Positions 1-64,000 of a stretch of DNA of 64,000 nt are shown here, piece after piece (position 1 is the stretch's first letter; each line of letters opens with the position of its first letter). Location of the stretch: positions 544,001 to 608,000 of the forward strand of contig CAWKHF010000006.1 of assembly GCA_963849325.1 (NCBI GenBank), given 5' to 3'. The notes below the pieces were generated by a model. That model did no database searches. It was given only the letters and a program-made list of their open reading frames with translations, and was not told where the DNA came from. Both the position numbers and the translations under genes were made by a program. This DNA is from an uncultured Planctomycetota bacterium (GTDB lineage: Bacteria > Planctomycetota > Planctomycetia > Gemmatales > Gemmataceae).

Positions 1-46
1 TGCGCGTCGCGGCTAAACTTGGAAGTCATTCGTGGACGCCTCCTTA

Positions 47-171
47 ACCACGGATTCCACGGATAACACGGATAAATACAGAAGACCGAATGGATCGTTC
101 CGACTTCTAACGAAGGCCATCTCTTTATATTGTCTTCTGTATTTATCCGTTTTATCCGTGTAATCCGTGGT
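47..171. repeat. Long inverted repeat with 9-nt periodic CACGGAT units (REP/MITE-like palindrome)
   Basis: ACCACGGATTCCACGGATAACACGGATAAATACAGAAGAC (47-86) pairs with GTCTTCTGTATTTATCCGTTTTATCCGTGTAATCCGTGGT (132-171). Confidence 0.8.
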
Positions 172-223
172 CCTCTTGATGCCTGGCCCTGTCGCCCTCT
201 CACGAAGCGACCGGAGTTTCCGC

Positions 224-670
224 ATGACCAAGCCCATCCCTGCGCCGATCGACCCCGCCCATCTCGTCGAGCGGGCCTTGCGTGTCCTCTCGGCGGATCG
301 CTTTCCCTATCTCGCCACCCTCGATGGCGATCAGCCTCGGCTCCGTCCCGTCTCCCCGGTGAAGACGGATCGCTTCACGGTCTACGTCGCCAACCTGCGC
401 GGCTACCACAAGACGGGCGAGATCGCGGCCAATCCCAAGGTCGAACTGTGTTACCTGGACGATCACCACGATCAGGTACGCATCACCGGCATCGCCGAAG
501 TCGTCACCGACCGCGGGTTGCTCCAGGAGATCTGGGACGCCAATCCCTTGCTGCGCCAGTACCTGGGCCGAGTCGATAACCCCGAGCTGATCCTGTACCG
601 CATCCGGCCGATGCGCGTCCGCTACATGCAAGAATGGGCGCTGGAATACCACGAGATCGCGCTGGAGTAG
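224..670 (+). CDS. Pyridoxamine 5'-phosphate oxidase-like (FMN-binding split barrel) / general stress protein
   Basis: YLATLDGDQPRLRPV and KTGEIAANPKVELCY motifs; GGAG at 213-216 before ATG 224. Confidence 0.8.
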   Translation: MTKPIPAPIDPAHLVERALRVLSADRFPYLATLDGDQPRLRPVSPVKTDRFTVYVANLRGYHKTGEIAANPKVELCYLDDHHDQVRITGIAEVVTDRGLLQEIWDANPLLRQYLGRVDNPELILYRIRPMRVRYMQEWALEYHEIALE

Positions 671-688
671 CGGGGTAGGCGGGGAGAA

Positions 689-1276
689 TCAGTTTCGTAA
701 TTGCGGCACGGGCAAGAGAGGGAACTCGACGGCGAGATCCTCCGTGGTCAGAGGCGGCAGAGGGGTAAATCCCTGGCGAGCAACACGGGCCGAGCGAACG
801 GCACACTCCTTCTCCAGCACGTAGTAACGATTGTAGCCTTCGCGCAGCTCGTTGACGGTGCCTCGGTCCACCATCGGCAGGAACACACGCCAACGTCGGT
901 TGAAGTGCTCCAGGCTCTCACATAGCTCATGCAGGGATCGCTGGAGTATGCGGATCGATGCGCTCGGATCGATGTGTGTGCGCAGCTGCGGATTCAGCTC
1001 GTCATGTAGCCGGCGCAGAATGTCGAGCTGATCGTCGTCGGCGAGCAGCGGGCGGAGGTTGTGCCAGTCGCCGGCCAGGGCACGCAGCAGGCCGAGGCGA
1101 AGGCGCACCATTTTCAACCACTCCGTCCGTTGCCGGCGACAGCAGGCGAGCAAGTCCTCCAGAGCGCCTTGCACGGCCCGCGCACGACGAATGTACGCGG
1201 GGGCATCGTACTGCGTCAGGAATTGCTTGAACTCGTCACTGCCGTCGTCGCCGCTCGGGATCGATACTTCCTCCAT
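689..1276 (-). CDS. Conserved hypothetical helical protein
   Basis: 195-aa ORF with GGAG upstream and normal codon bias; no recognised motif. Confidence 0.65.
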   Translation of the reverse strand: MEEVSIPSGDDGSDEFKQFLTQYDAPAYIRRARAVQGALEDLLACCRRQRTEWLKMVRLRLGLLRALAGDWHNLRPLLADDDQLDILRRLHDELNPQLRTHIDPSASIRILQRSLHELCESLEHFNRRWRVFLPMVDRGTVNELREGYNRYYVLEKECAVRSARVARQGFTPLPPLTTEDLAVEFPLLPVPQLRN

Positions 1277-1611
1277 TCGCTCCTCGCCGGCTTGTACATT
1301 TGGACCTGCACATTTTACATAACGATATGGACCTTTCTACAAACGTGCCGGTCCTCACCTGCCTCGGCTCCGGGACCATTTGGGAGCTAACCCGTGGGTG
1401 GCAGGGCGGTTCGGTCCTCTCGCGAGGCTTGGGCCGGATTTACGGCACGCCGGTTGCTTTTCATCCTAACGACTGCAAGGAACACGCAGAAGCGAAAGCG
1501 ACGGTCCTCGATCCGCCGGGCCATCCCCGTGGCTCCGGCAGCGGTAGGAGGTCTTTCCCCCCTCCCATCGTCGCTCCGAACCCCGCCCCTGAGCATTCCG
1601 CTATCCCCCTT

Positions 1612-1648
1612 GGGCCATCCGTTCCCCCCGGATGGCCCTTTTCTTTTT
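1612..1648 (+). terminator. Intrinsic terminator-like hairpin
   Basis: GGGCCATCCG-loop-CGGATGGCCC followed by TTTTCTTTTT. Confidence 0.65.
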
Positions 1649-1748
1649 CCCCTCCTCTTTTGTGTCTCTCCAGCGGAGCTTGTTTCACTGAAACCGCTTC
1701 ATTACGCTGAGAGTTGGCTCGATCGCCGCTTTCGTCGGAGTCGTCGGC

Positions 1749-2579
1749 ATGGCCTTTTCTTCCTCGCTCGATCCCGTGTCCATCCGGCCGGAAGTGCTGG
1801 CCTTCTTCCGAGACATCAAGGAGCATCCCGACGACGACACGCCGCGCCTCGTCTTCGCCGACTGGTTGCAGGAACACGGCGATGCCACAGCCGCCGCTCG
1901 CGGGGAGTTCCTGCGCCTGAGTGTTCTCCGTCATCGTCTGGCGCCGGATGATCCCAGCTATGAGCTGCTGAAACGCCGGGAGGGAGAGCTGTTCCGGCAA
2001 TATGGGTGGGCGTGGCTGGGTCCGTTAGCCGATGCGGCCAGGGCATGGACCTTCGAGCGCGGCATGGTCCAGATCACGGCACTCGCAGGAGACCTCCGCA
2101 GCCTGGCAGTCTCCACCTGGGCGCGGACGGAATCGGCTTTGTGGATCGATGCCCTCAAGCTTCCGTTGGGTGTTCCCGGGGATCACGGTGCGGCCGAAGA
2201 CCATGCCAATCACCTCGCCTACTCGCCCTTGCTGCCGCATATCATCCGCATCGACCTGAGCGACCATGCGAACCCTTTTGGCATGCGCTTTCTCTTCCGC
2301 GCCCTGCGCGACCGCAATCTGCCGTTTCTCAGGGAATTGCTCCTGTCCCGCAGTCGATTGACAACGCGGCACGTTACGTCCCTGGCCCGCTGCCGCCATT
2401 TGCGCCGGCTCCGTCTCCTCGACTTGCAGCAGAACCAACTGACGGACGGGGAAGCCCGACTTCTCGCCGAGTCGCCCCATCTCACGAGCGGGCCCATGCT
2501 CCGACTCGGACACAATCGTTTCACCGCCGAGGGAATCGCGCTGCTCCGGCAGGCGTTCGGTGAGCGGGTCTCATTCTGA
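1749..2579 (+). CDS. TIGR02996 (repeat-companion) domain protein with leucine-rich repeats
   Basis: [19 protein letters not shown]...RGEFLRL N-terminal motif; [21 protein letters not shown]-like repeats. Confidence 0.9.
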
Positions 2580-4738
2580 CGGCCTGGTGGACGGTTTCAT
2601 CCGCAGGTTCTTCACCAGGAACGCCCACTGGTCGGCCACCTCCTCGATCAGCTTGGCCGTCGGCTTGCCGGCGCCGTGGCCGGCGCGCGTCTCGATGCGG
2701 GCCAGCACCGGCGCGTCGCCGGCCTGGCAGTATTGCAGCATGGCGATGAACTTGAAGCTGTGGCCCGGCACCACGCGGTCGTCGGTGTCCGCCGTCGTCA
2801 CCAGCGTGGCCGGGTATTTCGTGCCCTTTTTCAGGTTGTGATACGGCGAATAGGCGTACAGCGCCTTGAACTCCTCCGGCGTTGTCCGGCGAGCCGTAGT
2901 CGTCCACCCAGAAGCGGCCGGCGGTGAACTTGTGGAAGCGCAGCATGTCCATGACGCCGACGGCCGGCAGGCAGGCGCCGAACAGGTCCGGCCGCTGCGT
3001 CATGACGGCGCCGACGAGCAGGCCGCCGTTGCTGCCGCCCTGGATGGCCAGGCGATCCGGCCGCGTGTACTTGTTGTCGATCAGCCACTCGGCCGCGGCG
3101 ATGAAGTCGTCGAAGACGTTCTGCTTGCTGCAGCTTCGTGCCGGCCTCGTGCCACTCCTTGCCGTACTCGCCGCCGCCGCGGAGGTTGGCCTGCGCGAAC
3201 ACGCCGCCCATCTCCAGCCAGGCCGCGCGGCTGATCGAGAAAGCCGGCGTCAGCGGGATGTTGAAGCCGCCGTAGCCGTAGAGCAGCGTCGGGTTCGAGC
3301 CGTCCAGCTTGAGGCCCTTCTTCGCGCGTGATGAACATCGGCACCTCGCGTGCCGTCCTTGCTCGTGTAGAAGACCTGCTTGACCTCGTAATCGTCCGGA
3401 TTGAACTTCACCTTGGCCCGGCGGATCAGCTTGCTCTTGCCGGTGACCAGGTCGTAGCGGTAGATGCTCGGCGGCGTGGCGAAGCTGGAGAAGGAGTAGA
3501 ACGTCTCGGTGTCGGTGCGCTTGCCGCCGAAGCCGCTCGCCGTGCCGATGCCGGGGAACTCGACCTCGCGGACGAACGTGCCGTCCAGGGCGTACAGCTT
3601 GACCTGCGTGCGCGCGTCCTTGAGGTAGTGGGCGACGAACAGGTTGCCGACCAGGTCCGACGCCGCTCAGGTTCTCCTTCGCTTCGGGGATGATCTCTTT
3701 CCAGTTCGCCGCGCTCCGGCTTGCGCGTGTCGATGGCGATGAGCCGGCCCTTCGGAGCGTCGCAGGTCGGTCTTGAAGTAGAAGACCGGGCCGTCGTTGC
3801 CGACGAAGCTGTATTCGTTGTCGAAGTCCTCGATGAGGTCGACCGGCATGCGCGTACGGCTCGCCGAGGTCCTTGTAGGTGATGCGGTACTGGTGATTGG
3901 TGCCCTTCCAGATGGTGAGGACGAGATAGCGGCCGTCCTCGGTGACGTGCGTTTGAAAGCCCCAGTCGGGATGGTCGGGCCGGCGGTAGACGAGCACGTC
4001 GTCGGCCTGCGGCGTGCCGAGGCGGTGGTAGTAGACCTTCTGGTTGAGCGTTGACCTTCTGAAACGTCTCGCCGGCCTTCGGCTCGTCGAAGCGGCTGTA
4101 GAAGAAGCCCTTGCCGTCCGTGGTCCAGGACGCGCCGCTGTACTTGATCCACTTCACCTCGTCGGCGAGCACCTTGCCCGTGGCCACGTCGAGGACGTGC
4201 CAGGTCTGCCAGTCGGAGCCGGCCTCGGCGACGCCGTAGGCGAGGTACTTGCCGTCGTCGCTGACCTCCAGGCCCGCCAGGGCGACGGTGCCGTCCTTCG
4301 ACCACTTGTTGGGATCGAGCAGCACGCGCGGCTCGCCGTCGAGCGCGTCCATCGTGTACAGCACGGACTGGTTTTGCAGGCCGTCGTTCTTGGTGTAGAA
4401 GTAGCGGCCGCCGGCCTTGAAGGGGGCGGAGTAGCTTCTCGTAGTTCCACAGCTCGGTGAGGCGCTTGTGGATCGCCTCGCGCTGGGGGATGGCGTGCAG
4501 ATAGGCGAAGGTGAGCTTGTTTTCCTCGGCGACCCACTCGGCCACCTCCGGCGACTTGCGCACGTCGTCTTCCAGCCAGCGGTAGGGGTCGGCGACCTTG
4601 GTGCCGTGGTAGTCGTCGGTATGGTTGATGCGTTTGGTCTTGGGATACGACAATCGCGCTTTCATCGGCCAGAATGGTTGTCATGCTGAACAGTATGCTC
4701 GCGAGGAAGAAAACGCCCCAGGTGTTACGCGGTAACAT
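2571..4738 (-). CDS. Prolyl oligopeptidase (S9A), secreted; split by several frameshifts (probable sequencing errors)
   Basis: [38 protein letters not shown] and [11 protein letters not shown] motifs spread over successive frames; N-terminal signal peptide. Confidence 0.9.
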
Positions 4739-4923
4739 CACAAGCTCCTTTCGCCGGGGGACGGTGTCGTCTGGGGATAGAGTGTATCGAGTCTCTCCTG
4801 TGCCTGCCACGACGAAGCGCGGGAAGGAACAGGACCGCACGTGAGAATCCGGGAACGGAGGGCAGGCATCCCATTGCTACCATGCTGGACGAGGTTATCA
4901 GCGAGGTGTATAAAATTCAGTTA

Positions 4924-5024
4924 GAGGCACTAACCAAATAGGCGAGCGGGGGGCGTAAGCCCCCTGTTGACGGCGAAAAAACAGGGGGCTTACGCCCCCC
5001 GCTCGCCAAAAAGTTACACGCCTC
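4924..5024. mobile_element. MITE with GAGGC terminal inverted repeats and TTA target duplication, carrying a REP-like hairpin
   Basis: tta|GAGGCACTAAC...GTTACACGCCTC|tta; internal GGCGAGCGGGGGGCGTAAGCCCCCTGT / ACAGGGGGCTTACGCCCCCCGCTCGCC. Confidence 0.7.
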
Positions 5025-5158
5025 TTAGATTCAGCGAGACACATGGTCTGTCTGTCCCGACGGAGAACACCGCCCATGATTCGCTTTGCCCGCCCAAACT
5101 TGTCTAACCGTTCTCCCATCATCTCTCCAACGACAGGCAACTCCAGGAGTCTCTCTCC

Positions 5159-7039
5159 ATGCCTATCCACTTCCGTTGCACGAGTTGCGGGCATCTTCTC
5201 TCCATCGGCAGGCGAAAAGCGGGCATCGAGACCGCTTGTCCCATCTGCCGCCATCCGCAAAAGGTTCCCCATCAGACAAATGCGGAGCCGCCCATTAGCT
5301 CTGGACCGGAACGAGCGGCTCAATCTTGCCGCCCGGTGGGTATAGCGGCCCGTTTCGTCAGCTTGACGCTCGGCTTAGCGATACTGGGTTTGCTCGGCTG
5401 GATAATGTGGACTTTCCCCCGTTTTTCGCGTCCGCCCGGTGAGCAACGGCCTCCCGACGATGAACAGCTGGCGAGCTTGGCGCGAATTAATCCTCTATTG
5501 CAACCCGAGGTCGAAGTTTCGCCGAGAAGCCCTCCTGTTCCTTTGCCGACGCGAAGACCGCTTCCGCCTCCGCCTGTTCCTCTCGCCGACGCCCAGAAAC
5601 CACCCTCCGACCCGCCGCCTGCAGTCAGGAAACCGGACAAGCGTCCTCCGCCTGGTCTGCCGAGTCCCGCAAACGATACTCCTAAGAAGAAACCACCTTC
5701 GCCCCCCACGAAGCAGGAAGAGGCCGACGCGATCGGCAACGAACTGCTCAAGGCCGCGCCCGAACAACAAGACGTGTTGTTGGAAAAACTGCGGACAGGT
5801 AAGGGGTCGGAGTACACGCAGGCGCTGGCCGCCGCCATCGGCCGGCTTTCCGGTGCAGCCAAGTCCAGGGCACGCCAGACCCTGGCTGAACGGCTGACGC
5901 GATTTACCTCTCCTACCTTGCTCGCCTACCTCGGGAGCGAAGACGCCGAGCTGCGCCGTGCCGCCGCTCTGGCTCTGGGCATGAAGGACGATAAGGACCA
6001 CATTAGTGAACTAATCGATTTGTTGGAAGATCCCGATCCATCCGTTGTACGGGCCGCTCATGCCTCCTTGAAAAGTCTAACGAGCGCGGATTCCGCCCGT
6101 GGGGCCGAGGCTGTCTCCGAGAAACCTGCCGAGGCGGGGCCGGCGCGAACACCCCCGCCGAGAGAAAAACCCGCGATCCCGCGGCGTCCAACGCCCTCCG
6201 CCGAAGGGGAAGCTCCAGCCACGGATTCGCCGGCGTCCAGGAAGAAGGCGCCAGCAAAGGACGACGACCTGCCGGACGTGGCCCTTGTACCGCCCGAGGA
6301 AACGTCTTCGGAGATGAAAGCCTTTCTCCGCGCCGTTGCCGTTGGCCTTTCCTCCGGGAAAGTTCCCGAACGGATCAAGGCCGCCCGAACGCTGGGCGAG
6401 CTGGGCGAGCAGGCCAAACCCGCTCGCCGTCTGCTCTGTGCCGCCATGCTCGATCCCGTCGCCGCTGTCCGCGTGGCGGCCGCCGACGCCCTCAAGAACA
6501 TCGATCCCAAGATGCACTATCTGGCTGTCGTGCTGGCGACCGAGAGGGTGGGAAGCGGGGCGGACGCTTCCCGAGTTGCCACCCTGCTTGGAAAAATTCA
6601 AAAGCTGGAGGACGATGGAGAGCCACTGGCGCCGCTCGTTGCCTACGTGGTCAAGTTTTCGGCAAGCAATGGGACTAATCACCTTCTCATCACGGCCTTG
6701 ACCACGCTGAGCCGAATCGGCCGGAAGGATTTGTCGTCGTACCGGGTCGTCGCTTCGGCGTTGACGAACCGCGATCCCTTCATCCGGACCATTGCGCTGC
6801 GAGGGTTAGTCCGCATGAAACATGGAAAGCTGGCCGTCTCCAGAATCCTTGCCCTTCTGCGAATCGATCTCCCCGTCAACCGCATTGCCGCGATCGAGGC
6901 TCTGGCAGTTTTAGCCGATGAGAGTACCGAAGAGATCATCGCGGAAGCCATCGCGGCTCAGCGCTACCACCATGATGAAGGAGTCCGCCAAGCCGTCGAA
7001 ACGGCCCTTAACAAACTGGAGAACAAACGAAATCCGTAA
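5159..7039 (+). CDS. Zn-ribbon, transmembrane, Pro-rich linker, HEAT-repeat protein
   Basis: CTSCG...CPICR; hydrophobic segment; HEAT motifs DAELRRAAALALG, DPSVVRAAHASLKSL, AAVRVAAADALKNI. Confidence 0.8.
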   Translation: MPIHFRCTSCGHLLSIGRRKAGIETACPICRHPQKVPHQTNAEPPISSGPERAAQSCRPVGIAARFVSLTLGLAILGLLGWIMWTFPRFSRPPGEQRPPDDEQLASLARINPLLQPEVEVSPRSPPVPLPTRRPLPPPPVPLADAQKPPSDPPPAVRKPDKRPPPGLPSPANDTPKKKPPSPPTKQEEADAIGNELLKAAPEQQDVLLEKLRTGKGSEYTQALAAAIGRLSGAAKSRARQTLAERLTRFTSPTLLAYLGSEDAELRRAAALALGMKDDKDHISELIDLLEDPDPSVVRAAHASLKSLTSADSARGAEAVSEKPAEAGPARTPPPREKPAIPRRPTPSAEGEAPATDSPASRKKAPAKDDDLPDVALVPPEETSSEMKAFLRAVAVGLSSGKVPERIKAARTLGELGEQAKPARRLLCAAMLDPVAAVRVAAADALKNIDPKMHYLAVVLATERVGSGADASRVATLLGKIQKLEDDGEPLAPLVAYVVKFSASNGTNHLLITALTTLSRIGRKDLSSYRVVASALTNRDPFIRTIALRGLVRMKHGKLAVSRILALLRIDLPVNRIAAIEALAVLADESTEEIIAEAIAAQRYHHDEGVRQAVETALNKLENKRNP

Positions 7040-7052
7040 CCGGAGAACAACC

Positions 7053-7920
7053 ATGCGAAGCAAGCTTGCGATCGTGCCTTTCTGTCTGCTGTTGGCGACA
7101 GCCGTGGGAGCCGATGGACCGGAGTTGAAGACGCAGAGGCAGCCGTCTACTGTCCGCCACGGCACAGCTATCGATTTCGTGGATACTCCCGTCGAGGCGG
7201 CGAAGCTGGCCGCCAAGCAGAAGAAACTCGTCCTGGTCGTACACGTGTCGGGCTACTTCGAGGATCCGGACTTCACCTGAAACAACGCCGAGGCGCTCCG
7301 TGTGAACGCTCTAGCCGACCGCACAGTAGGCGAGCTGGTGAACAAGCACTTCATCGCGTCTTTCCAGCGCGTGGGCAGCTTCAAGATCGAGGGCAAGCAG
7401 AAGCAAGGGGGGAACGTGGCAACCTACTTCTGCGCCGGATGGTCGCGTTCTCAACGCCATTGCCGGCCCGGTAGACGCCAGGACGATGCTCGAAGAAACG
7501 CAATGGACGATTCAGAAAACGCGCGATGCGATCAAGGAGAGCAAGGGCAACGCCGACAAGTTCAAGGGGCTGCTGCGGAAATATCATGCCGAGCGGCTAC
7601 AAGACCAGTATGGCGCCCGCGTCACGCCGATCCTGAAGGACCAGACCATGCAGGATCTGAAGACGGCCCTGGCTTACCGGGATAAAGACGGCCGGAAGTT
7701 GGCTCCGGTTCTGCCGCTGCCGCCCATCGAGAACAAGGAAGAAGTGAAGCCGTTGTCCAACCTCGGCAAGACGCACCGGCTCTTGGCGGCGCATGCGGGA
7801 GCGAAGATTGAACAAATCTATGGCGCCGTGTTCCAGGGCATCCTGAACGAGAAGGTGACAACCAAGCCGGTCCAGACGAAGGACCCGTTTCCCTGGCGGA
7901 AAGAGATCAAGACACGTTGA
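7053..7920 (+). CDS. Exported thioredoxin-like protein with in-frame UGA (putative selenoprotein, SelN-like); one probable sequencing frameshift near 7436
   Basis: GGAG-ATG and signal peptide; ...HVSGYFEDPDFT-TGA(7278-7280)-NNAEALRVNAL... continues in frame; YFCA|DGRVLNAIAGPVD after a frameshift. Confidence 0.7.
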
Positions 7921-8107
7921 GATGACGGTGGGATCGGTTACTGACGAGCATCCCGCCAATCATCCACCGCCATCTCATCGCTGTACTCCCGCGAACGGAG
8001 GCCGGCAGCAAACGGCCCATCGCCTGGTTAGCTTCTTGACCTCTCAATAATCGCGCACTGAGCCATCCGCATACGTGGGGGTCGGCCACTTGAACTTCCG
8101 TTTCGGG

Positions 8108-9261
8108 TCAGCGGCGACCTTCGCCATCCTGTCCTCGTCGATCTCGACGCCCAGGCCCGGTCCCTGCGGCAGCGAGGCGTAGCCGTCCTTGTCGATCGAC
8201 CAGTTCTTGCGCCACGCCGGGCGGCATGATGTGGCCGTCGATGTAGCCCTCTTGGATCAGGAACAGCGGAATCGACGCCGAGACGTGCAGGCTGGCGGTC
8301 AGGCCCAATTCGGAGCAGGTGTTGTGCGGGGCCATCGGCACGTAGTAGGCTTCGGCCAGCGCGGCGATCTTCTTGAGCTGGCTGATGCCGCCGCAGTGGC
8401 CGACGTCGGATTGCAAAATGTCGATGGCCTGATTCTGCAGGTAGGGCGATCGACCTCCCAGATGGTGCGGTCGCGCTCGCCGGTGGCCAGCGGCACCTTG
8501 ATGATCTGCTGCAGTTGCTTGAACACCTCGATGTTGCCCGGCACGGCCGGCTCCTCGATCCACATCACGTCATACGGCTCGATGGCGGCGGCGAACTGGA
8601 TGAGCAGCGGCGGCGGCATCGAGCAGTGGGCGTCGAACATGACAGCGCCGTCGGGGCCGACCCGCTTGCGGGTGTCCTGGATCATCTTCACCAGTGGAGC
8701 GATGTCGTGCATGTTGCCGGAGAAGGGATGCGGCCCGCCGGTGCCGACCTTGTGGCGCCTTGGGCGTGGGATACATGCGGATGCGCTCGCGGCACGGGCC
8801 GCCCAGCAGGCGGTAGACCGGCACGCCATGCAGCTTGCCGGTGATGTCCCACAGCGCCATGTCGATGGCCGAAAGCGTGTGGACCATGAACGGCCCGCCG
8901 CGCATGTCGCGGTGCGAGCGGTACAGCTTCTGCCAGAGGTGCTCGATGCGCGTCGGGTTCTCGCCGTCGAGCAGCTCGCAGCAGCGACTCGGCCAGGGCG
9001 CAGGCGACGCTGCGGCTCCAGGCCGGTGATCTCGCCCCAGCCGGTGATCTGGTGGTTGGTCTCGATCTTGACGTAAGCCTTCGGGCCGACGGGAATGGCC
9101 CGCAGGTTGGTGATGCGAATCGAGGAACTGCGGTCTTCGACCTTGGCGGCCGGACCCTCCCCCAATGCCGCCTCCAGTGCCATCCCGCTCGCGGCGACCG
9201 CGCCCACGGTCCCCAGCAGCGTGCGCCGATCGATGCCGCTATCTTTCGTTTGCTCGCTCAT
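8108..9261 (-). CDS. Mandelate racemase/muconate lactonizing enzyme (enolase superfamily) dehydratase with Tat-like signal; frameshifted
   Basis: IDRRTLL Tat motif; GWGEIT, SAIDMALWDITGK, MFDAH, WIEEP, LATGER, GGISQLKKIAALAE, APHN motifs. Confidence 0.88.
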
Positions 9262-9735
9262 CGTGGACTCCTGGCCAAGGCCCGGCGCGGAGTTGCGCCG
9301 GTGAAGAACAGGCTATCGGGCGGAGGCGGAGGCGGCGAAAGGAAAAGGAAAGACAGCTGCGGACCACGGAGGATATCTCAGCGAGGCCTTAACTTACGTC
9401 ATTTTTCTAGCCAACCCCTTTCGTCTTCCTCAATCCATCCCCTACAATTGATGCAGGCGGGACGGGTTTCTGGCCAACCTGTGGGACGATGACCTTGCGA
9501 TGGACTTCGAGCCGAAGCATTATTATGAAGCGGCTCAAGAGCGCCTGTTCCAGGCTGAGACGCTCTTCAACCTCTGTCCGGAGTGCCGAAAGAACCTGCG
9601 GGGCGAACGATATGCGGTCGTCGTGTACCTGGCGGGCGTGGCGGTAGAATCCATGTTCCGGGCCTACAAACTCAAGGTAGTCAGCCAATTTGACGAGAAG
9701 CACTCGCTGGACAGGTTGTTCGTCGCAAGCAGATT

Positions 9736-11066
9736 CAGTAGTTTCCGGTTCGGTCGGAACGACAAAAGGTGTAGAGGGCAATCGCAAGGCTCCTCCTGAT
9801 AATGACTTGTACCACCAAGGACATTTCAGGAGGAAGCCATGCGACACTCGGCAGTATACACTCACCCCCGCCCACGTCCAGGCCCACGCCGCCTAGCGCA
9901 TCCAAAAACATCTCCGCCTGCCAGACCACGGCCGCAAATGCACCAGCCGATACCCTGTGGACCGTCCTCTGCTACGCCGCCAGCCGCATCATCTCCCTGG
10001 CCGCTGCCTGCGCCGCCCTCCGCGATGCTCCCTCCGACAGCGCCGCCCACGATGCCTTGCTGGCCACCCTGCCCGACCTACGCCCAATTACAACGCCGCC
10101 TCAACCGCGCCCTGCAAGGCGACCTGCCCCACGCCTTACGTCGCCATCGCCAACCCCTGGCCATCGACCTCACCCTCATGCCCTACCACGGCAAACCCTT
10201 GCACCAACCCGACGAGATCTATCGCAGCCAGGCCAAGAGTGGCACCAGCCACTTCCACGCCTACGCCACCGCCTACGTCATCCGCAAAGGACGACGCTTC
10301 ACGGTCGCCCTGACGACGGTGGGCCGCCACGATGCCTTACCCGTCGTGCTCAAGCGGCTGTTGCGTGAAGCGGCCCGGGCCGGCGTCCGCCCGCGTTATC
10401 TGCTGTTGGATCGCGGCTTTTGCAGCGTGGACGTCATCCGCTACCTGCAAAACGCCCGCTACGCGTGGCTGATGCCGTTGGTGTTGCGGGGCCGCAAGGC
10501 CGACCACCCCAAGGGGCCATCGGGCAGCCGAGTCTTCGCCGGCCGCAAGCGGAGCGGTTGGGCGGCAGTACACGATGACCAACGCCGGCAAACGTCGGGC
10601 GCGGTTCCGCGGTGTGTATCAAGTGTCGCAACCGGCGGGGCGAGCGTGGACGGCATGGTCGTGAGGCGTTGGTCTATGCCTTCGGTGGGCCGTTGCGTCC
10701 GTCGTCGTATACGTGGGTGAAGGAGACGTACCGGAGTCGGTTCGCCATCGAGACGAGTTACCGGCAGATGCACCAGGCGCGGATTCGGACGTGTACGCGC
10801 GATCCGCTGCTGCGGTTGTTGTACGTGGGGATAGCGTTGCTGCTTGCGTAACGTGTGGGTGTGGTTGCATTGGCAGGTGTTGGCGCGTCGTCAGCGTGGC
10901 GGTCGGCGGATCGACCTGGGGCGTTTGAGCTTTCGCAAGATGCTGGTGTGGTTGCAACACTGGGCCGAAGCCCGTTTGGGAATCCACGATGAAATCGCCA
11001 CGGAACATCGGATGTATGAATGAGTTGGGGCATGGTATCATAATTCGAGATCACCGGAAACTACTG
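9736..11066 (+). mobile_element. ISH3-family (IS4-like DDE) insertion sequence
   Basis: TIR CAGTAGTTTCCGGT / ACCGGAAACTACTG; 5-bp target duplication AGATT (9731-9735, 11067-11071). Confidence 0.88.
9839..11023 (+). CDS. ISH3-family transposase (frameshifted)
   Basis: AIDLTLMPYHG, LLLDRGF and YRSRFAIETSYR DDE motifs across frames. Confidence 0.85.
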
Positions 11067-11125
11067 AGATTGGACTTCCGACTGGAAGATAAGTTGAAAA
11101 GCCAAAGGGAAAAGCCTCAAAAAAT

Positions 11126-11378
11126 CGTAACCGTTCACCCGACCTCGGAATTCGACACACTTGACGGTGCATGACAGCTGAGGCAGAGTGAACTTTTGGC
11201 CTCTTTTGTAGCTTTGCAACGTAATTCGGCAAAATGTCAAGTTGGTGAACATGGTTAGTCACCTAGCTTCACCAGATTACCACTTTCCGGAATTACGTTG
11301 CAAAGCCCTCTTTTGTCCACAAATGGCTACGATGCCTGGGCGATAATGGCACTTCCGGAGGTCGGGTGAACGGTTACG
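11126..11378. mobile_element. MITE with 21-bp TIRs (IS66-like ends)
   Basis: CGTAACCGTTCACCCGACCTC / GAGGTCGGGTGAACGGTTACG flanked by AAAAAT on both sides. Confidence 0.8.
11210..11307. mobile_element. 98-bp MITE nested in the previous MITE (IS903-like ends, 9-bp duplication)
   Basis: GCTTTGCAACGTAATTC / GAATTACGTTGCAAAGC flanked by direct repeat CTCTTTTGT (11201-11209, 11308-11316). Confidence 0.8.
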
Positions 11379-11606
11379 AAAAATCAACGACCAGCTGACG
11401 CGGCTTAGAGCTGCGGTGGATGCCGTTGCTGGAGTGTGGCGGAACAATTACCGTTACGCTTCTGAGAAGCGCATCTTCCAGGATTTCTTAAAGCGAAGGG
11501 TAATCCCCGTGAAGGGAAATAAAGGCGAGGAAGTCAAGATTCTCCGGAAGAAGGCGAACTTACTTCTACGAGACGCCCGCGTGATCGTTGAAGCGGGGGA
11601 GAAATC

Positions 11607-11921
11607 ATGGACCTAAAACAGAAGATCCGGGCAGCTTTTGCTGCTACGACAGCGCTGAAGAAAGCCCGCGTCGCCAAGGTCAAGTCCCTCGGCAACCGTG
11701 TGCTTGTCTACCTCGTCTCCCCATCCTTCTCCAACAAGACCCCATTGCAGAAGCAGCGGCTAGTGTCTAAGGTCATGCGAGGAGCCAGCACGCTCACACC
11801 GGAAGACGTTCGCCGTGTCGGTTTGGTGCGCACTCTTACGCCAGCAGCGTACAACCGGATGGTGAAGGCTCGCAAAGCACGGCTCAACCAAGTTAGCGGC
11901 AAGTCAAAGAAGGACGGCTAA
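11607..11921 (+). CDS. Small basic BolA-like protein
   Basis: VYLVSPSFSNKTPLQKQRLV...TLTP pattern resembles BolA; overlaps the 3' end of the HEPN gene. Confidence 0.6.
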   Translation: MDLKQKIRAAFAATTALKKARVAKVKSLGNRVLVYLVSPSFSNKTPLQKQRLVSKVMRGASTLTPEDVRRVGLVRTLTPAAYNRMVKARKARLNQVSGKSKKDG

Positions 11922-12966
11922 TGCAATCGGCTGTCCTTCCCTCCCCTCCCGGACCATGAACGGCCCCGGCAACCATTTCCCCATTGGCTCGAAACGCAAT
12001 CGGTTCCGTTCGCCAATCCCAGGACGGCAGACGAGAGCCGATGACGACCGCGAGCAGCGCTTCGGCGAGATTAAAGCGTGCCAGCCGTCGCAAACCGACG
12101 TAGGACGTGGTGAGCCGCGGATTGATCTCGATAACCACATCGCCGCTACCATTCTCGGCGTCGCCGAGGACGAGATCCATGCCGAACCAGCCGTGCAATC
12201 CCTCCACGCAACGTGCGGCTCGTTCCGCCAGGCGGCGGGCGCGATAATCCAGGCGTGTGGGCAAGGGCAGATGTCCTCCCAGGTAGCGGAAACGACCCTC
12301 GTTGGAGAGATGTTGCTCCACGGCCGGCAACGAGTGCCATTCGCTGCTGCCGGCGAGGAAGGCGACACTCACCGCCAGGCCGCGCACGTACGGTTGCCGT
12401 ATCAACTCCCCGCTCCATCCCTCGTCTTGGGCCTGTCGGCGAGCGCGGTCCAACTCGTCCTCGTTATGGACCAGGAACGTGGCCTGCGAGCCGGCCCCGA
12501 AGCGCGGTTTGCACACCAGAGGATAAGGGGAGGGGGAGGACGGCGTGGGGATTCCCGACGAAATCCAGTGACACGTCAATGTCAGCTTGTCCGCCGTCAT
12601 TCGCACCGCCGCGGAGGATGGGCCGAGTAAACGTCCTCCCTCCTCTTCGACCCAGCGACAGCGCTGAAAAAGGATGTCGTCGAACTCCGGCGCGATGAGG
12701 AGCGACCAATCGGCGTGAGCAGCCAGTGTCCGAAAGACTTGCTCTTCACTCCCAACCGGCGCGGCGTGTGGGACAACGCTCGGAGCCAATTCCGCGACGG
12801 CGGGGAGCAGACATGGATCGAGCAGCGTAATCGTCTCGATGTCGGGACAGCGAGCGAAGTCCTCCAGCACGGCGGAGAGCATGGCCCAGCCTTCGACGTG
12901 GAGAGAGGTTTCGGGACTGCCGCCCCGCCCACCGGCGCACAGGTATTCGTAGACGAAGACCTTCAT
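11893..12966 (-). CDS. ATP-grasp domain protein (tyramine-glutamate ligase MfnD-like)
   Basis: FVYEY, EGWAML, IAPEFD, KPRFGAGS and IEINPRLTTSYVG motifs. Confidence 0.8.
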   Translation of the reverse strand: MKVFVYEYLCAGGRGGSPETSLHVEGWAMLSAVLEDFARCPDIETITLLDPCLLPAVAELAPSVVPHAAPVGSEEQVFRTLAAHADWSLLIAPEFDDILFQRCRWVEEEGGRLLGPSSAAVRMTADKLTLTCHWISSGIPTPSSPSPYPLVCKPRFGAGSQATFLVHNEDELDRARRQAQDEGWSGELIRQPYVRGLAVSVAFLAGSSEWHSLPAVEQHLSNEGRFRYLGGHLPLPTRLDYRARRLAERAARCVEGLHGWFGMDLVLGDAENGSGDVVIEINPRLTTSYVGLRRLARFNLAEALLAVVIGSRLPSWDWRTEPIAFRANGEMVAGAVHGPGGEGRTADCISRPSLTCR

Positions 12967-12976
12967 GCGTCGGCCC

Positions 12977-13486
12977 TCAGGCGTGGCCGTTACGCTCCCG
13001 ACGGAGCCGCCCCACCTCGCGCTCGATCATGGCGCGACGGTCGGCGATGAGCTTGCGATGCTGATGCAAACCATAGCGGCGCGTGGCCCAGTAATCGAGC
13101 GCCGCCAGAAAGACCACGGCCATCAGCACAAGCAGGAAGACGATCCAGAAGCCGCCGTAAAAGCGGGCGAACAGGCGTTGCTCGTCACGGAGGGGCGCGA
13201 CATCGCCTTGTCGCTCCATCTCGGCTCGTTCGTCGGCCAACTGCTGCGCCGGCACTTCGAGATAGATCAAGGCCAGCGCCAGCATGACGCCCAGCAGGAG
13301 CAGCAGCACCGAGGTCACCAGGCGGCGGCGCGTGCGGCTGACGAGATAGGAACGCTCCTCCAGCGGCATCTCCTCGGCGTGACGCAGGCGGCGCATCGAC
13401 AGGACTTGCCGCACACCGTACAGCGCCGCCACGAACAGCAATAGCACGACAAGGACGGCGCCGAAGACGATTTGCGACCAACCCAC
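12977..13486 (-). CDS. Hypothetical membrane protein (3 TM)
   Basis: Three hydrophobic segments; sits between co-oriented genes. Confidence 0.7.
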   Translation of the reverse strand: MGWSQIVFGAVLVVLLLFVAALYGVRQVLSMRRLRHAEEMPLEERSYLVSRTRRRLVTSVLLLLLGVMLALALIYLEVPAQQLADERAEMERQGDVAPLRDEQRLFARFYGGFWIVFLLVLMAVVFLAALDYWATRRYGLHQHRKLIADRRAMIEREVGRLRRERNGHA

Positions 13487-13516
13487 GATGAGGCTCCACG
13501 GAGGCGGAAAGCGCTT

Positions 13517-14582
13517 TCACTTCACCCGCTGCAACCACACGCTCAAGACCTTCGCCACCTGTTCGAGGCCCTCGGCCGAACAGTTTTCCGGAAGGTCGCT
13601 CAATCGGTGCCAATGCGGATACTTGAAGTCGATGATGTCGATGGCCGGGATGCCATTTTGGTAGAGCGCGACGTGATCGTCCTGGACGTGCGCCCCGAAG
13701 GAGTCGGCGTCGAAGGCCGAGCATTCCAGTTGCTTGGCGATGCCCCAGATCGCTTGCACCAGGCCGGGAGCCTGTTCCGACGAGTACGGCTCGATGGGGA
13801 AGCTCGGCTTCTTGCCGCCGATCATGTCGAGCAGGATGGCGGCGCCGTAGAACTTCTGGCCGCGGGCCTTGCGGTACTCGCGGCCGAAGTGCTTCGAGCC
13901 GAAGAAATAGTCGTCGTCCTGCTCGAAGACGTACTCCTCGCCGTCGAAAAAGACAAAATCGACGCCGACGTTGACCTTCAAGTCCTTCATGGCGTGGGCC
14001 AGCTCCATGAGGAGGGCGACGCCGGAGCCGCCGTCGTTGGCGCTGACGAACGGTTTGCGCCAGTTCCGCGTGTCGTGCTCCTGGTCGGCCAGCGGCCGCG
14101 TGTCGTAGTGCGAGCAGAGGAGGACGCGGCGCTGGCGCGTCGGGGTGCCAGGAGACGACGAGGTTAGCCATGTCCACGCCCTTGCGGACGCTGCGCTGCG
14201 TGGCCGTGAAACGCTGCCACTCGATCTGACCGCCCTGGGCCGTGAAATGTTTTTCCAGCAGCTCCTGCTGCTTTTTCATGCCCTCGGTGCCGCTGATGCG
14301 CGGGCCGATCTGGCACAGCGCTTCGAGGTAGCCCATGGCGCGGCCGGCGTTGAAGGGGGCTGGTTCGACCGCGGCTTCGCGGTCGGCGGCGAAGGCGTCG
14401 CCGGTCTTTCGGGGCGTTTCGGCGTTGCCGGCTGCTTCGTCTGCTTGAACCATTGTTCGACCAGCTGCGTCGCCGGTCTTTCGCGGCGTTTCGGCGTTGC
14501 CGTTCCAGGGTCGCAGCATGAACAGACAAACCACCAGGGCCGCGAGGACGACGATCGTGATACCACCGGCCATTCGACGCAT
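13517..14582 (-). CDS. M28 family peptidase / glutaminyl-cyclase-like; frameshift near 14140
   Basis: GPRISGT, SHYDTRP, ANDGGSG, FFDGEE, LLDMIG, DDH and WHRLSD motifs. Confidence 0.85.
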
Positions 14583-14722
14583 GACGGACCCCCCTCGTCG
14601 AACAGGGAATAGGGACCAGGGACGAGGGGCGAGAGAGGAAGGCGAGAACTCCTCATCCCTCAGGGAATCATAGCCGGTCGGCGAATGGCGAGCGAGAGCG
14701 ATTTCACTGGCGGTAGGTGCCG

Positions 14723-16229
14723 GGGTGGGCAGCTGTTACTTGGGTGGGTTTTTGGCTTGTCGCGCGATAGGTTGACTCCCAGGTCCAAAACGCACACGCC
14801 TTCTTCACACTCAGGAGTTGCATCATGGCTTCCCAGCACGGTCCTTCCCCAGTGGCCCCATCCCGCCAAGAACGCATCGAAGCCATCCTGCAACAGCTGC
14901 GACCCCAGATCGAACAGACCGTTCGCCAGCTTGTCGAAAGGGCCGTCGATGTTCCCGAGGCGGAGGAATTCGGCGCCATCGACTTCGAGTTCCGCGATGC
15001 CGGGCAGAAGCTGGTCAACCACGTCCGGCAAGCCAGCGTGGCGAGCCGGAAAAAAAGGGCTACGTAGGCTCCAGCGTACGCTGCACCTTGTGCGGGCACA
15101 CGGCCAAGTTTCATTCCTACCAGTCCCGGCGGCTGTTGACCGTGCATGGCGAGGTGCGTCTGGAGCGCGCCTATTCCTACTGTGCCCGCTGCCACCACAG
15201 TTGCATCCCCTACGACGAGGTACTGGGCTTGCACGATGCCATCAGCCCCGGCTTGCGGCCGCTGGTCTGTCTGGCCGGGACGATGGTGCCCTTCGGCGAT
15301 GCGTCCGAAGACATCCTCCGGCGTTTCTCCGGAGTGCGTCTGTCGGCTTCCTCGGTATTGCGCTGTACCCAAGGGGAGGGCGAACGCTTGCGGGCGCAGC
15401 AGAAAGCGGGGCCGATGGTCGAGCCGACGCAGCCCGAACTCCTCTGGACCGCACCGCGAAGGGAAGGGCAGCCCGCGGCCTATGTCGGCCTGGACGCCTT
15501 CAGCGTGCCGATGCAGGGGATCGGAGCAGGCAAGGCCGAGCATCGCATGCTCTACACCGCGTTGTTGTACACGCCGCAAAAGGAGCACAGCCGCTACCTG
15601 GTCGATTTCGACCTCGATGTGCTGGCGGAGCAAGTGGCGCGCAGGCCCGGGCGTTGGGCGTTACGCGGGTGAGTGACTTGATCGCCGTGACCGACGGCGG
15701 CAACGGCCTGGAAGAAGCCTTGCAGCGTCACCTGGCCGAGAACCTGACGACTATCCTGGATTGGTATCACGCCGCCGAACACCTCTGTGCCTTCGCCAAC
15801 GTCTGGCATGCCGGCGAGGAAACGGCCCGCGTGCTGTGGCAGCAGCAGGCCAAAGGAATCCTCTATGAGCAAGGGGGCGAAGCCTTGCTCACCTTTTTGC
15901 GGGCGTTGGACTTGCCGCCGGAGACATCGGCAGAGGTTCACGAGGAACTGCGGAAGCTGATCGGCTACTTCGAGAACAACCGGCATCGCACCGATTATCC
16001 GCGCTATCGTCAGAAGGGCTGGGACATCGGCAGTGGGCCGACGGAGGCGGGCTGCAAGATCATCGGTGAAAGGCTCAAGGGTTCGGGCATGCGCTGGGTA
16101 GAAGACGGTGCGGCAACCGTGGCGGCCCTACGGGCTTTATATGTCAGTGGCGGCAAGGTGTGGGACGGCTTCTGGTCGCAGCCTCACCGCGCCGCCGCGT
16201 AAAGTCACCCAAGTAAATGATTCACACCC
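14723..16229 (+). mobile_element. ISKra4/ISLre2-like insertion sequence
   Basis: Imperfect TIRs GGGTG...TTACTTGGGTG; 9-bp duplication TAGGTGCCG (14714-14722, 16230-16238). Confidence 0.85.
14825..16202 (+). CDS. ISKra4-like transposase; A7G3 slippery site near 15050 plus a further frameshift
   Basis: TVHGEVRLERAYSYC..C, VGLDAF, VTDGGNGL, LDWYHAAEHL and IGSGPTEAGCK motifs. Confidence 0.85.
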
Positions 16230-16348
16230 TAGGTGCCGCGAGCCGAGCGGCACAGGGCGTCCGGCTCGGCTCGCCGGACCTACTTGCGTGTTTGCAATGT
16301 TCGCCTTACTGTGAACGTGACGAAGGATACTCAACCGGGAGCGTGACG

Positions 16349-18055
16349 ATGTGCCGACTTCTGGGCATCCTGTGCGCCGTTTCTCTCTTCTTACCTGTCC
16401 GCGCTGCATCCGCTCGCGGCCCATTCGCGGACCTCGTCGTGACGAACGCGCGGATCTGGACGGTCAACTCGGCCCAACCGGAGGCTGAAGCGTTGGCGAT
16501 CGTGCGCGATCGAATCGCGGTTGTCGGCAGCGGCGCCGACGTGCGACCGATGATCGGCCCGAAGACGCGCGTCCTCGACGCGCAGGGTCGGCGAATCGTA
16601 CCGGGGTTTTACGACAGTCACATTCACCTGCTCGGCTCGGGCCTTCGTCTCTCCGAGGTCGCCCTGAAGGACGCGGCGAACGAGGCCGAGTTCGGCAAGC
16701 GTTTGCAGGCGTTCGATCGCAAACTGCCGCGCGATCGCTGGCTGCTGGGCGGCGAGTGGGACCACGATCGCACCTTCGGCGGACGTCTGCCCACGGCCGA
16801 GCTAATCGACAAGTACGTCGCCGACCGTCCCGTGTTCCTGCGCCGCTATGACGGACACATGGCCGTCGTCAACACATCCGCCCTTCGCCTCGCCGGCATC
16901 ACCGCCGAGACGGCCGAGCCAGCCGGCGGCGTGATTTATCGCAAGCCCGGTTCGCGTCACCCCAGTGGCGTGCTGCGCGACAACGCCATGAGCCTGGTCG
17001 AACGTCTTGTCCCGGCGCCGACGGAGGAGCAGATCATCGAAGCCGTCCGCGCCGCCCTGGCCGAAGCGCGGCAAGTCGGCGTCACCAGCGCCCAGGACAT
17101 GGGCGGCAGCGCCGGCGCGATGCGGCGTCGCCTGTTTCGTCTGTATCAGCAGTTGGCCCGGCAGGGTCAGCTGACGATGCGTCTCGATCTCCGCTGGCCG
17201 TTGGCGGACTGGCGCAGTCTGGCGATGCTGGGCGTCGAGGCAAATTACGGAGACGACTGGGTGCGTATTGGCGGTGTCAAGGGCTTCGTCGATGGCTCGC
17301 TCGGCTCCAGCACGGCGAAGATGTTCGACTCCTACCGGAACGAGAAGGGCAGTACGGGCGTGTACGTGACGCCGCTCAACCGTCTGCGCGAATCCATCGA
17401 AGGCGCCGACGCGGCCGGGCTGTCGATTGCCGTACACGCCATAGGCGACCGCGCCAACGCCGAGCTGCTCGACATCTTCGCCGAGGTGGCGAAGAAGAAC
17501 GGGCCGCGCGATCGTCGTTTCCGCATCGAGCACGCCCAGCACTTACGGCCACGCGACTATGCACGCTTCAAGGAACTGGGCGTGATCGCGTCCCTGCAAC
17601 CGTACCACGCCATCGACGACGGCCGCTGGGCCGAGGGACGCATCGGGGCGGAGCGATGCGCTTCGTCCTATGCGTGCCGGTCGCTGCTCGACGCGGGAGC
17701 GCGGCTGGCGTTCGGCTCGGATTGGTCGGTGGCGCCGCTCAACCCGCTGCTGGGCATCGACGCCGCCGTCAATCGCCGCACGCTGGACGGCAAGCATCCC
17801 AAGGGCTGGTTCCCGCAGCAGAAGATCGGCGTCGCCGAGGCGATCGCGGCGTACACGCTCGGTTCGGCGTATGCGGCGTTTCAGGACAAGGATCGCGGCT
17901 CGCTGGAGGTGGGCAAACTCGCCGACTTCGTGGTGCTGTCGCGCGACATTCTGGCGGACTCGGAGCGCGATCGCATCGCTGAGACGAAGGTGCTGGCTAC
18001 CATCGTCGGAGGCAAGGTCGTTCACGAGAACAGTCGAGAAAAGGGCCGCCCTTGA
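16349..18055 (+). CDS. Secreted amidohydrolase (amidohydro_3 / YtcJ-like)
   Basis: PGFYDSHIH, DGH, KGFVDGSLGS, HAIGDRAN, RIEHAQ, FGSDW and GKLADFVVL motifs. Confidence 0.92.
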   Translation: MCRLLGILCAVSLFLPVRAASARGPFADLVVTNARIWTVNSAQPEAEALAIVRDRIAVVGSGADVRPMIGPKTRVLDAQGRRIVPGFYDSHIHLLGSGLRLSEVALKDAANEAEFGKRLQAFDRKLPRDRWLLGGEWDHDRTFGGRLPTAELIDKYVADRPVFLRRYDGHMAVVNTSALRLAGITAETAEPAGGVIYRKPGSRHPSGVLRDNAMSLVERLVPAPTEEQIIEAVRAALAEARQVGVTSAQDMGGSAGAMRRRLFRLYQQLARQGQLTMRLDLRWPLADWRSLAMLGVEANYGDDWVRIGGVKGFVDGSLGSSTAKMFDSYRNEKGSTGVYVTPLNRLRESIEGADAAGLSIAVHAIGDRANAELLDIFAEVAKKNGPRDRRFRIEHAQHLRPRDYARFKELGVIASLQPYHAIDDGRWAEGRIGAERCASSYACRSLLDAGARLAFGSDWSVAPLNPLLGIDAAVNRRTLDGKHPKGWFPQQKIGVAEAIAAYTLGSAYAAFQDKDRGSLEVGKLADFVVLSRDILADSERDRIAETKVLATIVGGKVVHENSREKGRP

Positions 18056-18073
18056 ACTCCCATGCGGCCCTTA

Positions 18074-18162
18074 GAGGCACTAACCGAATGTGGCGGCACG
18101 TTTGTAACGTGCCGTACAATCCAACACGTTGAAAACGTGTTGCCACATTTTGTTAGAGCCTC
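18074..18162. mobile_element. MITE with GAGGC TIRs and TTA duplication (same ends as 4924-5024, different internal hairpin)
   Basis: tta|GAGGCACTAAC...GTTAGAGCCTC|tta; internal TGTGGCGGCACGTTT...AACGTGTTGCCACA. Confidence 0.75.
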
Positions 18163-18230
18163 TTAATCGTCACATTCGGCAATCTTTCCCGCATCCTCTT
18201 TTCTCGCCCCCAAGAAAATTGGGAAAAGTG

Positions 18231-18257
18231 GGTAACGCAACTCACCCTGAGCGACAA
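18231..18257 (+). promoter_or_regulatory. Possible ECF-type promoter (GGTAAC-N15-CGACAA)
   Basis: AAC-containing -35 and CGAC-type -10 directly upstream of the ECF gene; pattern match only. Confidence 0.3.
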
Positions 18258-18271
18258 TGAATAGGTGAGGA

Positions 18272-18916
18272 TTGACGCCCTGTTCCGAGCCGGAGCGAAG
18301 TCGGATGGGTGGAAATGCGTCCGATGGCGGACCCGAGACGACCGGCGGCGACCGGGCGGAGCACCTGCGCCGCGCGATCGACTATGCGATCAACTACGAG
18401 TATGAAACGCTGATTCGCCGCGTCGGTCTGCTGGTCTACCGCATCTGCGGCCGATTGAGGCGCGATGAGGTTGCGGATCGGTCCCAGGAGGTTCTCGGTG
18501 AGGCGGTGAAGCGCGCCTTGCAGGCGGCGGAGCGGTTCGATCCGGGACAGTCGGCGACCGCCTGGTTAATGGGTTTCGCTCTGCACATTCTGCAGGAGCA
18601 GCGGCGCGGCCGGGCGAAGCGCGTCGTCGCTCAGAGCGATCTCGGCGAGGAGGCGTGGCGGCAAACCCTGGCGGAATTGTGCGCCGCCGATACGGATGCC
18701 GCGACCATCCGTCTCGACGTCCGGCAGGCGTTGGCGCGTCTGGACGAAGGGCAGCGACGCATCGTGGAGTTGCGGTATTTCGATGGGTTGGATGGAGAAG
18801 AGTTGGCGCGAGCTGTGGACGCGCCGTCCGCGGGCGCCGCGCGGGTGCGGTTGGCGCGGGCGTTGCAAGCGCTGCGGCGACAATTTCGACTGGCTGAAGG
18901 CGAGGGGACGCCATGA
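18272..18916 (+). CDS. ECF (sigma-70 group 4) RNA polymerase sigma factor; start may be 18305
   Basis: Region 2 AERFDPGQSATAWLMGFA; region 4 ALARLDEGQRRIVELRYFDGLDGEELA...VRLARALQALR. Confidence 0.9.
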   Translation: MTPCSEPERSRMGGNASDGGPETTGGDRAEHLRRAIDYAINYEYETLIRRVGLLVYRICGRLRRDEVADRSQEVLGEAVKRALQAAERFDPGQSATAWLMGFALHILQEQRRGRAKRVVAQSDLGEEAWRQTLAELCAADTDAATIRLDVRQALARLDEGQRRIVELRYFDGLDGEELARAVDAPSAGAARVRLARALQALRRQFRLAEGEGTP

Positions 18917-19482
18917 CGGAACACGAACAGGCCGCCGGCTGGGCCGAGACCGCCCTGCGCTACCTCGACGCCCTCGACGCCGGCGACATCAACACACTGG
19001 CCGCGCTGTGGGAGCAAGCGGCTGCGAATCCCGAGTTGGAGCAAGTGTTAGGGGAGCTGACGGATGGACTCGCCGCCGAGGAGGGGGCATGGCCGTCGTG
19101 GGAGGCCGACGCCGCCCGCGTTCGGGATCTGTTGCGCGAGCATTTACCCAGTGGCTTCTCCGCTCCGGAGGAACCGCCGCCGCTGACCGTCCGTGATGTG
19201 GCGGCTCGCTTGCAGTCCGATAATGCCGTGGCCGGGCGTCTGAGCGTGGCGGATCGGACGGCCAACAGCCGACTACTGGCCGACACGACGCCGGTGCCGG
19301 AAGAACTGGGTTTACCGCACTTCGAGAAGTGGAAGACGACGCTGGGTGTCAGCGCCAGTCCGCACTATTGGCGAGCCTTTCGGCAGACGGCGGTGCTGCT
19401 GGCGATGGGTCGATGTCAACAGGCCGGCGAGTTGGCCGCGGCGCGCCGAGCCGGCCGGACACCGAGGGGAGGGCGGTCATGA
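18913..19482 (+). CDS. Hypothetical soluble protein, candidate anti-sigma factor
   Basis: ATGA overlaps with both neighbours; no TM segment and no evident HTH; lies directly after the ECF gene. Confidence 0.7.
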   Translation: MTEHEQAAGWAETALRYLDALDAGDINTLAALWEQAAANPELEQVLGELTDGLAAEEGAWPSWEADAARVRDLLREHLPSGFSAPEEPPPLTVRDVAARLQSDNAVAGRLSVADRTANSRLLADTTPVPEELGLPHFEKWKTTLGVSASPHYWRAFRQTAVLLAMGRCQQAGELAAARRAGRTPRGGRS

Positions 19483-20144
19483 GTCGGGCCGACGATGGCG
19501 TCCTCGTCGCCGACGCGATCCGGCGGCTTCACGCCGCTGCCGGTCTGCCGTGGCCGCCCCCCGCCAACCCCGTCGTCACGCCGGTGCCGCTCGATACGCT
19601 CATCGCCAGCTATAACCTGGTGCATGAGGAGGTCCCCGAATTGAGCCACGCTTCCGCCGGGGCCTTCCTCGTGCGCTGGGGAGTACGGCGCCCCGAACTG
19701 CTGGAAGATTCGTCGCCGCTGGCCGGTTTCCTTTTCGCCAACGCACGCGGCGGCTACATTCTGGTCCGAGGCGATGATCCGCTGCCGCGCCGTCGGTTCA
19801 CGGCGGCGCACGAACTGGGGCATTATCTGCTGCACTTCCTGCCGCGATTGCAGGCGAAGCAAGATCCGGAAACGTATCTGCTCAAGGATGACAGGGACGA
19901 TATGGTGCGCGAGGAGGCGAAGGACGGGGATGTCAAGGCGTTGTCACTACCGGAGATGGAGATGGAGCGGCAGGCCAATCGATTCGCGGCCGAGTTGTTG
20001 ATGCCGGAGTCCGTGTGCCGGATTGCTTGCGTGCAATGCTTCCGCCCGACGCCGCGATTTCTGGAGCATCATCTCGCCGGTACTCTGCTTGTCAGTCGAG
20101 AGGCGGTGCGCTGGCGTTTGCGGGGGCTGGCGCTGACAACCTGA
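19479..20144 (+). CDS. ImmA/IrrE family Zn metallo-endopeptidase
   Basis: RRRFTAAHELGHY (HExxH) and MERQANRFAAELLMP motifs. Confidence 0.92.
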   Translation: MSRADDGVLVADAIRRLHAAAGLPWPPPANPVVTPVPLDTLIASYNLVHEEVPELSHASAGAFLVRWGVRRPELLEDSSPLAGFLFANARGGYILVRGDDPLPRRRFTAAHELGHYLLHFLPRLQAKQDPETYLLKDDRDDMVREEAKDGDVKALSLPEMEMERQANRFAAELLMPESVCRIACVQCFRPTPRFLEHHLAGTLLVSREAVRWRLRGLALTT

Positions 20145-20209
20145 CAAGCTCGGAGTGCCAGCGACGGGTAGCACCCGCGACGGGTCGAGGAACCAACGAG
20201 GCAGCGACG

Positions 20210-21241
20210 ATGAGCCTGGATTTCCTCCTGCACTACGGCGGCCGGCGTTTGCGGCAGTACGTCGAACAACCGCCGCTCGACGCGCCGGCCGACGACGACG
20301 ATGACGGAACGCCGATCGCCACGCTCGACCTGGAGGCGCCCCTCGACGCCTGGCAGCCGCGTTCGGTCGCCTCCGATGTGCTCGACCCGGACGCCGTGCC
20401 GCGGCGTTTCATCGACGGCTGTCACTCGGGACAGACGGTCGCCTGGCTGCAAGATGCACTCGGCCATCCCATCCCCGTCCGGTTAGCCGAGATCGGCGGC
20501 GTGTGCATGCAGTCTGAAGGCCGTTCCCTGCGCCGACAATTCGCCCATGTCGAACGGATCGTGTGCTTGATCGTCGATCCGTTCCCCTGGCACGAGGTTG
20601 AGAACTTCGCCGCGACGTTGGCGGAGATCGGCATGCGTCTCTTGCCGGCTTTGCCGCCGATGATCGAGGACGCACGCCAACTGATCTACGATTACGCGAG
20701 CATGGAGCAACGGACGTACACCCAAGCGCAAGTGGAGATGCGCATTCTGGAAGAGTTGGCGTTAGGTCAAGATCCCGAGGCGCTGAGTTTGGTTGATGGC
20801 CCACTCGGACGGCTGGAACACCCTCGGGCGATCGGGGTCATCAAGCAGCATCGAAAGAATTATCTGGGTCTGCATCCGCAGTGCTGGCAGGTGTTCTACC
20901 AACTCGAACCGGGGCAGCGCACGCCGGCGTTTCGGCTGGCCAGCCAAAGCGCGCCGCTGGTGTCGTGGTATTTCAAGCTGGACGGCGCACACGGCGCCAT
21001 GCCGAACTGGGGCATCGTTCGCATCGAAATCAGCTGCGCTCACTTCGAGCGCCACGATTGCGACTTTCGCTATCTCGATAGATTGTCGAACGCTCTGCTG
21101 CACCTGCGCTGCCGCCAGGGCAGCTATGCGCGAGCGCCGGTCTCGATGGAACCGATCGTGCGCGCGGAGGAGAGCCTGAAATCGCTCCTCACCGCGCCGG
21201 CCACGTTGGCCCAGCGGTTTTACCATCTGACCGGCTTGTGA
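20210..21241 (+). CDS. NurA-like nuclease (RNase H fold)
   Basis: RFIDG, LVDGPL, IGVIKQH, GQRTPAF, SWYFKL, GIVRIE and RAPVSMEPIVRAEESLK motifs; lies directly upstream of the HerA-like gene. Confidence 0.72.
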   Translation: MSLDFLLHYGGRRLRQYVEQPPLDAPADDDDDGTPIATLDLEAPLDAWQPRSVASDVLDPDAVPRRFIDGCHSGQTVAWLQDALGHPIPVRLAEIGGVCMQSEGRSLRRQFAHVERIVCLIVDPFPWHEVENFAATLAEIGMRLLPALPPMIEDARQLIYDYASMEQRTYTQAQVEMRILEELALGQDPEALSLVDGPLGRLEHPRAIGVIKQHRKNYLGLHPQCWQVFYQLEPGQRTPAFRLASQSAPLVSWYFKLDGAHGAMPNWGIVRIEISCAHFERHDCDFRYLDRLSNALLHLRCRQGSYARAPVSMEPIVRAEESLKSLLTAPATLAQRFYHLTGL

Positions 21242-21269
21242 GGCGGTTTCGACTTGGGAGTATTCAACG

Positions 21270-23088
21270 ATGAACGATGGAATCCCAACTGTGCAGCAAG
21301 CTCCATCTCGTTTGGTTTCCGTGTCGCCGTCTTCGGCCAAGGACGTCATCGGCAAGGTCGCCTCGCCGCCGCGACGCGAATCGACCAGCGAGGAGTTCTA
21401 CTTCTGGGTCGCGCCGGATACGCTCGTCGAAAAGTCGCAGATCGTCCGCACCGAGAGCGAGGTCGCCGGACAACGGTTGGTGTTTTACGGTCTCATCCGC
21501 GAGGTCTATCGCCAGAGCCGGCAGAGCGATCTCGGCGAGGAGTTTGACCGTCACGATGGCGACGTGGGTTATCAACCGCCCTTCGATTCGCCCGGTTTCA
21601 CCTACGCTGCCGTGACCATCCTGCGCACCGAACCCGCCGTGATGACTCCGCCGAAGGAAGGCAGCGATGTTTTCCTCGGCGGCGAGCGCGAGGCGTACAT
21701 GGCTTACGGCGCGGACGAGATCGAGAAACCGCTGGCCGTCGGTCTTGTCAAGAACGGCGGCACGCGCCTGATCGGCCCCGGCCGCATCGACCTCGACTAT
21801 TTGCTCGGCGCCAATGGCGGCCACCTGAACGTCAACGGCGTCGCCGGCCGCGGCACGAAATCGAGTTTGCTGTTGCACTTCAATTACCTGCTGCTGCGCG
21901 AGGCGCGCAAACAGCAGCGCGAACGCCCCGGCGACCGGGACCGACTGCGGATCGTGCCCATTATCCTCAACGTCAAAAACTTTGATCTCTTCCACATCGA
22001 CCGCCGCAGCACGCGCTACGATCCGGCCAAGCACGCCGCCGACTGGCACGCGCTGGGCATCGACGATCCGGCCCCGTTCCAGAACGTGTCTTTTTATGCT
22101 CCGCAGTTGCCCGGCCAGGACATACCTGTCAACACCGGGCGGCCGAAGTCCGACGTGAAGGCGTACAGTTGGAGCCTGCGCGAAGTGATCGAGCGCGGGC
22201 TGCTGAGTTACCTGTTCGCCGAGGACGACGTGCGCAACGCCAACTTCGGCACCCTGGTCCTCGATATCGAGAACTACCTCACGCAAGAGCGATTGGAACG
22301 CGACAACACCCGTCTGCGCAAGCTGAAAACCGGCCCCGACGTGCCGTGCCATTTTGATGGGCTGCTCAAATGGGTGGAGGAATTGGCCCTCAACGAGCAA
22401 GGCACTATCAATCCCCTCAAGGGCAAACATCACTCGGCGACCCTGCGCAAACTCTACCGTCGCCTGCTGCGACTGGTCTACGAGGGCAACGGCGTGCTGC
22501 GCCGCGATGCCCAGCAGGGCAAGCCACTCGACGTTTGCGCCCGCGATTCGCGCGACCCGATCGTCGTCGATCTCAACGGCCTGTCGGCCGTGCCGGCGCT
22601 GCAGCGCTTTGTCGTCGCCACCATCTTCCGCCAACTGGTCGAGGAACGCACCGGCTCGCACGCTCAGCGCGGCCTCATCTATCTCGTCACGCTCGATGAA
22701 TTGAACCGCTTCGCCCCGAGCGGCGCGCACGATCCCATCACCGAATTGATCGAGCGCGTGGCGGCGGAAATGCGTTCCCAGGGCATTATTCTCCTGGGGG
22801 CGCAGCAACAAGCGTCGCTGGTGTCGGGCCGCGTCATCGAGAATGCCGGCATCCGGGCGCTGGGCAAGAGCGGTTCGCTCGAGTTGAGTCATAAGGTCTG
22901 GGGAGGTCTGAGCGAATCGGCGCGTCGCAAGGCGTCGATGCTGCTGCCGGAGGAGAAGCTGCTCATCCAGGACAGCTTTCGCGAGCCGCTGCTGGTGAAA
23001 ATCCCGTTCCCGCCCTGGGCGGTGCGGGGCCGAAGCCGTCGAGGAGGTGCCAGCCGCGGGGAGCAGGGTCGAACTGGAGGATTTGTGA
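21270..23088 (+). CDS. HerA-like (DUF87/FtsK-HerA) ATPase; C-terminal frameshift near 23028
   Basis: N-terminal HAS-barrel-like region, Walker A variant HLNVNGVAGRGTKS, Walker B LVTLDELNRFAP, MRSQGIILLGAQQ. Confidence 0.85.
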
Positions 23089-23181
23089 CGAAGACGGACC
23101 TACGGACTTTGCATCCGGGCCGAGACTTCTGCGATAATACGTCAAATTGTGTTTGCGGGCGATGAGGAGAAAGGCGAAGGC

Positions 23182-24414
23182 ATGCGTATCCTGCACACGG
23201 CGGACTGGCACCTGGCCGACCGACTTGGCCGCATCGATCGCACCGACGACCTGCGTCGAGCGGTGGAGCGCGTGGCCGACTATTGCCGCTCGGAAAAAGT
23301 CGATGTCCTTCTCGTTGCCGGCGACCTGTTCAGCGAGCTGGCGGGACCGGACGCGCTGCGCGAGTCGATCCGTCATTTGCAGGAGACGTTTGGGCCGTTC
23401 CTGCGCGAGGGCGGAACGATCCTCACACTCACCGGCAATCACGATAAGGAGAACTTCTGCCAGACCCTGCGTCATGCCATGAACCTGGCGGCGCCCGGCG
23501 TCAAACCGGGAGCACTGGCCCCGGCCGGCCGGCTCTATCTCGCCACCGGCCCCGCGCTGCTGCAACTGCTGGATCGGGATGCGCAGAAGGGCGTTCAGTT
23601 CCTCCTCATGCCGTATCCGACACCCACGCGCTACCTCCAGGACGAGGTGGCCCAGCGCTATCAGGGGCTTGACGAGAAAAACCGTCACCTGATGGCGGCC
23701 TACACTAGCCGCCTCAACGAATTGCAGACCGACCCGCGTTTCGACCCGCGCTTGCAGACGGTGCTGGCCGCTCATATCCACGTCGAGGGCAGTTTATTGA
23801 AAGACGAGTCGCCCTTTCGGATTACCGAACAGGAGGATGTGCTCTTCAAGCCTGCCGACGTACCGACCGGCTTCGCTTACATCGCCCTGGGCCACATCCA
23901 CAAGGCGCAGTGTCTGGGAGGTCAGAAACACGTCCGTTACTGCGGCAGCGTTGAGCGCTTGGACTTGGGCGAGAGTAACTACCAGAATGGCGTCGTCCTC
24001 TTCGACCTCGGGCCGGAGGGCTTGCGAGGCGAGCCCCAGGTATTGCCGCTGGAGGCAACGCCGATTTACGAGGTTCCCATCCATTCGCCGCAAGACGAAA
24101 TCCCTGGCCTACGCCAGCGCTACCCCGACTCTCAGAAAGCCTTGGTGCGCATCGTCTGTACCTACACCGCCGGGGTCGATAACCGCGAGGAGATCCTGCG
24201 CAAGTTGGATGACATCTTCCCGCGCTGGTACGATCGAAAAATTATCGAGAAAAACGCGCTGAGCGAGACCCTTGCCGGCCCGCAGGGTCCGGCGAAGAGC
24301 TTCGAGGAAACGGTGCGCGATTATCTGCGGCAGGAGCTGACCAACCATGCCGATGACTTCCGCGAAGCCGTGCTGGCACGGGCCGAAGACCTTCTGAAGG
24401 CGGTGGACGCATGA
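23182..24414 (+). CDS. sbcD: SbcD/Mre11 nuclease subunit
   Basis: MRILHTADWHL, VAGDLF, GNHD, AHIH, YIALGHIH and YCGS motifs. Confidence 0.93.
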   Translation: MRILHTADWHLADRLGRIDRTDDLRRAVERVADYCRSEKVDVLLVAGDLFSELAGPDALRESIRHLQETFGPFLREGGTILTLTGNHDKENFCQTLRHAMNLAAPGVKPGALAPAGRLYLATGPALLQLLDRDAQKGVQFLLMPYPTPTRYLQDEVAQRYQGLDEKNRHLMAAYTSRLNELQTDPRFDPRLQTVLAAHIHVEGSLLKDESPFRITEQEDVLFKPADVPTGFAYIALGHIHKAQCLGGQKHVRYCGSVERLDLGESNYQNGVVLFDLGPEGLRGEPQVLPLEATPIYEVPIHSPQDEIPGLRQRYPDSQKALVRIVCTYTAGVDNREEILRKLDDIFPRWYDRKIIEKNALSETLAGPQGPAKSFEETVRDYLRQELTNHADDFREAVLARAEDLLKAVDA

Positions 24415-27400
24415 TCCCCCAACGCATCCGACTCAAAGGCTTCCTGTGCTACAAGGACGAACAGGAAATCAACTTCGACAGCAACGCCACGCTCTGGATG
24501 CTGTCCGGACTCAACGGCAGTGGCAAGTCGAGCATCTTCGATGCTGTCACCTACGCGCTCTTCGGCCATCATCGCGGCGGCAGCCAGCACGCTGTCGAGC
24601 TAATCAACAAAGACGGCGACGGCTTGGCCGTCGAATTCGATTTCCGCCTCGATGAGCGCGTTTACCGCGTGCGGCGGACCCTCCGCCGCAAGGTGCGCGG
24701 CGCACCGAGCCCGACGCAGCAGATCTATCGTTACGAGCCGGGCGGCGAGCACGACTGGGTCGCCGTGGAGGGAACGAATTACAGTAGCGAATTCCAGAAC
24801 TGGATAAGAGATAAAATTGGTCTTACATATGATACATTCACCTCCTCCGTCCTGCTGCTTCAGGGCAAGGCGGACAAATTGCTCGATTCGAAGCCGGAAG
24901 GACGGCGGGCCGTGCTGGCCAGCATCGTCGATCTGGAGCGCTACAAATGCTTGCACGAGAAGGCGGACGCCAAGCGGAAAGAGCTGAAAGGAAAGCTGGA
25001 GGGTCTGTCCGACCGTTTGGCGGCGCTGCCGGAGGTCAAGGCGGAGGAGGTGGCGGCGGCGGAAGAGAGCATCCGAACGGCGGAAACGTCCCGCGAACAG
25101 GCCCGCGCGGAGGTCGAGCGTTTGCGCGAGATGGAACGACAAGCCCGCGCCTGGATGGAGCTGCAAAGCAAACTGGCGGCCGCTCGGCAGCGCTGGCAGC
25201 GCCGGACAGTTGCTCGAGGACGCCGCCGCCATTGAACGCGGCGTGGATCGGCTGCGCGAGCTGCGCGAGGTGCTGCCGCGTCTGCGCGAGATCGTCAAGC
25301 AACGCGGAACGATCCGCGACGTGGACCTCGCCAGCAAGGGACTGCTGCAAGAAAAGGACAAAACGGCGGAACAGCTGGCGCGGTGCGACAGCGCGCTGGG
25401 GCAGGAGCGCGACAAACGAACGACGCTGCAAACGCGCATGGAGGCGGAGGAGAAACAGCGGCAAGAGTTGGAGCCGCAATTGCGGAGCGTCATCGCCGGG
25501 GTGGAGAAGTTGACGGAGTACGAACGGCAGTCCGCGGAGCTGGCGCGCATCCGCGAGGAACTCGCCCTGTTGCCCGCCGACGCCACCGAGGAAGTGAAGC
25601 GAGCGCGAACGACGTGCGAAGGACTCGCCGCGCTGGCGCAACTCCTCCCCCAGCTCGTTCGCTTTCACGAACACCGCGAAGGGCTTCGGCAGGCGCTGGA
25701 GCGCGAACAGACGGCGAAACAACGTCTCGCCCAGGTCGAGACGCGCGGCAAGCACTGGAACGCCGAGCTGAAGCGCCTGGGACCGTTGGTGAAGGACGCC
25801 GATGGCGCGGCGCGGCAGGCCAGGGACCAAGAGACCGAAGCGCGCACCTTGCTCCAGCAGGCGCGGGACAGTCTGCGCGAAATCACGCATCTCGACGGCG
25901 CCAAGCGTTGCCGACACTGCGGCTTGGAGCTGACGCCGCAGCACCTCCACGAGGAGAAACGCCGCCGCGACGAGGAGGTGAGGCGGGCCGAGGAGCGACT
26001 CCAAAAAGCCGCTGCCGTTCTCCAGGCGGCGCGGCATGAGGAACAGCGATTGCGCGAAGACGAGAGCGGCGCGCAAAAGAACTACCAGGAGGCGCGCGAA
26101 GAATACCGCGAAGCGCAGAGCCAGGTAAACCAGGCCCGCGCCGACGTCACACGCTTGCAAGGTGATTGCGCCCGCGCTCACGACGACTTGCCGGACGAGC
26201 ATCGCCGGCGAATCGGGGCGGCGCCGGTCGCCGACTGGCTGAAGACGGAATATCCCACGCCGAGCGATCTCGAGCAGCTGCGCGCCGAGGCGGCCGGCCA
26301 TTCCGCGGCGCGGCAACGCTTGCACAAGGCCGAAGACGTCCTGAAGCAGTGGACCAAGCTCCACACGCAAGAGTCCGACAAGCTCGCCACCCTCGACCGC
26401 CTGCAAGCCGGCCTGCCTGCTGACCGCGAGGCGGTGCGGCGGATGCACACCGATCTCAGCGTCCGCCTCGAAACGCTTGACAAAGACCTCAAGGCCAAGC
26501 GCGGCCAGCGGAAAGACGCCGACGCGGAGATCGAACGCTGGACGCGCGAACGCGAGCGTTGGCAGGGACAGCTCAACCGCATCGACCTGGAGCTGAAGAA
26601 AAAGGAACTGGATGGCCAGAAGGCTCGGGAATTGATCGCCGTCAACCAGAAGGCGTTGCCGGTTTCGTGGCAGGCGGCCGCCGAGACCGCCGGCGCCGCC
26701 GAGTATAACCAGTGGGACAAGGAACGCGCCGACCTGGAAGCGTCCGGCGCCGATTCGCGCGGCAAGGAACTCCTGGAAGCACGCCATAAGCTCGACTTGT
26801 TTCGACAGGACAAGGAATCGCTGGAGTCTCAGCAAGATGCCTTCGCGGCCGAGGCGCGCCGCGATCCGGCGGACATCAAGGCGGAACTGGACCAGGCCAG
26901 GCAGGCGGAAGCGCAGGGCGACAAGGGCTTGACCGAGGCGCGGCAACAGCTCGCTCTCTTGCACGGCTACTGCAAACAGCGCGAGCAGATTGGCGAGGAG
27001 AGCATTCGACTGGAAGGCGAATGGTCCCTGTACAAGATCCTGGCCGAACTGCTTGGCAAGGACCGCCTGCAACTGTACCTGGTGCGGCAGGCGGAAAAGC
27101 AGGTGGTGGAGTACGCCAACGCCGTGCTCGATCGGCTCTCCGGCGGCCAGCTCTACTTGAAATTGAAAGGCGAAGCCGACGGTGAGGGTGGAATCCGACC
27201 GCGCGCTCGACCTGGAGGCGTACAATCGCGGCACCGGCGAGAAGCCAATCAACGTCGCCTTCCTCAGCGGCAGCCAGAAGTTCCGCGTCGCCGTCAGCCT
27301 GGCGCTGGGCATCGGCCAGTACGCCAGTCGGCAGCATCGACCCATCGAGTCGGTGATCATCGACGAGGGTTTCGGCTGTCTCGACAGCCAGGGCCGACAG

Positions 27401-27550
27401 GTCATGATTCAGGAATTGCAAAACCTCCGCAGCCAGATGCGCTGCATCCTGCTCGTCTCGCATCAGGAGGAGTTCGCCGAGGCGTTCTCCGACGGCTATC
27501 ACTTCGAGCTGGAGTCCGGGGCCACGAAGGTACGGCGCGTCCAGAAATGA
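24411..27550 (+). CDS. sbcC: SbcC/Rad50 SMC-like ATPase; frameshifts near 25200 and 27195
   Basis: Walker A GLNGSGKS, Q-loop LLQG, long coiled coil, Zn hook CRHC (25909-25920), LSGSQ signature, IIDEGFG, VSH. Confidence 0.92.
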
Positions 27551-27612
27551 AGCCGCCGCTGGCTTTGCGGAACTTTTCGTGTCCCGTTGGGTTCAAAGAA
27601 CAGCGGACCGAA

Positions 27613-27670
27613 CCGAGCCGCGACCGTCAGGGAGCGGAGAATACCTCGCTCCCTGACGGTCGCGGCTCGG
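27613..27670. repeat. REP-like palindrome
   Basis: CCGAGCCGCGACCGTCAGGGAGCG / CGCTCCCTGACGGTCGCGGCTCGG. Confidence 0.8.
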
Positions 27671-27709
27671 ACGGTATCTGGTTTCGCTCCTGCTTGCGAA
27701 AGGTCTACC

Positions 27710-28660
27710 ATGCGTATCCTCCGCTCCTTCGCGTTCACCGCGGGGATTGTGCTGTTGCTCGCCGGATTCACGGCTTGCCGGAAAGGCCACTCGGTCTCGC
27801 AAGCTCCGGAGACGGCCGACACCGGCACCAAATCCAAGCCGATAACGGTGGCCGTCAACAAGCCGGCTGCCCCCGTGAATCCGGGGCCGACGGCTCCCGT
27901 GAAAGTGGAGAAAGCCCCGGCCCCGGACCTGAATCCCCTCAACATGGAAGTGACCGCCCTGGAGACACTCAGTCAGTTCAAACTCACGCGGGAGCAGCTC
28001 CAACAGCTCGCCAAGCTCGCTCCGATGACGGCGCGGAAACCGGCCCCTCCCCGGCCAACCAAGGTGAGCGAGGAATATCACAAGGCGCTCAAGGACCTGC
28101 GCGAAGCGCTGCTCGACGACAACGAGGTTCGCGTCGCCGACCTGACGCTGACCCTGGAGGAGCTGCGCGACAAGGAAGACCCCGACTTCGATGACGTGGA
28201 GATCACCGACGCGGCCCGGCGGCACACCCCGGAAGTCCTGCGCAGCCTCGGCGCTCGGCAACTGATGGGATACCTCTCCGACTTCGCCGAGGAATTCCCC
28301 GACCCACGCGAGAAGCTGACGGACGCCTTCGAGGACGTTCGCAAATTGCCCGCCAAGGAATGGGAGGAGCTGCGCGATGAGGTGGCGGGACAGGTTGGCT
28401 GGCTGGCGGCCGGGCTCGACATCGCGGCGGAGGGCAGGGTGCGCAATCGCGCCGCGGATTTGCTCAACCGTGTGCGCCGCCTCAAAGACGACGAATACAC
28501 CGTCCAGCGGGAGGAACTGGAGCGAGAGGTGCAGGGCATCGTTGGCAACATCGGGCCGACCGACGTTATCCGTCATTTCGCCGAGCGCTCGCTGGCCGAG
28601 TTGCTTGCCAATCCCCGTCTCGCCGCCGCCGTGGAAGGTCTCTTGAAGAAGGCCGAGTGA
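27710..28660 (+). CDS. Putative lipoprotein, helical
   Basis: Signal peptide with lipobox-like FTAC; Pro-rich linker. Confidence 0.65.
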   Translation: MRILRSFAFTAGIVLLLAGFTACRKGHSVSQAPETADTGTKSKPITVAVNKPAAPVNPGPTAPVKVEKAPAPDLNPLNMEVTALETLSQFKLTREQLQQLAKLAPMTARKPAPPRPTKVSEEYHKALKDLREALLDDNEVRVADLTLTLEELRDKEDPDFDDVEITDAARRHTPEVLRSLGARQLMGYLSDFAEEFPDPREKLTDAFEDVRKLPAKEWEELRDEVAGQVGWLAAGLDIAAEGRVRNRAADLLNRVRRLKDDEYTVQREELEREVQGIVGNIGPTDVIRHFAERSLAELLANPRLAAAVEGLLKKAE

Positions 28661-28666
28661 CGCCGA

Positions 28667-29848
28667 TCAGGACGAGACCTCCAGGCCGAGCAGCGTCAGG
28701 TCGTCCGGCTGCTCGCTGGCGCCGAAGAGGTCGCGGGCCAGGCGGTCCACGAAGTCGTGGATCGGCAAGTCCCGATGCCGGGCGGCACAGGCGAGCAAAC
28801 TCGCCGTCCCCGGTGGATGATCCTCATATCGTCCCGTATCGATGCCGTCGCTGTACAGCAGCACCTTGTCGCCGGGTTTCAGGGTGTAGGTATGGGCGGG
28901 GAAGACGGCATCGACCACTCCCAGCAACAAACCCTCCTGCCGCCAGAACACCGGCTCGCCCTCGCGCGGCACGTGCAGCGGATAGGGGTGTCCCGCCCGC
29001 GCGAAACGGAACGTGCCTTCCTTGTGGTTGTACAGACCATAGGCCATGGTGATGAACGGGTTCTCGGCCAGCTGCTGGTCGAGCAGGTCTTTGTTGAGCC
29101 GCTGCAACACTTCTCCCGGCGGCACCAGACGGTAATGCTGGCCGAACACCTCCTTGGCCCGCACTCCCTTCTTGACGAAGATGGTCAGCAGGCTGGCGGG
29201 TACGCCGTGGCCCATCGCATCGGCGACGTACAGGCCGACGTGTTGCTCGTCGAGGCGAAACACGTCGTAGAAGTCGCCGCCGACGCGATCGCGCAGAAGA
29301 TAATGGACGGCGAAGCGCGTCCGCGACACGTCCGGCAGCGTTTGCGGCAGGAAGCTCGATTGGATACGCTGGGCCAGCTGCAGCTCATGGTCGATCTGCT
29401 GGTGGAGTTGCTGGAGGCGTTTGTTGATGCGATGGACCTCGGCAGTCTTGCCGGCGAGGCGGTCGTGTGCGTCCTTGATGCGGAGCAGCGCCCGTGCTTG
29501 TGCGAGCAATTCCCCGCGAGCGAACGGCCGCAACAAACAGACGTCGGCGCCGGCCTCGAAGCCGGCCAGGCGGGCCGCATCTCCCCGATCCTCCGTCAAA
29601 TACAGAATCGGCACAAATCGGGCATCCAGACGCTCGCGCAGGCGGCGACACAGGTCGAGGGCCGGACCCGAACACCGGCCACCCTCGATCGCAATCAACT
29701 GGTAGTCTCCCGGCCCGTCCGGGTCCGGGGTGTCCAACAGGTGCCCGGTCAGATCGCAACCGATGCCCGCGAGAAGGTGGCGCAGCTCGGCCAGCGTGCC
29801 CGGCTGATTGGCGCAGACGAGAATTCGGGGTAGTCCGTTGACGCTCAT
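28667..29848 (-). CDS. Receiver-like domain plus PP2C/SpoIIE phosphatase (RsbU-like)
   Basis: GFEAGAD, AQRIQSSFLP, VGGDFYD, VADAMGHG, LYSDGI and DDLTLL motifs. Confidence 0.9.
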   Translation of the reverse strand: MSVNGLPRILVCANQPGTLAELRHLLAGIGCDLTGHLLDTPDPDGPGDYQLIAIEGGRCSGPALDLCRRLRERLDARFVPILYLTEDRGDAARLAGFEAGADVCLLRPFARGELLAQARALLRIKDAHDRLAGKTAEVHRINKRLQQLHQQIDHELQLAQRIQSSFLPQTLPDVSRTRFAVHYLLRDRVGGDFYDVFRLDEQHVGLYVADAMGHGVPASLLTIFVKKGVRAKEVFGQHYRLVPPGEVLQRLNKDLLDQQLAENPFITMAYGLYNHKEGTFRFARAGHPYPLHVPREGEPVFWRQEGLLLGVVDAVFPAHTYTLKPGDKVLLYSDGIDTGRYEDHPPGTASLLACAARHRDLPIHDFVDRLARDLFGASEQPDDLTLLGLEVSS

Positions 29849-29909
29849 GCGTGCCTCCCGCAACCGCCCCACTATACGCTCCGCCTCGCCCTGCGCTAAG
29901 ACGAGTGGC

Positions 29910-30016
29910 TCGGAAGAAGGGACTAGGGACTAGGGACTAGGGAAGAGACGTGGCCCCTGTCTTCTCTAGTCCCTAGTCCCTAGTCCCTAGTCCCTAGTCC
30001 CTAGTCCCTTCTTCCG
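29910..30016. repeat. Inverted pair of GGGACTA/TAGTCCC heptamer tandem arrays
   Basis: (GGGACTA)3 ... about six (TAGTCCC) units, with complementary flanks CGGAAGAA / TTCTTCCG. Confidence 0.85.
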
Positions 30017-30108
30017 ATGTACGTCGTTTCAGCTTGCTCGAATGACGAAGGACGGTATCATGGGTCTTCCGCGGGACATCTCTCCCCAAGCTGCATGGAG
30101 GCAGCGTC

Positions 30109-30900
30109 ATGATGCCAACCTTGAATCTGGTCGATCGCGTTCTGGCCATGGGACGGCGCTATCAGGATGTCGGGCGCCACCGTGATGCCGTGACGGTCCT
30201 CACGCGCCTGTCTCGGTTCCGTTTTCTGCCGGCCGAGGTCGCCGAGGAGACGCAGGCGCGGCTGGCCGAAATCCACCTGAAACGACGCAAGTACAAACAC
30301 GCACGCCGTCACCTGACGGCCGCCCTGCGCCATCAGCCCGACAACGCCCGCTATCACTATCTGCTGGCGACGGCCTTGCAGGCCGAGGAAGGCGACGACC
30401 TCCAGCGCGCCGGCGAACACTATCGCCGCGCGCTCGAACTCGATCCCGGGCACGTCAAATGCCTTGCCGATTACGGACTGTTGCTGCTGCGTCTGGGGCA
30501 GACCGAGGAAGGGTTGGTCCGGCTCCGCGAGGCGGCCGAGCGCGCGCCGGAGGACGTGGAGGTGCTGGGCAAGCTGGTCAAGGGACTGCGCCAGGCGGGG
30601 CGCGGCGACGAGGCGCGGTCGGTGTTGCAAATCGCCCTGTTCCGCAACTCCCGTTCGCCGCGCTTTCGCAAGCTGTGGAATGAGTTTCGTTTCCAGCAAG
30701 CGCGTCGTCGCGACAGCGAACGCCTCAAGAGCGGCGGCGACGACGGCGACGAAGAACAGCCCATTGTGCTGCCGTTCGTCCGCATCGAGAAGGAGAACCC
30801 CACAGGCAGCGATTGCCCGACGATCGTCCGCTGTGAGGGTGCCCACGCCGAAAGATCGCCGCTCTCATTCCGCAAGACGCGGCGATCGAACATACAATGA
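30109..30900 (+). CDS. Tetratricopeptide repeat protein
   Basis: ALRHQPDNARYHYLLA, YRRALELDPGH and AAERAPED TPR patterns. Confidence 0.85.
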   Translation: MMPTLNLVDRVLAMGRRYQDVGRHRDAVTVLTRLSRFRFLPAEVAEETQARLAEIHLKRRKYKHARRHLTAALRHQPDNARYHYLLATALQAEEGDDLQRAGEHYRRALELDPGHVKCLADYGLLLLRLGQTEEGLVRLREAAERAPEDVEVLGKLVKGLRQAGRGDEARSVLQIALFRNSRSPRFRKLWNEFRFQQARRRDSERLKSGGDDGDEEQPIVLPFVRIEKENPTGSDCPTIVRCEGAHAERSPLSFRKTRRSNIQ

Positions 30901-30904
30901 AGGT

Positions 30905-31471
30905 ATGTTCAACCGAGTGACAACGACGATCTTGCGCCGTCTGGGTGGACCTCCCAGCTTCCGAATCTACGGCAAGACGCGCCGGGAGAGCGACTGGCAC
31001 GTCATTGGTGTCCACGCCACGCACCGCCGCGATAGCGCCAGCCGGTGGCCGAGGTATCTCTTTCGCGGCACTTGCATCACCTGGACGGCGGAAGTCATCG
31101 CGGTCGGCTGGGACTTCGCCGAGGACGTGCTGCGCGAGCAGGTGAGCGAACCGGCTTCGCGCGAGCGGCCGGTGGAGGTGGCCGCCGGCCGCATTCGCGG
31201 TCCTCTGCGCCGGGCAGAAACGGGAGCTTCGCCTTTCGCCACTGCCAGCGAAGTGTTGGCGCACGAATGCGGACACACCGGACAAATGTTACGGATGGGC
31301 CTTTTGTACTGGCCGATCGGCGGAGCGCTGACGCTGTTCCGCGAAGGTCCGCACTGGTGGAACCGCTTCGAGAACCAGGCCAGCGAGGAGGGCCAGTTCG
31401 GCGGCATCGTCAACGGTTCCGTCTGCGTGAAGTTGATGCAACGGCTGCACAATCCCATACATCCCGTTTAG
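30905..31471 (+). CDS. Hypothetical protein with HExxH motif (possible zincin)
   Basis: VLAHECGHTGQ...NRFENQA. Confidence 0.55.
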   Translation: MFNRVTTTILRRLGGPPSFRIYGKTRRESDWHVIGVHATHRRDSASRWPRYLFRGTCITWTAEVIAVGWDFAEDVLREQVSEPASRERPVEVAAGRIRGPLRRAETGASPFATASEVLAHECGHTGQMLRMGLLYWPIGGALTLFREGPHWWNRFENQASEEGQFGGIVNGSVCVKLMQRLHNPIHPV

Positions 31472-31520
31472 CCGCGACGCGCAGCGGAGCGCGCACTCCG
31501 CTGCGCGTCGCGGCTAAACG
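31465..31520. repeat. REP-like palindrome between convergent genes; a partial second copy is at 1-18
   Basis: CGTTTAGCCGCGACGCGCAGCGGAG / CTCCGCTGCGCGTCGCGGCTAAACG. Confidence 0.8.
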
Positions 31521-31544
31521 AGTCCGTATCACCGGATACGTGTA

Positions 31545-32272
31545 CTAATTCTTCGGTTCGGCCACAATCATAACCATCGAGATCTGAGGGAGGTTATCGC
31601 CGAGCACCTCGGCGCTGGCGTCCTTGCCCTTCTTGACGGGCGCGCGCGGAGCGTCCTTCTTCTTGACCAGCGTCACCTGGATGATCTGGTCCTGCTTGAT
31701 GTCGGAGAATTCGCCGGGGAAGCCGGGCAACTTGTCGTCGCCCTTGAGTTCCCTCAATTCCTTCTTGGTGTACTTCTTGACGCGGCCCTTGTCGTCGAAC
31801 TGGGGCGGCGGGTTGAGCATGCGGACCTTGACGTCGTCGGTCGCCTGCCATTCCACGTCCTTGGTGGTCGTGGCGACCTGGTAGATGGTGGCTTCCGCCT
31901 GGGCCATCCGCTGCTGCGCCTGCATCATCTGCTGATAATTTTGCGCCGCAACATGCTCAGCTGCGCTTGCTGATAACTCTGCAAGGCGCCGGTATTGAGC
32001 TTCAGGTACGGGATGGTCAGATGCAGGCGCAGCGTCTTCTTGTCTTCGATGACGGCCGCGACGCGCACGGTGATGACGCCGGAGCGCAGGGCCTTGTCCT
32101 TGGCCGCCTCCGGGTCTCGGGCCATGTTCTTCATCTCGGCCTTCTTGGGTGCCGGCGTCTTGGCCGTCTTCTTGGCGTCGTCTTTCTTGTCCTTGTCATC
32201 GGCCCCCAGGACGGGCAGGACAAGCAGGAAACCCATCAGGACGAACGCGACGAGGCGTGACACGGATCGCAT
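31545..32272 (-). CDS. Secreted Lys-rich hypothetical protein; frameshift near 31950
   Basis: Signal peptide; two consecutive ORFs with the same codon bias (KVRMLNPPPQFDDKG...). Confidence 0.65.
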
Positions 32273-32398
32273 GGCCCAGTCCCCTTGCAAAGCAGCCCAC
32301 GACAGTATTTCCATCTGCCGAATAGTTTACCCGGTCGCCGCGGACAGAACAAATGAAAAATGCCGCGGACGCACGCCCGTCGCCGCTGGGCGCGGCCG

Positions 32399-32914
32399 TT
32401 ACACACGGCCCTCCTTCTCCCACGGCGCGGGGAAGCTGCCGTGGGCGTAACGCTGGGCCAGTTCCAGGTAATGGGCCGAGATGGCTTGCGTTCGCCGCAG
32501 GTCGTCGTCGCTGACCTCCCGGACGACTCGGCCGGGCACGCCCATGACCACCGAGCGCGGCGGGATGCGGCGTTTCTCGGTGATGAGGGTGCCGGCCGCG
32601 ACGAGACACTCGGCCCCGATTTCGCAGTCGGACAGCAGCAAGGCCCCCATGCCGACGAGCGTATCGCGGCCGATGAAACGGCCGTGCAGTACGGCCCGGT
32701 GGCCGACCACGACGCCCTCCTCGATGTGCTGTGGCTTGTCGCGATCGGTGTGGACGATGCAGCCGTCCTGCAAGTTGACGCGCGGACCCAGCGTGATGCG
32801 CGCCAGGTCGCCGCGCAGGATCGAGCCGAACCAAATGTTCGCGCCCGCCGACAGGACGATGTCTCCGGTCACGACCGCATTGTGCGCCACGTAATAATCC
32901 TGGATCGCCCGCAT
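32399..32914 (-). CDS. Gamma carbonic anhydrase family (hexapeptide repeat) protein
   Basis: IWFGSILRGD, NLQDGCIVH, VGHRAVLHG and GVPGRVVR motifs. Confidence 0.92.
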   Translation of the reverse strand: MRAIQDYYVAHNAVVTGDIVLSAGANIWFGSILRGDLARITLGPRVNLQDGCIVHTDRDKPQHIEEGVVVGHRAVLHGRFIGRDTLVGMGALLLSDCEIGAECLVAAGTLITEKRRIPPRSVVMGVPGRVVREVSDDDLRRTQAISAHYLELAQRYAHGSFPAPWEKEGRV

Positions 32915-33073
32915 CGCCTTCCATCCTTTTGCCCGGTCTCTCCGTCCGCGACCGTCCTCCGCAGGCCATTGTATGACCGGCCTCGCGCCCGCCTATGGAC
33001 GGTCCTCCCCACCATCCCGACAATCAAAAGGAGCGGACGGCTGGCCGACACGAAACGAGACGGAGGCCCTGGG

Positions 33074-34228
33074 ATGCGGCGAATGGGATATGGACGAATG
33101 ACCGGGTTGCTCCTTCTGCTGGCGGCGCCCGTGTACGGCGATTCGGCTGCGGCGGAGGCGCTGGCGCGACTGAAGGCTGTCGGTCGAGAGGGGAGCGGCA
33201 ACGCCGAGGCGGCTGGGGCGTGGAAGGAAGTCGTGCGGCTCGGCCCCACGGCGCTGCCGGCGATCCTGACGGCGATGGACGACGCCGACGCTACCTCCGC
33301 CAACTGGCTGCGTACCGCCGTCGATGCCATCGCCGAGCGGTCGCTCGCGGCCGGCAAGCCGTTACCGGCCGGGCCGATGGAGCAGTTCATCCGTCAGACC
33401 CGTCACAACGGCGCCGCTCGCCGACTCGCCTACGAATGGCTGTGCCGCGTCGATCCGAAGACGCCCGCTCGTCTGCTGCCGGGCATGCTCCAGGATCCCG
33501 GAGCCGAGCTGCGCCGCGACGCGGTCGCCGCCGTTCTCCAGGACGCTCAGGCCAGGCTCGACAGGGGCGACGCGGACGGCGCTCGGTCGGCGTACCGCAA
33601 GGCACTCACCGGCGCCTGCGACAAGGACCAGGTGGACCTCATCGCGAAACAGCTCGGCAAGCTCGGCGACAAGGTGGATGTCGCCGTCCATTTCGGCTTC
33701 GTCCGCCACTGGCTTCTCGCCGCCCCCTTCGACAACACCGCAGACGCCGGCTTCAATGTCGCTTATCCCCCCGAGAAGAGTGTTGACCCAAAGGCCGTGT
33801 ACAAGGGCAAGAAAAACGCTGAGGTTCGCTGGGTCCCCTTCACCACGACCGACCCCTATGGCGTGGTCAATCTCAACAAGGTGCTGGGCAAGCATCATGG
33901 CGTCGCCGCCTACGCCTACGCCGTCATCGAATCGCCGACCGAGCGGCCCATCCAGGTCCGCGCCGGCTCGGCGAACGGGATCAAGATTTTTCTCAACGGC
34001 AAGGAGTTATACCACCGCGACGAGTACCATCACGGCATGGAGGTCGATCAGCACATCGCCCACGCCACCCTGAAGGCCGGCCGCAATGAATTACTCCTCA
34101 AGGTATGTCAGAACGAGCAGAAGGAAGATTGGGCACAGAACTGGACCTTCCAGGCGCGTCTGTGCGATGCCGTTGGCGCGGCCGTGCCGTACACGCAGGT
34201 TGCCGTAGAAGGAGAGGCGAAACCATGA
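33074..34228 (+). CDS. Secreted hypothetical protein (HEAT-like N-terminus, beta-sandwich C-terminus)
   Basis: Signal peptide; GSANGIKIFLNGK...LKAGRNELLLKV. Confidence 0.7.
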   Translation: MRRMGYGRMTGLLLLLAAPVYGDSAAAEALARLKAVGREGSGNAEAAGAWKEVVRLGPTALPAILTAMDDADATSANWLRTAVDAIAERSLAAGKPLPAGPMEQFIRQTRHNGAARRLAYEWLCRVDPKTPARLLPGMLQDPGAELRRDAVAAVLQDAQARLDRGDADGARSAYRKALTGACDKDQVDLIAKQLGKLGDKVDVAVHFGFVRHWLLAAPFDNTADAGFNVAYPPEKSVDPKAVYKGKKNAEVRWVPFTTTDPYGVVNLNKVLGKHHGVAAYAYAVIESPTERPIQVRAGSANGIKIFLNGKELYHRDEYHHGMEVDQHIAHATLKAGRNELLLKVCQNEQKEDWAQNWTFQARLCDAVGAAVPYTQVAVEGEAKP

Positions 34229-35553
34229 GGGGTGAAAAACAAAAGAGCCTCACGCAAAGGCGCAAAGGACGCAAAGAAAAAAAACAAGGAACCGTACCGG
34301 CATTCGCTTTTCGGTCTTTCTTTGCGTTCTTTGCGCCTTTGCGTGAGGTTCTTTCTCTCTCTCTAATCGTGCTTCTGCCGGCCGCTGCTCCGGCCGGCGA
34401 CTGGCCGCAGTTTCGCGGTCCCGGCGGCGCCGCCGTCTCCGAGGAGACCGGCCTGCCCGTGAAGTGGAGCGACACCGAGAACGTCCGCTGGAAGGCGGAG
34501 CTGCCCGGCCGCGGCGTGTCGAGTCCGGTCATCGCCGATGGCCGCGTCTACGTCACGGCCAGCTCCGGCTACCGGCAAAGGCGGCTGCACGTACTCTGTT
34601 TGGATACCGCCACCGGCCGGAAGCTCTGGGAACGACAGGTTGCCTCGACCGGCAGTACCATGTGTCATCCCAAGACGAGCATGGCCGCGCCGACGCCGGT
34701 GACGGATGGACGGCGCGTTTACGCCCTGTTCGCCACCGGCGACCTCGCCGCCTTCGATCGCGACGGCGATCTGCTGTGGTATCGCGCCCTGCAGCGCGAC
34801 TATCCCGACATCACCAACCAGGTGGGCATGGCCGCCTCGCCGGTGCTGGCCGGCGACGCGCTGCTGTTGCCGCTGGAGAACGCCGGCGATTCGTTCGCCC
34901 TAGCCGTGGACGCCGCGACCGGCCGCAACCGCTGGAAGGTGCCGCGGACGCGCGACATCAACTGGGTGACGCCGCTGCTAACGCGCTTTCACGGCAAGGC
35001 CGCCGCCCTGTTTCAGACATCCGCCGAGATCACCGCCTACGATGTGGACAATGGCGAGGTCTTGTGGAGCTACAAGGGCGACAACCTGGGATCGGTCCCC
35101 TCGCCGGCGCGGATGGACGATCTGATTATCGTGCCGGGCAACCCTTCCGTCGCCCTGCGTCTGTCCGAGGGAGACAAGCCCGAAGTAGTGTGGAAAAGCC
35201 GAAAACTGTCCGCCGCTTACGCCTCGCCGGTCGTCTACAAGGGGCGGATCTATGCCATGACCGGGATCGGCGTGAACTGTCTGGATGCGTCCACGGGGGA
35301 AGTGCTCTGGCAGGAGCGCCTGGGCCACGGCTTTTCCGCATCGCCGGTCATCGCCGACGGCAAGCTCTATGTCGCCAAGGAGGAAGGAGACACGTCGGTC
35401 GTCCAACTCGGCGACAAGCCCAAAATCCTGGCGAATAATGCCTTGAAGGAAATGTTGTTGGCCACTCCGGCGATCGCCAAGGGCGCGATTTACCTACGAA
35501 CGGAGAAGCATTTGTATTGCGTCTCGAGGATACAGTCCGAAGCGCGACCGTAA
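34225..35553 (+). CDS. PQQ-binding-like beta-propeller protein
   Basis: DWPQFRGP, WKAELPGRGVSSPV, and repeated SPV...G.vY motifs. Confidence 0.9.
   Translation: MRGEKQKSLTQRRKGRKEKKQGTVPAFAFRSFFAFFAPLREVLSLSLIVLLPAAAPAGDWPQFRGPGGAAVSEETGLPVKWSDTENVRWKAELPGRGVSSPVIADGRVYVTASSGYRQRRLHVLCLDTATGRKLWERQVASTGSTMCHPKTSMAAPTPVTDGRRVYALFATGDLAAFDRDGDLLWYRALQRDYPDITNQVGMAASPVLAGDALLLPLENAGDSFALAVDAATGRNRWKVPRTRDINWVTPLLTRFHGKAAALFQTSAEITAYDVDNGEVLWSYKGDNLGSVPSPARMDDLIIVPGNPSVALRLSEGDKPEVVWKSRKLSAAYASPVVYKGRIYAMTGIGVNCLDASTGEVLWQERLGHGFSASPVIADGKLYVAKEEGDTSVVQLGDKPKILANNALKEMLLATPAIAKGAIYLRTEKHLYCVSRIQSEARP
34243..34353. repeat. CGCAAAG-periodic inverted repeat inside the 5' coding region
   Basis: CCTCACGCAAAGGCGCAAAGGACGCAAAGAAA / TTTCTTTGCGTTCTTTGCGCCTTTGCGTGAGG. 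Confidence 0.8.
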
Positions 35554-35615
35554 GAGCCACGAACAAATGGCCAGCAGGGAGCTGACGCCTGCTCGCCAAA
35601 AGAGACCTTACGGCG

Positions 35616-35644
35616 TTGACAAGGGTCTATCATTTGTCTCTAAT
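35616..35644 (+). promoter_or_regulatory. Sigma70-like promoter
   Basis: TTGACA-17 nt-TCTAAT upstream of the CDS at 35767. Confidence 0.5.
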
Positions 35645-35766
35645 GTTCGTATGTTAACTTGCTAATGTGTTCGCACCGCCTGGAAATCATGGCGGGTTGC
35701 TTCTTACGACACCGGCGCAGCGGATCGACGAGAAGACTTACAGGACCATCAACAGAGAGAGGCATC

Positions 35767-37817
35767 ATGTTTTCCTTTGATTGGCGGAAGTGGGGAAAGC
35801 AGGTCCGTGACAGCCAACGTGCGCCGGCGCGAGAACGCTACAGCTTTCGTCCCTTGCTGGAGGTATTGGAGGACCGCGTGGTACTCAGCGGCAACAACGT
35901 CACCACGGCGGCGAGCGCGGCGACGGCCTTCTTCAGTCCGCAGGCGCAAGAGGTGCCCCTCCGCGCCACGGTCAGCGACACCAGCAATTCCGCCACCACG
36001 GTCAACGAGGGCACCGTCACCTTCACCATGAAGGACAGCAGCGGCAACACCGTGGGCAGTCCGGTCCAGGCAACGGTCAGCAACGGCGTCGCCACGACCT
36101 CCTCGTTCAGTCTACCGGCCGGGCAGGCCGTCGGCAGTTACAACATTGATGTTAGCTACAGCGACTCCAGCGGCGATTTCATCGACAGCGGCGACACCGC
36201 CAGCACGCTCACCGTCAGCGCCGCCAACGTCACCACGTTGGCGAGCGCGGAATCGGTCGCCTTCAGCCTCCAGGCGCAAACGGTGTTCCTCAGCGCCGCC
36301 GTCACCGACGCCAGCAATGCCGCCGTCACGGTCAACGGGGGCAACGTCACCTTCACCCTCAAGGACGCCAACGGCAACACCGTGGGCAGCCCGGTCCAGG
36401 GGTCCGTCAGCAGTGGCATCGCCGACGCCTCGTTCAATCTGCCGGCCGGGCAGGCCCTCGGCAGCTACAGCATTGATGTCAGCTACAGCGATTCCAGCGG
36501 CGACTTCACCGACAGCGGCGACACCGCCAGCACGCTCACCATCACGCCGCCAACGTCACCACGACGGCGAGTGCGGCGTCGGCCACCTTCAGTCCGCAGG
36601 CGCAAACGGTATCCCTCAGCGCCACAGTCAGCGACATCAGCGTTTCCACCAACACGGTCAACGAGGGCAACGTCACCTTCACCCTCAAGGACGCCAACGG
36701 CAACACCGTGAGCACGGCGCAAGGCGCGGTCAGCAACGATGTCGCCACCGCCGCGTTGAGTCTGCCAGCCGGGCAGGCCGCCGGCAGCTACAGCATTGAT
36801 GTTAGCTACAGCGACTCCAGCGGCGATTTCACCGACAGCGGCGACACCCCCAGCACGCTCACCGTCAGCGCCGCCAACGTCGCCACGATCGCCCAGGCAT
36901 CGTCCGTCGCCTACAGCACCAGCGGACAGGTCCTCTCCTTGCAGGCCACGGTCAGCGACACCAGCAGTCCCGCCAACACGGTCAACGAGGGCAACGTCAC
37001 CTTCACCATCGAGGACGCCAAGGGCAACAGCGTGGGTACGACGGTGGGCGCGGTCAGCAACGGTGTCGCCACCGCCGCGTTTAGTCTGCCGACCGGGCAA
37101 GCTCCCGGCGCTTACACTCTCCAGGTAGCCTTCAGCGATCCCTCCGGTGATTTCACGGACACCAGCGACAAATCCGCCGCGCTGACGCTCAACTTCACTC
37201 CGCCGACGGGACTGGTAGCCCAGGTCTTCGCCAGCGTGCGTGCGGGGGCGCAACTGCAAGACCCTACGAGCTTGGCTGCGGCCCTGGATCAGGTGCAGGG
37301 ATTGTATCTGGCGGCCGCCGCGCAGTCGCCGACGCAAGCCACCGCGTTGATCCAGAACGAGAGCACGTTGATGTACGATCTGACGCTGTTCTTCGACCAG
37401 GCCGTGCTGGAGGGCATCACCGATCCGACGTTGCAAGCCCACATCGCCACGTTGGCGCAGACGGTCGCCGGCAATCCGCTGTACGGCACGGCGAGCGGCA
37501 ACGCGCTGGCAACGTCCTTCGGCGCATTGTTGTCGGCTTCCTTCGACCAACCCGCCACCGTGCAGCCGGTAGCCGCCACAGCGCTGGGCCAGGCATCCAG
37601 CGACAACGCGCAGTACGGCACGGCGTCCGGCTACGATCTGGGGGTGGCTCTCGGCGCCTTGACGTTGACCAACTTCACCGCGCCCGACGCGGCCCTCCTG
37701 AGCAGTCTGGAGGCGCTGGTGCAGTCCGCCGGCTCGAATCCGCTGTACGGCACGCCGGCCGGCTATGTCATGGGGCTGTACGCCGGCGCCCTGGCGGCGA
37801 GCGGCCTGTCGCCGTAG
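35767..37817 (+). CDS. Planctomycete extracellular protein with three Ig-like repeats; frameshift near 36548
   Basis: FRPLLEVLEDRVVLS motif; ~110-aa Thr/Ser-rich repeats (VNEGTVTFT...GSYSIDVSYSD). Confidence 0.8.
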
Positions 37818-38397
37818 TGATCTACGCCGAGAGTTCATCCGATCGACGCGAACGGGGAAGACAGAAGGCCATTCCGCCGAGGAAGTGTCGCTCTCTTTTC
37901 CGCTACTAATTCGCGTCGCCAAGAATTGACGGGATAGGCCGGCTTTGTAGCGGAGGGGGGCCGCCAACCGCCAGTCCTCGCCGGCCCGATCCGGCCTACC
38001 AGCAGATTCCGTGTCGGTCTGGACTGGTGTACGTCCACGGTTCCGGCCGGCTGGCCGTCGAGGTGGATTACCGACCGCGTACTCGGCGCCAGATGGACGC
38101 CCTGGGGCTGGTCTGCCACCAGGAAGGGGACCAGGAGGCGACCTTCCTGTTCACGTTGGAACAGGCGCCAGCCGTGTTCCGAATCGTCCGGCCCCGCCGC
38201 AAACCGGCCCGCAAAAAGGTAGTTATCGGGGGGTTCCCAAGGTCGCAAGCTCTCCTAGTAGCCTCATCCGACCCTTGGGCCGTCTCGACACTTCGAGGCA
38301 GTTTGGTCTTCTGTACAGCTTCTCAACTCTCATCCGGCGGGGCTAGCTCTGCCTCATGTCCCATCAAGGAAATCTCATGTCCGAACCCGTCCAGAAA

Positions 38398-38955
38398 TTA
38401 ACAGCCAAAGATCACTGCTTTTTGCACTGGCAGCACGGCCGGCCCCTCCAGCATACGTTTAATATTCCCGAGCGCGACCGCCAGCGACGCCCGAGAGCGT
38501 CTTTCTGCCTGCAACTGTACCTGGAGCCGCGCAATCTCCGCCTCTAAGGGCGATACCTCGGCCGGACGCACGACGCCCAACCCCCGCCCAGCGGGCCGCC
38601 CACCCAGAGAGGCCGAGAGACTGCCCAGTTGACCACGGGCCACAGTCAGACGCTCTCTTTCCGCATCTAACGTCGCCTGCAATCCGGCGTTTTCCACCTT
38701 CAACTGTGACACCTTTGCTTCCGCGATTGCCAGCAGCAATTCCGGCACAGGTCTGAACCATTCGCCGCGCTCTCGGGCGCCTGCAAAGCGTTCATGCCAC
38801 GCTGTTTCTTCCGGCGTGTAGCCCTCCAACGCCAAAAGTACCACCAAGTTCCCGGGACAACCCGTCTGAAATGTTCGGCGTCTGTCTGTTACAGTGCCCT
38901 TAGTCTTCCCAATCTTGATGAGTTGCGTTGCTTCATCCCGGATGAAATAGATCAT
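38398..38955 (-). CDS. GIY-YIG (T5orf172/MUG113-like) domain protein with coiled coil
   Basis: MIYFI...IKIGKT...RRRTFQTG...E..WHERF...GEWF. Confidence 0.8.
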   Translation of the reverse strand: MIYFIRDEATQLIKIGKTKGTVTDRRRTFQTGCPGNLVVLLALEGYTPEETAWHERFAGARERGEWFRPVPELLLAIAEAKVSQLKVENAGLQATLDAERERLTVARGQLGSLSASLGGRPAGRGLGVVRPAEVSPLEAEIARLQVQLQAERRSRASLAVALGNIKRMLEGPAVLPVQKAVIFGC

Positions 38956-39347
38956 GGTTCGCTCCAGGTTTTCCCCGCCCTAGCTGCCGTAGATGAAACC
39001 GCCGAACGCCAAAGCTATCCTGCCGGGACCCCCTGTAAAACCTTGATATGCCGCGAAAAAAACACTATGGCGATCCGATCAGGTGCAACGGTTGGTTCGG
39101 CGACACTCGGAGCCACTGAAACCGCCGGTACATCGAAGAAGCTGTGTCAATTCGGCTTGCCTACTCCGGCGATCTCACGATAGCCGTCTGAGGTGGTAAC
39201 TCCGTAGTCGATATGCAGTCCACCCGTCCGCCCATCCGGCAATTGCACGACCACGACTTCCAGCGAACTTCTTCCTGCGATGAGCCTCTTGAAATCATCA
39301 TCTGCCAGCAATATGACGGCGTTCCAGAAAACTAGCCGGTGACTGTA

Positions 39348-40379
39348 CAACTTATTGCGCTACGCGGCGTAAGTCGTTATTCCGTGTTGTCGTTTGAGGG
39401 CGGTGAGGACCATCTTGGCCTGAACCCAGCGGCGGCACGCGCCGGTGGCTCCGCACCCACGCGGGCAGACACGACAGACCTCCCGCCCAGTTGACCAACT
39501 GCCCGAAGCGACGCTCGATCTCGTTGCGACTCTCCAGCAAACCGTCTGCGAAAGCCGGAAACGGGTTCTCCGTCAACTGAACACTATGTAGACGACCGGC
39601 GCTGTGCTGGTGCCGACCCAACCCATGGCCCGGACCCTTACGACGCCGCGCGATCAGGTACAACCCCTCCCGGCGGTCGCACACCGCGTGCAGCGGGTTG
39701 GAGTCGAAGTTGGAGTCGCCCACCACATAGCCCTGGACGTCCGCGTCACGCAGCATTCGCCGGGCCATGACACGCTCATCGCCATTCATCGGCGTCAAAC
39801 GCCAGGCGGCCACAGCGCCGTCCGACGCCACCACCGCGTGGATTTTGTAGCCCTTGGCCTTGCTGTTAGCGGCCCGCCCGTAGCCGGCCTGGCGGTCCTT
39901 GGAGCAGCCGCCGATGACCAACGGCTTACCGTCGATCATCCAGTACAAGCCGGGCTGGCGTGGAGCCATCACGCGGCGTTCCAGTTGCTCGAGGAGGGCG
40001 ACCATGCGGGGGGAACGGAGGCGGCGTGACAAGTTCCCCGGGTTAGGCAAGGGCCGGCGACGGAGAGGGAGGGGCCAGTGTTCCTTATTGCAAGCCCAGC
40101 ACTGAGGTCGGTCGTGGATGACGGCCCAGTAGAAGACGGCGACGATGTCGTGATCGGTAAAATCCTTTTCGCGTCGTCGCCGGGGCTGGTCGAAGGTAGC
40201 GAGAACGGCGACAATGGCCTTCCACAGTTGGTGTTCCATGAGGGTTCTCCTGAGGGTGGTACTTCAGGAGTTATCATGGACACCAACTGTGCTTTACCAA
40301 AGGCCACTTCGGGCGATAAGTACCAAAACGCCCAAGTCAGCTGCACGCCACTACTTGCGACGCGTAGCGCAATAAGTTG
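39348..40379 (-). mobile_element. DDE insertion sequence (IS4/IS5/IS982-like)
   Basis: TIR CAACTTATTGCGCTACGCG at both ends; TGTA duplication. Confidence 0.85.
39352..40239 (-). CDS. DDE transposase
   Basis: IDGKPL, GYKIHAVV, VGDSNFD and RNEIERRF motifs. Confidence 0.85.
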   Translation of the reverse strand: MEHQLWKAIVAVLATFDQPRRRREKDFTDHDIVAVFYWAVIHDRPQCWACNKEHWPLPLRRRPLPNPGNLSRRLRSPRMVALLEQLERRVMAPRQPGLYWMIDGKPLVIGGCSKDRQAGYGRAANSKAKGYKIHAVVASDGAVAAWRLTPMNGDERVMARRMLRDADVQGYVVGDSNFDSNPLHAVCDRREGLYLIARRRKGPGHGLGRHQHSAGRLHSVQLTENPFPAFADGLLESRNEIERRFGQLVNWAGGLSCLPAWVRSHRRVPPLGSGQDGPHRPQTTTRNNDLRRVAQ

Positions 40380-40800
40380 TGTAGCGTATTTCTATCAAAT
40401 CCGCAGTCGCTGGGATCATCCCTTCTGCCGCAGCAATGTGGCATTCGATCTTTTGCCGTTGCATTTCCATATAACATACCCTCTTCAACTCTCCGGGGTC
40501 CGGGGTTTCTTTTGCGATCCTCGCGGCTTCGATTGCCAAGCCGCCGAACACCATTCTCAGCAGCCGGTTCACGCGGGAGAACCCGGAATGACGCGCACTG
40601 GCTTCCTTCGCGTGGCCCGTCTGCGCAACTTGTTCGGCCGGTACTCGGTGGTTCCTTAGAGCTTGCCCCTGACCTTCTCCCACACCGAGAGAGTCCCCTC
40701 GATAAAGCCTCGGGCGAAGTCGTGGCTCTCGATGGCTTGATGTCTTGTGTCTAGGGCGTTCAGCCAGAAGCCTCCGATCTCACCCCGGTCTGCTCCCCGA

Positions 40801-41289
40801 TCAGGAAATAAGCACCAGTAGAGGGGCTCGGCCGATTCCGGTCTTCATCGGCCCACGATACGGAAGCGCCCCCGCTTGGGCGAGTTTAGGCGCGATTCGC
40901 GGGTTGTCCGCCAGTTCATTCATCAACTCTACGGTCATTCCATCCGCGGCGACATAGTTCAGCCAGTCGGTCAAACCGCACTTGGGATCGTCCGCCAGCG
41001 CCTGCAACCGCCGCAACTGGCGGGGCGTGGCTTTCTCGGCGGCCCACTTCTCGCCCAGCAGATGACCGTCTTGGTATTCTTGATTCGCTTCCAGTTCCGC
41101 CGCTGCTTTCAAGCGGGCAACCATGTCATCCATCCCCTTTACCTCCATTTTGCTCGCGAGTTCAAGAAGTTTTCTCTCGAACGCTTCCGAGGCAACTGCC
41201 GACCAGTTCACACCCTGAACCCGTTCCATGCGAGTCTTCAACTCCCGAGGCACCGAAATGTTCGTCCGCACTACTCCCGATTCGCCCAT
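40801..41289 (-). CDS. Ribbon-helix-helix (CopG/antitoxin-like) DNA-binding protein
   Basis: RTNISVPRELKTRM...VNWSAVASEAFERKL. Confidence 0.6.
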   Translation of the reverse strand: MGESGVVRTNISVPRELKTRMERVQGVNWSAVASEAFERKLLELASKMEVKGMDDMVARLKAAAELEANQEYQDGHLLGEKWAAEKATPRQLRRLQALADDPKCGLTDWLNYVAADGMTVELMNELADNPRIAPKLAQAGALPYRGPMKTGIGRAPLLVLIS

Positions 41290-41568
41290 CGCGTCTCCTC
41301 ACGATCTGATGTGCAACTGCCCAGCCAGCGATTATACATCTATTTTACCTCTTGGTGTGTATCATGTCAATCTACTGGTGTGTAAAATGTGGTAAGAGGA
41401 AAAGCCCTAGACCCTCCCGGCGAGGTTGTAGCGGCCGTGAAAGTTTCAGGATGACGGGAAGGTTTGTAGCGGAAAGTGTAGAGGATGCTGTACTTTCCCG
41501 CTACACATTCCGCTAAAAAAATGCTACAGAAATGTTGTCGTAAGTTGGCTATGATATTCGACTTGTAA

Positions 41569-41640
41569 TGGGCGCTGAGGGAATCGAACCCCCGACCAAC
41601 ACGGTGTAAACATGCCGCTCTACCCCTGAGCTAAGCGCCC
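41569..41640 (-). tRNA. tRNA-Val (anticodon TAC), CCA not encoded
   Basis: Reverse complement folds as a cloverleaf: GGGCGCT acceptor stem, TT-TAC-AC anticodon loop, GGTTCGATTCC T arm. Confidence 0.95.
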
Positions 41641-41721
41641 CTTCGGCCTCGCCTACCAAGACACCCGGTGCGCGGCGCGGAAGGGAGAAGATCATCCCTC
41701 CGCGCCGCACGCCGAGCCGGC

Positions 41722-42068
41722 TCACATCGAGAACGAGCTGCCGCAGCCGCAGGTGCTCTTGGCGGCTGGATTGCTGATGCTGAAGCCGCGGCGATTCAGG
41801 TCGTCGTGGAAATCCACTTGCGCGTTGTCCAGGTAGATCAAGCTGCGCTTGTCCACCACGACCGGCACGCCGTGGAAGTCGAAGACCTCATCGAGCTTCT
41901 CATTGATGGCCGGGTCGAGGTCGAGCTTGTGCTGGTAGCCGCTGCAGCCGCCGCCCACCACACGCAGGCGCAGGATAGAATCTTCTCCGGCATCGAGCCG
42001 GCCGTCTGCTGCTCCTGGATGATGCGTTTGACTTCCGACGCCGCCTTTTCCGTCACGGTAATTGGCAT
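41722..42068 (-). CDS. iscA: Fe-S cluster assembly A-type carrier (IscA/HesB); frameshift near 41975
   Basis: ITVTEKAA, GGGCSGYQ and TCGCGSSF motifs. Confidence 0.9.
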
Positions 42069-42116
42069 GATTGTCCCTTTCGTTGGTCACGGGTCTCGAT
42101 TCACAAACCGTCTACT

Positions 42117-43289
42117 TCATTGTAGCGAGGCCAGCTCGCGCAGGGGGCTGAGGGCGCGCAGATAATGCACCACACGCACCACGTCGCGGATGACCGCGTC
42201 TACTTCCTCCGCTGTGTTGAACCGCCCCAGGCCGAAGCGGAGGCTGCCGTACGCCAGCTCATCGTCCAGCCCCAGGGCCTTGAGCACGTAACTCGGCTCC
42301 AGGCTGGCCGTCGTGCAGGCCGAGCCGGACGACACGGCTACGTCCTTGAGGGCCATCAAGAGCGCCTCGCCGCGGACGTGCGCGAAGCTCAGGTTGAGGT
42401 TGCCCGGCAGTCGTTCGCTGGGATGGCCGTTGACCGTCACGTCGCTCAGCTGCTCCTGAATGCCTCGCCGCAATTGCTCGCGCAGGTTCGTTAGCCGGGC
42501 CGCCTCGGCGGTCATCTCCTGGCGACACAGCTCGCAGGCCAGGCCAAAGCCGACGATGCCGGGTACGTTGGCCGTGCCGCTGCGCAGGCCGCGCTCCTGA
42601 CCGCCGCCGTCCATCTGCGGCTCCAGCCGGACGCGCGGGTCGCGGCGGCGGACGTACAGGGCGCCGACGCCCTTGGGGCCATACATCTTATGAGCGCTGA
42701 GGCTGAGCAGGTCAATGCCCATGTCCTCGACGTCGAGCGGCACCTTGCCGGTGGCCTGCGCGGCGTCGCTGTGGAACAACACGCCGCGCTCCTTGCACAA
42801 TCGGCCAATCTCCCGGATCGGCTGCAAGGTGCCGATCTCGTTGTTGGCGGCCATGACGCTGACCAGGATGGTCCGGGGCGTTAAGGCCCGCGCAACCTGC
42901 TCCACCGAAACGCGGCCGTGAGCGTCCACCGGCAGGATGGTGACCTGGAAACCCTCGCGGCCCAGCCGGCGGATCGGATCGAGGACGGCCTTGTGCTCCG
43001 TGGCGACCGTAACCAGATGGTCGCCCTGGGGCCGATACATGGCGGCGACGCCCTTGAGAGCGAGGTTGTTGCTCTCGGTGGCGCCGCTGGTGAAAACGAG
43101 GTCGCGCGGATGGGCGCCGATCAGTTCGGCGACCTGCTCGCGGGCGTGCTCGACGGCCTCATCCGCCTCCCGGCCGAAGGCGTGCGTGAGGCTGGCGGCA
43201 TTGCCGTAGCGCTCGGTGAAATAGGGCAACATCGCTTCGACGACGCGCGGATCGGTTCGCGTCGTGGCGTTGTTGTCTAGGTAAATCAT
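42117..43289 (-). CDS. iscS: Cysteine desulfurase
   Basis: [28 protein letters not shown] and SSGSACT motifs. Confidence 0.95.
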
Positions 43290-43434
43290 CGCCAGCCGCC
43301 TCGGTCCTGAATGGTCGGGAGAACTTACGTCTGCTTATTTTACCGTAAGAGAGAAGGGCGGACCAGTTCTGTCCCACGGCGGTGTTGGTCCCTTGGAGCG
43401 GCGCTGGTAGAATGCGGCGAAGGAGGGTTCTCCC

Positions 43435-43815
43435 ATGAGTCCGATTATCTATCCCGCTGGAACGACCTCATCGCTGTGGATCGTGGTCCGGCCGGAACCG
43501 CCAGGGCAATACACGGCGCGAGTGGTCGGGTTGCCGGAGTTGGGCTCGAGAGCCGCGACTCGGGAGGAGGCGGTGCAGCAGGTCCGCAACATGCTCACCG
43601 AATGGGTCGCTTCCGGCCAGCTGGTTGCTATCGAAGTTCCCCAAATGCATCCCGTGAGGAGTTTTCGTGGTTGGATTGATCCTAATGACCCCTTGGAAAA
43701 GGAATTCCTGGCAGAATTGGCTCGACAAAAAGCCGAGGATCTGGAGCGAACCTTACGGGAGTACGAGCAGGAAGATCAGCAATGCTCCGGTTCCTCTTCG
43801 ACACCGACCACCTGA
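43435..43815 (+). CDS. HicB-like fold antitoxin candidate
   Basis: YTARVVGLPELGSRAATREEAV motif; acidic C-terminus; overlaps the toxin start. Confidence 0.65.
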   Translation: MSPIIYPAGTTSSLWIVVRPEPPGQYTARVVGLPELGSRAATREEAVQQVRNMLTEWVASGQLVAIEVPQMHPVRSFRGWIDPNDPLEKEFLAELARQKAEDLERTLREYEQEDQQCSGSSSTPTT

Positions 43816-44201
43816 CCCTTTTCGATTACGCCCAGGTAGCCGTCTGGCGGAACTTCAGCAGCCATTCCTTGGGCAGCGTTGGCATCAGCGCGGTGACGGT
43901 CGGAGAATACCTACGCGGCCGGCTTGCGGCCGTCTCACGCCATCAAAGCGGCCCCTTGTCCATCCAAGTCTATACAAACCTCGTCGCTTCTCTTTCTTTT
44001 TTCCAGCAGTTCCCCATCGTGCCGTTTGATAGTACCTGCGAAAGTCAATTCCAGCAATGGCGCGGCGTGCGCCTGCGCATCGGAACTCCAGACCTGAAAA
44101 TCGCCGCCATCGCCCTGGCGAACAACCTGGTTGTGGTGACGCGCAACCGCCGCGACTTCGGCCGCATCCCCGGACTGAGGCTCGACGACTGGTCGGTGTG
44201 A
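43782..44201 (+). CDS. vapC: PIN-domain VapC toxin
   Basis: LFDTDHL, TVGE, DLKIAAIAL and VTRNRRDF motifs. Confidence 0.9.
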   Translation: MLRFLFDTDHLTLFDYAQVAVWRNFSSHSLGSVGISAVTVGEYLRGRLAAVSRHQSGPLSIQVYTNLVASLSFFQQFPIVPFDSTCESQFQQWRGVRLRIGTPDLKIAAIALANNLVVVTRNRRDFGRIPGLRLDDWSV

Positions 44202-44283
44202 GTGTCCTTGAGTTCGGCGCACGATTGCGATAATCATAGTTCTGGTTGCGAAAGTGAGGGCGAGCCAGGGGAGGAGGGTCCGC

Positions 44284-45030
44284 GTGAAGTTCCATGAAAT
44301 GACGTCACCGCAGTTACGCGACGTGCCGCGCGATCAGACAGTGGTGCTGGCGCCCATCGCGGCGTGCGAACAGCACAGCCGCCATCTGCCGACCAGCACC
44401 GACACGGTGCTCGTCAGCGGCGTGGCCGAGGGCGTCGAGCGCCGCCTGCCGGAGCAGGTGTTGCTGCTGCCGACGCAGTGGTTCGGCGCGTCGTCGCATC
44501 ATCTGCGCTTCGGCGCCACGCTGTCCGCCGAGGTGGACACGCACGTCGCCATGCTGTGCGAACTGCTGGCGCCCTTGCTCGAAGACGGCTATCAACGGCT
44601 GCTCGTCCTCAACGGACACGGCGGCAACATCGACACCATGCACCTGGCCCTGCGCCGGCTGCAACCGCGCTTCCGCACCCACGTCCTATCGGCCGCGTCG
44701 TACTGGGAGCTGGCCGAACGCGAACTGGCCGGCCTAGTCGAGGGACCGCGCAAGTCGATGGGACACGCCTGCGAGTTCGAGACGTCGATGATGCTGGCCC
44801 TGCGACCGGAGCTGGTCCGCCGCGAGGCCATCCGCGATGACCCGCCGCGCGATGACCTCGCCCTGCGCGGCCTGTTCCTGGCCGACGATATGTGGCAAAA
44901 GACCGATCACGGCTGCGTTGGCTATCCCGAGCGCGCCAGTGCCGACAAGGGCCGCGCTTTCCTGACCGCCGCCATCGACCGTACCGTCGAAGTGGTGCAG
45001 GCGTTGTTGCAACGACCGTTGCCCGGTTGA
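44284..45030 (+). CDS. Creatininase family amidohydrolase
   Basis: EQHSRHLP..TD, NGHGGN and GHACEFETS motifs. Confidence 0.9.
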   Translation: MKFHEMTSPQLRDVPRDQTVVLAPIAACEQHSRHLPTSTDTVLVSGVAEGVERRLPEQVLLLPTQWFGASSHHLRFGATLSAEVDTHVAMLCELLAPLLEDGYQRLLVLNGHGGNIDTMHLALRRLQPRFRTHVLSAASYWELAERELAGLVEGPRKSMGHACEFETSMMLALRPELVRREAIRDDPPRDDLALRGLFLADDMWQKTDHGCVGYPERASADKGRAFLTAAIDRTVEVVQALLQRPLPG

Positions 45031-45040
45031 ACGAGGACGG

Positions 45041-46777
45041 ATGGGGAAACGACTGCAAGTGGACGGCGAGAGGCTGCGCCGCGATGGCATCGCGGCGCTG
45101 ACGGTGTCGGCCATCGCCGTGCCGCAGGCGATGGCCTACGCTCAGATCGCCGGCCTGCCGCCACAGTATGGCCTGTACACCGCCTTCATCGTCACCGCGC
45201 TCGGTTCACTGTTCGGCTCGTCGGCGCACCTGATCAGTGGGCCGACCAATGCCATTTCCCTGGTCGTTTTCAGTGCCATCGCCGGACTCGACAATCCCGA
45301 CATCATTCCGGCCGTTTGTCTGCTCGCGTTCCTGGTCGGCGCCATTCAGGTGCTGATCGCCCTGTTCCGGCTGGGCGACCTGACGCGCTATGTCTCCGAG
45401 TCGGTTCTGCTCGGCTTCATGGCGGGGGCCGGTGTCCTGATCGCGCTGGGACAGGTGCCCAACCTGCTCGGTCTGCATCCGCAGGGAGACGGGCATCTAT
45501 CCGTCCTGCAACGCCTGGGGCTGACGCTGCGCGACGGCGGGCCAATCGACCGGCCGTCGGCGCTGCTGGGCCTGGGGACGCTGCTCGTGCTGATGCCGAT
45601 GCGCGTCCTGAAGCGCCGACTGACGGCGCCGTTTCCCGATCTGCTTTTGGCGTTGATCCTGGCGACGGTGGCGGCGCCGTTGCTGAACTGGGAACCGAGA
45701 GGAGGGACGCTCGCGGTGGAGCGCGGCCTACCGGCCCTGATGTCGCCGCCGGTATGGAGGCTCGAATGGATGCGTCCTCTCGGCGGCAGCGCCGTGGCCA
45801 TTGCCGTGCTGGGACTGCTGGAAGCGGTGGCCGTCGCCAAGTCGATCGCCGCCCGCACGCGGCAACGGCTGGACTTCAACCGCGAATGCCTGGGGCAGGG
45901 ATTGGCCAACCTTGGCGGCTCGTTCTTCCAGTGCATGCCCGGCTCCGGCTCGCTGACGCGCTCGAACATCAACTGGCAGGCCGGCGCCGTCAGCCGTTGG
46001 TCCGGCGTGCTGTCGGCCCTGATCGTCGCCGCCACTCTGCTGCTGTTCGCTCCGCTGGCGCGGTACGTCCCCAAGCCGGCGCTGGCCGCCATCCTGGTCG
46101 TGACCGGCTATCGCCTGATCGACCGTTCGCGCCTGTTCTACTGTCTGCGGGCGACGCGCTATGACGCCGTCATCGCCCTGAGCACGGCCGTGGCCGCCAT
46201 GTTCATCAGCATCGAGCTGTCCATCCTCATCGGCGTGTGCGTGTCGTTTCTGCTGTTCGTGCCGCGAGCGGCGCGCCTGCACGTCACGGAGATGGTCATC
46301 GGTCCCGAGCGCGTGGTGCGCGAACGCCAACCCAACGATCCCGATTGCGACCGTCTCGCCCTGTTCAGTCTGGAAGGCGAACTGTTCTTCGGCGCTGGCC
46401 CGCAGCTGGAGGAGTTCTTCGACATGCTGCGCCGGCGCGTCGGAAAGGGGTCGCGCGTCCTCATCCTGCGTTTGAAGCGCACGCGCAATCCCGACATGGT
46501 GTGTCTGGAGATGTTGCAGCAATTCCTCGAAGAGATGCAGGACCGTCAGGTGCCGGTGCTGCTGTGCGGCATCCGCCCCGACTTCGAGCAGGCGCTGCGC
46601 AACCTGCGCTTCCACCACTGGCTGCCGCGCGATTACGTCTTTCTGGAGGACGTGACGATGGGTTCCTCGACGCTCAAGGCGGTGCGGCGCGGCTACGAAC
46701 TGCTCGGCGATGACCTCTGCGACACCTGCCCCCGCCGTGACGAGCGCGGCAAGGGGGACTGGTATTACATGATTTGA
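45041..46777 (+). CDS. SulP family anion transporter with STAS domain
   Basis: AVPQAMAYA, GPTNAIS, PGSGSLTRS and LEGELFFGA motifs. Confidence 0.92.
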   Translation: MGKRLQVDGERLRRDGIAALTVSAIAVPQAMAYAQIAGLPPQYGLYTAFIVTALGSLFGSSAHLISGPTNAISLVVFSAIAGLDNPDIIPAVCLLAFLVGAIQVLIALFRLGDLTRYVSESVLLGFMAGAGVLIALGQVPNLLGLHPQGDGHLSVLQRLGLTLRDGGPIDRPSALLGLGTLLVLMPMRVLKRRLTAPFPDLLLALILATVAAPLLNWEPRGGTLAVERGLPALMSPPVWRLEWMRPLGGSAVAIAVLGLLEAVAVAKSIAARTRQRLDFNRECLGQGLANLGGSFFQCMPGSGSLTRSNINWQAGAVSRWSGVLSALIVAATLLLFAPLARYVPKPALAAILVVTGYRLIDRSRLFYCLRATRYDAVIALSTAVAAMFISIELSILIGVCVSFLLFVPRAARLHVTEMVIGPERVVRERQPNDPDCDRLALFSLEGELFFGAGPQLEEFFDMLRRRVGKGSRVLILRLKRTRNPDMVCLEMLQQFLEEMQDRQVPVLLCGIRPDFEQALRNLRFHHWLPRDYVFLEDVTMGSSTLKAVRRGYELLGDDLCDTCPRRDERGKGDWYYMI

Positions 46778-46911
46778 ATACGGTTCTTTTGCATCTGACA
46801 AGTCGCCGACACAGGAGGACTCCCATAGTAGCTACTTGACAGACCGGCATGCAGCCAAGATGATCGGACCAGACGCATTCGTTCTCTCCAGATCCTTACC
46901 CGAGACGGCTG

Positions 46912-47892
46912 ATGGATCCTTCGCTCCAGCCCTTGCTCACCCGTCTGGAACGTCTCTCCGACGAATTCCGAGAAATTCGGGAAGGAATCGAAAAGGCTGT
47001 CCAGGTCGCCAAAGTCGATCCCGAGATGGCCCTGACCCGCGCCCGCAAGGTGCTGGAACTGGTGGTCCGGGAGATCTTCCAGCGTCGCGTGAACGAGCCG
47101 CCCGGCACCCGCCCCTTGGAGAACCTCATCCAGCGTCTGGTCAAGGACGGCTACTTCCCCGATCGCCTGGATGCCTATGCTTCCACCATCCGCAAGCTCG
47201 GCAATGTCGGCACCCACTCCTTCGGCGAAGGCGTCACCCGAACCGACGTGCGGCTGTCGCTTACGCAGCAGATGCCGATTCTCGATTGGTACTTCCAGGT
47301 CGAGCGGCCGGATGCGGTCGTCCCGCCTGCCGAGACCTCCGCACGCAGGACGAAACCGCCCGCGCTGGCGGCGCCTGCGGACAAGCGATCCTCGCCGCCC
47401 GTCCGCGCCACTCCTCCCGCAATACCCAGGAAACCTTCCGGCCGCCCACCAGTCGCCCCGCCGGTGGTCCCAGAGTCGATGAGGAAGGGCCGCGCCACGG
47501 TCGCCAGGGCGATGAAGACGGCGGACGCGCAGCAATCGAGGAAGTGGCTTATTGGGCCGCTGCCCGTCGTACTGCTTCTCGCTGGGTTGCTCGTACTAAT
47601 CATCGGGTTCGCCTTGAAGAACCGTTCGTCTTCGGCCCACGACACCGCTCCCACTGTCGCGAACGCGAGTAGCATGAAGGTTGAGTCAAACGCCGCTCCT
47701 ACCGTTGATGCCTCGAAGCGCACTCCGAGGTTGCCTATTGAATGGACTCGATTCCCGCGTAGCGAAATGTGGGAGAGCAAGCTCAATCGCGTAATTGATT
47801 ATGGCGGTGTGGATGATCCGGGAATGACTCTTGAGGGAGCGCTCAACAACCTCGCGAAGCAGTACGACTTAGTCAGTGCCATTCCTTCCTGA
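46912..47892 (+). CDS. DUF4145-like N-terminal domain, Pro-rich linker and TM protein; possibly truncated at the C-terminus
   Basis: ARKVLELVV...LENLIQRL...IRKLGNVGTH. Confidence 0.65.
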   Translation: MDPSLQPLLTRLERLSDEFREIREGIEKAVQVAKVDPEMALTRARKVLELVVREIFQRRVNEPPGTRPLENLIQRLVKDGYFPDRLDAYASTIRKLGNVGTHSFGEGVTRTDVRLSLTQQMPILDWYFQVERPDAVVPPAETSARRTKPPALAAPADKRSSPPVRATPPAIPRKPSGRPPVAPPVVPESMRKGRATVARAMKTADAQQSRKWLIGPLPVVLLLAGLLVLIIGFALKNRSSSAHDTAPTVANASSMKVESNAAPTVDASKRTPRLPIEWTRFPRSEMWESKLNRVIDYGGVDDPGMTLEGALNNLAKQYDLVSAIPS

Positions 47893-47910
47893 CACGTTTC
47901 CCTGCTCTCT

Positions 47911-48450
47911 TTATCTTTGATCTCCTAGGAAAGGGAATTCATGAAGACGAAGTTGTTTCAGTTGTTCTTCTAACAGAGGTTCTATATTCCCTTTGGTCAG
48001 ATCGAAGTTTGCTTCACCGTTGCCAAGAAGAAATCGATGACCATTAATTGGTACATCTTTGGGGACAAACCAAGTCACTTGCCAACTACCAGCTCTATTT
48101 TTTGTAACCACTCCATACCGTTCGCTCCATCGCCATTTCACATATGCATCCCAGTCGATTTGGGGGATTCGTTTCAATTCTAGACTACTCCAAATGGATT
48201 TTGATGGACTTATGGTGAAAGGAATCAGTAGTTCTGATCTTGGATACCAATCCAGATTCTGTAGGGAACCGTTGGATTCGCTAACAAAACTGATGAATAT
48301 GGTGTCGGGAGGAAGTGGTGAGGTCGATACCTTGACACGATCCGTTGGATTTAATGCAAAGTATACTCTTAAAACAATGGCTACCACAATTAGAAACGCC
48401 AACGCCAGAATCAAGTTTGCAATTCTTTTTTCTCTAAGTCGGCATTTCAT
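47911..48450 (-). CDS. AT-rich hypothetical membrane-anchored protein (RHS-associated, immunity-position gene)
   Basis: N-terminal TM; low GC; same orientation as and downstream of the RHS array. Confidence 0.6.
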   Translation of the reverse strand: MKCRLREKRIANLILALAFLIVVAIVLRVYFALNPTDRVKVSTSPLPPDTIFISFVSESNGSLQNLDWYPRSELLIPFTISPSKSIWSSLELKRIPQIDWDAYVKWRWSERYGVVTKNRAGSWQVTWFVPKDVPINGHRFLLGNGEANFDLTKGNIEPLLEEQLKQLRLHEFPFLGDQR

Positions 48451-48483
48451 TGACTATACCGTGCCCTTTCTCTGGTTGCTTAA

Positions 48484-48597
48484 CACTACAGCGCAGGTTG
48501 CTGGAAATTGCCTGGAAATCGAGCGAGTGCCACTTTGGCAGTTATCTCGAAAAACCGCGAAAAAACAAGAGCCACGCTCAAGACCAGCGCTGTAGTG
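48484..48597. mobile_element. MITE with TTAA duplication
   Basis: ttaa|CACTACAGCGCAGGT...ACCAGCGCTGTAGTG|ttaa. Confidence 0.75.
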
Positions 48598-48601
48598 TTA
48601 A

Positions 48602-48781
48602 CTCGACTTTTGCACTTTTTGAGGTTGCGGTCATGGTTGAGCTTGAGCGCCGAAACATCGGCGCTCAACCAAGGGGTTTTCAATGGCCTCAAGAAACCCT
48701 ACCTTTTCAATAATCCGATAAGCCTTGATTTTCCGCTGTTTTCATGCCCTCGCATGGTATCGGAAAAGTGCAAAAGTCGAG
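48602..48781. mobile_element. MITE with 18-bp TIRs
   Basis: CTCGACTTTTGCACTTTT / AAAAGTGCAAAAGTCGAG; flanks TTAA and CTAA. Confidence 0.75.
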
Positions 48782-48920
48782 CTAAGCAATCTAAAATGGA
48801 GGTTTGCCGCCCTTTGGAGGAGGTATTATCACAGGTGTTGGAGGTAATGTGCTGAGATCTATAGAGCGATGCACAGGGCGAAGCGCGCTACTCTGACCGC
48901 AACATTCAGAAGATCATTCC

Positions 48921-50409
48921 GTAGTCATTCACGGGCCAATTAGAGGTCAAGCGGCATGAGCATCAACGGCCGGGGTCAGCAACGACGGCAGGACGTGCCT
49001 TTCGGCGGCTGCCGCCAGGCACGCCGTCAGGTAATCCCATGCGCCCCGGCCCCGCTGACGGCACGTCTCCACCACCGACCAGATGCACGACAGGTACTCC
49101 CTGCCGTCCATACTCCGCGGGCCGTGACTCTGCTTCCGCCACAACACCCCATGACGCACCGCACGCTCCGCCGCGTTGTTCGTCGGCTCGACACCCGACA
49201 CGAACGCAAACAGGAACAACGACACCTCACACCCCAGCAGTTCGCGGCACACCGCTGCCGTCTTGGCGCAGCCGCACGCCGCCCCCCACGCCAAGACGGC
49301 GCGGAAGCGCACGCGAAAGTCCCGCGCGGCGTGCAGACGACCTGCGAAACGTATCTTCGTCAACGTCCCGTCACGCACGCGCTTCCACCAGCCCAGCATC
49401 TGCCCCGACAAGGCCAACAACTCCTCGCCGACCTCCACGCCGGCGTTCTTCCGGTCCACCATCGCCTGGAAGTCCCGCCGCAGGTGCGCCCAGCACAACT
49501 GATGGCGTTCGTCGGGCAGGTGGTCGTAGACGCGATAACGGTCGGTGGTCATCACGCGCCGGTAGTCCGTCCCTACCAGCCGGTCCAGCTCGCGGCGACT
49601 GCGGCCGCGGACGACCTGGTAAACGGTGGCCACCGCCGTGACCATCACCCACAGCCAACGCCCTCGACCCATCGATGTCTCCTCGACGTTGGCCGGTTGC
49701 TGCCGCGTCGCCGCCAGCAACTCGTCCACCGCCGGCCGCAGTTGCCGGCCGACCTCGGCCTCGATGGCGCAGACCTGTCCGGCCGACAGCGGCACGGCGA
49801 ACAGGTCGGTCAGCAGGCGGGCGGCCTTGGCCTTGCTCAGCCGGTAGGCGCCGGTCAACAGGGCGCCGGCGGCCTTCAGGCGTGGCCCGTCCTGGCCGGC
49901 CGGCGCCTGCCCGCAGGTGGTGACGCCGCAGCGGGGGCATCTCAGGCGGTGGCGACGGTACTCGGTGACGACGGGCCGGACGGCCGGCACGTCCCAGACC
50001 TGGTGACGTAGCGGCTGGGGGTCGTCGCCGCACAGCGGCAGCCGGCAGCGGCGGCAGGCCGTGGGTTTGCAGTGTTGGATGGCGTCGGGGTGGTCGGTAA
50101 GAGGGCGTTGGCTCTTGGCATGTCCAGTCTGCCCGCCGACCGCACGCCCGGTGGGCGGGCGGGGCGGGGCGCGTTTGACGGCGGGCGGATCGGAAGAGGG
50201 TGGCTTGGAGGAGTTGGTGGAGTTTTGGTTAAGGCGGGCTTCGAGGTCGGCGAGCCGTTGCTCGTAGTGCCGGATGAAGGCGCAGAGGGCAGCTTGGGCA
50301 GCCGGAGGGATTTGCTGCCACAGTTCGTCAGGGATTGGCGGAGCTGCGCTCATGCAGCTGACGTAGCGATCACGCTAGGACTTGGCAACCTCGCCCCGTG
50401 AATGAGTAC
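48921..50409 (-). mobile_element. IS66-family (single-ORF, ISBst12-like) element without target duplication
   Basis: TIR GTAGTCATTCACGGG / CCCGTGAATGAGTAC; the two flanks differ. Confidence 0.88.
48947..50353 (-). CDS. IS66 family transposase
   Basis: NSTNSSKPPSSD, Zn-finger cysteines, HQLCWAHLRRDF and EPTNNAAERAVR motifs. Confidence 0.93.
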   Translation of the reverse strand: MSAAPPIPDELWQQIPPAAQAALCAFIRHYEQRLADLEARLNQNSTNSSKPPSSDPPAVKRAPPRPPTGRAVGGQTGHAKSQRPLTDHPDAIQHCKPTACRRCRLPLCGDDPQPLRHQVWDVPAVRPVVTEYRRHRLRCPRCGVTTCGQAPAGQDGPRLKAAGALLTGAYRLSKAKAARLLTDLFAVPLSAGQVCAIEAEVGRQLRPAVDELLAATRQQPANVEETSMGRGRWLWVMVTAVATVYQVVRGRSRRELDRLVGTDYRRVMTTDRYRVYDHLPDERHQLCWAHLRRDFQAMVDRKNAGVEVGEELLALSGQMLGWWKRVRDGTLTKIRFAGRLHAARDFRVRFRAVLAWGAACGCAKTAAVCRELLGCEVSLFLFAFVSGVEPTNNAAERAVRHGVLWRKQSHGPRSMDGREYLSCIWSVVETCRQRGRGAWDYLTACLAAAAERHVLPSLLTPAVDAHAA

Positions 50410-52868
50410 GACGTACGGGTCTCCGGCGTCGCCCGTCTGCGATGGGTTCGGCTGGGCGATGAACGTCTGGTTGACGTGATTCTGCGGATGATCGCGCTCG
50501 ACCACCGTGCCCAGGCCCAGGTACTTGTAGCTCTCCAGCGTGCCCGTGCCGTCCGACAGCGACGACAAGCGGCTGATACTGCTGTCCAGGCCGCTGGCGT
50601 AGTTGTAGTAGACGACATAACCGCTGGGGTAGACCAGTTGCGTCAACCGGCTGTTGTTCTGACCGCCGGACATCTCCGTGTAACCGTACTGCACCTCCGG
50701 CGTCGTGCCCGGAACCACCGCGCCGCTGTGCGACTGATACTCGCCGGTCAACTGACCCAGGCCGTTGTACACGTCCTGCACCTGGTTGACGATGTTGCCG
50801 CCGCTGGGCGCGTCAAAGCTGGTGATTAGCGCCAGGTTGCCCTGGCTATCGTAGCCGTACTCGATACGGCGCACCGAGCCGTCCACGCCCGCACCCAACG
50901 TCGTCACGGCGTCGGAAGTCAGCCGTCCCAGCACGTCATAGGTATACTGATGGACGTTGCCGTTGCGGTCGGTGGACTGCACCACCTCTCCCAGCGCGTT
51001 GACCAGGTAGCTGTCTTGCTGGCTGCTGCTGGGAGCGCCCGTCGTCGGATCGGGATGCTGGATCGCCGACAGAATGTCATTGCTGTTGACGCCGCTGCCG
51101 CTGGCGGTGGTCACGCCGTAGACGTACTGCGTCTGCTGATAGGCGCCGCCCGGTTCGTCGGCACGCACATAGGTCACATTGTTGTCGCCGTCGTAGCCGT
51201 ACTCGGTGGCGATATTGCTGTCGTCGGTCTCGGTGCCGTCGGTGTAGTCCTGAATGGTCTTCGTGGTGCGGCCCAGGTTGTCGTACAGCGTGCGCGTGAC
51301 GAGGTCCATCGGGTCGGTCACGTCCTGCACCAAACCCATGTCGTTGTAGGCATACGTCGTCACCAACGCCGTCGCCGACGCGGCCGGCGGCGTGTCCGGC
51401 CGCGTCCAAGCCACGCCGCCGTTGGTGCCCATGTCCACGTCGGCGATTAGACGATCCGCATTGTCGTAATAAGCGGCCGCATAGTACACTCGCGCCCCAA
51501 TGCCGCTCGTCGGACTGCCCAGCGGACCCGTCCCCGTGGCATCGTCGAAACGCTGACTGTCCATCGTCTCGATGGCGTTGCCGTCGCCGTCGTAGACCGT
51601 CTGCTCTTGCTCCAACACCGTGTCGTTGGCCACGCTGGCCGCGTCCGCCCAGGTCGTACCGCCCGCACCGTCCGTCGTGAAATCCATCACGTCGCGGCCA
51701 GCACCATCATACTGGCTCTTGGTCCATAGCCCGCCCGGCCCGACTCAGCGATCAAATCGCCGCGATGATCGTAGTAATCGTTGGTAGTCAAGGCTGTGCT
51801 CGACACCGCCCCCGTGCTCGGGTTCACGTCGTAAACTTGCGTCTGGTAGACACGGCCCTGATCGTCGTAGCTGTCGATCTCCTGAGCACGCAGCAGATTG
51901 GACGCCAGCGCTTGCAGCACACCATTGAGAATCTGCGGCGTCACGCCGTCGCCGTCGTACTGCTGCGTCTCAATGGTTTCGCCGAGATTGTCGTAGGTGG
52001 TAACGACGATGGGCCGATGGGTGCCGTCGTTCTCGCTGGACTGCACGCCGGACTTGGTGGCCACCAGCCGGTCACGCCAGTCGTACCACATCTGCGTGAT
52101 ACGCTCCGCTTCGCCCAGGCCGGGATAGTCCGTCTCTTGCGTCAAGTTGCCATCGCCGATGCCGCCGTTGTCGTACTGGTAGCTCGACACCATCACCATG
52201 TTCGACGTGCCGGTGTTGTTGTTCGGCGACCATTCGCCGTACTCCGGCGTGTCATTGGTGCCGACCCAATCGCTGAGGGGCTCGCCCAGGCTGTTGTACA
52301 CCGTGCGGTAAATGGTGCCGTTGGCCGTCTGCGTCCGCACCAGACGACCGCCGCTGTCGTAGCCGTACTGCGTCTGGTAATAGTTGACGTTGAGCGTGCC
52401 CATCACGCCGGTCGTGTAGGCCAGACCGCCCAGGTTGAAGTACTGATCTTCGGCGATGACCTGGCCGGCGTCGTTGGTGTAGTCCCGAGTGAGACTTTGC
52501 AGACCGCTGATAGCTTCGCTGCCGTTGGGCGTGCCGTCGGGATTGAGGTTGGGCGTCGCCGTCATGGTGAAGGTTTCATCGTAGCCGTCGGCGGCGTCCT
52601 CGCGGATGACCTCGGTGGGGCCGGTCGGCGTGCCGGTGCTGGCGTTCCAGCCCGGATAGATGCGTTCTTCGTGCTGCGGGTCGAGATAGACGTAGTAGGT
52701 GATGTTGCCATCGGGCGAGGTCTCTTTCGTGGTCCGCCCCGCGCGTCCACCTGATACTGCGTCACCAGGTTCAGGCCGCCGCCCGTCGGCGTGCTCCAGC
52801 CCGCCGGCAAGTTCGTGAACTCACTGGTGTCCGCCGTGTTCACGTCCTGGATCTGCGTCAGCAGGACA
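50410..52868 (-). pseudogene. RHS/YD-repeat core, copy 3 (frameshifted, truncated by IS66)
   Basis: Near-identical to the copies at 54855-59020 and 60158-64000; ends at GDAGDPYV at the IS66 end. Confidence 0.88.
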
Positions 52869-52869
52869 C

Positions 52870-53066
52870 GCGGCGGCTCGCAGGGGTTGCATGACGTGCC
52901 CTGGGGCAGCGGCGACAGCCGCGCCGCCGAGATGCTGCGTGTGCTCAAGGCCAAGGGGTTCAAGGGACCGATCGCCATCGAGTACGAATGGAAGTGGGAC
53001 ATTCCGACGCTGCTCCAGTGCGTCGCGTTCTTCCACGAGCAGGCCAACAAGCTCGCCGCCGAGTGA
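52870..53066 (+). pseudogene. 3' fragment of a sugar-phosphate isomerase/epimerase (TIM barrel) gene, copy A
   Basis: HDVPWGSGD...LKAKGFKGPIAIEYE...; no 5' part present. Confidence 0.7.
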
Positions 53067-53073
53067 TCCGCTG

Positions 53074-64000: not shown

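What the first reader, a model, noticed from the sequence alone, without database searches (positions are those of the whole stretch)
7053..7920. Putative bacterial selenoprotein resembling eukaryotic selenoprotein N (in-frame UGA)
Seen: a signal-peptide ORF stops at TGA 7278-7280 but the frame stays open and gene-like, reading AAKQKKLVLVVHVSGYFEDPDFT*NNAEALRVNALADRTVGELVNKHF. From memory, human SELENON reads ...[42 protein letters not shown], and the two align with at most a one-residue gap, with * at the Sec position. A weak hairpin (GGCGCTC-CGTGT-GAACGCT) has its loop starting ~18 nt after the UGA with G second in the loop, which fits the bacterial SECIS rule. Inference: a Sec-containing thioredoxin-fold protein that annotators would split into two or three ORFs, co-transcribed with a membrane HEAT protein.
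Basis: partly seen in the sequence, partly recalled or inferred. Interest (0 to 1): 0.78.

Follow-up and report, generated by a model that had tools for sequence, protein, structure and literature searches.

The report
Hidden thioredoxin-fold selenoprotein of a planctomycete
A gene that annotation cuts in two at a TGA codon really encodes one exported thioredoxin-like protein with selenocysteine at its active site, and it belongs to a large, unnamed bacterial selenoprotein family that may be distant kin of human selenoprotein N.

Summary
An ORF with a signal peptide starts at 7053, meets TGA at 7278-7280 and stays gene-like beyond it. The same TGA stands in the same motif (HVSGxFEDPxxT-U-NNAEALRV) in 43 of 43 matches in related genomes. 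It also stands at that column in 25 of 25 matches across the phylum, including subgroups only 16-26% identical. Cys-bearing full-length homologues exist. The genome holds selA, selB, selD, tRNA-Sec and a TGA-bearing FdhA. A hairpin follows the UGA with the same geometry as the FdhA SECIS of this genome. In divergent subgroups the equivalent hairpin shows compensatory changes.

The second break, near 7432, is an assembly error. Contigs from four metagenome runs carry two more bases (GC) there, which restores the frame.

The fold is thioredoxin-like (Thioredoxin_7/DsbH/UAS type). No Pfam, NCBIfam or PDB sequence match reaches significance, and a 2026 catalogue of 119 prokaryotic selenoprotein families lists no selenoprotein N entry and no T-U-N-N motif.

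Kinship to selenoprotein N could not be tested by sequence here. The window's protein lacks the Cys-Sec dyad, the EF-hand and the membrane anchor. A sister subgroup has the dyad, with Arg at +4 and +7 as in the human protein.

Verdict: a genuine new selenoprotein family that works by a known mechanism.

The parts
5159..7039 (+). Upstream HEAT-repeat protein gene (626 aa). It ends 13 nt before the selenoprotein start.
   Evidence: Pfam HEAT_2 E=1.1e-18 and HEAT E=7.4e-12. tblastn finds it upstream only in L023 (G007) and L024 (G001) among loci L022-L066.
7053..7277 (+). First part of the coding sequence: start codon, signal-peptide-like N-terminus (MRSKLAIVPFCLLLATAVGA...), first strand of the thioredoxin fold, and the motif HVSGYFEDPDFT.
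   Evidence: GGAG before the ATG; every orthologue has a hydrophobic N-terminus. No signal-peptide predictor was run, so export is inferred.
7278..7280 (+). In-frame TGA read as selenocysteine (residue 76).
   Evidence: TGA sits at this column in 20 of 20 loci, in 43 of 43 spanning rows and in 25 of 25 spanning rows. Cys homologue P0043 reads FTCNNAEALRV.
7287..7315 (+). SECIS-like stem-loop in the coding sequence. Upper stem 7292-7298 with 7304-7310 (one C.A mismatch), loop CGUGU 7299-7303, weak lower stem 7287-7290 with 7312-7315.
   Evidence: RNAalifold. 86.2% of cells are paired in 25 sequences against 36-42% when partners are slid. The geometry matches the FdhA hairpin of this genome. Synonymous variation is lower in codons +1 to +12. 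It is weak by energy.
7281..7434 (+). Coding sequence after Sec, still in frame 1 (NNAEALRV ... KQGGNVATYFC-A).
7431..7435 (+). Assembly error: two bases (GC of a GCGCGC run) are missing, which shifts the frame.
   Evidence: The alignment to G001 shows TGCG--CCGGA. Contigs of runs X1-X4 put GC in behind 7431, among them an X2 contig with no other difference over 7379-7526.
7435..7920 (+). Rest of the coding sequence in frame 2 (PDGRVLNAIAGP ... WRKEIKTR) with the stop TGA at 7918-7920. It holds the last strands of the thioredoxin fold and a helical C-terminal domain.
   Evidence: (intact 289-aa orthologue).

Best explanation
One gene (7053-7920, about 289 codons once the 2-nt assembly error at 7431-7435 is allowed for) encodes an exported thioredoxin-fold protein. 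Residue 76 is selenocysteine, inserted at UGA 7278-7280 by SelB and tRNA-Sec, guided by a small hairpin that begins about 11 nt after the UGA.

Shown:
- The UGA is conserved with an open frame on both sides.
- Cys homologues exist.
- The Sec machinery is present.
- A hairpin is conserved in the place where SECIS elements lie.
- The fold is thioredoxin-like, with Sec between strand 1 and helix 1, where thioredoxins carry CxxC.

Inferred:
- The protein is exported.
- It acts as a redox enzyme with a single Sec nucleophile (T-U-N-N, no partner Cys in the motif). It would form a selenenylsulfide with a substrate thiol, or a selenenic acid with a peroxide, in the manner of single-Cys members of the same fold class (the CxxS motif of AGR2 is recalled from memory, not from a call). 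I put about even odds on a thiol-disulfide reductase or isomerase role in the cell envelope. The substrate is unknown.
For: TGA conservation: 20/20, 43/43, 25/25 across subgroups of 16-26% identity. The Sec column is invariant in A5 together with G(-8), D(-5), R(+7) and F(+24).

Cys at the column: P0043 and 5 of the 19 representatives that cover it.

Gene callers truncate the gene: 118 of 120 hits begin after the Sec codon, and 131 of 150 representatives do not cover it.

Machinery in this genome:
- selB 313.7 bits, selA 286.7 bits, selD 386.9 bits, tRNA-Sec 72 bits with anticodon TCA.
- FdhA with one TGA, and three AhpC/TSA genes with one TGA each.
- selA is over its cut-off in 5 of 5 carrier genomes tested.

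Hairpin:
- A8: 86.2% paired against 36-42% slid.
- A7 (divergent subgroups): 95.7% paired, 4 of 7 pairs with changes on both sides, 0 of 500 shuffles reach the covariation score.
- FdhA of this genome has its stem and 5-nt loop at the same distances from UGA.
- Leu+6 is CTC and Val+8 is GTG in 17 of 17. Normalised codon entropy is 0.46 in codons +1 to +12 against 0.70 elsewhere, one-sided p = 0.025, with related sequences.

Frameshift is an artefact. selA of this genome is also in three frames but in one frame in 8 other genomes.
Against: - The window's own hairpin is weak: -6.6 kcal/mol, z = +1.07.
- Within the close group, covariation does not beat the shuffles: 2 pairs with double changes, reached by 455 of 500 shuffles; score reached by 26 of 500.
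- 14 of the 19 full-length representatives have S, A, E, G or L, not Cys, at the Sec column. A redox residue there is therefore not universal in the wider family.
- The model is poor exactly at residues 73-76 (pLDDT under 50).
- No protein-level or RNA-level data exist.
- No conserved gene neighbour points to a substrate.
- Export is read from the sequence by eye.
Confidence: 0.86

Rival explanations
1. The protein is a bacterial member, or at least a true homologue, of the selenoprotein N (SELENON) family.
For: - The Sec lies in a thioredoxin-like domain, as published for SELENON (passages of PMC8148124).
- The bacterial superfamily has an invariant Arg at Sec+7. One subgroup (L051, L055, L059, L063) has C-U followed by Arg at +4.
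- Human SELENON has the motif SCUG with Sec462, Arg466 and Arg469, both Arg being disease sites (passages of PMC8967691, PMC12839072, PMC8842757).
- UAS-type thioredoxin folds are among the structural matches.
Against: - No sequence test was possible.
- Searches for long relatives with profiles A4 and A5 found none (weak evidence by the tool's own note).
- No PDB sequence hit.
- The window's protein has T-U, Pfam finds no EF-hand, and it has a signal peptide, not a type II anchor.
- Three matching positions are not a statistical test.
- The 2026 catalogue of prokaryotic selenoproteins lists no SelN-like family.
Confidence: 0.3
2. It is a decaying pseudogene: a nonsense TGA plus a frameshift.
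For: There are two breaks in 870 bases, and frame 1 gives nonsense after 7434. G007 shares the same 2-nt gap.
Against: - The TGA is conserved in every relative, with both flanks under protein-level conservation.
- The 2-nt gap is absent from contigs of four metagenome runs, one of them otherwise identical over 148 bases.
- G000 and G007 are few-contig assemblies of 85% and 78% completeness, and essential genes such as selA are also out of frame in G000.
- The C-terminal part is intact in frame 2.
Confidence: 0.03
3. There are two separate genes: a 75-residue secreted peptide that ends at a true TGA stop, and a downstream protein that starts at GTG 7302.
For: This is how gene callers read it (106 of 120 hits start at that GTG). 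TGA is also the ordinary stop of 5 of 17 orthologues.
Against: - Cys homologues are single polypeptides across the site.
- The two halves together make one thioredoxin fold: strand 1 lies before the TGA and helix 1 after it.
- The 24 bases between TGA and GTG are conserved as in-frame codons (NNAEALR) in all loci.
- Far more distant subgroups keep the TGA although they lack that GTG.
Confidence: 0.04
4. The UGA is read through by something other than Sec, such as a suppressor, near-cognate Trp or Cys, or a deviant code.
For: None directly. Read-through as such was not measured.
Against: TGA ends many genes here, including 5 of 17 orthologues of this very gene. A complete Sec system and classic selenoprotein genes are present. 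The alternative residue in homologues is Cys.
Confidence: 0.03

Closest known systems
Thioredoxin_7 (PF13899) / Thioredox_DsbH (PF03190, DUF255) thioredoxin-like domains, e.g. PDB 3ira, 3f9u, 7tkv, 2ju5
   Different: No member tested reaches Pfam's gathering score, and the window's orthologue gives no hit at all. It has a single Sec in T-U-N-N, not CxxC. It has an extra helical C-terminal domain of about 130 residues.
Human selenoprotein N (SELENON/SEPN1)
   Same: A Sec in a thioredoxin-like domain that faces an oxidising compartment. Arg at Sec+7, and in one bacterial subgroup Cys at -1 and Arg at +4, as in the published human positions. SEPN1 mRNA also has a hairpin (the SRE) just after its UGA (passage of PMC8967691).
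   Different: Eukaryotic ER type II membrane glycoprotein with an EF-hand and an SCUG motif. The window's protein has none of these. Its SECIS is of the bacterial in-frame kind. Homology is untested.
Trx7/PDZ domain-containing (seleno)protein, NCBIfam NF041199
   Same: A bacterial selenoprotein built on a Thioredoxin_7-type domain, listed in the 2026 catalogue.
   Different: It has a CxxU motif and a PDZ domain. The best score here is 12.3 bits against a cut-off of 300, and only for a sister subgroup.
SECIS of formate dehydrogenase FdhA in the same genome (G000:C10, TGA in ...ARIUHSAS...)
   Same: A 7-bp stem at bases 12-18 after the UGA, a 5-nt loop with G near its start, and the 3' arm straight after. 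The positions are identical to those of the window's hairpin.
   Different: The FdhA stem is perfect and G+C-rich (the MFE of the whole 54-nt stretch after the TGA is -26.7 kcal/mol). The window's stem has a C.A mismatch and is weak.

Membership tests
Bacterial selenoprotein (generic criteria) | In-frame UGA conserved among homologues, with coding conservation on both sides | tested here: met
   20/20, 43/43 and 25/25. Alignments A2 and A5.
Bacterial selenoprotein (generic criteria) | Homologues with Cys at the Sec position | tested here: met
   P0043. P0147, P0171, P0208, P0242 and P0262. However, 14 of the 19 covering representatives have other residues.
Bacterial selenoprotein (generic criteria) | Stem-loop (bSECIS) just downstream of the UGA, with the apical loop about 16-37 nt after it and G in the first two loop bases (rule recalled from the bSECISearch literature) | tested here: met
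   The loop starts 18 nt after the UGA and reads CGUGU. Conservation and covariation. Weak by energy. bSECISearch itself was not run.
Bacterial selenoprotein (generic criteria) | selA, selB, selC and selD in the genome | tested here: met
   selA and selB are split by frame errors of the assembly.
Bacterial selenoprotein (generic criteria) | Selenium shown in the protein | not testable with these tools
   Needs 75Se labelling or mass spectrometry.
SELENON (selenoprotein N) | Cys-Sec dyad in an SCUG motif | tested here: not met
   The window has F-T-U-N-N. Sister subgroup loci L051, L055, L059 and L063 have C-U-T-N. The motif is as published in PMC12839072.
SELENON (selenoprotein N) | EF-hand calcium-binding domain | tested here: not met
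   Pfam finds no EF-hand at E up to 10. The feature is taken from PMC8148124.
SELENON (selenoprotein N) | Type II transmembrane topology in the ER | tested here: not met
   A bacterial protein with a short N-terminal hydrophobic segment followed by small residues, read as a cleavable signal peptide. No predictor was run.
SELENON (selenoprotein N) | Significant sequence or profile similarity to SELENON | not testable with these tools
   No SELENON sequence or profile is on hand. Indirect searches were empty.
SELENON (selenoprotein N) | Thioredoxin-like domain that carries the Sec, with Arg at +4 and +7 | tested here: inconclusive
   Thioredoxin fold. Arg+7 is invariant, and Arg+4 occurs only in the C-U subgroup.
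Pfam Thioredoxin_7 / Thioredox_DsbH | Score at or above the gathering cut-off (27 bits) | tested here: not met
   No hit for P0001 or P0003. 20.3 and 19.3 bits for L055.
Pfam Thioredoxin_7 / Thioredox_DsbH | Same three-dimensional fold | tested here: met

The most novel reading that the evidence does not exclude
The Planctomycetota superfamily uncovered here, with Sec invariant, is the bacterial counterpart of the thioredoxin-like domain of eukaryotic selenoprotein N. Its subgroups read T-U-NNA, L-U-SAG, T-U-SAA and C-U-TNAR, and more than 1,900 sequence clusters belong to it, nearly all annotated as truncated hypothetical proteins. The C-U-TNAR subgroup would be the closest form. A bolder extension follows: the hairpin just after the UGA of SEPN1 mRNA (the SRE) would be a relic of a bacterial in-frame SECIS.
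Probability: 0.35. Interest if true: 0.85.

Novelty: new variant of a known kind. Interest (0 to 1): 0.62.

Why it matters
Selenoproteins are systematically lost in annotation. Here a whole family is on record almost only as fragments that start after the Sec codon: 1,936 representative clusters at E up to 0.001, and 1,213 proteins at the 90% level. The family has no Pfam or NCBIfam model. A 2026 catalogue of 119 families lists no selenoprotein N entry and no T-U-N-N motif, and none of the Pfam or NCBIfam models it cites hits this protein.

Naming it would correct thousands of gene models in soil and rhizosphere planctomycetes and add a single-Sec thioredoxin-fold enzyme to the bacterial selenoproteome.

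If the link to selenoprotein N holds, it would give a bacterial model for a human disease protein whose catalytic chemistry is still unclear. That model would be tractable for expression, structure and enzymology.

Tried and rejected
- **Family libraries.** Pfam and NCBIfam on the window's reading, on the intact orthologue and on seven sister-subgroup proteins gave nothing over cut-off.
- **PDB by sequence.** One protein and two profiles gave only chance-level rows.
- **Search for long relatives such as SELENON.** The first try, with A4, searched 784-2235 aa, a window too high for the purpose. The second, with A5 made of rows under 300 aa, searched 512-2000 aa. Both were empty, and the tool calls this weak evidence.
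- **ESM Atlas.** The natural Cys homologue P0043 gave only 'hypothetical protein' clusters and a 0.77 lead to Thioredoxin_7.
- **Gene neighbourhood.** 42 flanking ORFs from six of the twelve stretches fetched showed no shared partner (kinase-FGE, ATP synthase, cytochrome b/Rieske, two-component system and others). The other six stretches were not scanned.
- **Promoter and terminator scan of 4800-8200.** No + strand site.
- **Sequencing runs.** No RNA holder was listed. The six DNA holders share only 5-9% of the sampled words.
- **One alignment for all subgroups' hairpins.** Rejected, because the stem lies 5 nt further downstream in subgroups B, D and F, and the loop length differs in subgroups C and E. 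They were counted apart or only folded.
- **A Sec76-Cys127 selenenylsulfide.** Considered but not claimed. Cys127 lies at the end of strand 3, next to the strand 3-4 turn in the model, and the model's coordinates could not be measured.
- **Literature.** Searches found no paper in the held library that reports a bacterial selenoprotein N relative or this family. A 'hypothetical' selenoprotein candidate in Table S9 of PMC4807772 could not be matched to it or told apart from it.

Full report
**What is in the sequence**

The window is G000:C6:544001-608000. An ATG at 7053 lies 6 nt after a GGAG and 13 nt after the stop of a 626-residue HEAT-repeat gene. It opens a frame that begins with a signal-peptide-like segment and meets TGA at 7278-7280.

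That is 18 nt after the UGA, with G second in the loop.

Two things need correcting. Frame 1 stays open until 7685 but turns to nonsense after ...NVATYFCA. The sensible continuation (PDGRVLNAIAGP...) is in the next frame and runs to a stop at 7918-7920.

**The second break is an assembly error**

The closest intact orthologue (locus L024, 289 codons) reads TGC GCA CCG GAC where the window reads TGCG--CCGGA. G007 has the same gap. Both G000 (14 contigs, 84.7% complete) and G007 (8 contigs, 78%) look like long-read assemblies.

In G000 selA lies in three frames and selB in two pieces. selA is in a single frame in the eight other genomes where it was found.

Contigs from four soil or rhizosphere metagenome runs carry two extra letters (GC) behind 7431. 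The depths with the insertion are X1 3.2 of 3.2, X2 2 of 2, X3 18.1 of 28.2 and X4 5 of 14.1. The X2 contig has no other difference over 7379-7526. With GC restored the text is TTC TGC GCG CCG GAT, which reads F C A P D.

No difference at 7278-7280 appears among the 40 rows of differing letters shown. A further 126 rows were not shown.

**The TGA is a conserved codon, not an accident**

- A six-frame search of 61 related genomes found matches in 29. All 43 rows that span residue 76 contain exactly one TGA.
- In 20 of 20 fetched loci it lies inside HVSGxFEDPxxT-U-NNAEALRV.
- G000 itself has two further paralogues with the same TGA, at C6:177916 and C12:862312.
- A profile search of 401 genomes spread over the phylum found 18 carriers. 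All 25 rows that span the site contain one TGA.
- These include subgroups only 16-26% identical to each other, with other local motifs: K-T-U-NNALQLR, R-T-U-NNAQAFR, G-L-U-SAGHSLR, L-T-U-SAAHAMR and F/Y/H-C-U-TNARLAR.
- In the superfamily alignment the Sec column is invariant, together with G(-8), D(-5), R(+7), F(+24), an Asn, a Gly and a His.

**Cys homologues, and how databases hold the family**

Of the 120 best of 1,213 database hits, 118 begin at query residues 82-107, after the Sec codon. Of these, 106 start at the GTG eight codons after it. One more aligns only after the site. The single hit aligned across it, P0043, has Cys (FTCNNAEALRV).

In the exhaustive representative search there were 1,936 hits at E up to 0.001. 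Of the 150 listed, 131 do not cover the Sec column. The 19 that do carry S (6), C (5), A (4), E (2), G (1) and L (1).

So there is a Sec/Cys pair. The wider family also contains members without a redox residue there, which weakens any claim that all members are enzymes of one kind.

**Sec machinery**

G000 has:
- selB (313.7 bits), selA (286.7 bits for the best piece) and selD (386.9 bits);
- a tRNA-Sec (72 bits) with anticodon TCA;
- a formate dehydrogenase alpha subunit with one TGA (...ARIUHSAS...) and three AhpC/TSA-family genes with one TGA each.

selA is over its cut-off in 5 of 5 carrier genomes tested, and in 3 of 5 non-carriers. The trait is therefore necessary for the family but does not depend on it.

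TGA is also the ordinary stop of 5 of 17 orthologues of this gene. The lineage has not reassigned the codon.

**The SECIS**

RNAalifold on 20 close sequences gives a 7-pair hairpin that starts 11 nt after the UGA. Its energy is poor, at -3.28 kcal/mol.

On 25 close sequences (A8), an 11-pair version is paired in 86.2% of cells, against 36-42% when the partners are slid. Covariation does not exceed the shuffles: 2 pairs with double changes, reached by 455 of 500 shuffles; score reached by 26 of 500.

The window's own 43 nt fold no better than shuffles (z = +1.07).

Three comparisons lift it:
1. In the divergent subgroups B, D and F a 7-bp hairpin (GAGAGC...GCUCUC and variants) lies 17 nt after the UGA. 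It is paired in 95.7% of cells, 4 of 7 pairs have changes on both sides, and 0 of 500 shuffles reach the score. Subgroups C and E have their own perfect or near-perfect hairpins at the same place.
2. The FdhA gene of this same genome has its stem, 5-nt loop (GGUCU) and 3' arm at exactly the same distances from the UGA as the window's hairpin.
3. Synonymous variation is lower in codons +1 to +12: normalised codon entropy 0.46 against 0.70 elsewhere, one-sided p = 0.025, from related sequences. Leu+6 is CTC and Val+8 is GTG in 17 of 17.

In the metagenome contigs the 37 bases 7270-7306 pile up to depths of 316 and 212, against 20-37 and 2-10 in the two bins before and 76 and 27 in the bin after. 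This fits nucleotide-level conservation.

**What the protein is**

The AF2 model of the intact orthologue (pLDDT 74.3, pTM 0.78) has this order of elements: strand 59-66, helices 78-99, strands 100-109, 122-127 and 132-138, helix 143-164, then a helical C-terminal domain. The Sec lies in the loop before the first of these helices. The model is poor at residues 73-76.

By sequence there is no significant Pfam, NCBIfam or PDB hit for the window's kind. Sister subgroups give sub-threshold Thioredoxin_7 and DsbH hits.

All orthologues start with a hydrophobic N-terminus behind a GGAG-type site, which I read as export. No predictor was run.

Gene neighbours differ from locus to locus. The HEAT gene is upstream only in the two nearest relatives. 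Context therefore gives no substrate.

**Mechanism, with its limits**

Shown: a UGA that must be decoded for the fold to be complete, the machinery to decode it as Sec, and a hairpin in the SECIS position.

Inferred: an exported redox protein that uses one Sec (T-U-N-N, with no second Cys in the motif) as the nucleophile.

**Comparison with what is known**

Table 1 of a 2026 review lists 119 prokaryotic selenoprotein families or subfamilies, nearly all with a Pfam, NCBIfam or CDD identifier. I read section 7, parts 1 and 2, of PMC13188914. It has no selenoprotein N entry and no T-U-N-N motif. None of the Pfam or NCBIfam models hits this protein. The CDD-only entries could not be scanned here.

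Eight literature searches found no report of it in the held library. Table S9 of PMC4807772 lists a 'hypothetical' Sec candidate in a planctomycete that I could not identify.

**Selenoprotein N**

The published defining features are: a type II ER membrane glycoprotein, an EF-hand, and a thioredoxin-like domain with SCUG. These come from passages of PMC8148124, PMC12839072, PMC8967691 and PMC8584023. The window's protein does not meet them. No SELENON sequence could be compared, so membership is not supported.

What remains is a lead. Human Sec462 is preceded by Cys and followed by Arg466 (+4) and Arg469 (+7), both disease sites. In the bacterial superfamily Arg+7 is invariant, and the C-U subgroup also has Arg+4. 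SEPN1 mRNA has a hairpin just after its UGA. That is suggestive and no more.

**Verdict**

This is a genuine selenoprotein gene of a large family that is unnamed and almost wholly mis-annotated. It works by the known bacterial mechanism. The frameshift is an artefact. The link to selenoprotein N is open.

Noticed in passing
G000:C12:1294158-1295519 and C12:1295614-1297495; window 3426-4665 (-) and 8299-9261 (-): Many genes of this assembly are out of frame. selA matches in three adjacent frames and selB in two pieces. In the window, overlapping ORF pairs that read like one peptidase gene and one enolase-superfamily gene (family names judged by eye, not scanned) are also broken. This points to an indel-prone, probably long-read, assembly.
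   Followed up: partly
G000:C10:540688-543804; C12:837719-838102; C5:286607-286957; C13:54056-54409: Other selenoprotein genes of the genome: FdhA with TGA in ...ARIUHSAS..., and three AhpC/TSA-family genes with TGA in RWUPFC, SYUGPC and LCUINC. Each is followed by a hairpin.
   Followed up: partly
G000:C6:177916 and G000:C12:862312: Two paralogues of the window's gene in the same genome, both with the TGA. The first is intact (about 340 codons, the commoner long form). The second has a long N-terminal extension and a frame break in its C-terminal part.
   Followed up: partly
window 7270-7306: Metagenome contigs pile up on the 37 bases that hold the Sec codon and the hairpin: summed depth 316 and 212 in runs X3 and X4, against 20-37 and 2-10 in the two bins before and 76 and 27 in the bin after. 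Many loose ends continue into other family members' sequence. Many relatives share this DNA stretch nearly letter for letter.
   Followed up: no
window 7150-7170 (residues STVRHGT): Most orthologues have a Cys a few residues before the conserved G-T of the mature N-terminus (CGxxGT). The window and G007 have Arg there and G001 has Cys. A second, non-universal Cys might partner the Sec in some members.
   Followed up: no
loci L026, L030, L034, L037, L039: In 5 of 17 orthologues the gene's own stop codon is also TGA. The same mRNA then carries one UGA read as Sec and one read as stop.
   Followed up: no
window 9839-10720 (+): A 293-residue ORF downstream that looks like a transposase, by eye only. 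It was not scanned.
   Followed up: no

Follow-up and report, generated by a model that had tools for sequence, protein, structure and literature searches.

A conserved seven-gene unit combining a predicted ECF sigma switch with NurA-HerA and SbcCD genes in a Gemmataceae genome

In the genome of an uncultured Gemmataceae bacterium (Planctomycetota), genes for an ECF sigma factor, a member of a large uncharacterised protein family and an M78 peptidase stand before genes of the NurA, HerA, SbcD and SbcC families. This raises the question of whether the seven genes form one system and, if so, on which DNA their nucleases would act.

Gene content and layout of the locus

The window, the 64,000-nt stretch of DNA analysed here, holds seven co-oriented genes, g1 to g7, at 18272-27550 (Table 1). 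ORF inspection and profile searches upheld the identity of each gene, in agreement with the initial annotation, whose assignments of an ECF sigma factor, an IrrE-type peptidase, NurA, HerA, SbcD and hook-bearing SbcC were confirmed by profile and structure searches. Its description of three ATGA overlaps and gaps below 100 bp elsewhere was also correct: g1/g2, g2/g3 and g6/g7 overlap, and the other intervals measure 65, 28 and 16 nt in this assembly. Over related loci, the median intergenic gaps are -4, -4, 3, 10, 35.5 and -4 nt. This spacing suggests that g1-g7 are co-transcribed. The repeat that follows g7 folds into a hairpin of -65 kcal/mol, corresponds to 321 BLAST segments in the same genome and may serve as the terminator.

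Table 1. Features of the seven-gene locus, in window coordinates.
Feature	Position	Strand	Basis or remark
Putative ECF-type promoter (GTAAC, 19 nt, AAT)	18232..18258	+	47-73 nt upstream of g1 ATG
g1, ECF-family sigma factor	18305..18916 (alternative TTG start 18272)	+	Pfam/TIGR02937
g2, predicted anti-sigma factor, 189 aa, all-helical	18913..19482	+	complex model, fusions
g3, M78 (ImmA/IrrE/CapP-type) zinc metallopeptidase, 221 aa	19479..20144	+	PF06114, PADLOC
g4, bacterial-type NurA nuclease, RNase H-like fold, 343 aa	20210..21241	+	profile and fold
g5, bacterial-type HerA ATPase, 631 aa as assembled	21270..23165	+	profile vs PDB
g6, SbcD/Mre11-family nuclease, 410 aa	23182..24414	+	TIGR00619, Pfam
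g7, SbcC/Rad50-family ATPase, CxxC zinc hook	24411..27550	+	TIGR00618 in pieces
Palindromic dispersed repeat	27608..27676	.	directly after g7 stop; possible 3' boundary/terminator of operon

The g4 profile matched D. radiodurans NurA in the PDB (7f6d_H, 2.5e-10). NurA structures topped the Foldseek list of its AF2 model (pLDDT 87), with 7f6d_G at 1e-13, TM1739 at 8e-12 and S. solfataricus NurA at 7e-6, and the NurA-like subunit of TdpAB was a further fold neighbour (1.5e-4). Four acidic residues, D69, E131, D196 and E273, are invariant. The g5 profile matched D. radiodurans HerA over its full length (7f6d_B, 2.5e-60), and its Walker A (GRGTKSS) and Walker B (LDELNRF) motifs are invariant. Pfam, NCBIfam and PADLOC gave no model match for g4 or g5, and the standard Pfam NurA, DUF87 and HerA_C models missed both in the window. 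The g6 product matched TIGR00619 (5.8e-31, 108 bits, cut-off 77.65) and Pfam Metallophos. The TIGR00618 matches of g7 comprised an N-terminal piece (5e-46) and a C-terminal piece (8e-16). Among 55 related loci, 50 have an intact copy of this gene; the CxxC hook is present in all 50 and in the window copy.

A predicted sigma switch and its promoter

The g1 product matched the Pfam Sigma70_r2, r4_2 and ECF models and TIGR02937 (57.2 bits, cut-off 42.9). It lies immediately upstream of g2 in 52 of the 61 loci having enough upstream sequence. Searches of Pfam, NCBIfam, PADLOC and the PDB returned no match for g2. Its AF2 model (pLDDT 84) consists of an N-terminal four-helix domain (residues ~4-86) and a C-terminal helical domain, and no PDB fold matched it at an E-value under 0.7. 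When g1 and g2 were modelled as a complex, the ipSAE was 0.80, compared with 0.01 for the best control; this value expresses model confidence obtained from custom alignments, and is reached by most solved complexes (58 of 80) but few mismatched pairs (2 of 110). Model runs shared at least 65% of contacts, with a partner pLDDT of at least 73. In the model, g2 contacts sigma region 2 (residues 22-100) and region 4 (158-191), and g2 is predicted to bind g1 in the manner of an anti-sigma factor; the training data of the model include sigma/anti-sigma complexes but no detectable relative of g2.

Natural fusions link g2 to both of its neighbours. Long g2 relatives (427-457 aa) account for 8 of the best 150 representatives, each of the 8 with an M78 domain at its C-terminus. 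The two genes g2 and g3 are also fused in one ORF at L020 and L001, while g1 and g2 are fused at L023 and L053, and P0293 contains another g2-sigma fusion. The predicted sigma binding, together with the fusion to the peptidase, suits the role that the proposed circuit requires of g2.

Peptidase_M78 (PF06114) matched g3 at 5e-14, and the best PADLOC match was CapP (3e-19). The HExxH motif and the downstream Glu are invariant across 25 relatives, the invariant set being RRRF, HExxH, H119 and E163. The orthologous g3 subfamily was seen only within the cassette, at all 14 of the metagenome loci that have it, and 66 other M78 loci were without g2, g4 or g5.

Within 150 nt upstream of g1, GTAAC-N18/19-AAT was found in 13 of 36 loci, compared with ~0.14 expected (background 0.004 per 150 nt). 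These 13 loci are labelled Planctomycetota, Acidobacteriota, Armatimonadota and Chloroflexota. Variants of the motif occur in additional loci, with two tandem TGTAAG..GGCAATT copies in cyanobacteria. The strict form of the close relatives has a single occurrence in the 8.16-Mb genome of the window; a loose form was found 70 times genome-wide against ~100 expected, and is not rarer than chance. The excess upstream of g1 is consistent with GTAAC-N19-AAT acting as an ECF-type promoter.

The peptidases of ImmA-ImmR (ICEBs1), IrrE(PprI)-DdrO (Deinococcus) and CapP-CapH (CBASS) are of the same M78 family as g3, and the cassette peptidase likewise adjoins, and is sometimes fused to, a small predicted regulator of the neighbouring operon. 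In those pairs the partner is an XRE-type HTH repressor. In contrast, g2 is predicted to hold back an ECF sigma factor, whose release would activate the operon instead of derepressing it. The cassette also resembles ECF sigma/anti-sigma modules under proteolytic control, such as RseA with DegS/RseP, in having an apparently autoregulated ECF sigma factor, an inhibitor placed by the model on regions 2 and 4, and a coupled protease. However, g2 lacks a membrane segment, a zinc-binding anti-sigma motif and a Pfam family, and its protease is a cytoplasmic M78 enzyme. Our literature searches found no pairing of an ECF sigma/anti-sigma with an M78 peptidase.

Distribution, mobility and neighbours

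All seven genes in the order g1-g7 were present at 39 of the 46 related loci having both flanks (35 by the automated criterion and 4 missed through its overlap/ORF rule), and their labels span about eight phyla. The trio g1-g3 and the nuclease genes g4-g7, whose linkage in other genomes the initial annotation made a test of its proposal, thus form one conserved unit. Its statement that a nurA-herA-mre11-rad50 block is uncommon in bacteria needs softening, as loci bearing the labels of ten phyla contain the block. Among the Gemmataceae, the NurA profile had matches in 26 of 151 genomes (21 of the 88 of high quality; 17 of 90 genera), and the g2 profile had none in 300 other genomes of Planctomycetota. 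Three plasmids have the cassette. It is complete on those of Ca. Chlorohelix and Aulosira; on Chlorogloeopsis plasmid p6912-1 (L062) all seven genes are recognisable by similarity, but herA is truncated and sbcC is interrupted. Most cassette-bearing relatives have a second SbcD elsewhere. Cultivable bacteria among the carriers are Zavarzinella formosa DSM 19928, Calothrix PCC 7103 and Thermogemmatispora tikiterensis T81. The g5 tree requires several changes between phyla and places Gemmataceae in two separate clades. The cassette is an accessory, horizontally mobile module.

Among 125 immediate-neighbour ORFs, 6 were TGT/DpdA-like, 4 Wadjet JetA, 4 Cas1/Cas4 and 4 DUF6884/DpdC-like, counts that have no matched random control and come from related, non-independent loci. 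DpdA-like TGT genes flank the cassette in 9 loci and on one plasmid, and DpdC-like DUF6884 genes in 7 loci. Cas3 and a WYL protein lie near it in some loci, and TIR, HEPN and Ser/Thr kinase genes adjoin it on the Chlorohelix plasmid. The neighbours in the window itself are ordinary (an amidohydrolase, an unknown and a response regulator-phosphatase), and two queries found no DpdA- or DpdC-like gene in this genome.

Possible targets and the state of this copy

We tentatively favour a mobile, self-regulated DNA-end-processing module for the inducible destruction of foreign DNA. The g2 protein would keep g1 inactive, its N-terminal four-helix domain lying between sigma regions 2 and 4. On a signal, which may be DNA damage, ssDNA or infection, g2 would be cleaved by the translationally coupled, in some lineages fused, peptidase g3; activation by damage or ssDNA would parallel that of IrrE, ImmA and CapP. 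The freed sigma would act on the promoter before its own gene and so switch on the whole operon. The NurA-HerA translocase-nuclease and SbcCD (Mre11-Rad50) would then open and degrade the ends of invading linear or replicating foreign DNA. This reading is supported by the patchy distribution, plasmid carriage, CRISPR, Wadjet and Dpd-type neighbours and the match of g3 to CapP. A defence role, raised in the initial annotation, finds PADLOC agreement in g3 but not in g4 and g5: no model recognises the cassette NurA and HerA, whether from the window or from the intact relative L005, and no defence catalogue lends support.

The same circuit and machine could instead act on the host chromosome, as a transferable, inducible double-strand-break repair module that would aid survival of desiccation, UV or radiation, like the IrrE-controlled response of Deinococcus. 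We regard this as the nearest competing reading, somewhat less likely than defence. The closest solved relatives form the D. radiodurans NurA-HerA complex, studied as end-resection and repair enzymes (PMC9960219), which counts against defence, and the archaeal nurA-herA-mre11-rad50 operon appears as a repair operon in the review PMC13748450. In the genome of the window, no RecB or AddA match exceeded the cut-off, a single UvrD/PcrA-like locus was found, and g6 is the sole SbcD match of an assembly that is 84.7% complete; the surroundings of the cassette here are not a defence island. The host range is rich in desiccation- or radiation-tolerant taxa, including those of soil crusts (Rubrobacteraceae, crust and rock Nostocales, Ktedonobacteria, Abditibacteriota and Gemmataceae), a range compatible with repair as well as defence. 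However, a core repair pathway would not usually be so patchy inside one family (26 of 151), and carriage on small plasmids, the recurrent defence-type neighbours in other genomes and the other SbcD of most carriers also speak against repair. The genome encodes LexA, so no separate damage regulon is needed to fill a gap.

The initial annotation was right that the seven genes are real and overlooked three frame breaks in herA and sbcC. The g7 gene is divided over three frames (24411-25235, 25210-~27190 and 27182-27550). Compared with L001, L005 and L006, it is about 2 nt short at 25199 and has a net gain of 1 nt at 27190-27200. In herA, a DNA alignment with four relatives indicates -2 nt near 23024; the last ~45 residues are out of frame, and relatives place the true stop near 23088. 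If real, these breaks would inactivate the herA tail and sbcC in this assembly, and the locus would be a decaying pseudogene cluster that no longer works. We consider this unlikely, although three breaks fall inside 4.2 kb and the same genus contains eroded copies (L001 lacks g1 and the g2 N-terminus; L002 and L003 keep only g3-g5). The break at 27192-27193 is probably an assembly error, because a short-read contig from run X1, matching at 140 of 140 bases, reads a single A there instead of the two in the window. The other two are 2-nt losses in a GCGC-rich context, which are typical of systematic long-read errors. The assembly combines 14 contigs with only 84.7% marker completeness, as expected of an indel-rich long-read assembly, and apart from the breaks all seven coding sequences are 65-88% identical to intact relatives.

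That the trio merely adjoins housekeeping nurA-herA-sbcCD by chance is very improbable and already contradicted by the synteny survey: despite loci without g1-g3 (L031, L054) or without g1-g3 and g4 (L025, L041), the seven-gene order is kept across many phyla and on plasmids, 4-nt overlaps are usual, and all 14 metagenome loci with the g3 subfamily lie in the cassette.

Taken as one module, the cassette differs from each of the closest known systems. The g5 product aligns over its full length with drHerA, and g4 matches drNurA by profile and fold (PDB 7F6D, 7WRW/7WRX), all on the 'bacterial' branch; drNurA-HerA is treated as a two-gene operon, for which the accessible part of PMC9960219 mentions no sigma, peptidase or SbcCD linkage, whereas the cassette is a seven-gene unit. 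The archaeal herA-mre11-rad50-nurA operon has the same four enzyme families, including a Zn-hook Rad50/SbcC. Compared with that core operon, the cassette has a different gene order and bacterial-type proteins (SbcCD, Deinococcus-type NurA/HerA), adds a three-gene switch, and is accessory and plasmid-borne. The cassette also has features of HerA- or SMC-based defence systems (Sir2-HerA, DUF4297-HerA, TdpAB, Lamassu LmuB, MADS mad3 and Wadjet), in that a HerA-type hexameric ATPase is paired with a nuclease and the cassette SbcC matches the PADLOC LmuB and mad3 models; the Dpd 7-deazaguanine system is met as DpdA- and DpdC-like flanking genes at some loci. The cassette, known here from its genes, has no Sir2, DUF4297 or PT-sensing partner. 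As the initial annotation supposed, our literature searches found no description of a sigma-g2-peptidase-NurA-HerA-SbcCD architecture. The conserved seven-gene unit suggests a self-switching system, not yet described, that would destroy or repair DNA that is broken or foreign.

Gene content and reading frames of the cassette

The seven co-oriented genes reported in the initial annotation were found in the window as described, head to tail on the plus strand and spanning 18272-27550. They encode an ECF sigma factor (g1), a 189-aa protein (g2), an M78 peptidase (g3), NurA (g4), HerA (g5), SbcD (g6) and SbcC (g7), and are referred to here as the cassette. The composition is even over the region, with a GC fraction of 0.63-0.65.

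Coordinates of the cassette genes and associated features in the window
Feature	Position	Strand	Remarks
Upstream palindrome	18073-18163		~95 nt, near-perfect; -52.4 kcal/mol, z -9.8; between the upstream amidohydrolase gene and the g1 promoter
Candidate ECF-type promoter	18232-18258	+	GTAAC-N19-AAT, upstream of g1
g1, ECF sigma factor	18305-18916	+	alternative upstream TTG at 18272 possible
g2, 189-aa protein	18913-19482	+	ATGA overlap with g1
g3, M78 peptidase	19479-20144	+	ATGA overlap with g2
g4, nurA	20210-21241	+	
g5, herA	21270-23165	+	as assembled
herA-sbcD spacer	23100-23181		TGCGA-Y-AATAC .. ATTGTG stretch kept in five Gemmataceae copies
g6, sbcD	23182-24414	+	
g7, sbcC	24411-27550	+	ATGA overlap with g6
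REP-like palindromic repeat	27608-27676		-65 kcal/mol; directly after the sbcC stop

The observation was real, but frame breaks in herA and sbcC had been overlooked. The sbcC gene is spread over three frames (24411-25235, 25210 to ~27190 and 27182-27550), and alignment with three intact Gemmataceae relatives revealed 2 nt missing at ~25199 and a net one extra base at 27190-27200 in the window. The C-terminal ~45 residues of HerA match no relative because 2 nt are missing near 23024; read in the alternative frame, HerA would end near 23088, as in the relative L004. A 151-base short-read contig from the soil run X1 was identical to the window at 140/140 bases apart from one A in place of two at 27192-27193, and this single A removes the third frame break. 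X1 was the only DNA run containing sampled window words (14% of them), and the near-identical contig spans the break at 27192-27193 only, not those at ~23024 or ~25199. Among RNA runs, none was listed as containing the region. The source assembly comprises 14 contigs, with a marker completeness of only 84.7%. Because the X1 contig lacks the extra A and completeness is this low despite so few contigs, the frame breaks are very probably for the most part assembly errors, with short-read support at one of the three sites.

The labels "NurA-like" and "HerA-like" in the initial annotation proved right, on the basis of profile and fold matches. A profile of 18 g4 relatives matched D. radiodurans NurA (7f6d_H) at 2.5e-10. 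The AlphaFold2 model of g4 (pLDDT 87.2) has the RNase H-like NurA fold, and its top Foldseek matches were NurA structures (7f6d_G, 1e-13; T. maritima TM1739, 1zup, 8e-12; S. solfataricus NurA, 2ygk, 7e-6), followed by the NurA-like subunit of TdpAB (1.5e-4). D69, E131, D196 and E273 are invariant in the g4 alignment and are candidate catalytic acids. For g5, a profile of 12 relatives matched D. radiodurans HerA (7f6d_B) at 2.5e-60, with positions 22-596 aligned to chain residues 8-607, and the Walker A and B motifs are invariant, identifying g5 as a HerA protein. Neither g4 nor g5 had a match in Pfam, NCBIfam or PADLOC, including Pfam NurA for g4 and DUF87 and HerA_C for g5. Both are members of the bacterial, Deinococcus-type branch. 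SbcD was identified by TIGR00619 (108 bits, cut-off 77.65), and the g7 pieces match SbcC (TIGR00618) at both ends. Both the window and 50/50 intact relatives have the SbcC CxxC hook. The g6 and g7 proteins belong to the SbcCD / Mre11-Rad50 group, though the sbcC frame is broken twice in this assembly.

Linkage of the cassette genes across genomes

A pattern scan based on the HerA alignment yielded 80 loci, in which the other genes were located by tblastn and by profiles from the alignments. Upstream, 61 loci extend 3.4 kb or more beyond herA; of these, 57 contain g4, 55 contain g3, 53 contain g2 and 52 contain g1. The automatic count for g4 was 53, and L003, L048, L064 and L065, excluded by the overlap criterion though the gene is present, were restored. 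Downstream, where 55 loci extend 4.6 kb or more, sbcD and the 5' part of sbcC were found in 52. All seven genes occur in the same order in 39 of the 46 loci with both flanks (35 by the automatic count, from which L012, L048, L064 and L065 were missing as an artefact). The median intergenic gaps from g1 to g7 are -4, -4, 3, 10, 35.5 and -4 nt. The exceptions are L001 (no g1), L003 (g3-g5 only), L031 and L054 (no g1-g3), L025 and L041 (no g1-g4) and L052 (herA only). No alternative regulator was found upstream in L025, L031, L054, L003 or L052, where the ORFs are unrelated or absent. Eroded cassettes are found in the nearest relatives, three loci from the genus of the window (L001, L002 and L003, from genomes G107, G038 and G136, respectively). 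L001 has kept the promoter motif, but g1 and the g2 N-terminal domain are missing; L002 and L003 have g3-g5 only.

The linkage also holds in the other direction. A scan of metagenome contigs with the g3 alignment detected orthologous g3 (profile score at least 184) at 14 loci, and 14/14 had cassette genes on every side that the contig reaches. A further 66 M78 loci with scores of 50-105 were without g2, g4 and g5. The regulatory trio and the nuclease block, whose association had been proposed from the window sequence, are therefore linked in other genomes as well, given the conserved order and the restriction of g3 orthologues to the cassette.

The putative sigma factor switch

The g1 protein consists of regions 2 and 4 only and is an ECF (group 4) sigma-70 factor, as indicated by matches to Sigma70_r2 (27.2 bits, cut-off 24), r4_2 (36.9, cut-off 25.7), Sigma70_ECF (21.7, cut-off 21.1) and TIGR02937 (57.2, cut-off 42.9). 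ECF sigma factors typically recognise their own promoter. Of 36 loci, 13, some of which are close kin, have the motif GTAAC-N18/19-AAT 36-94 nt 5' of g1, against a background of 0.004 per 150 nt. It is common to Planctomycetota and to loci labelled Acidobacteriota, Armatimonadota and Chloroflexota, and one-letter variants occur in further loci; five cyanobacterial loci have two tandem TGTAAG..GGCAATT copies 5' of the cassette. This conserved motif looks like such a self-recognised promoter. The strict form shared by close relatives is unique in the source genome. The loose motif was found there 70 times against ~100 expected, which is chance level, and therefore no regulon could be read from it. 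Counts from a scan for sigma-70 promoters and intrinsic terminators over 17800-28000 were at shuffle level.

Two repeats and a short conserved stretch accompany the cassette. The palindrome upstream of the g1 promoter is a dispersed repeat: BLAST matched it at 24 more places in the genome, and 22 of these matches span 76-96 nt with 97-100% identity. It is absent from the related loci. The single sub-threshold match in an Rfam search of 17000-29000, to a miRNA family, corresponds to this palindromic dispersed repeat and was rejected. The REP-like repeat after sbcC has 321 BLAST segments in the genome, and many short contigs of the sequencing run X2 pile up on it. The conserved stretch in the herA-sbcD spacer is similar to the -10 portion of the g1 promoter and is a candidate internal promoter or binding site.

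The g2 protein has no match in Pfam, NCBIfam or PADLOC, and its best PDB matches were E 0.11 by sequence and E 0.74 by fold. By sequence and fold it belongs to none of the described anti-sigma families (zf-HC2/ZAS, RskA and others), and no Cys/His zinc motifs are present in its alignment. Its predicted structure (pLDDT 84) contains only helices, arranged in two domains (residues 1-82 and 93-181). When 1.84 billion representatives were searched with a profile, 1131 relatives were detected at E ≤ 0.001, of which 473 reached ≤ 1e-10 and 177 reached ≤ 1e-30; g2 on this measure belongs to a large unannotated family, with 473 representative clusters at E ≤ 1e-10. The model of a g1-g2 complex, built with alignments made in this analysis, scored 0.80, a mark reached by 58/80 solved complexes and 2/110 mismatched pairs; the best control scored 0.01. 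The runs share at least 65% of contacts, with a partner pLDDT of at least 73. In the model, g2 residues 4-86 contact sigma region 2 (22-100) and region 4 (158-191), and g2 is thus predicted to sit on g1 in the classical anti-sigma arrangement. Natural fusions join g2 relatives to M78 or sigma factor parts. Among the best 150 g2 relatives, eight have 427-457 residues, and 8/8 carry a C-terminal M78 domain, while one relative of 300 residues has sigma region 4 in front. Among the loci, L020 (Rubrobacteraceae) and L001 have a single ORF covering g2 and g3, and L023 and L053 have a single ORF covering g1 and g2. An HTH_31-like identity for g2, suggested weakly by a protein atlas cluster (score 0.90, 31% of members with HTH_31), gained no support from any other test and was rejected; the atlas otherwise returned only the protein's own unnamed family.

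The g3 protein is an M78 peptidase (PF06114, 52.5 bits, cut-off 22, 5e-14), and its best PADLOC match was CapP (3e-19). Across 25 sequences there is no variation in the RRRF motif, the HExxH zinc site (H111, E112, H115), H119 or the downstream Glu, E163. It is coupled to g2 by the 4-nt overlap and by the natural fusions. Peptidase-regulator pairs such as ImmA-ImmR, IrrE-DdrO and CapP-CapH are precedents for control by proteins of this type. By analogy with these pairs, g2, which the complex model suggests would sequester the sigma factor, would be cleaved by g3 on a DNA-damage or infection signal, and the freed sigma factor would switch its own operon on. With g1-g3 as the putative switch, g4-g7 would be its output: SbcCD would open ends that are blocked or form hairpins, and HerA-NurA would translocate along and degrade duplex DNA; these activities are described for Deinococcus and archaeal enzymes in the available text of two papers (PMC9960219, PMC13748450).

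Distribution, neighbours and possible function

Going by the labels that submitters assigned, the cassette is complete in Planctomycetota, Cyanobacteriota (Calothrix, Mastigocoleus, Brasilonema), Chloroflexota, Armatimonadota, Acidobacteriota, Actinomycetota (Rubrobacteraceae), Myxococcota and one "Pseudomonadota" bin, and shortened forms occur in Abditibacteriota. Bins labelled Bacteroidales and Alcaligenaceae are nested in a Gemmataceae clade and may be mis-binned. The cassette is an accessory element. In Gemmataceae the NurA profile matched in 26/151 genomes, 21/88 high-quality genomes, 17/90 genera and 3/3 genomes of the genus of the window, and the g2 profile, with ten candidates scored per genome, matched in 0/300 other sampled Planctomycetota genomes. 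SbcD is present in 137/151 Gemmataceae genomes at E ≤ 0.001 and above cut-off in 88. Carriers mostly have two SbcD matches; the source assembly has the cassette copy only.

Two plasmids also bear the full cassette, one of 241 kb in Ca. Chlorohelix allophototropha and a MOBV plasmid of 40 kb in Aulosira laxa NIES-50. All seven genes were recognised by similarity on the 46-kb plasmid p6912-1 of Chlorogloeopsis fritschii (L062), with herA short and sbcC interrupted. At this locus ~1.2 kb (9102-10267) lie between the sbcC body and the C-terminal ATPase part, and herA ends at residue ~490. A quick maximum-likelihood tree of HerA (73 rows; eight were left out, their best segment containing a stop) has two separate Gemmataceae clades, and its starred branches require at least three label changes for Chloroflexota and at least two for Armatimonadota. 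Labels are otherwise clustered, and transfer of the cassette between phyla is therefore occasional, not rampant. A phage origin was not supported, as phage records held only two distant HerA matches at ~25% identity.

The flanks of the window contain ordinary genes, syntenic only with one relative of the same genus. Elsewhere, the 125 immediate-neighbour ORFs included 6 TGT-family, 4 Wadjet JetA, 4 Cas1/Cas4 and 4 DUF6884 proteins. When 515 flank ORFs were clustered, recurring genes were TGT-like (nine loci, also on the Aulosira plasmid), DUF6884 (seven), Cas4-Cas1 (five), JetA (four), JetB and JetC (three) and Cas3 (three). One WYL-WCX protein gene adjoins a cassette, and on the Chlorohelix plasmid Swt1-HEPN, TIR and kinase genes lie just upstream and IS200/IS605 downstream. 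These are raw counts, and the link to defence that they indicate is suggestive only. PADLOC 2.0 returned only generic matches for g3 (CapP, RmrA) and SbcC (mad3, LmuB, PbeC) and none for g1, g2, g4 or g5, and the cassette is not one of its catalogued defence systems.

Some neighbours resemble components of the Dpd 7-deazaguanine system. The TGT-like protein of L015 (Calothrix) matched PADLOC DpdA at 3e-8, and DUF6884 is equated with the DpdC domain in the available part of a preprint (PMC11888242). In L015 the order is DUF6884, g1-g7 and TGT, all on one strand, and a co-oriented TGT gene follows the cassette on the Aulosira plasmid. A nine-gene form with co-oriented DpdC-like and DpdA-like genes flanking the cassette was observed in cyanobacteria and on two plasmids (L015:5634-6437 and 16216-17241; L062:10643-11689; L090:15077-16138), with no DpdB seen. 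The window does not fit the Dpd system, in which dpdA occurs with dpdB and dpdC beside the restriction genes. The source genome had no match to DUF6884 or to one cassette-linked TGT protein, and elsewhere DpdA-like and DpdC-like flanks occur only in a minority of loci. In L017 (1491-6758), and also in L020, L028 and L058, a second four-gene set adjoins the cassette. The set, which the window lacks, encodes a DpdA-like TGT, a canonical HerA (DUF87/HerA_C; PADLOC HerA 2e-60), a canonical NurA (PF09376) and a DpdC-like DUF6884 protein, and may be a separate 7-deazaguanine-linked HerA-NurA system.

Defence is quite possibly the use of the cassette, at a little under even weight. That it is instead a repair module is the close rival, somewhat less likely. 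The nearest characterised homologues function in repair, and the hosts are a group rich in desiccation- and radiation-tolerant organisms. In addition, the 84.7%-complete source assembly contained no RecB/AddA match above cut-off and no recognised RecBCD/AddAB. Defence is favoured by the patchy distribution, the carriage on plasmids, the additional SbcD of carriers and the neighbouring genes. The only RecB/AddA-like match in the genome, below both cut-offs, is a UvrD/PcrA-type helicase locus at ~292000-294000 of contig C4. The circuit had been proposed to be LexA-independent; the source genome encodes LexA, and this independence is thus not an argument that the cassette fills a gap. The defence reading can be extended to a full scheme, which we regard as unlikely in all its parts together. 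A cytoplasmic anti-sigma factor of an undescribed family would be cut by an ImmA/IrrE-type metallopeptidase once the cell sensed DNA that is damaged or foreign. Its release would let the sigma factor switch on NurA-HerA-SbcCD as an unrecognised, horizontally spreading anti-phage and anti-plasmid system, combined in some lineages with DpdA/DpdC-like 7-deazaguanine marking of host DNA.

In the main texts of the open-access literature, we found neither the seven-gene cassette nor a pairing of an M78 peptidase with an anti-sigma factor described, in agreement with the initial annotation, which knew of no described system with this architecture. A 2026 survey of systems related to BREX covers "capture" systems of the HerA/FtsK kind that include TGT and GNAT components; the part available mentions no NurA, SbcC or ImmA (PMC12839542). 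The available part of a 2026 review states the contrary of a complete NurA-HerA-Mre11-Rad50-type set in bacteria, and the loci described here contradict it for the bacterial branch. The architecture first proposed is strongly supported, and we infer its trigger and purpose. The cassette unites known parts in an undescribed, widely conserved combination, in which the sigma factor control is probably of a new type.

Collectively, these results show that many bacterial phyla contain a complete NurA-HerA-Mre11-Rad50-type set in the form of a stable and transferable unit. Its regulatory genes may represent a new signalling link, in which the target of an ImmA/IrrE-type protease would be an anti-sigma factor and not a repressor. 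The range of 7-deazaguanine restriction-modification systems could prove wider than known, given the DpdA/DpdC-like genes that recur beside the cassette. With cultivable carriers and a clonable unit of ~9.3 kb, the cassette offers a concrete test of whether bacterial HerA-NurA serve repair or immunity.
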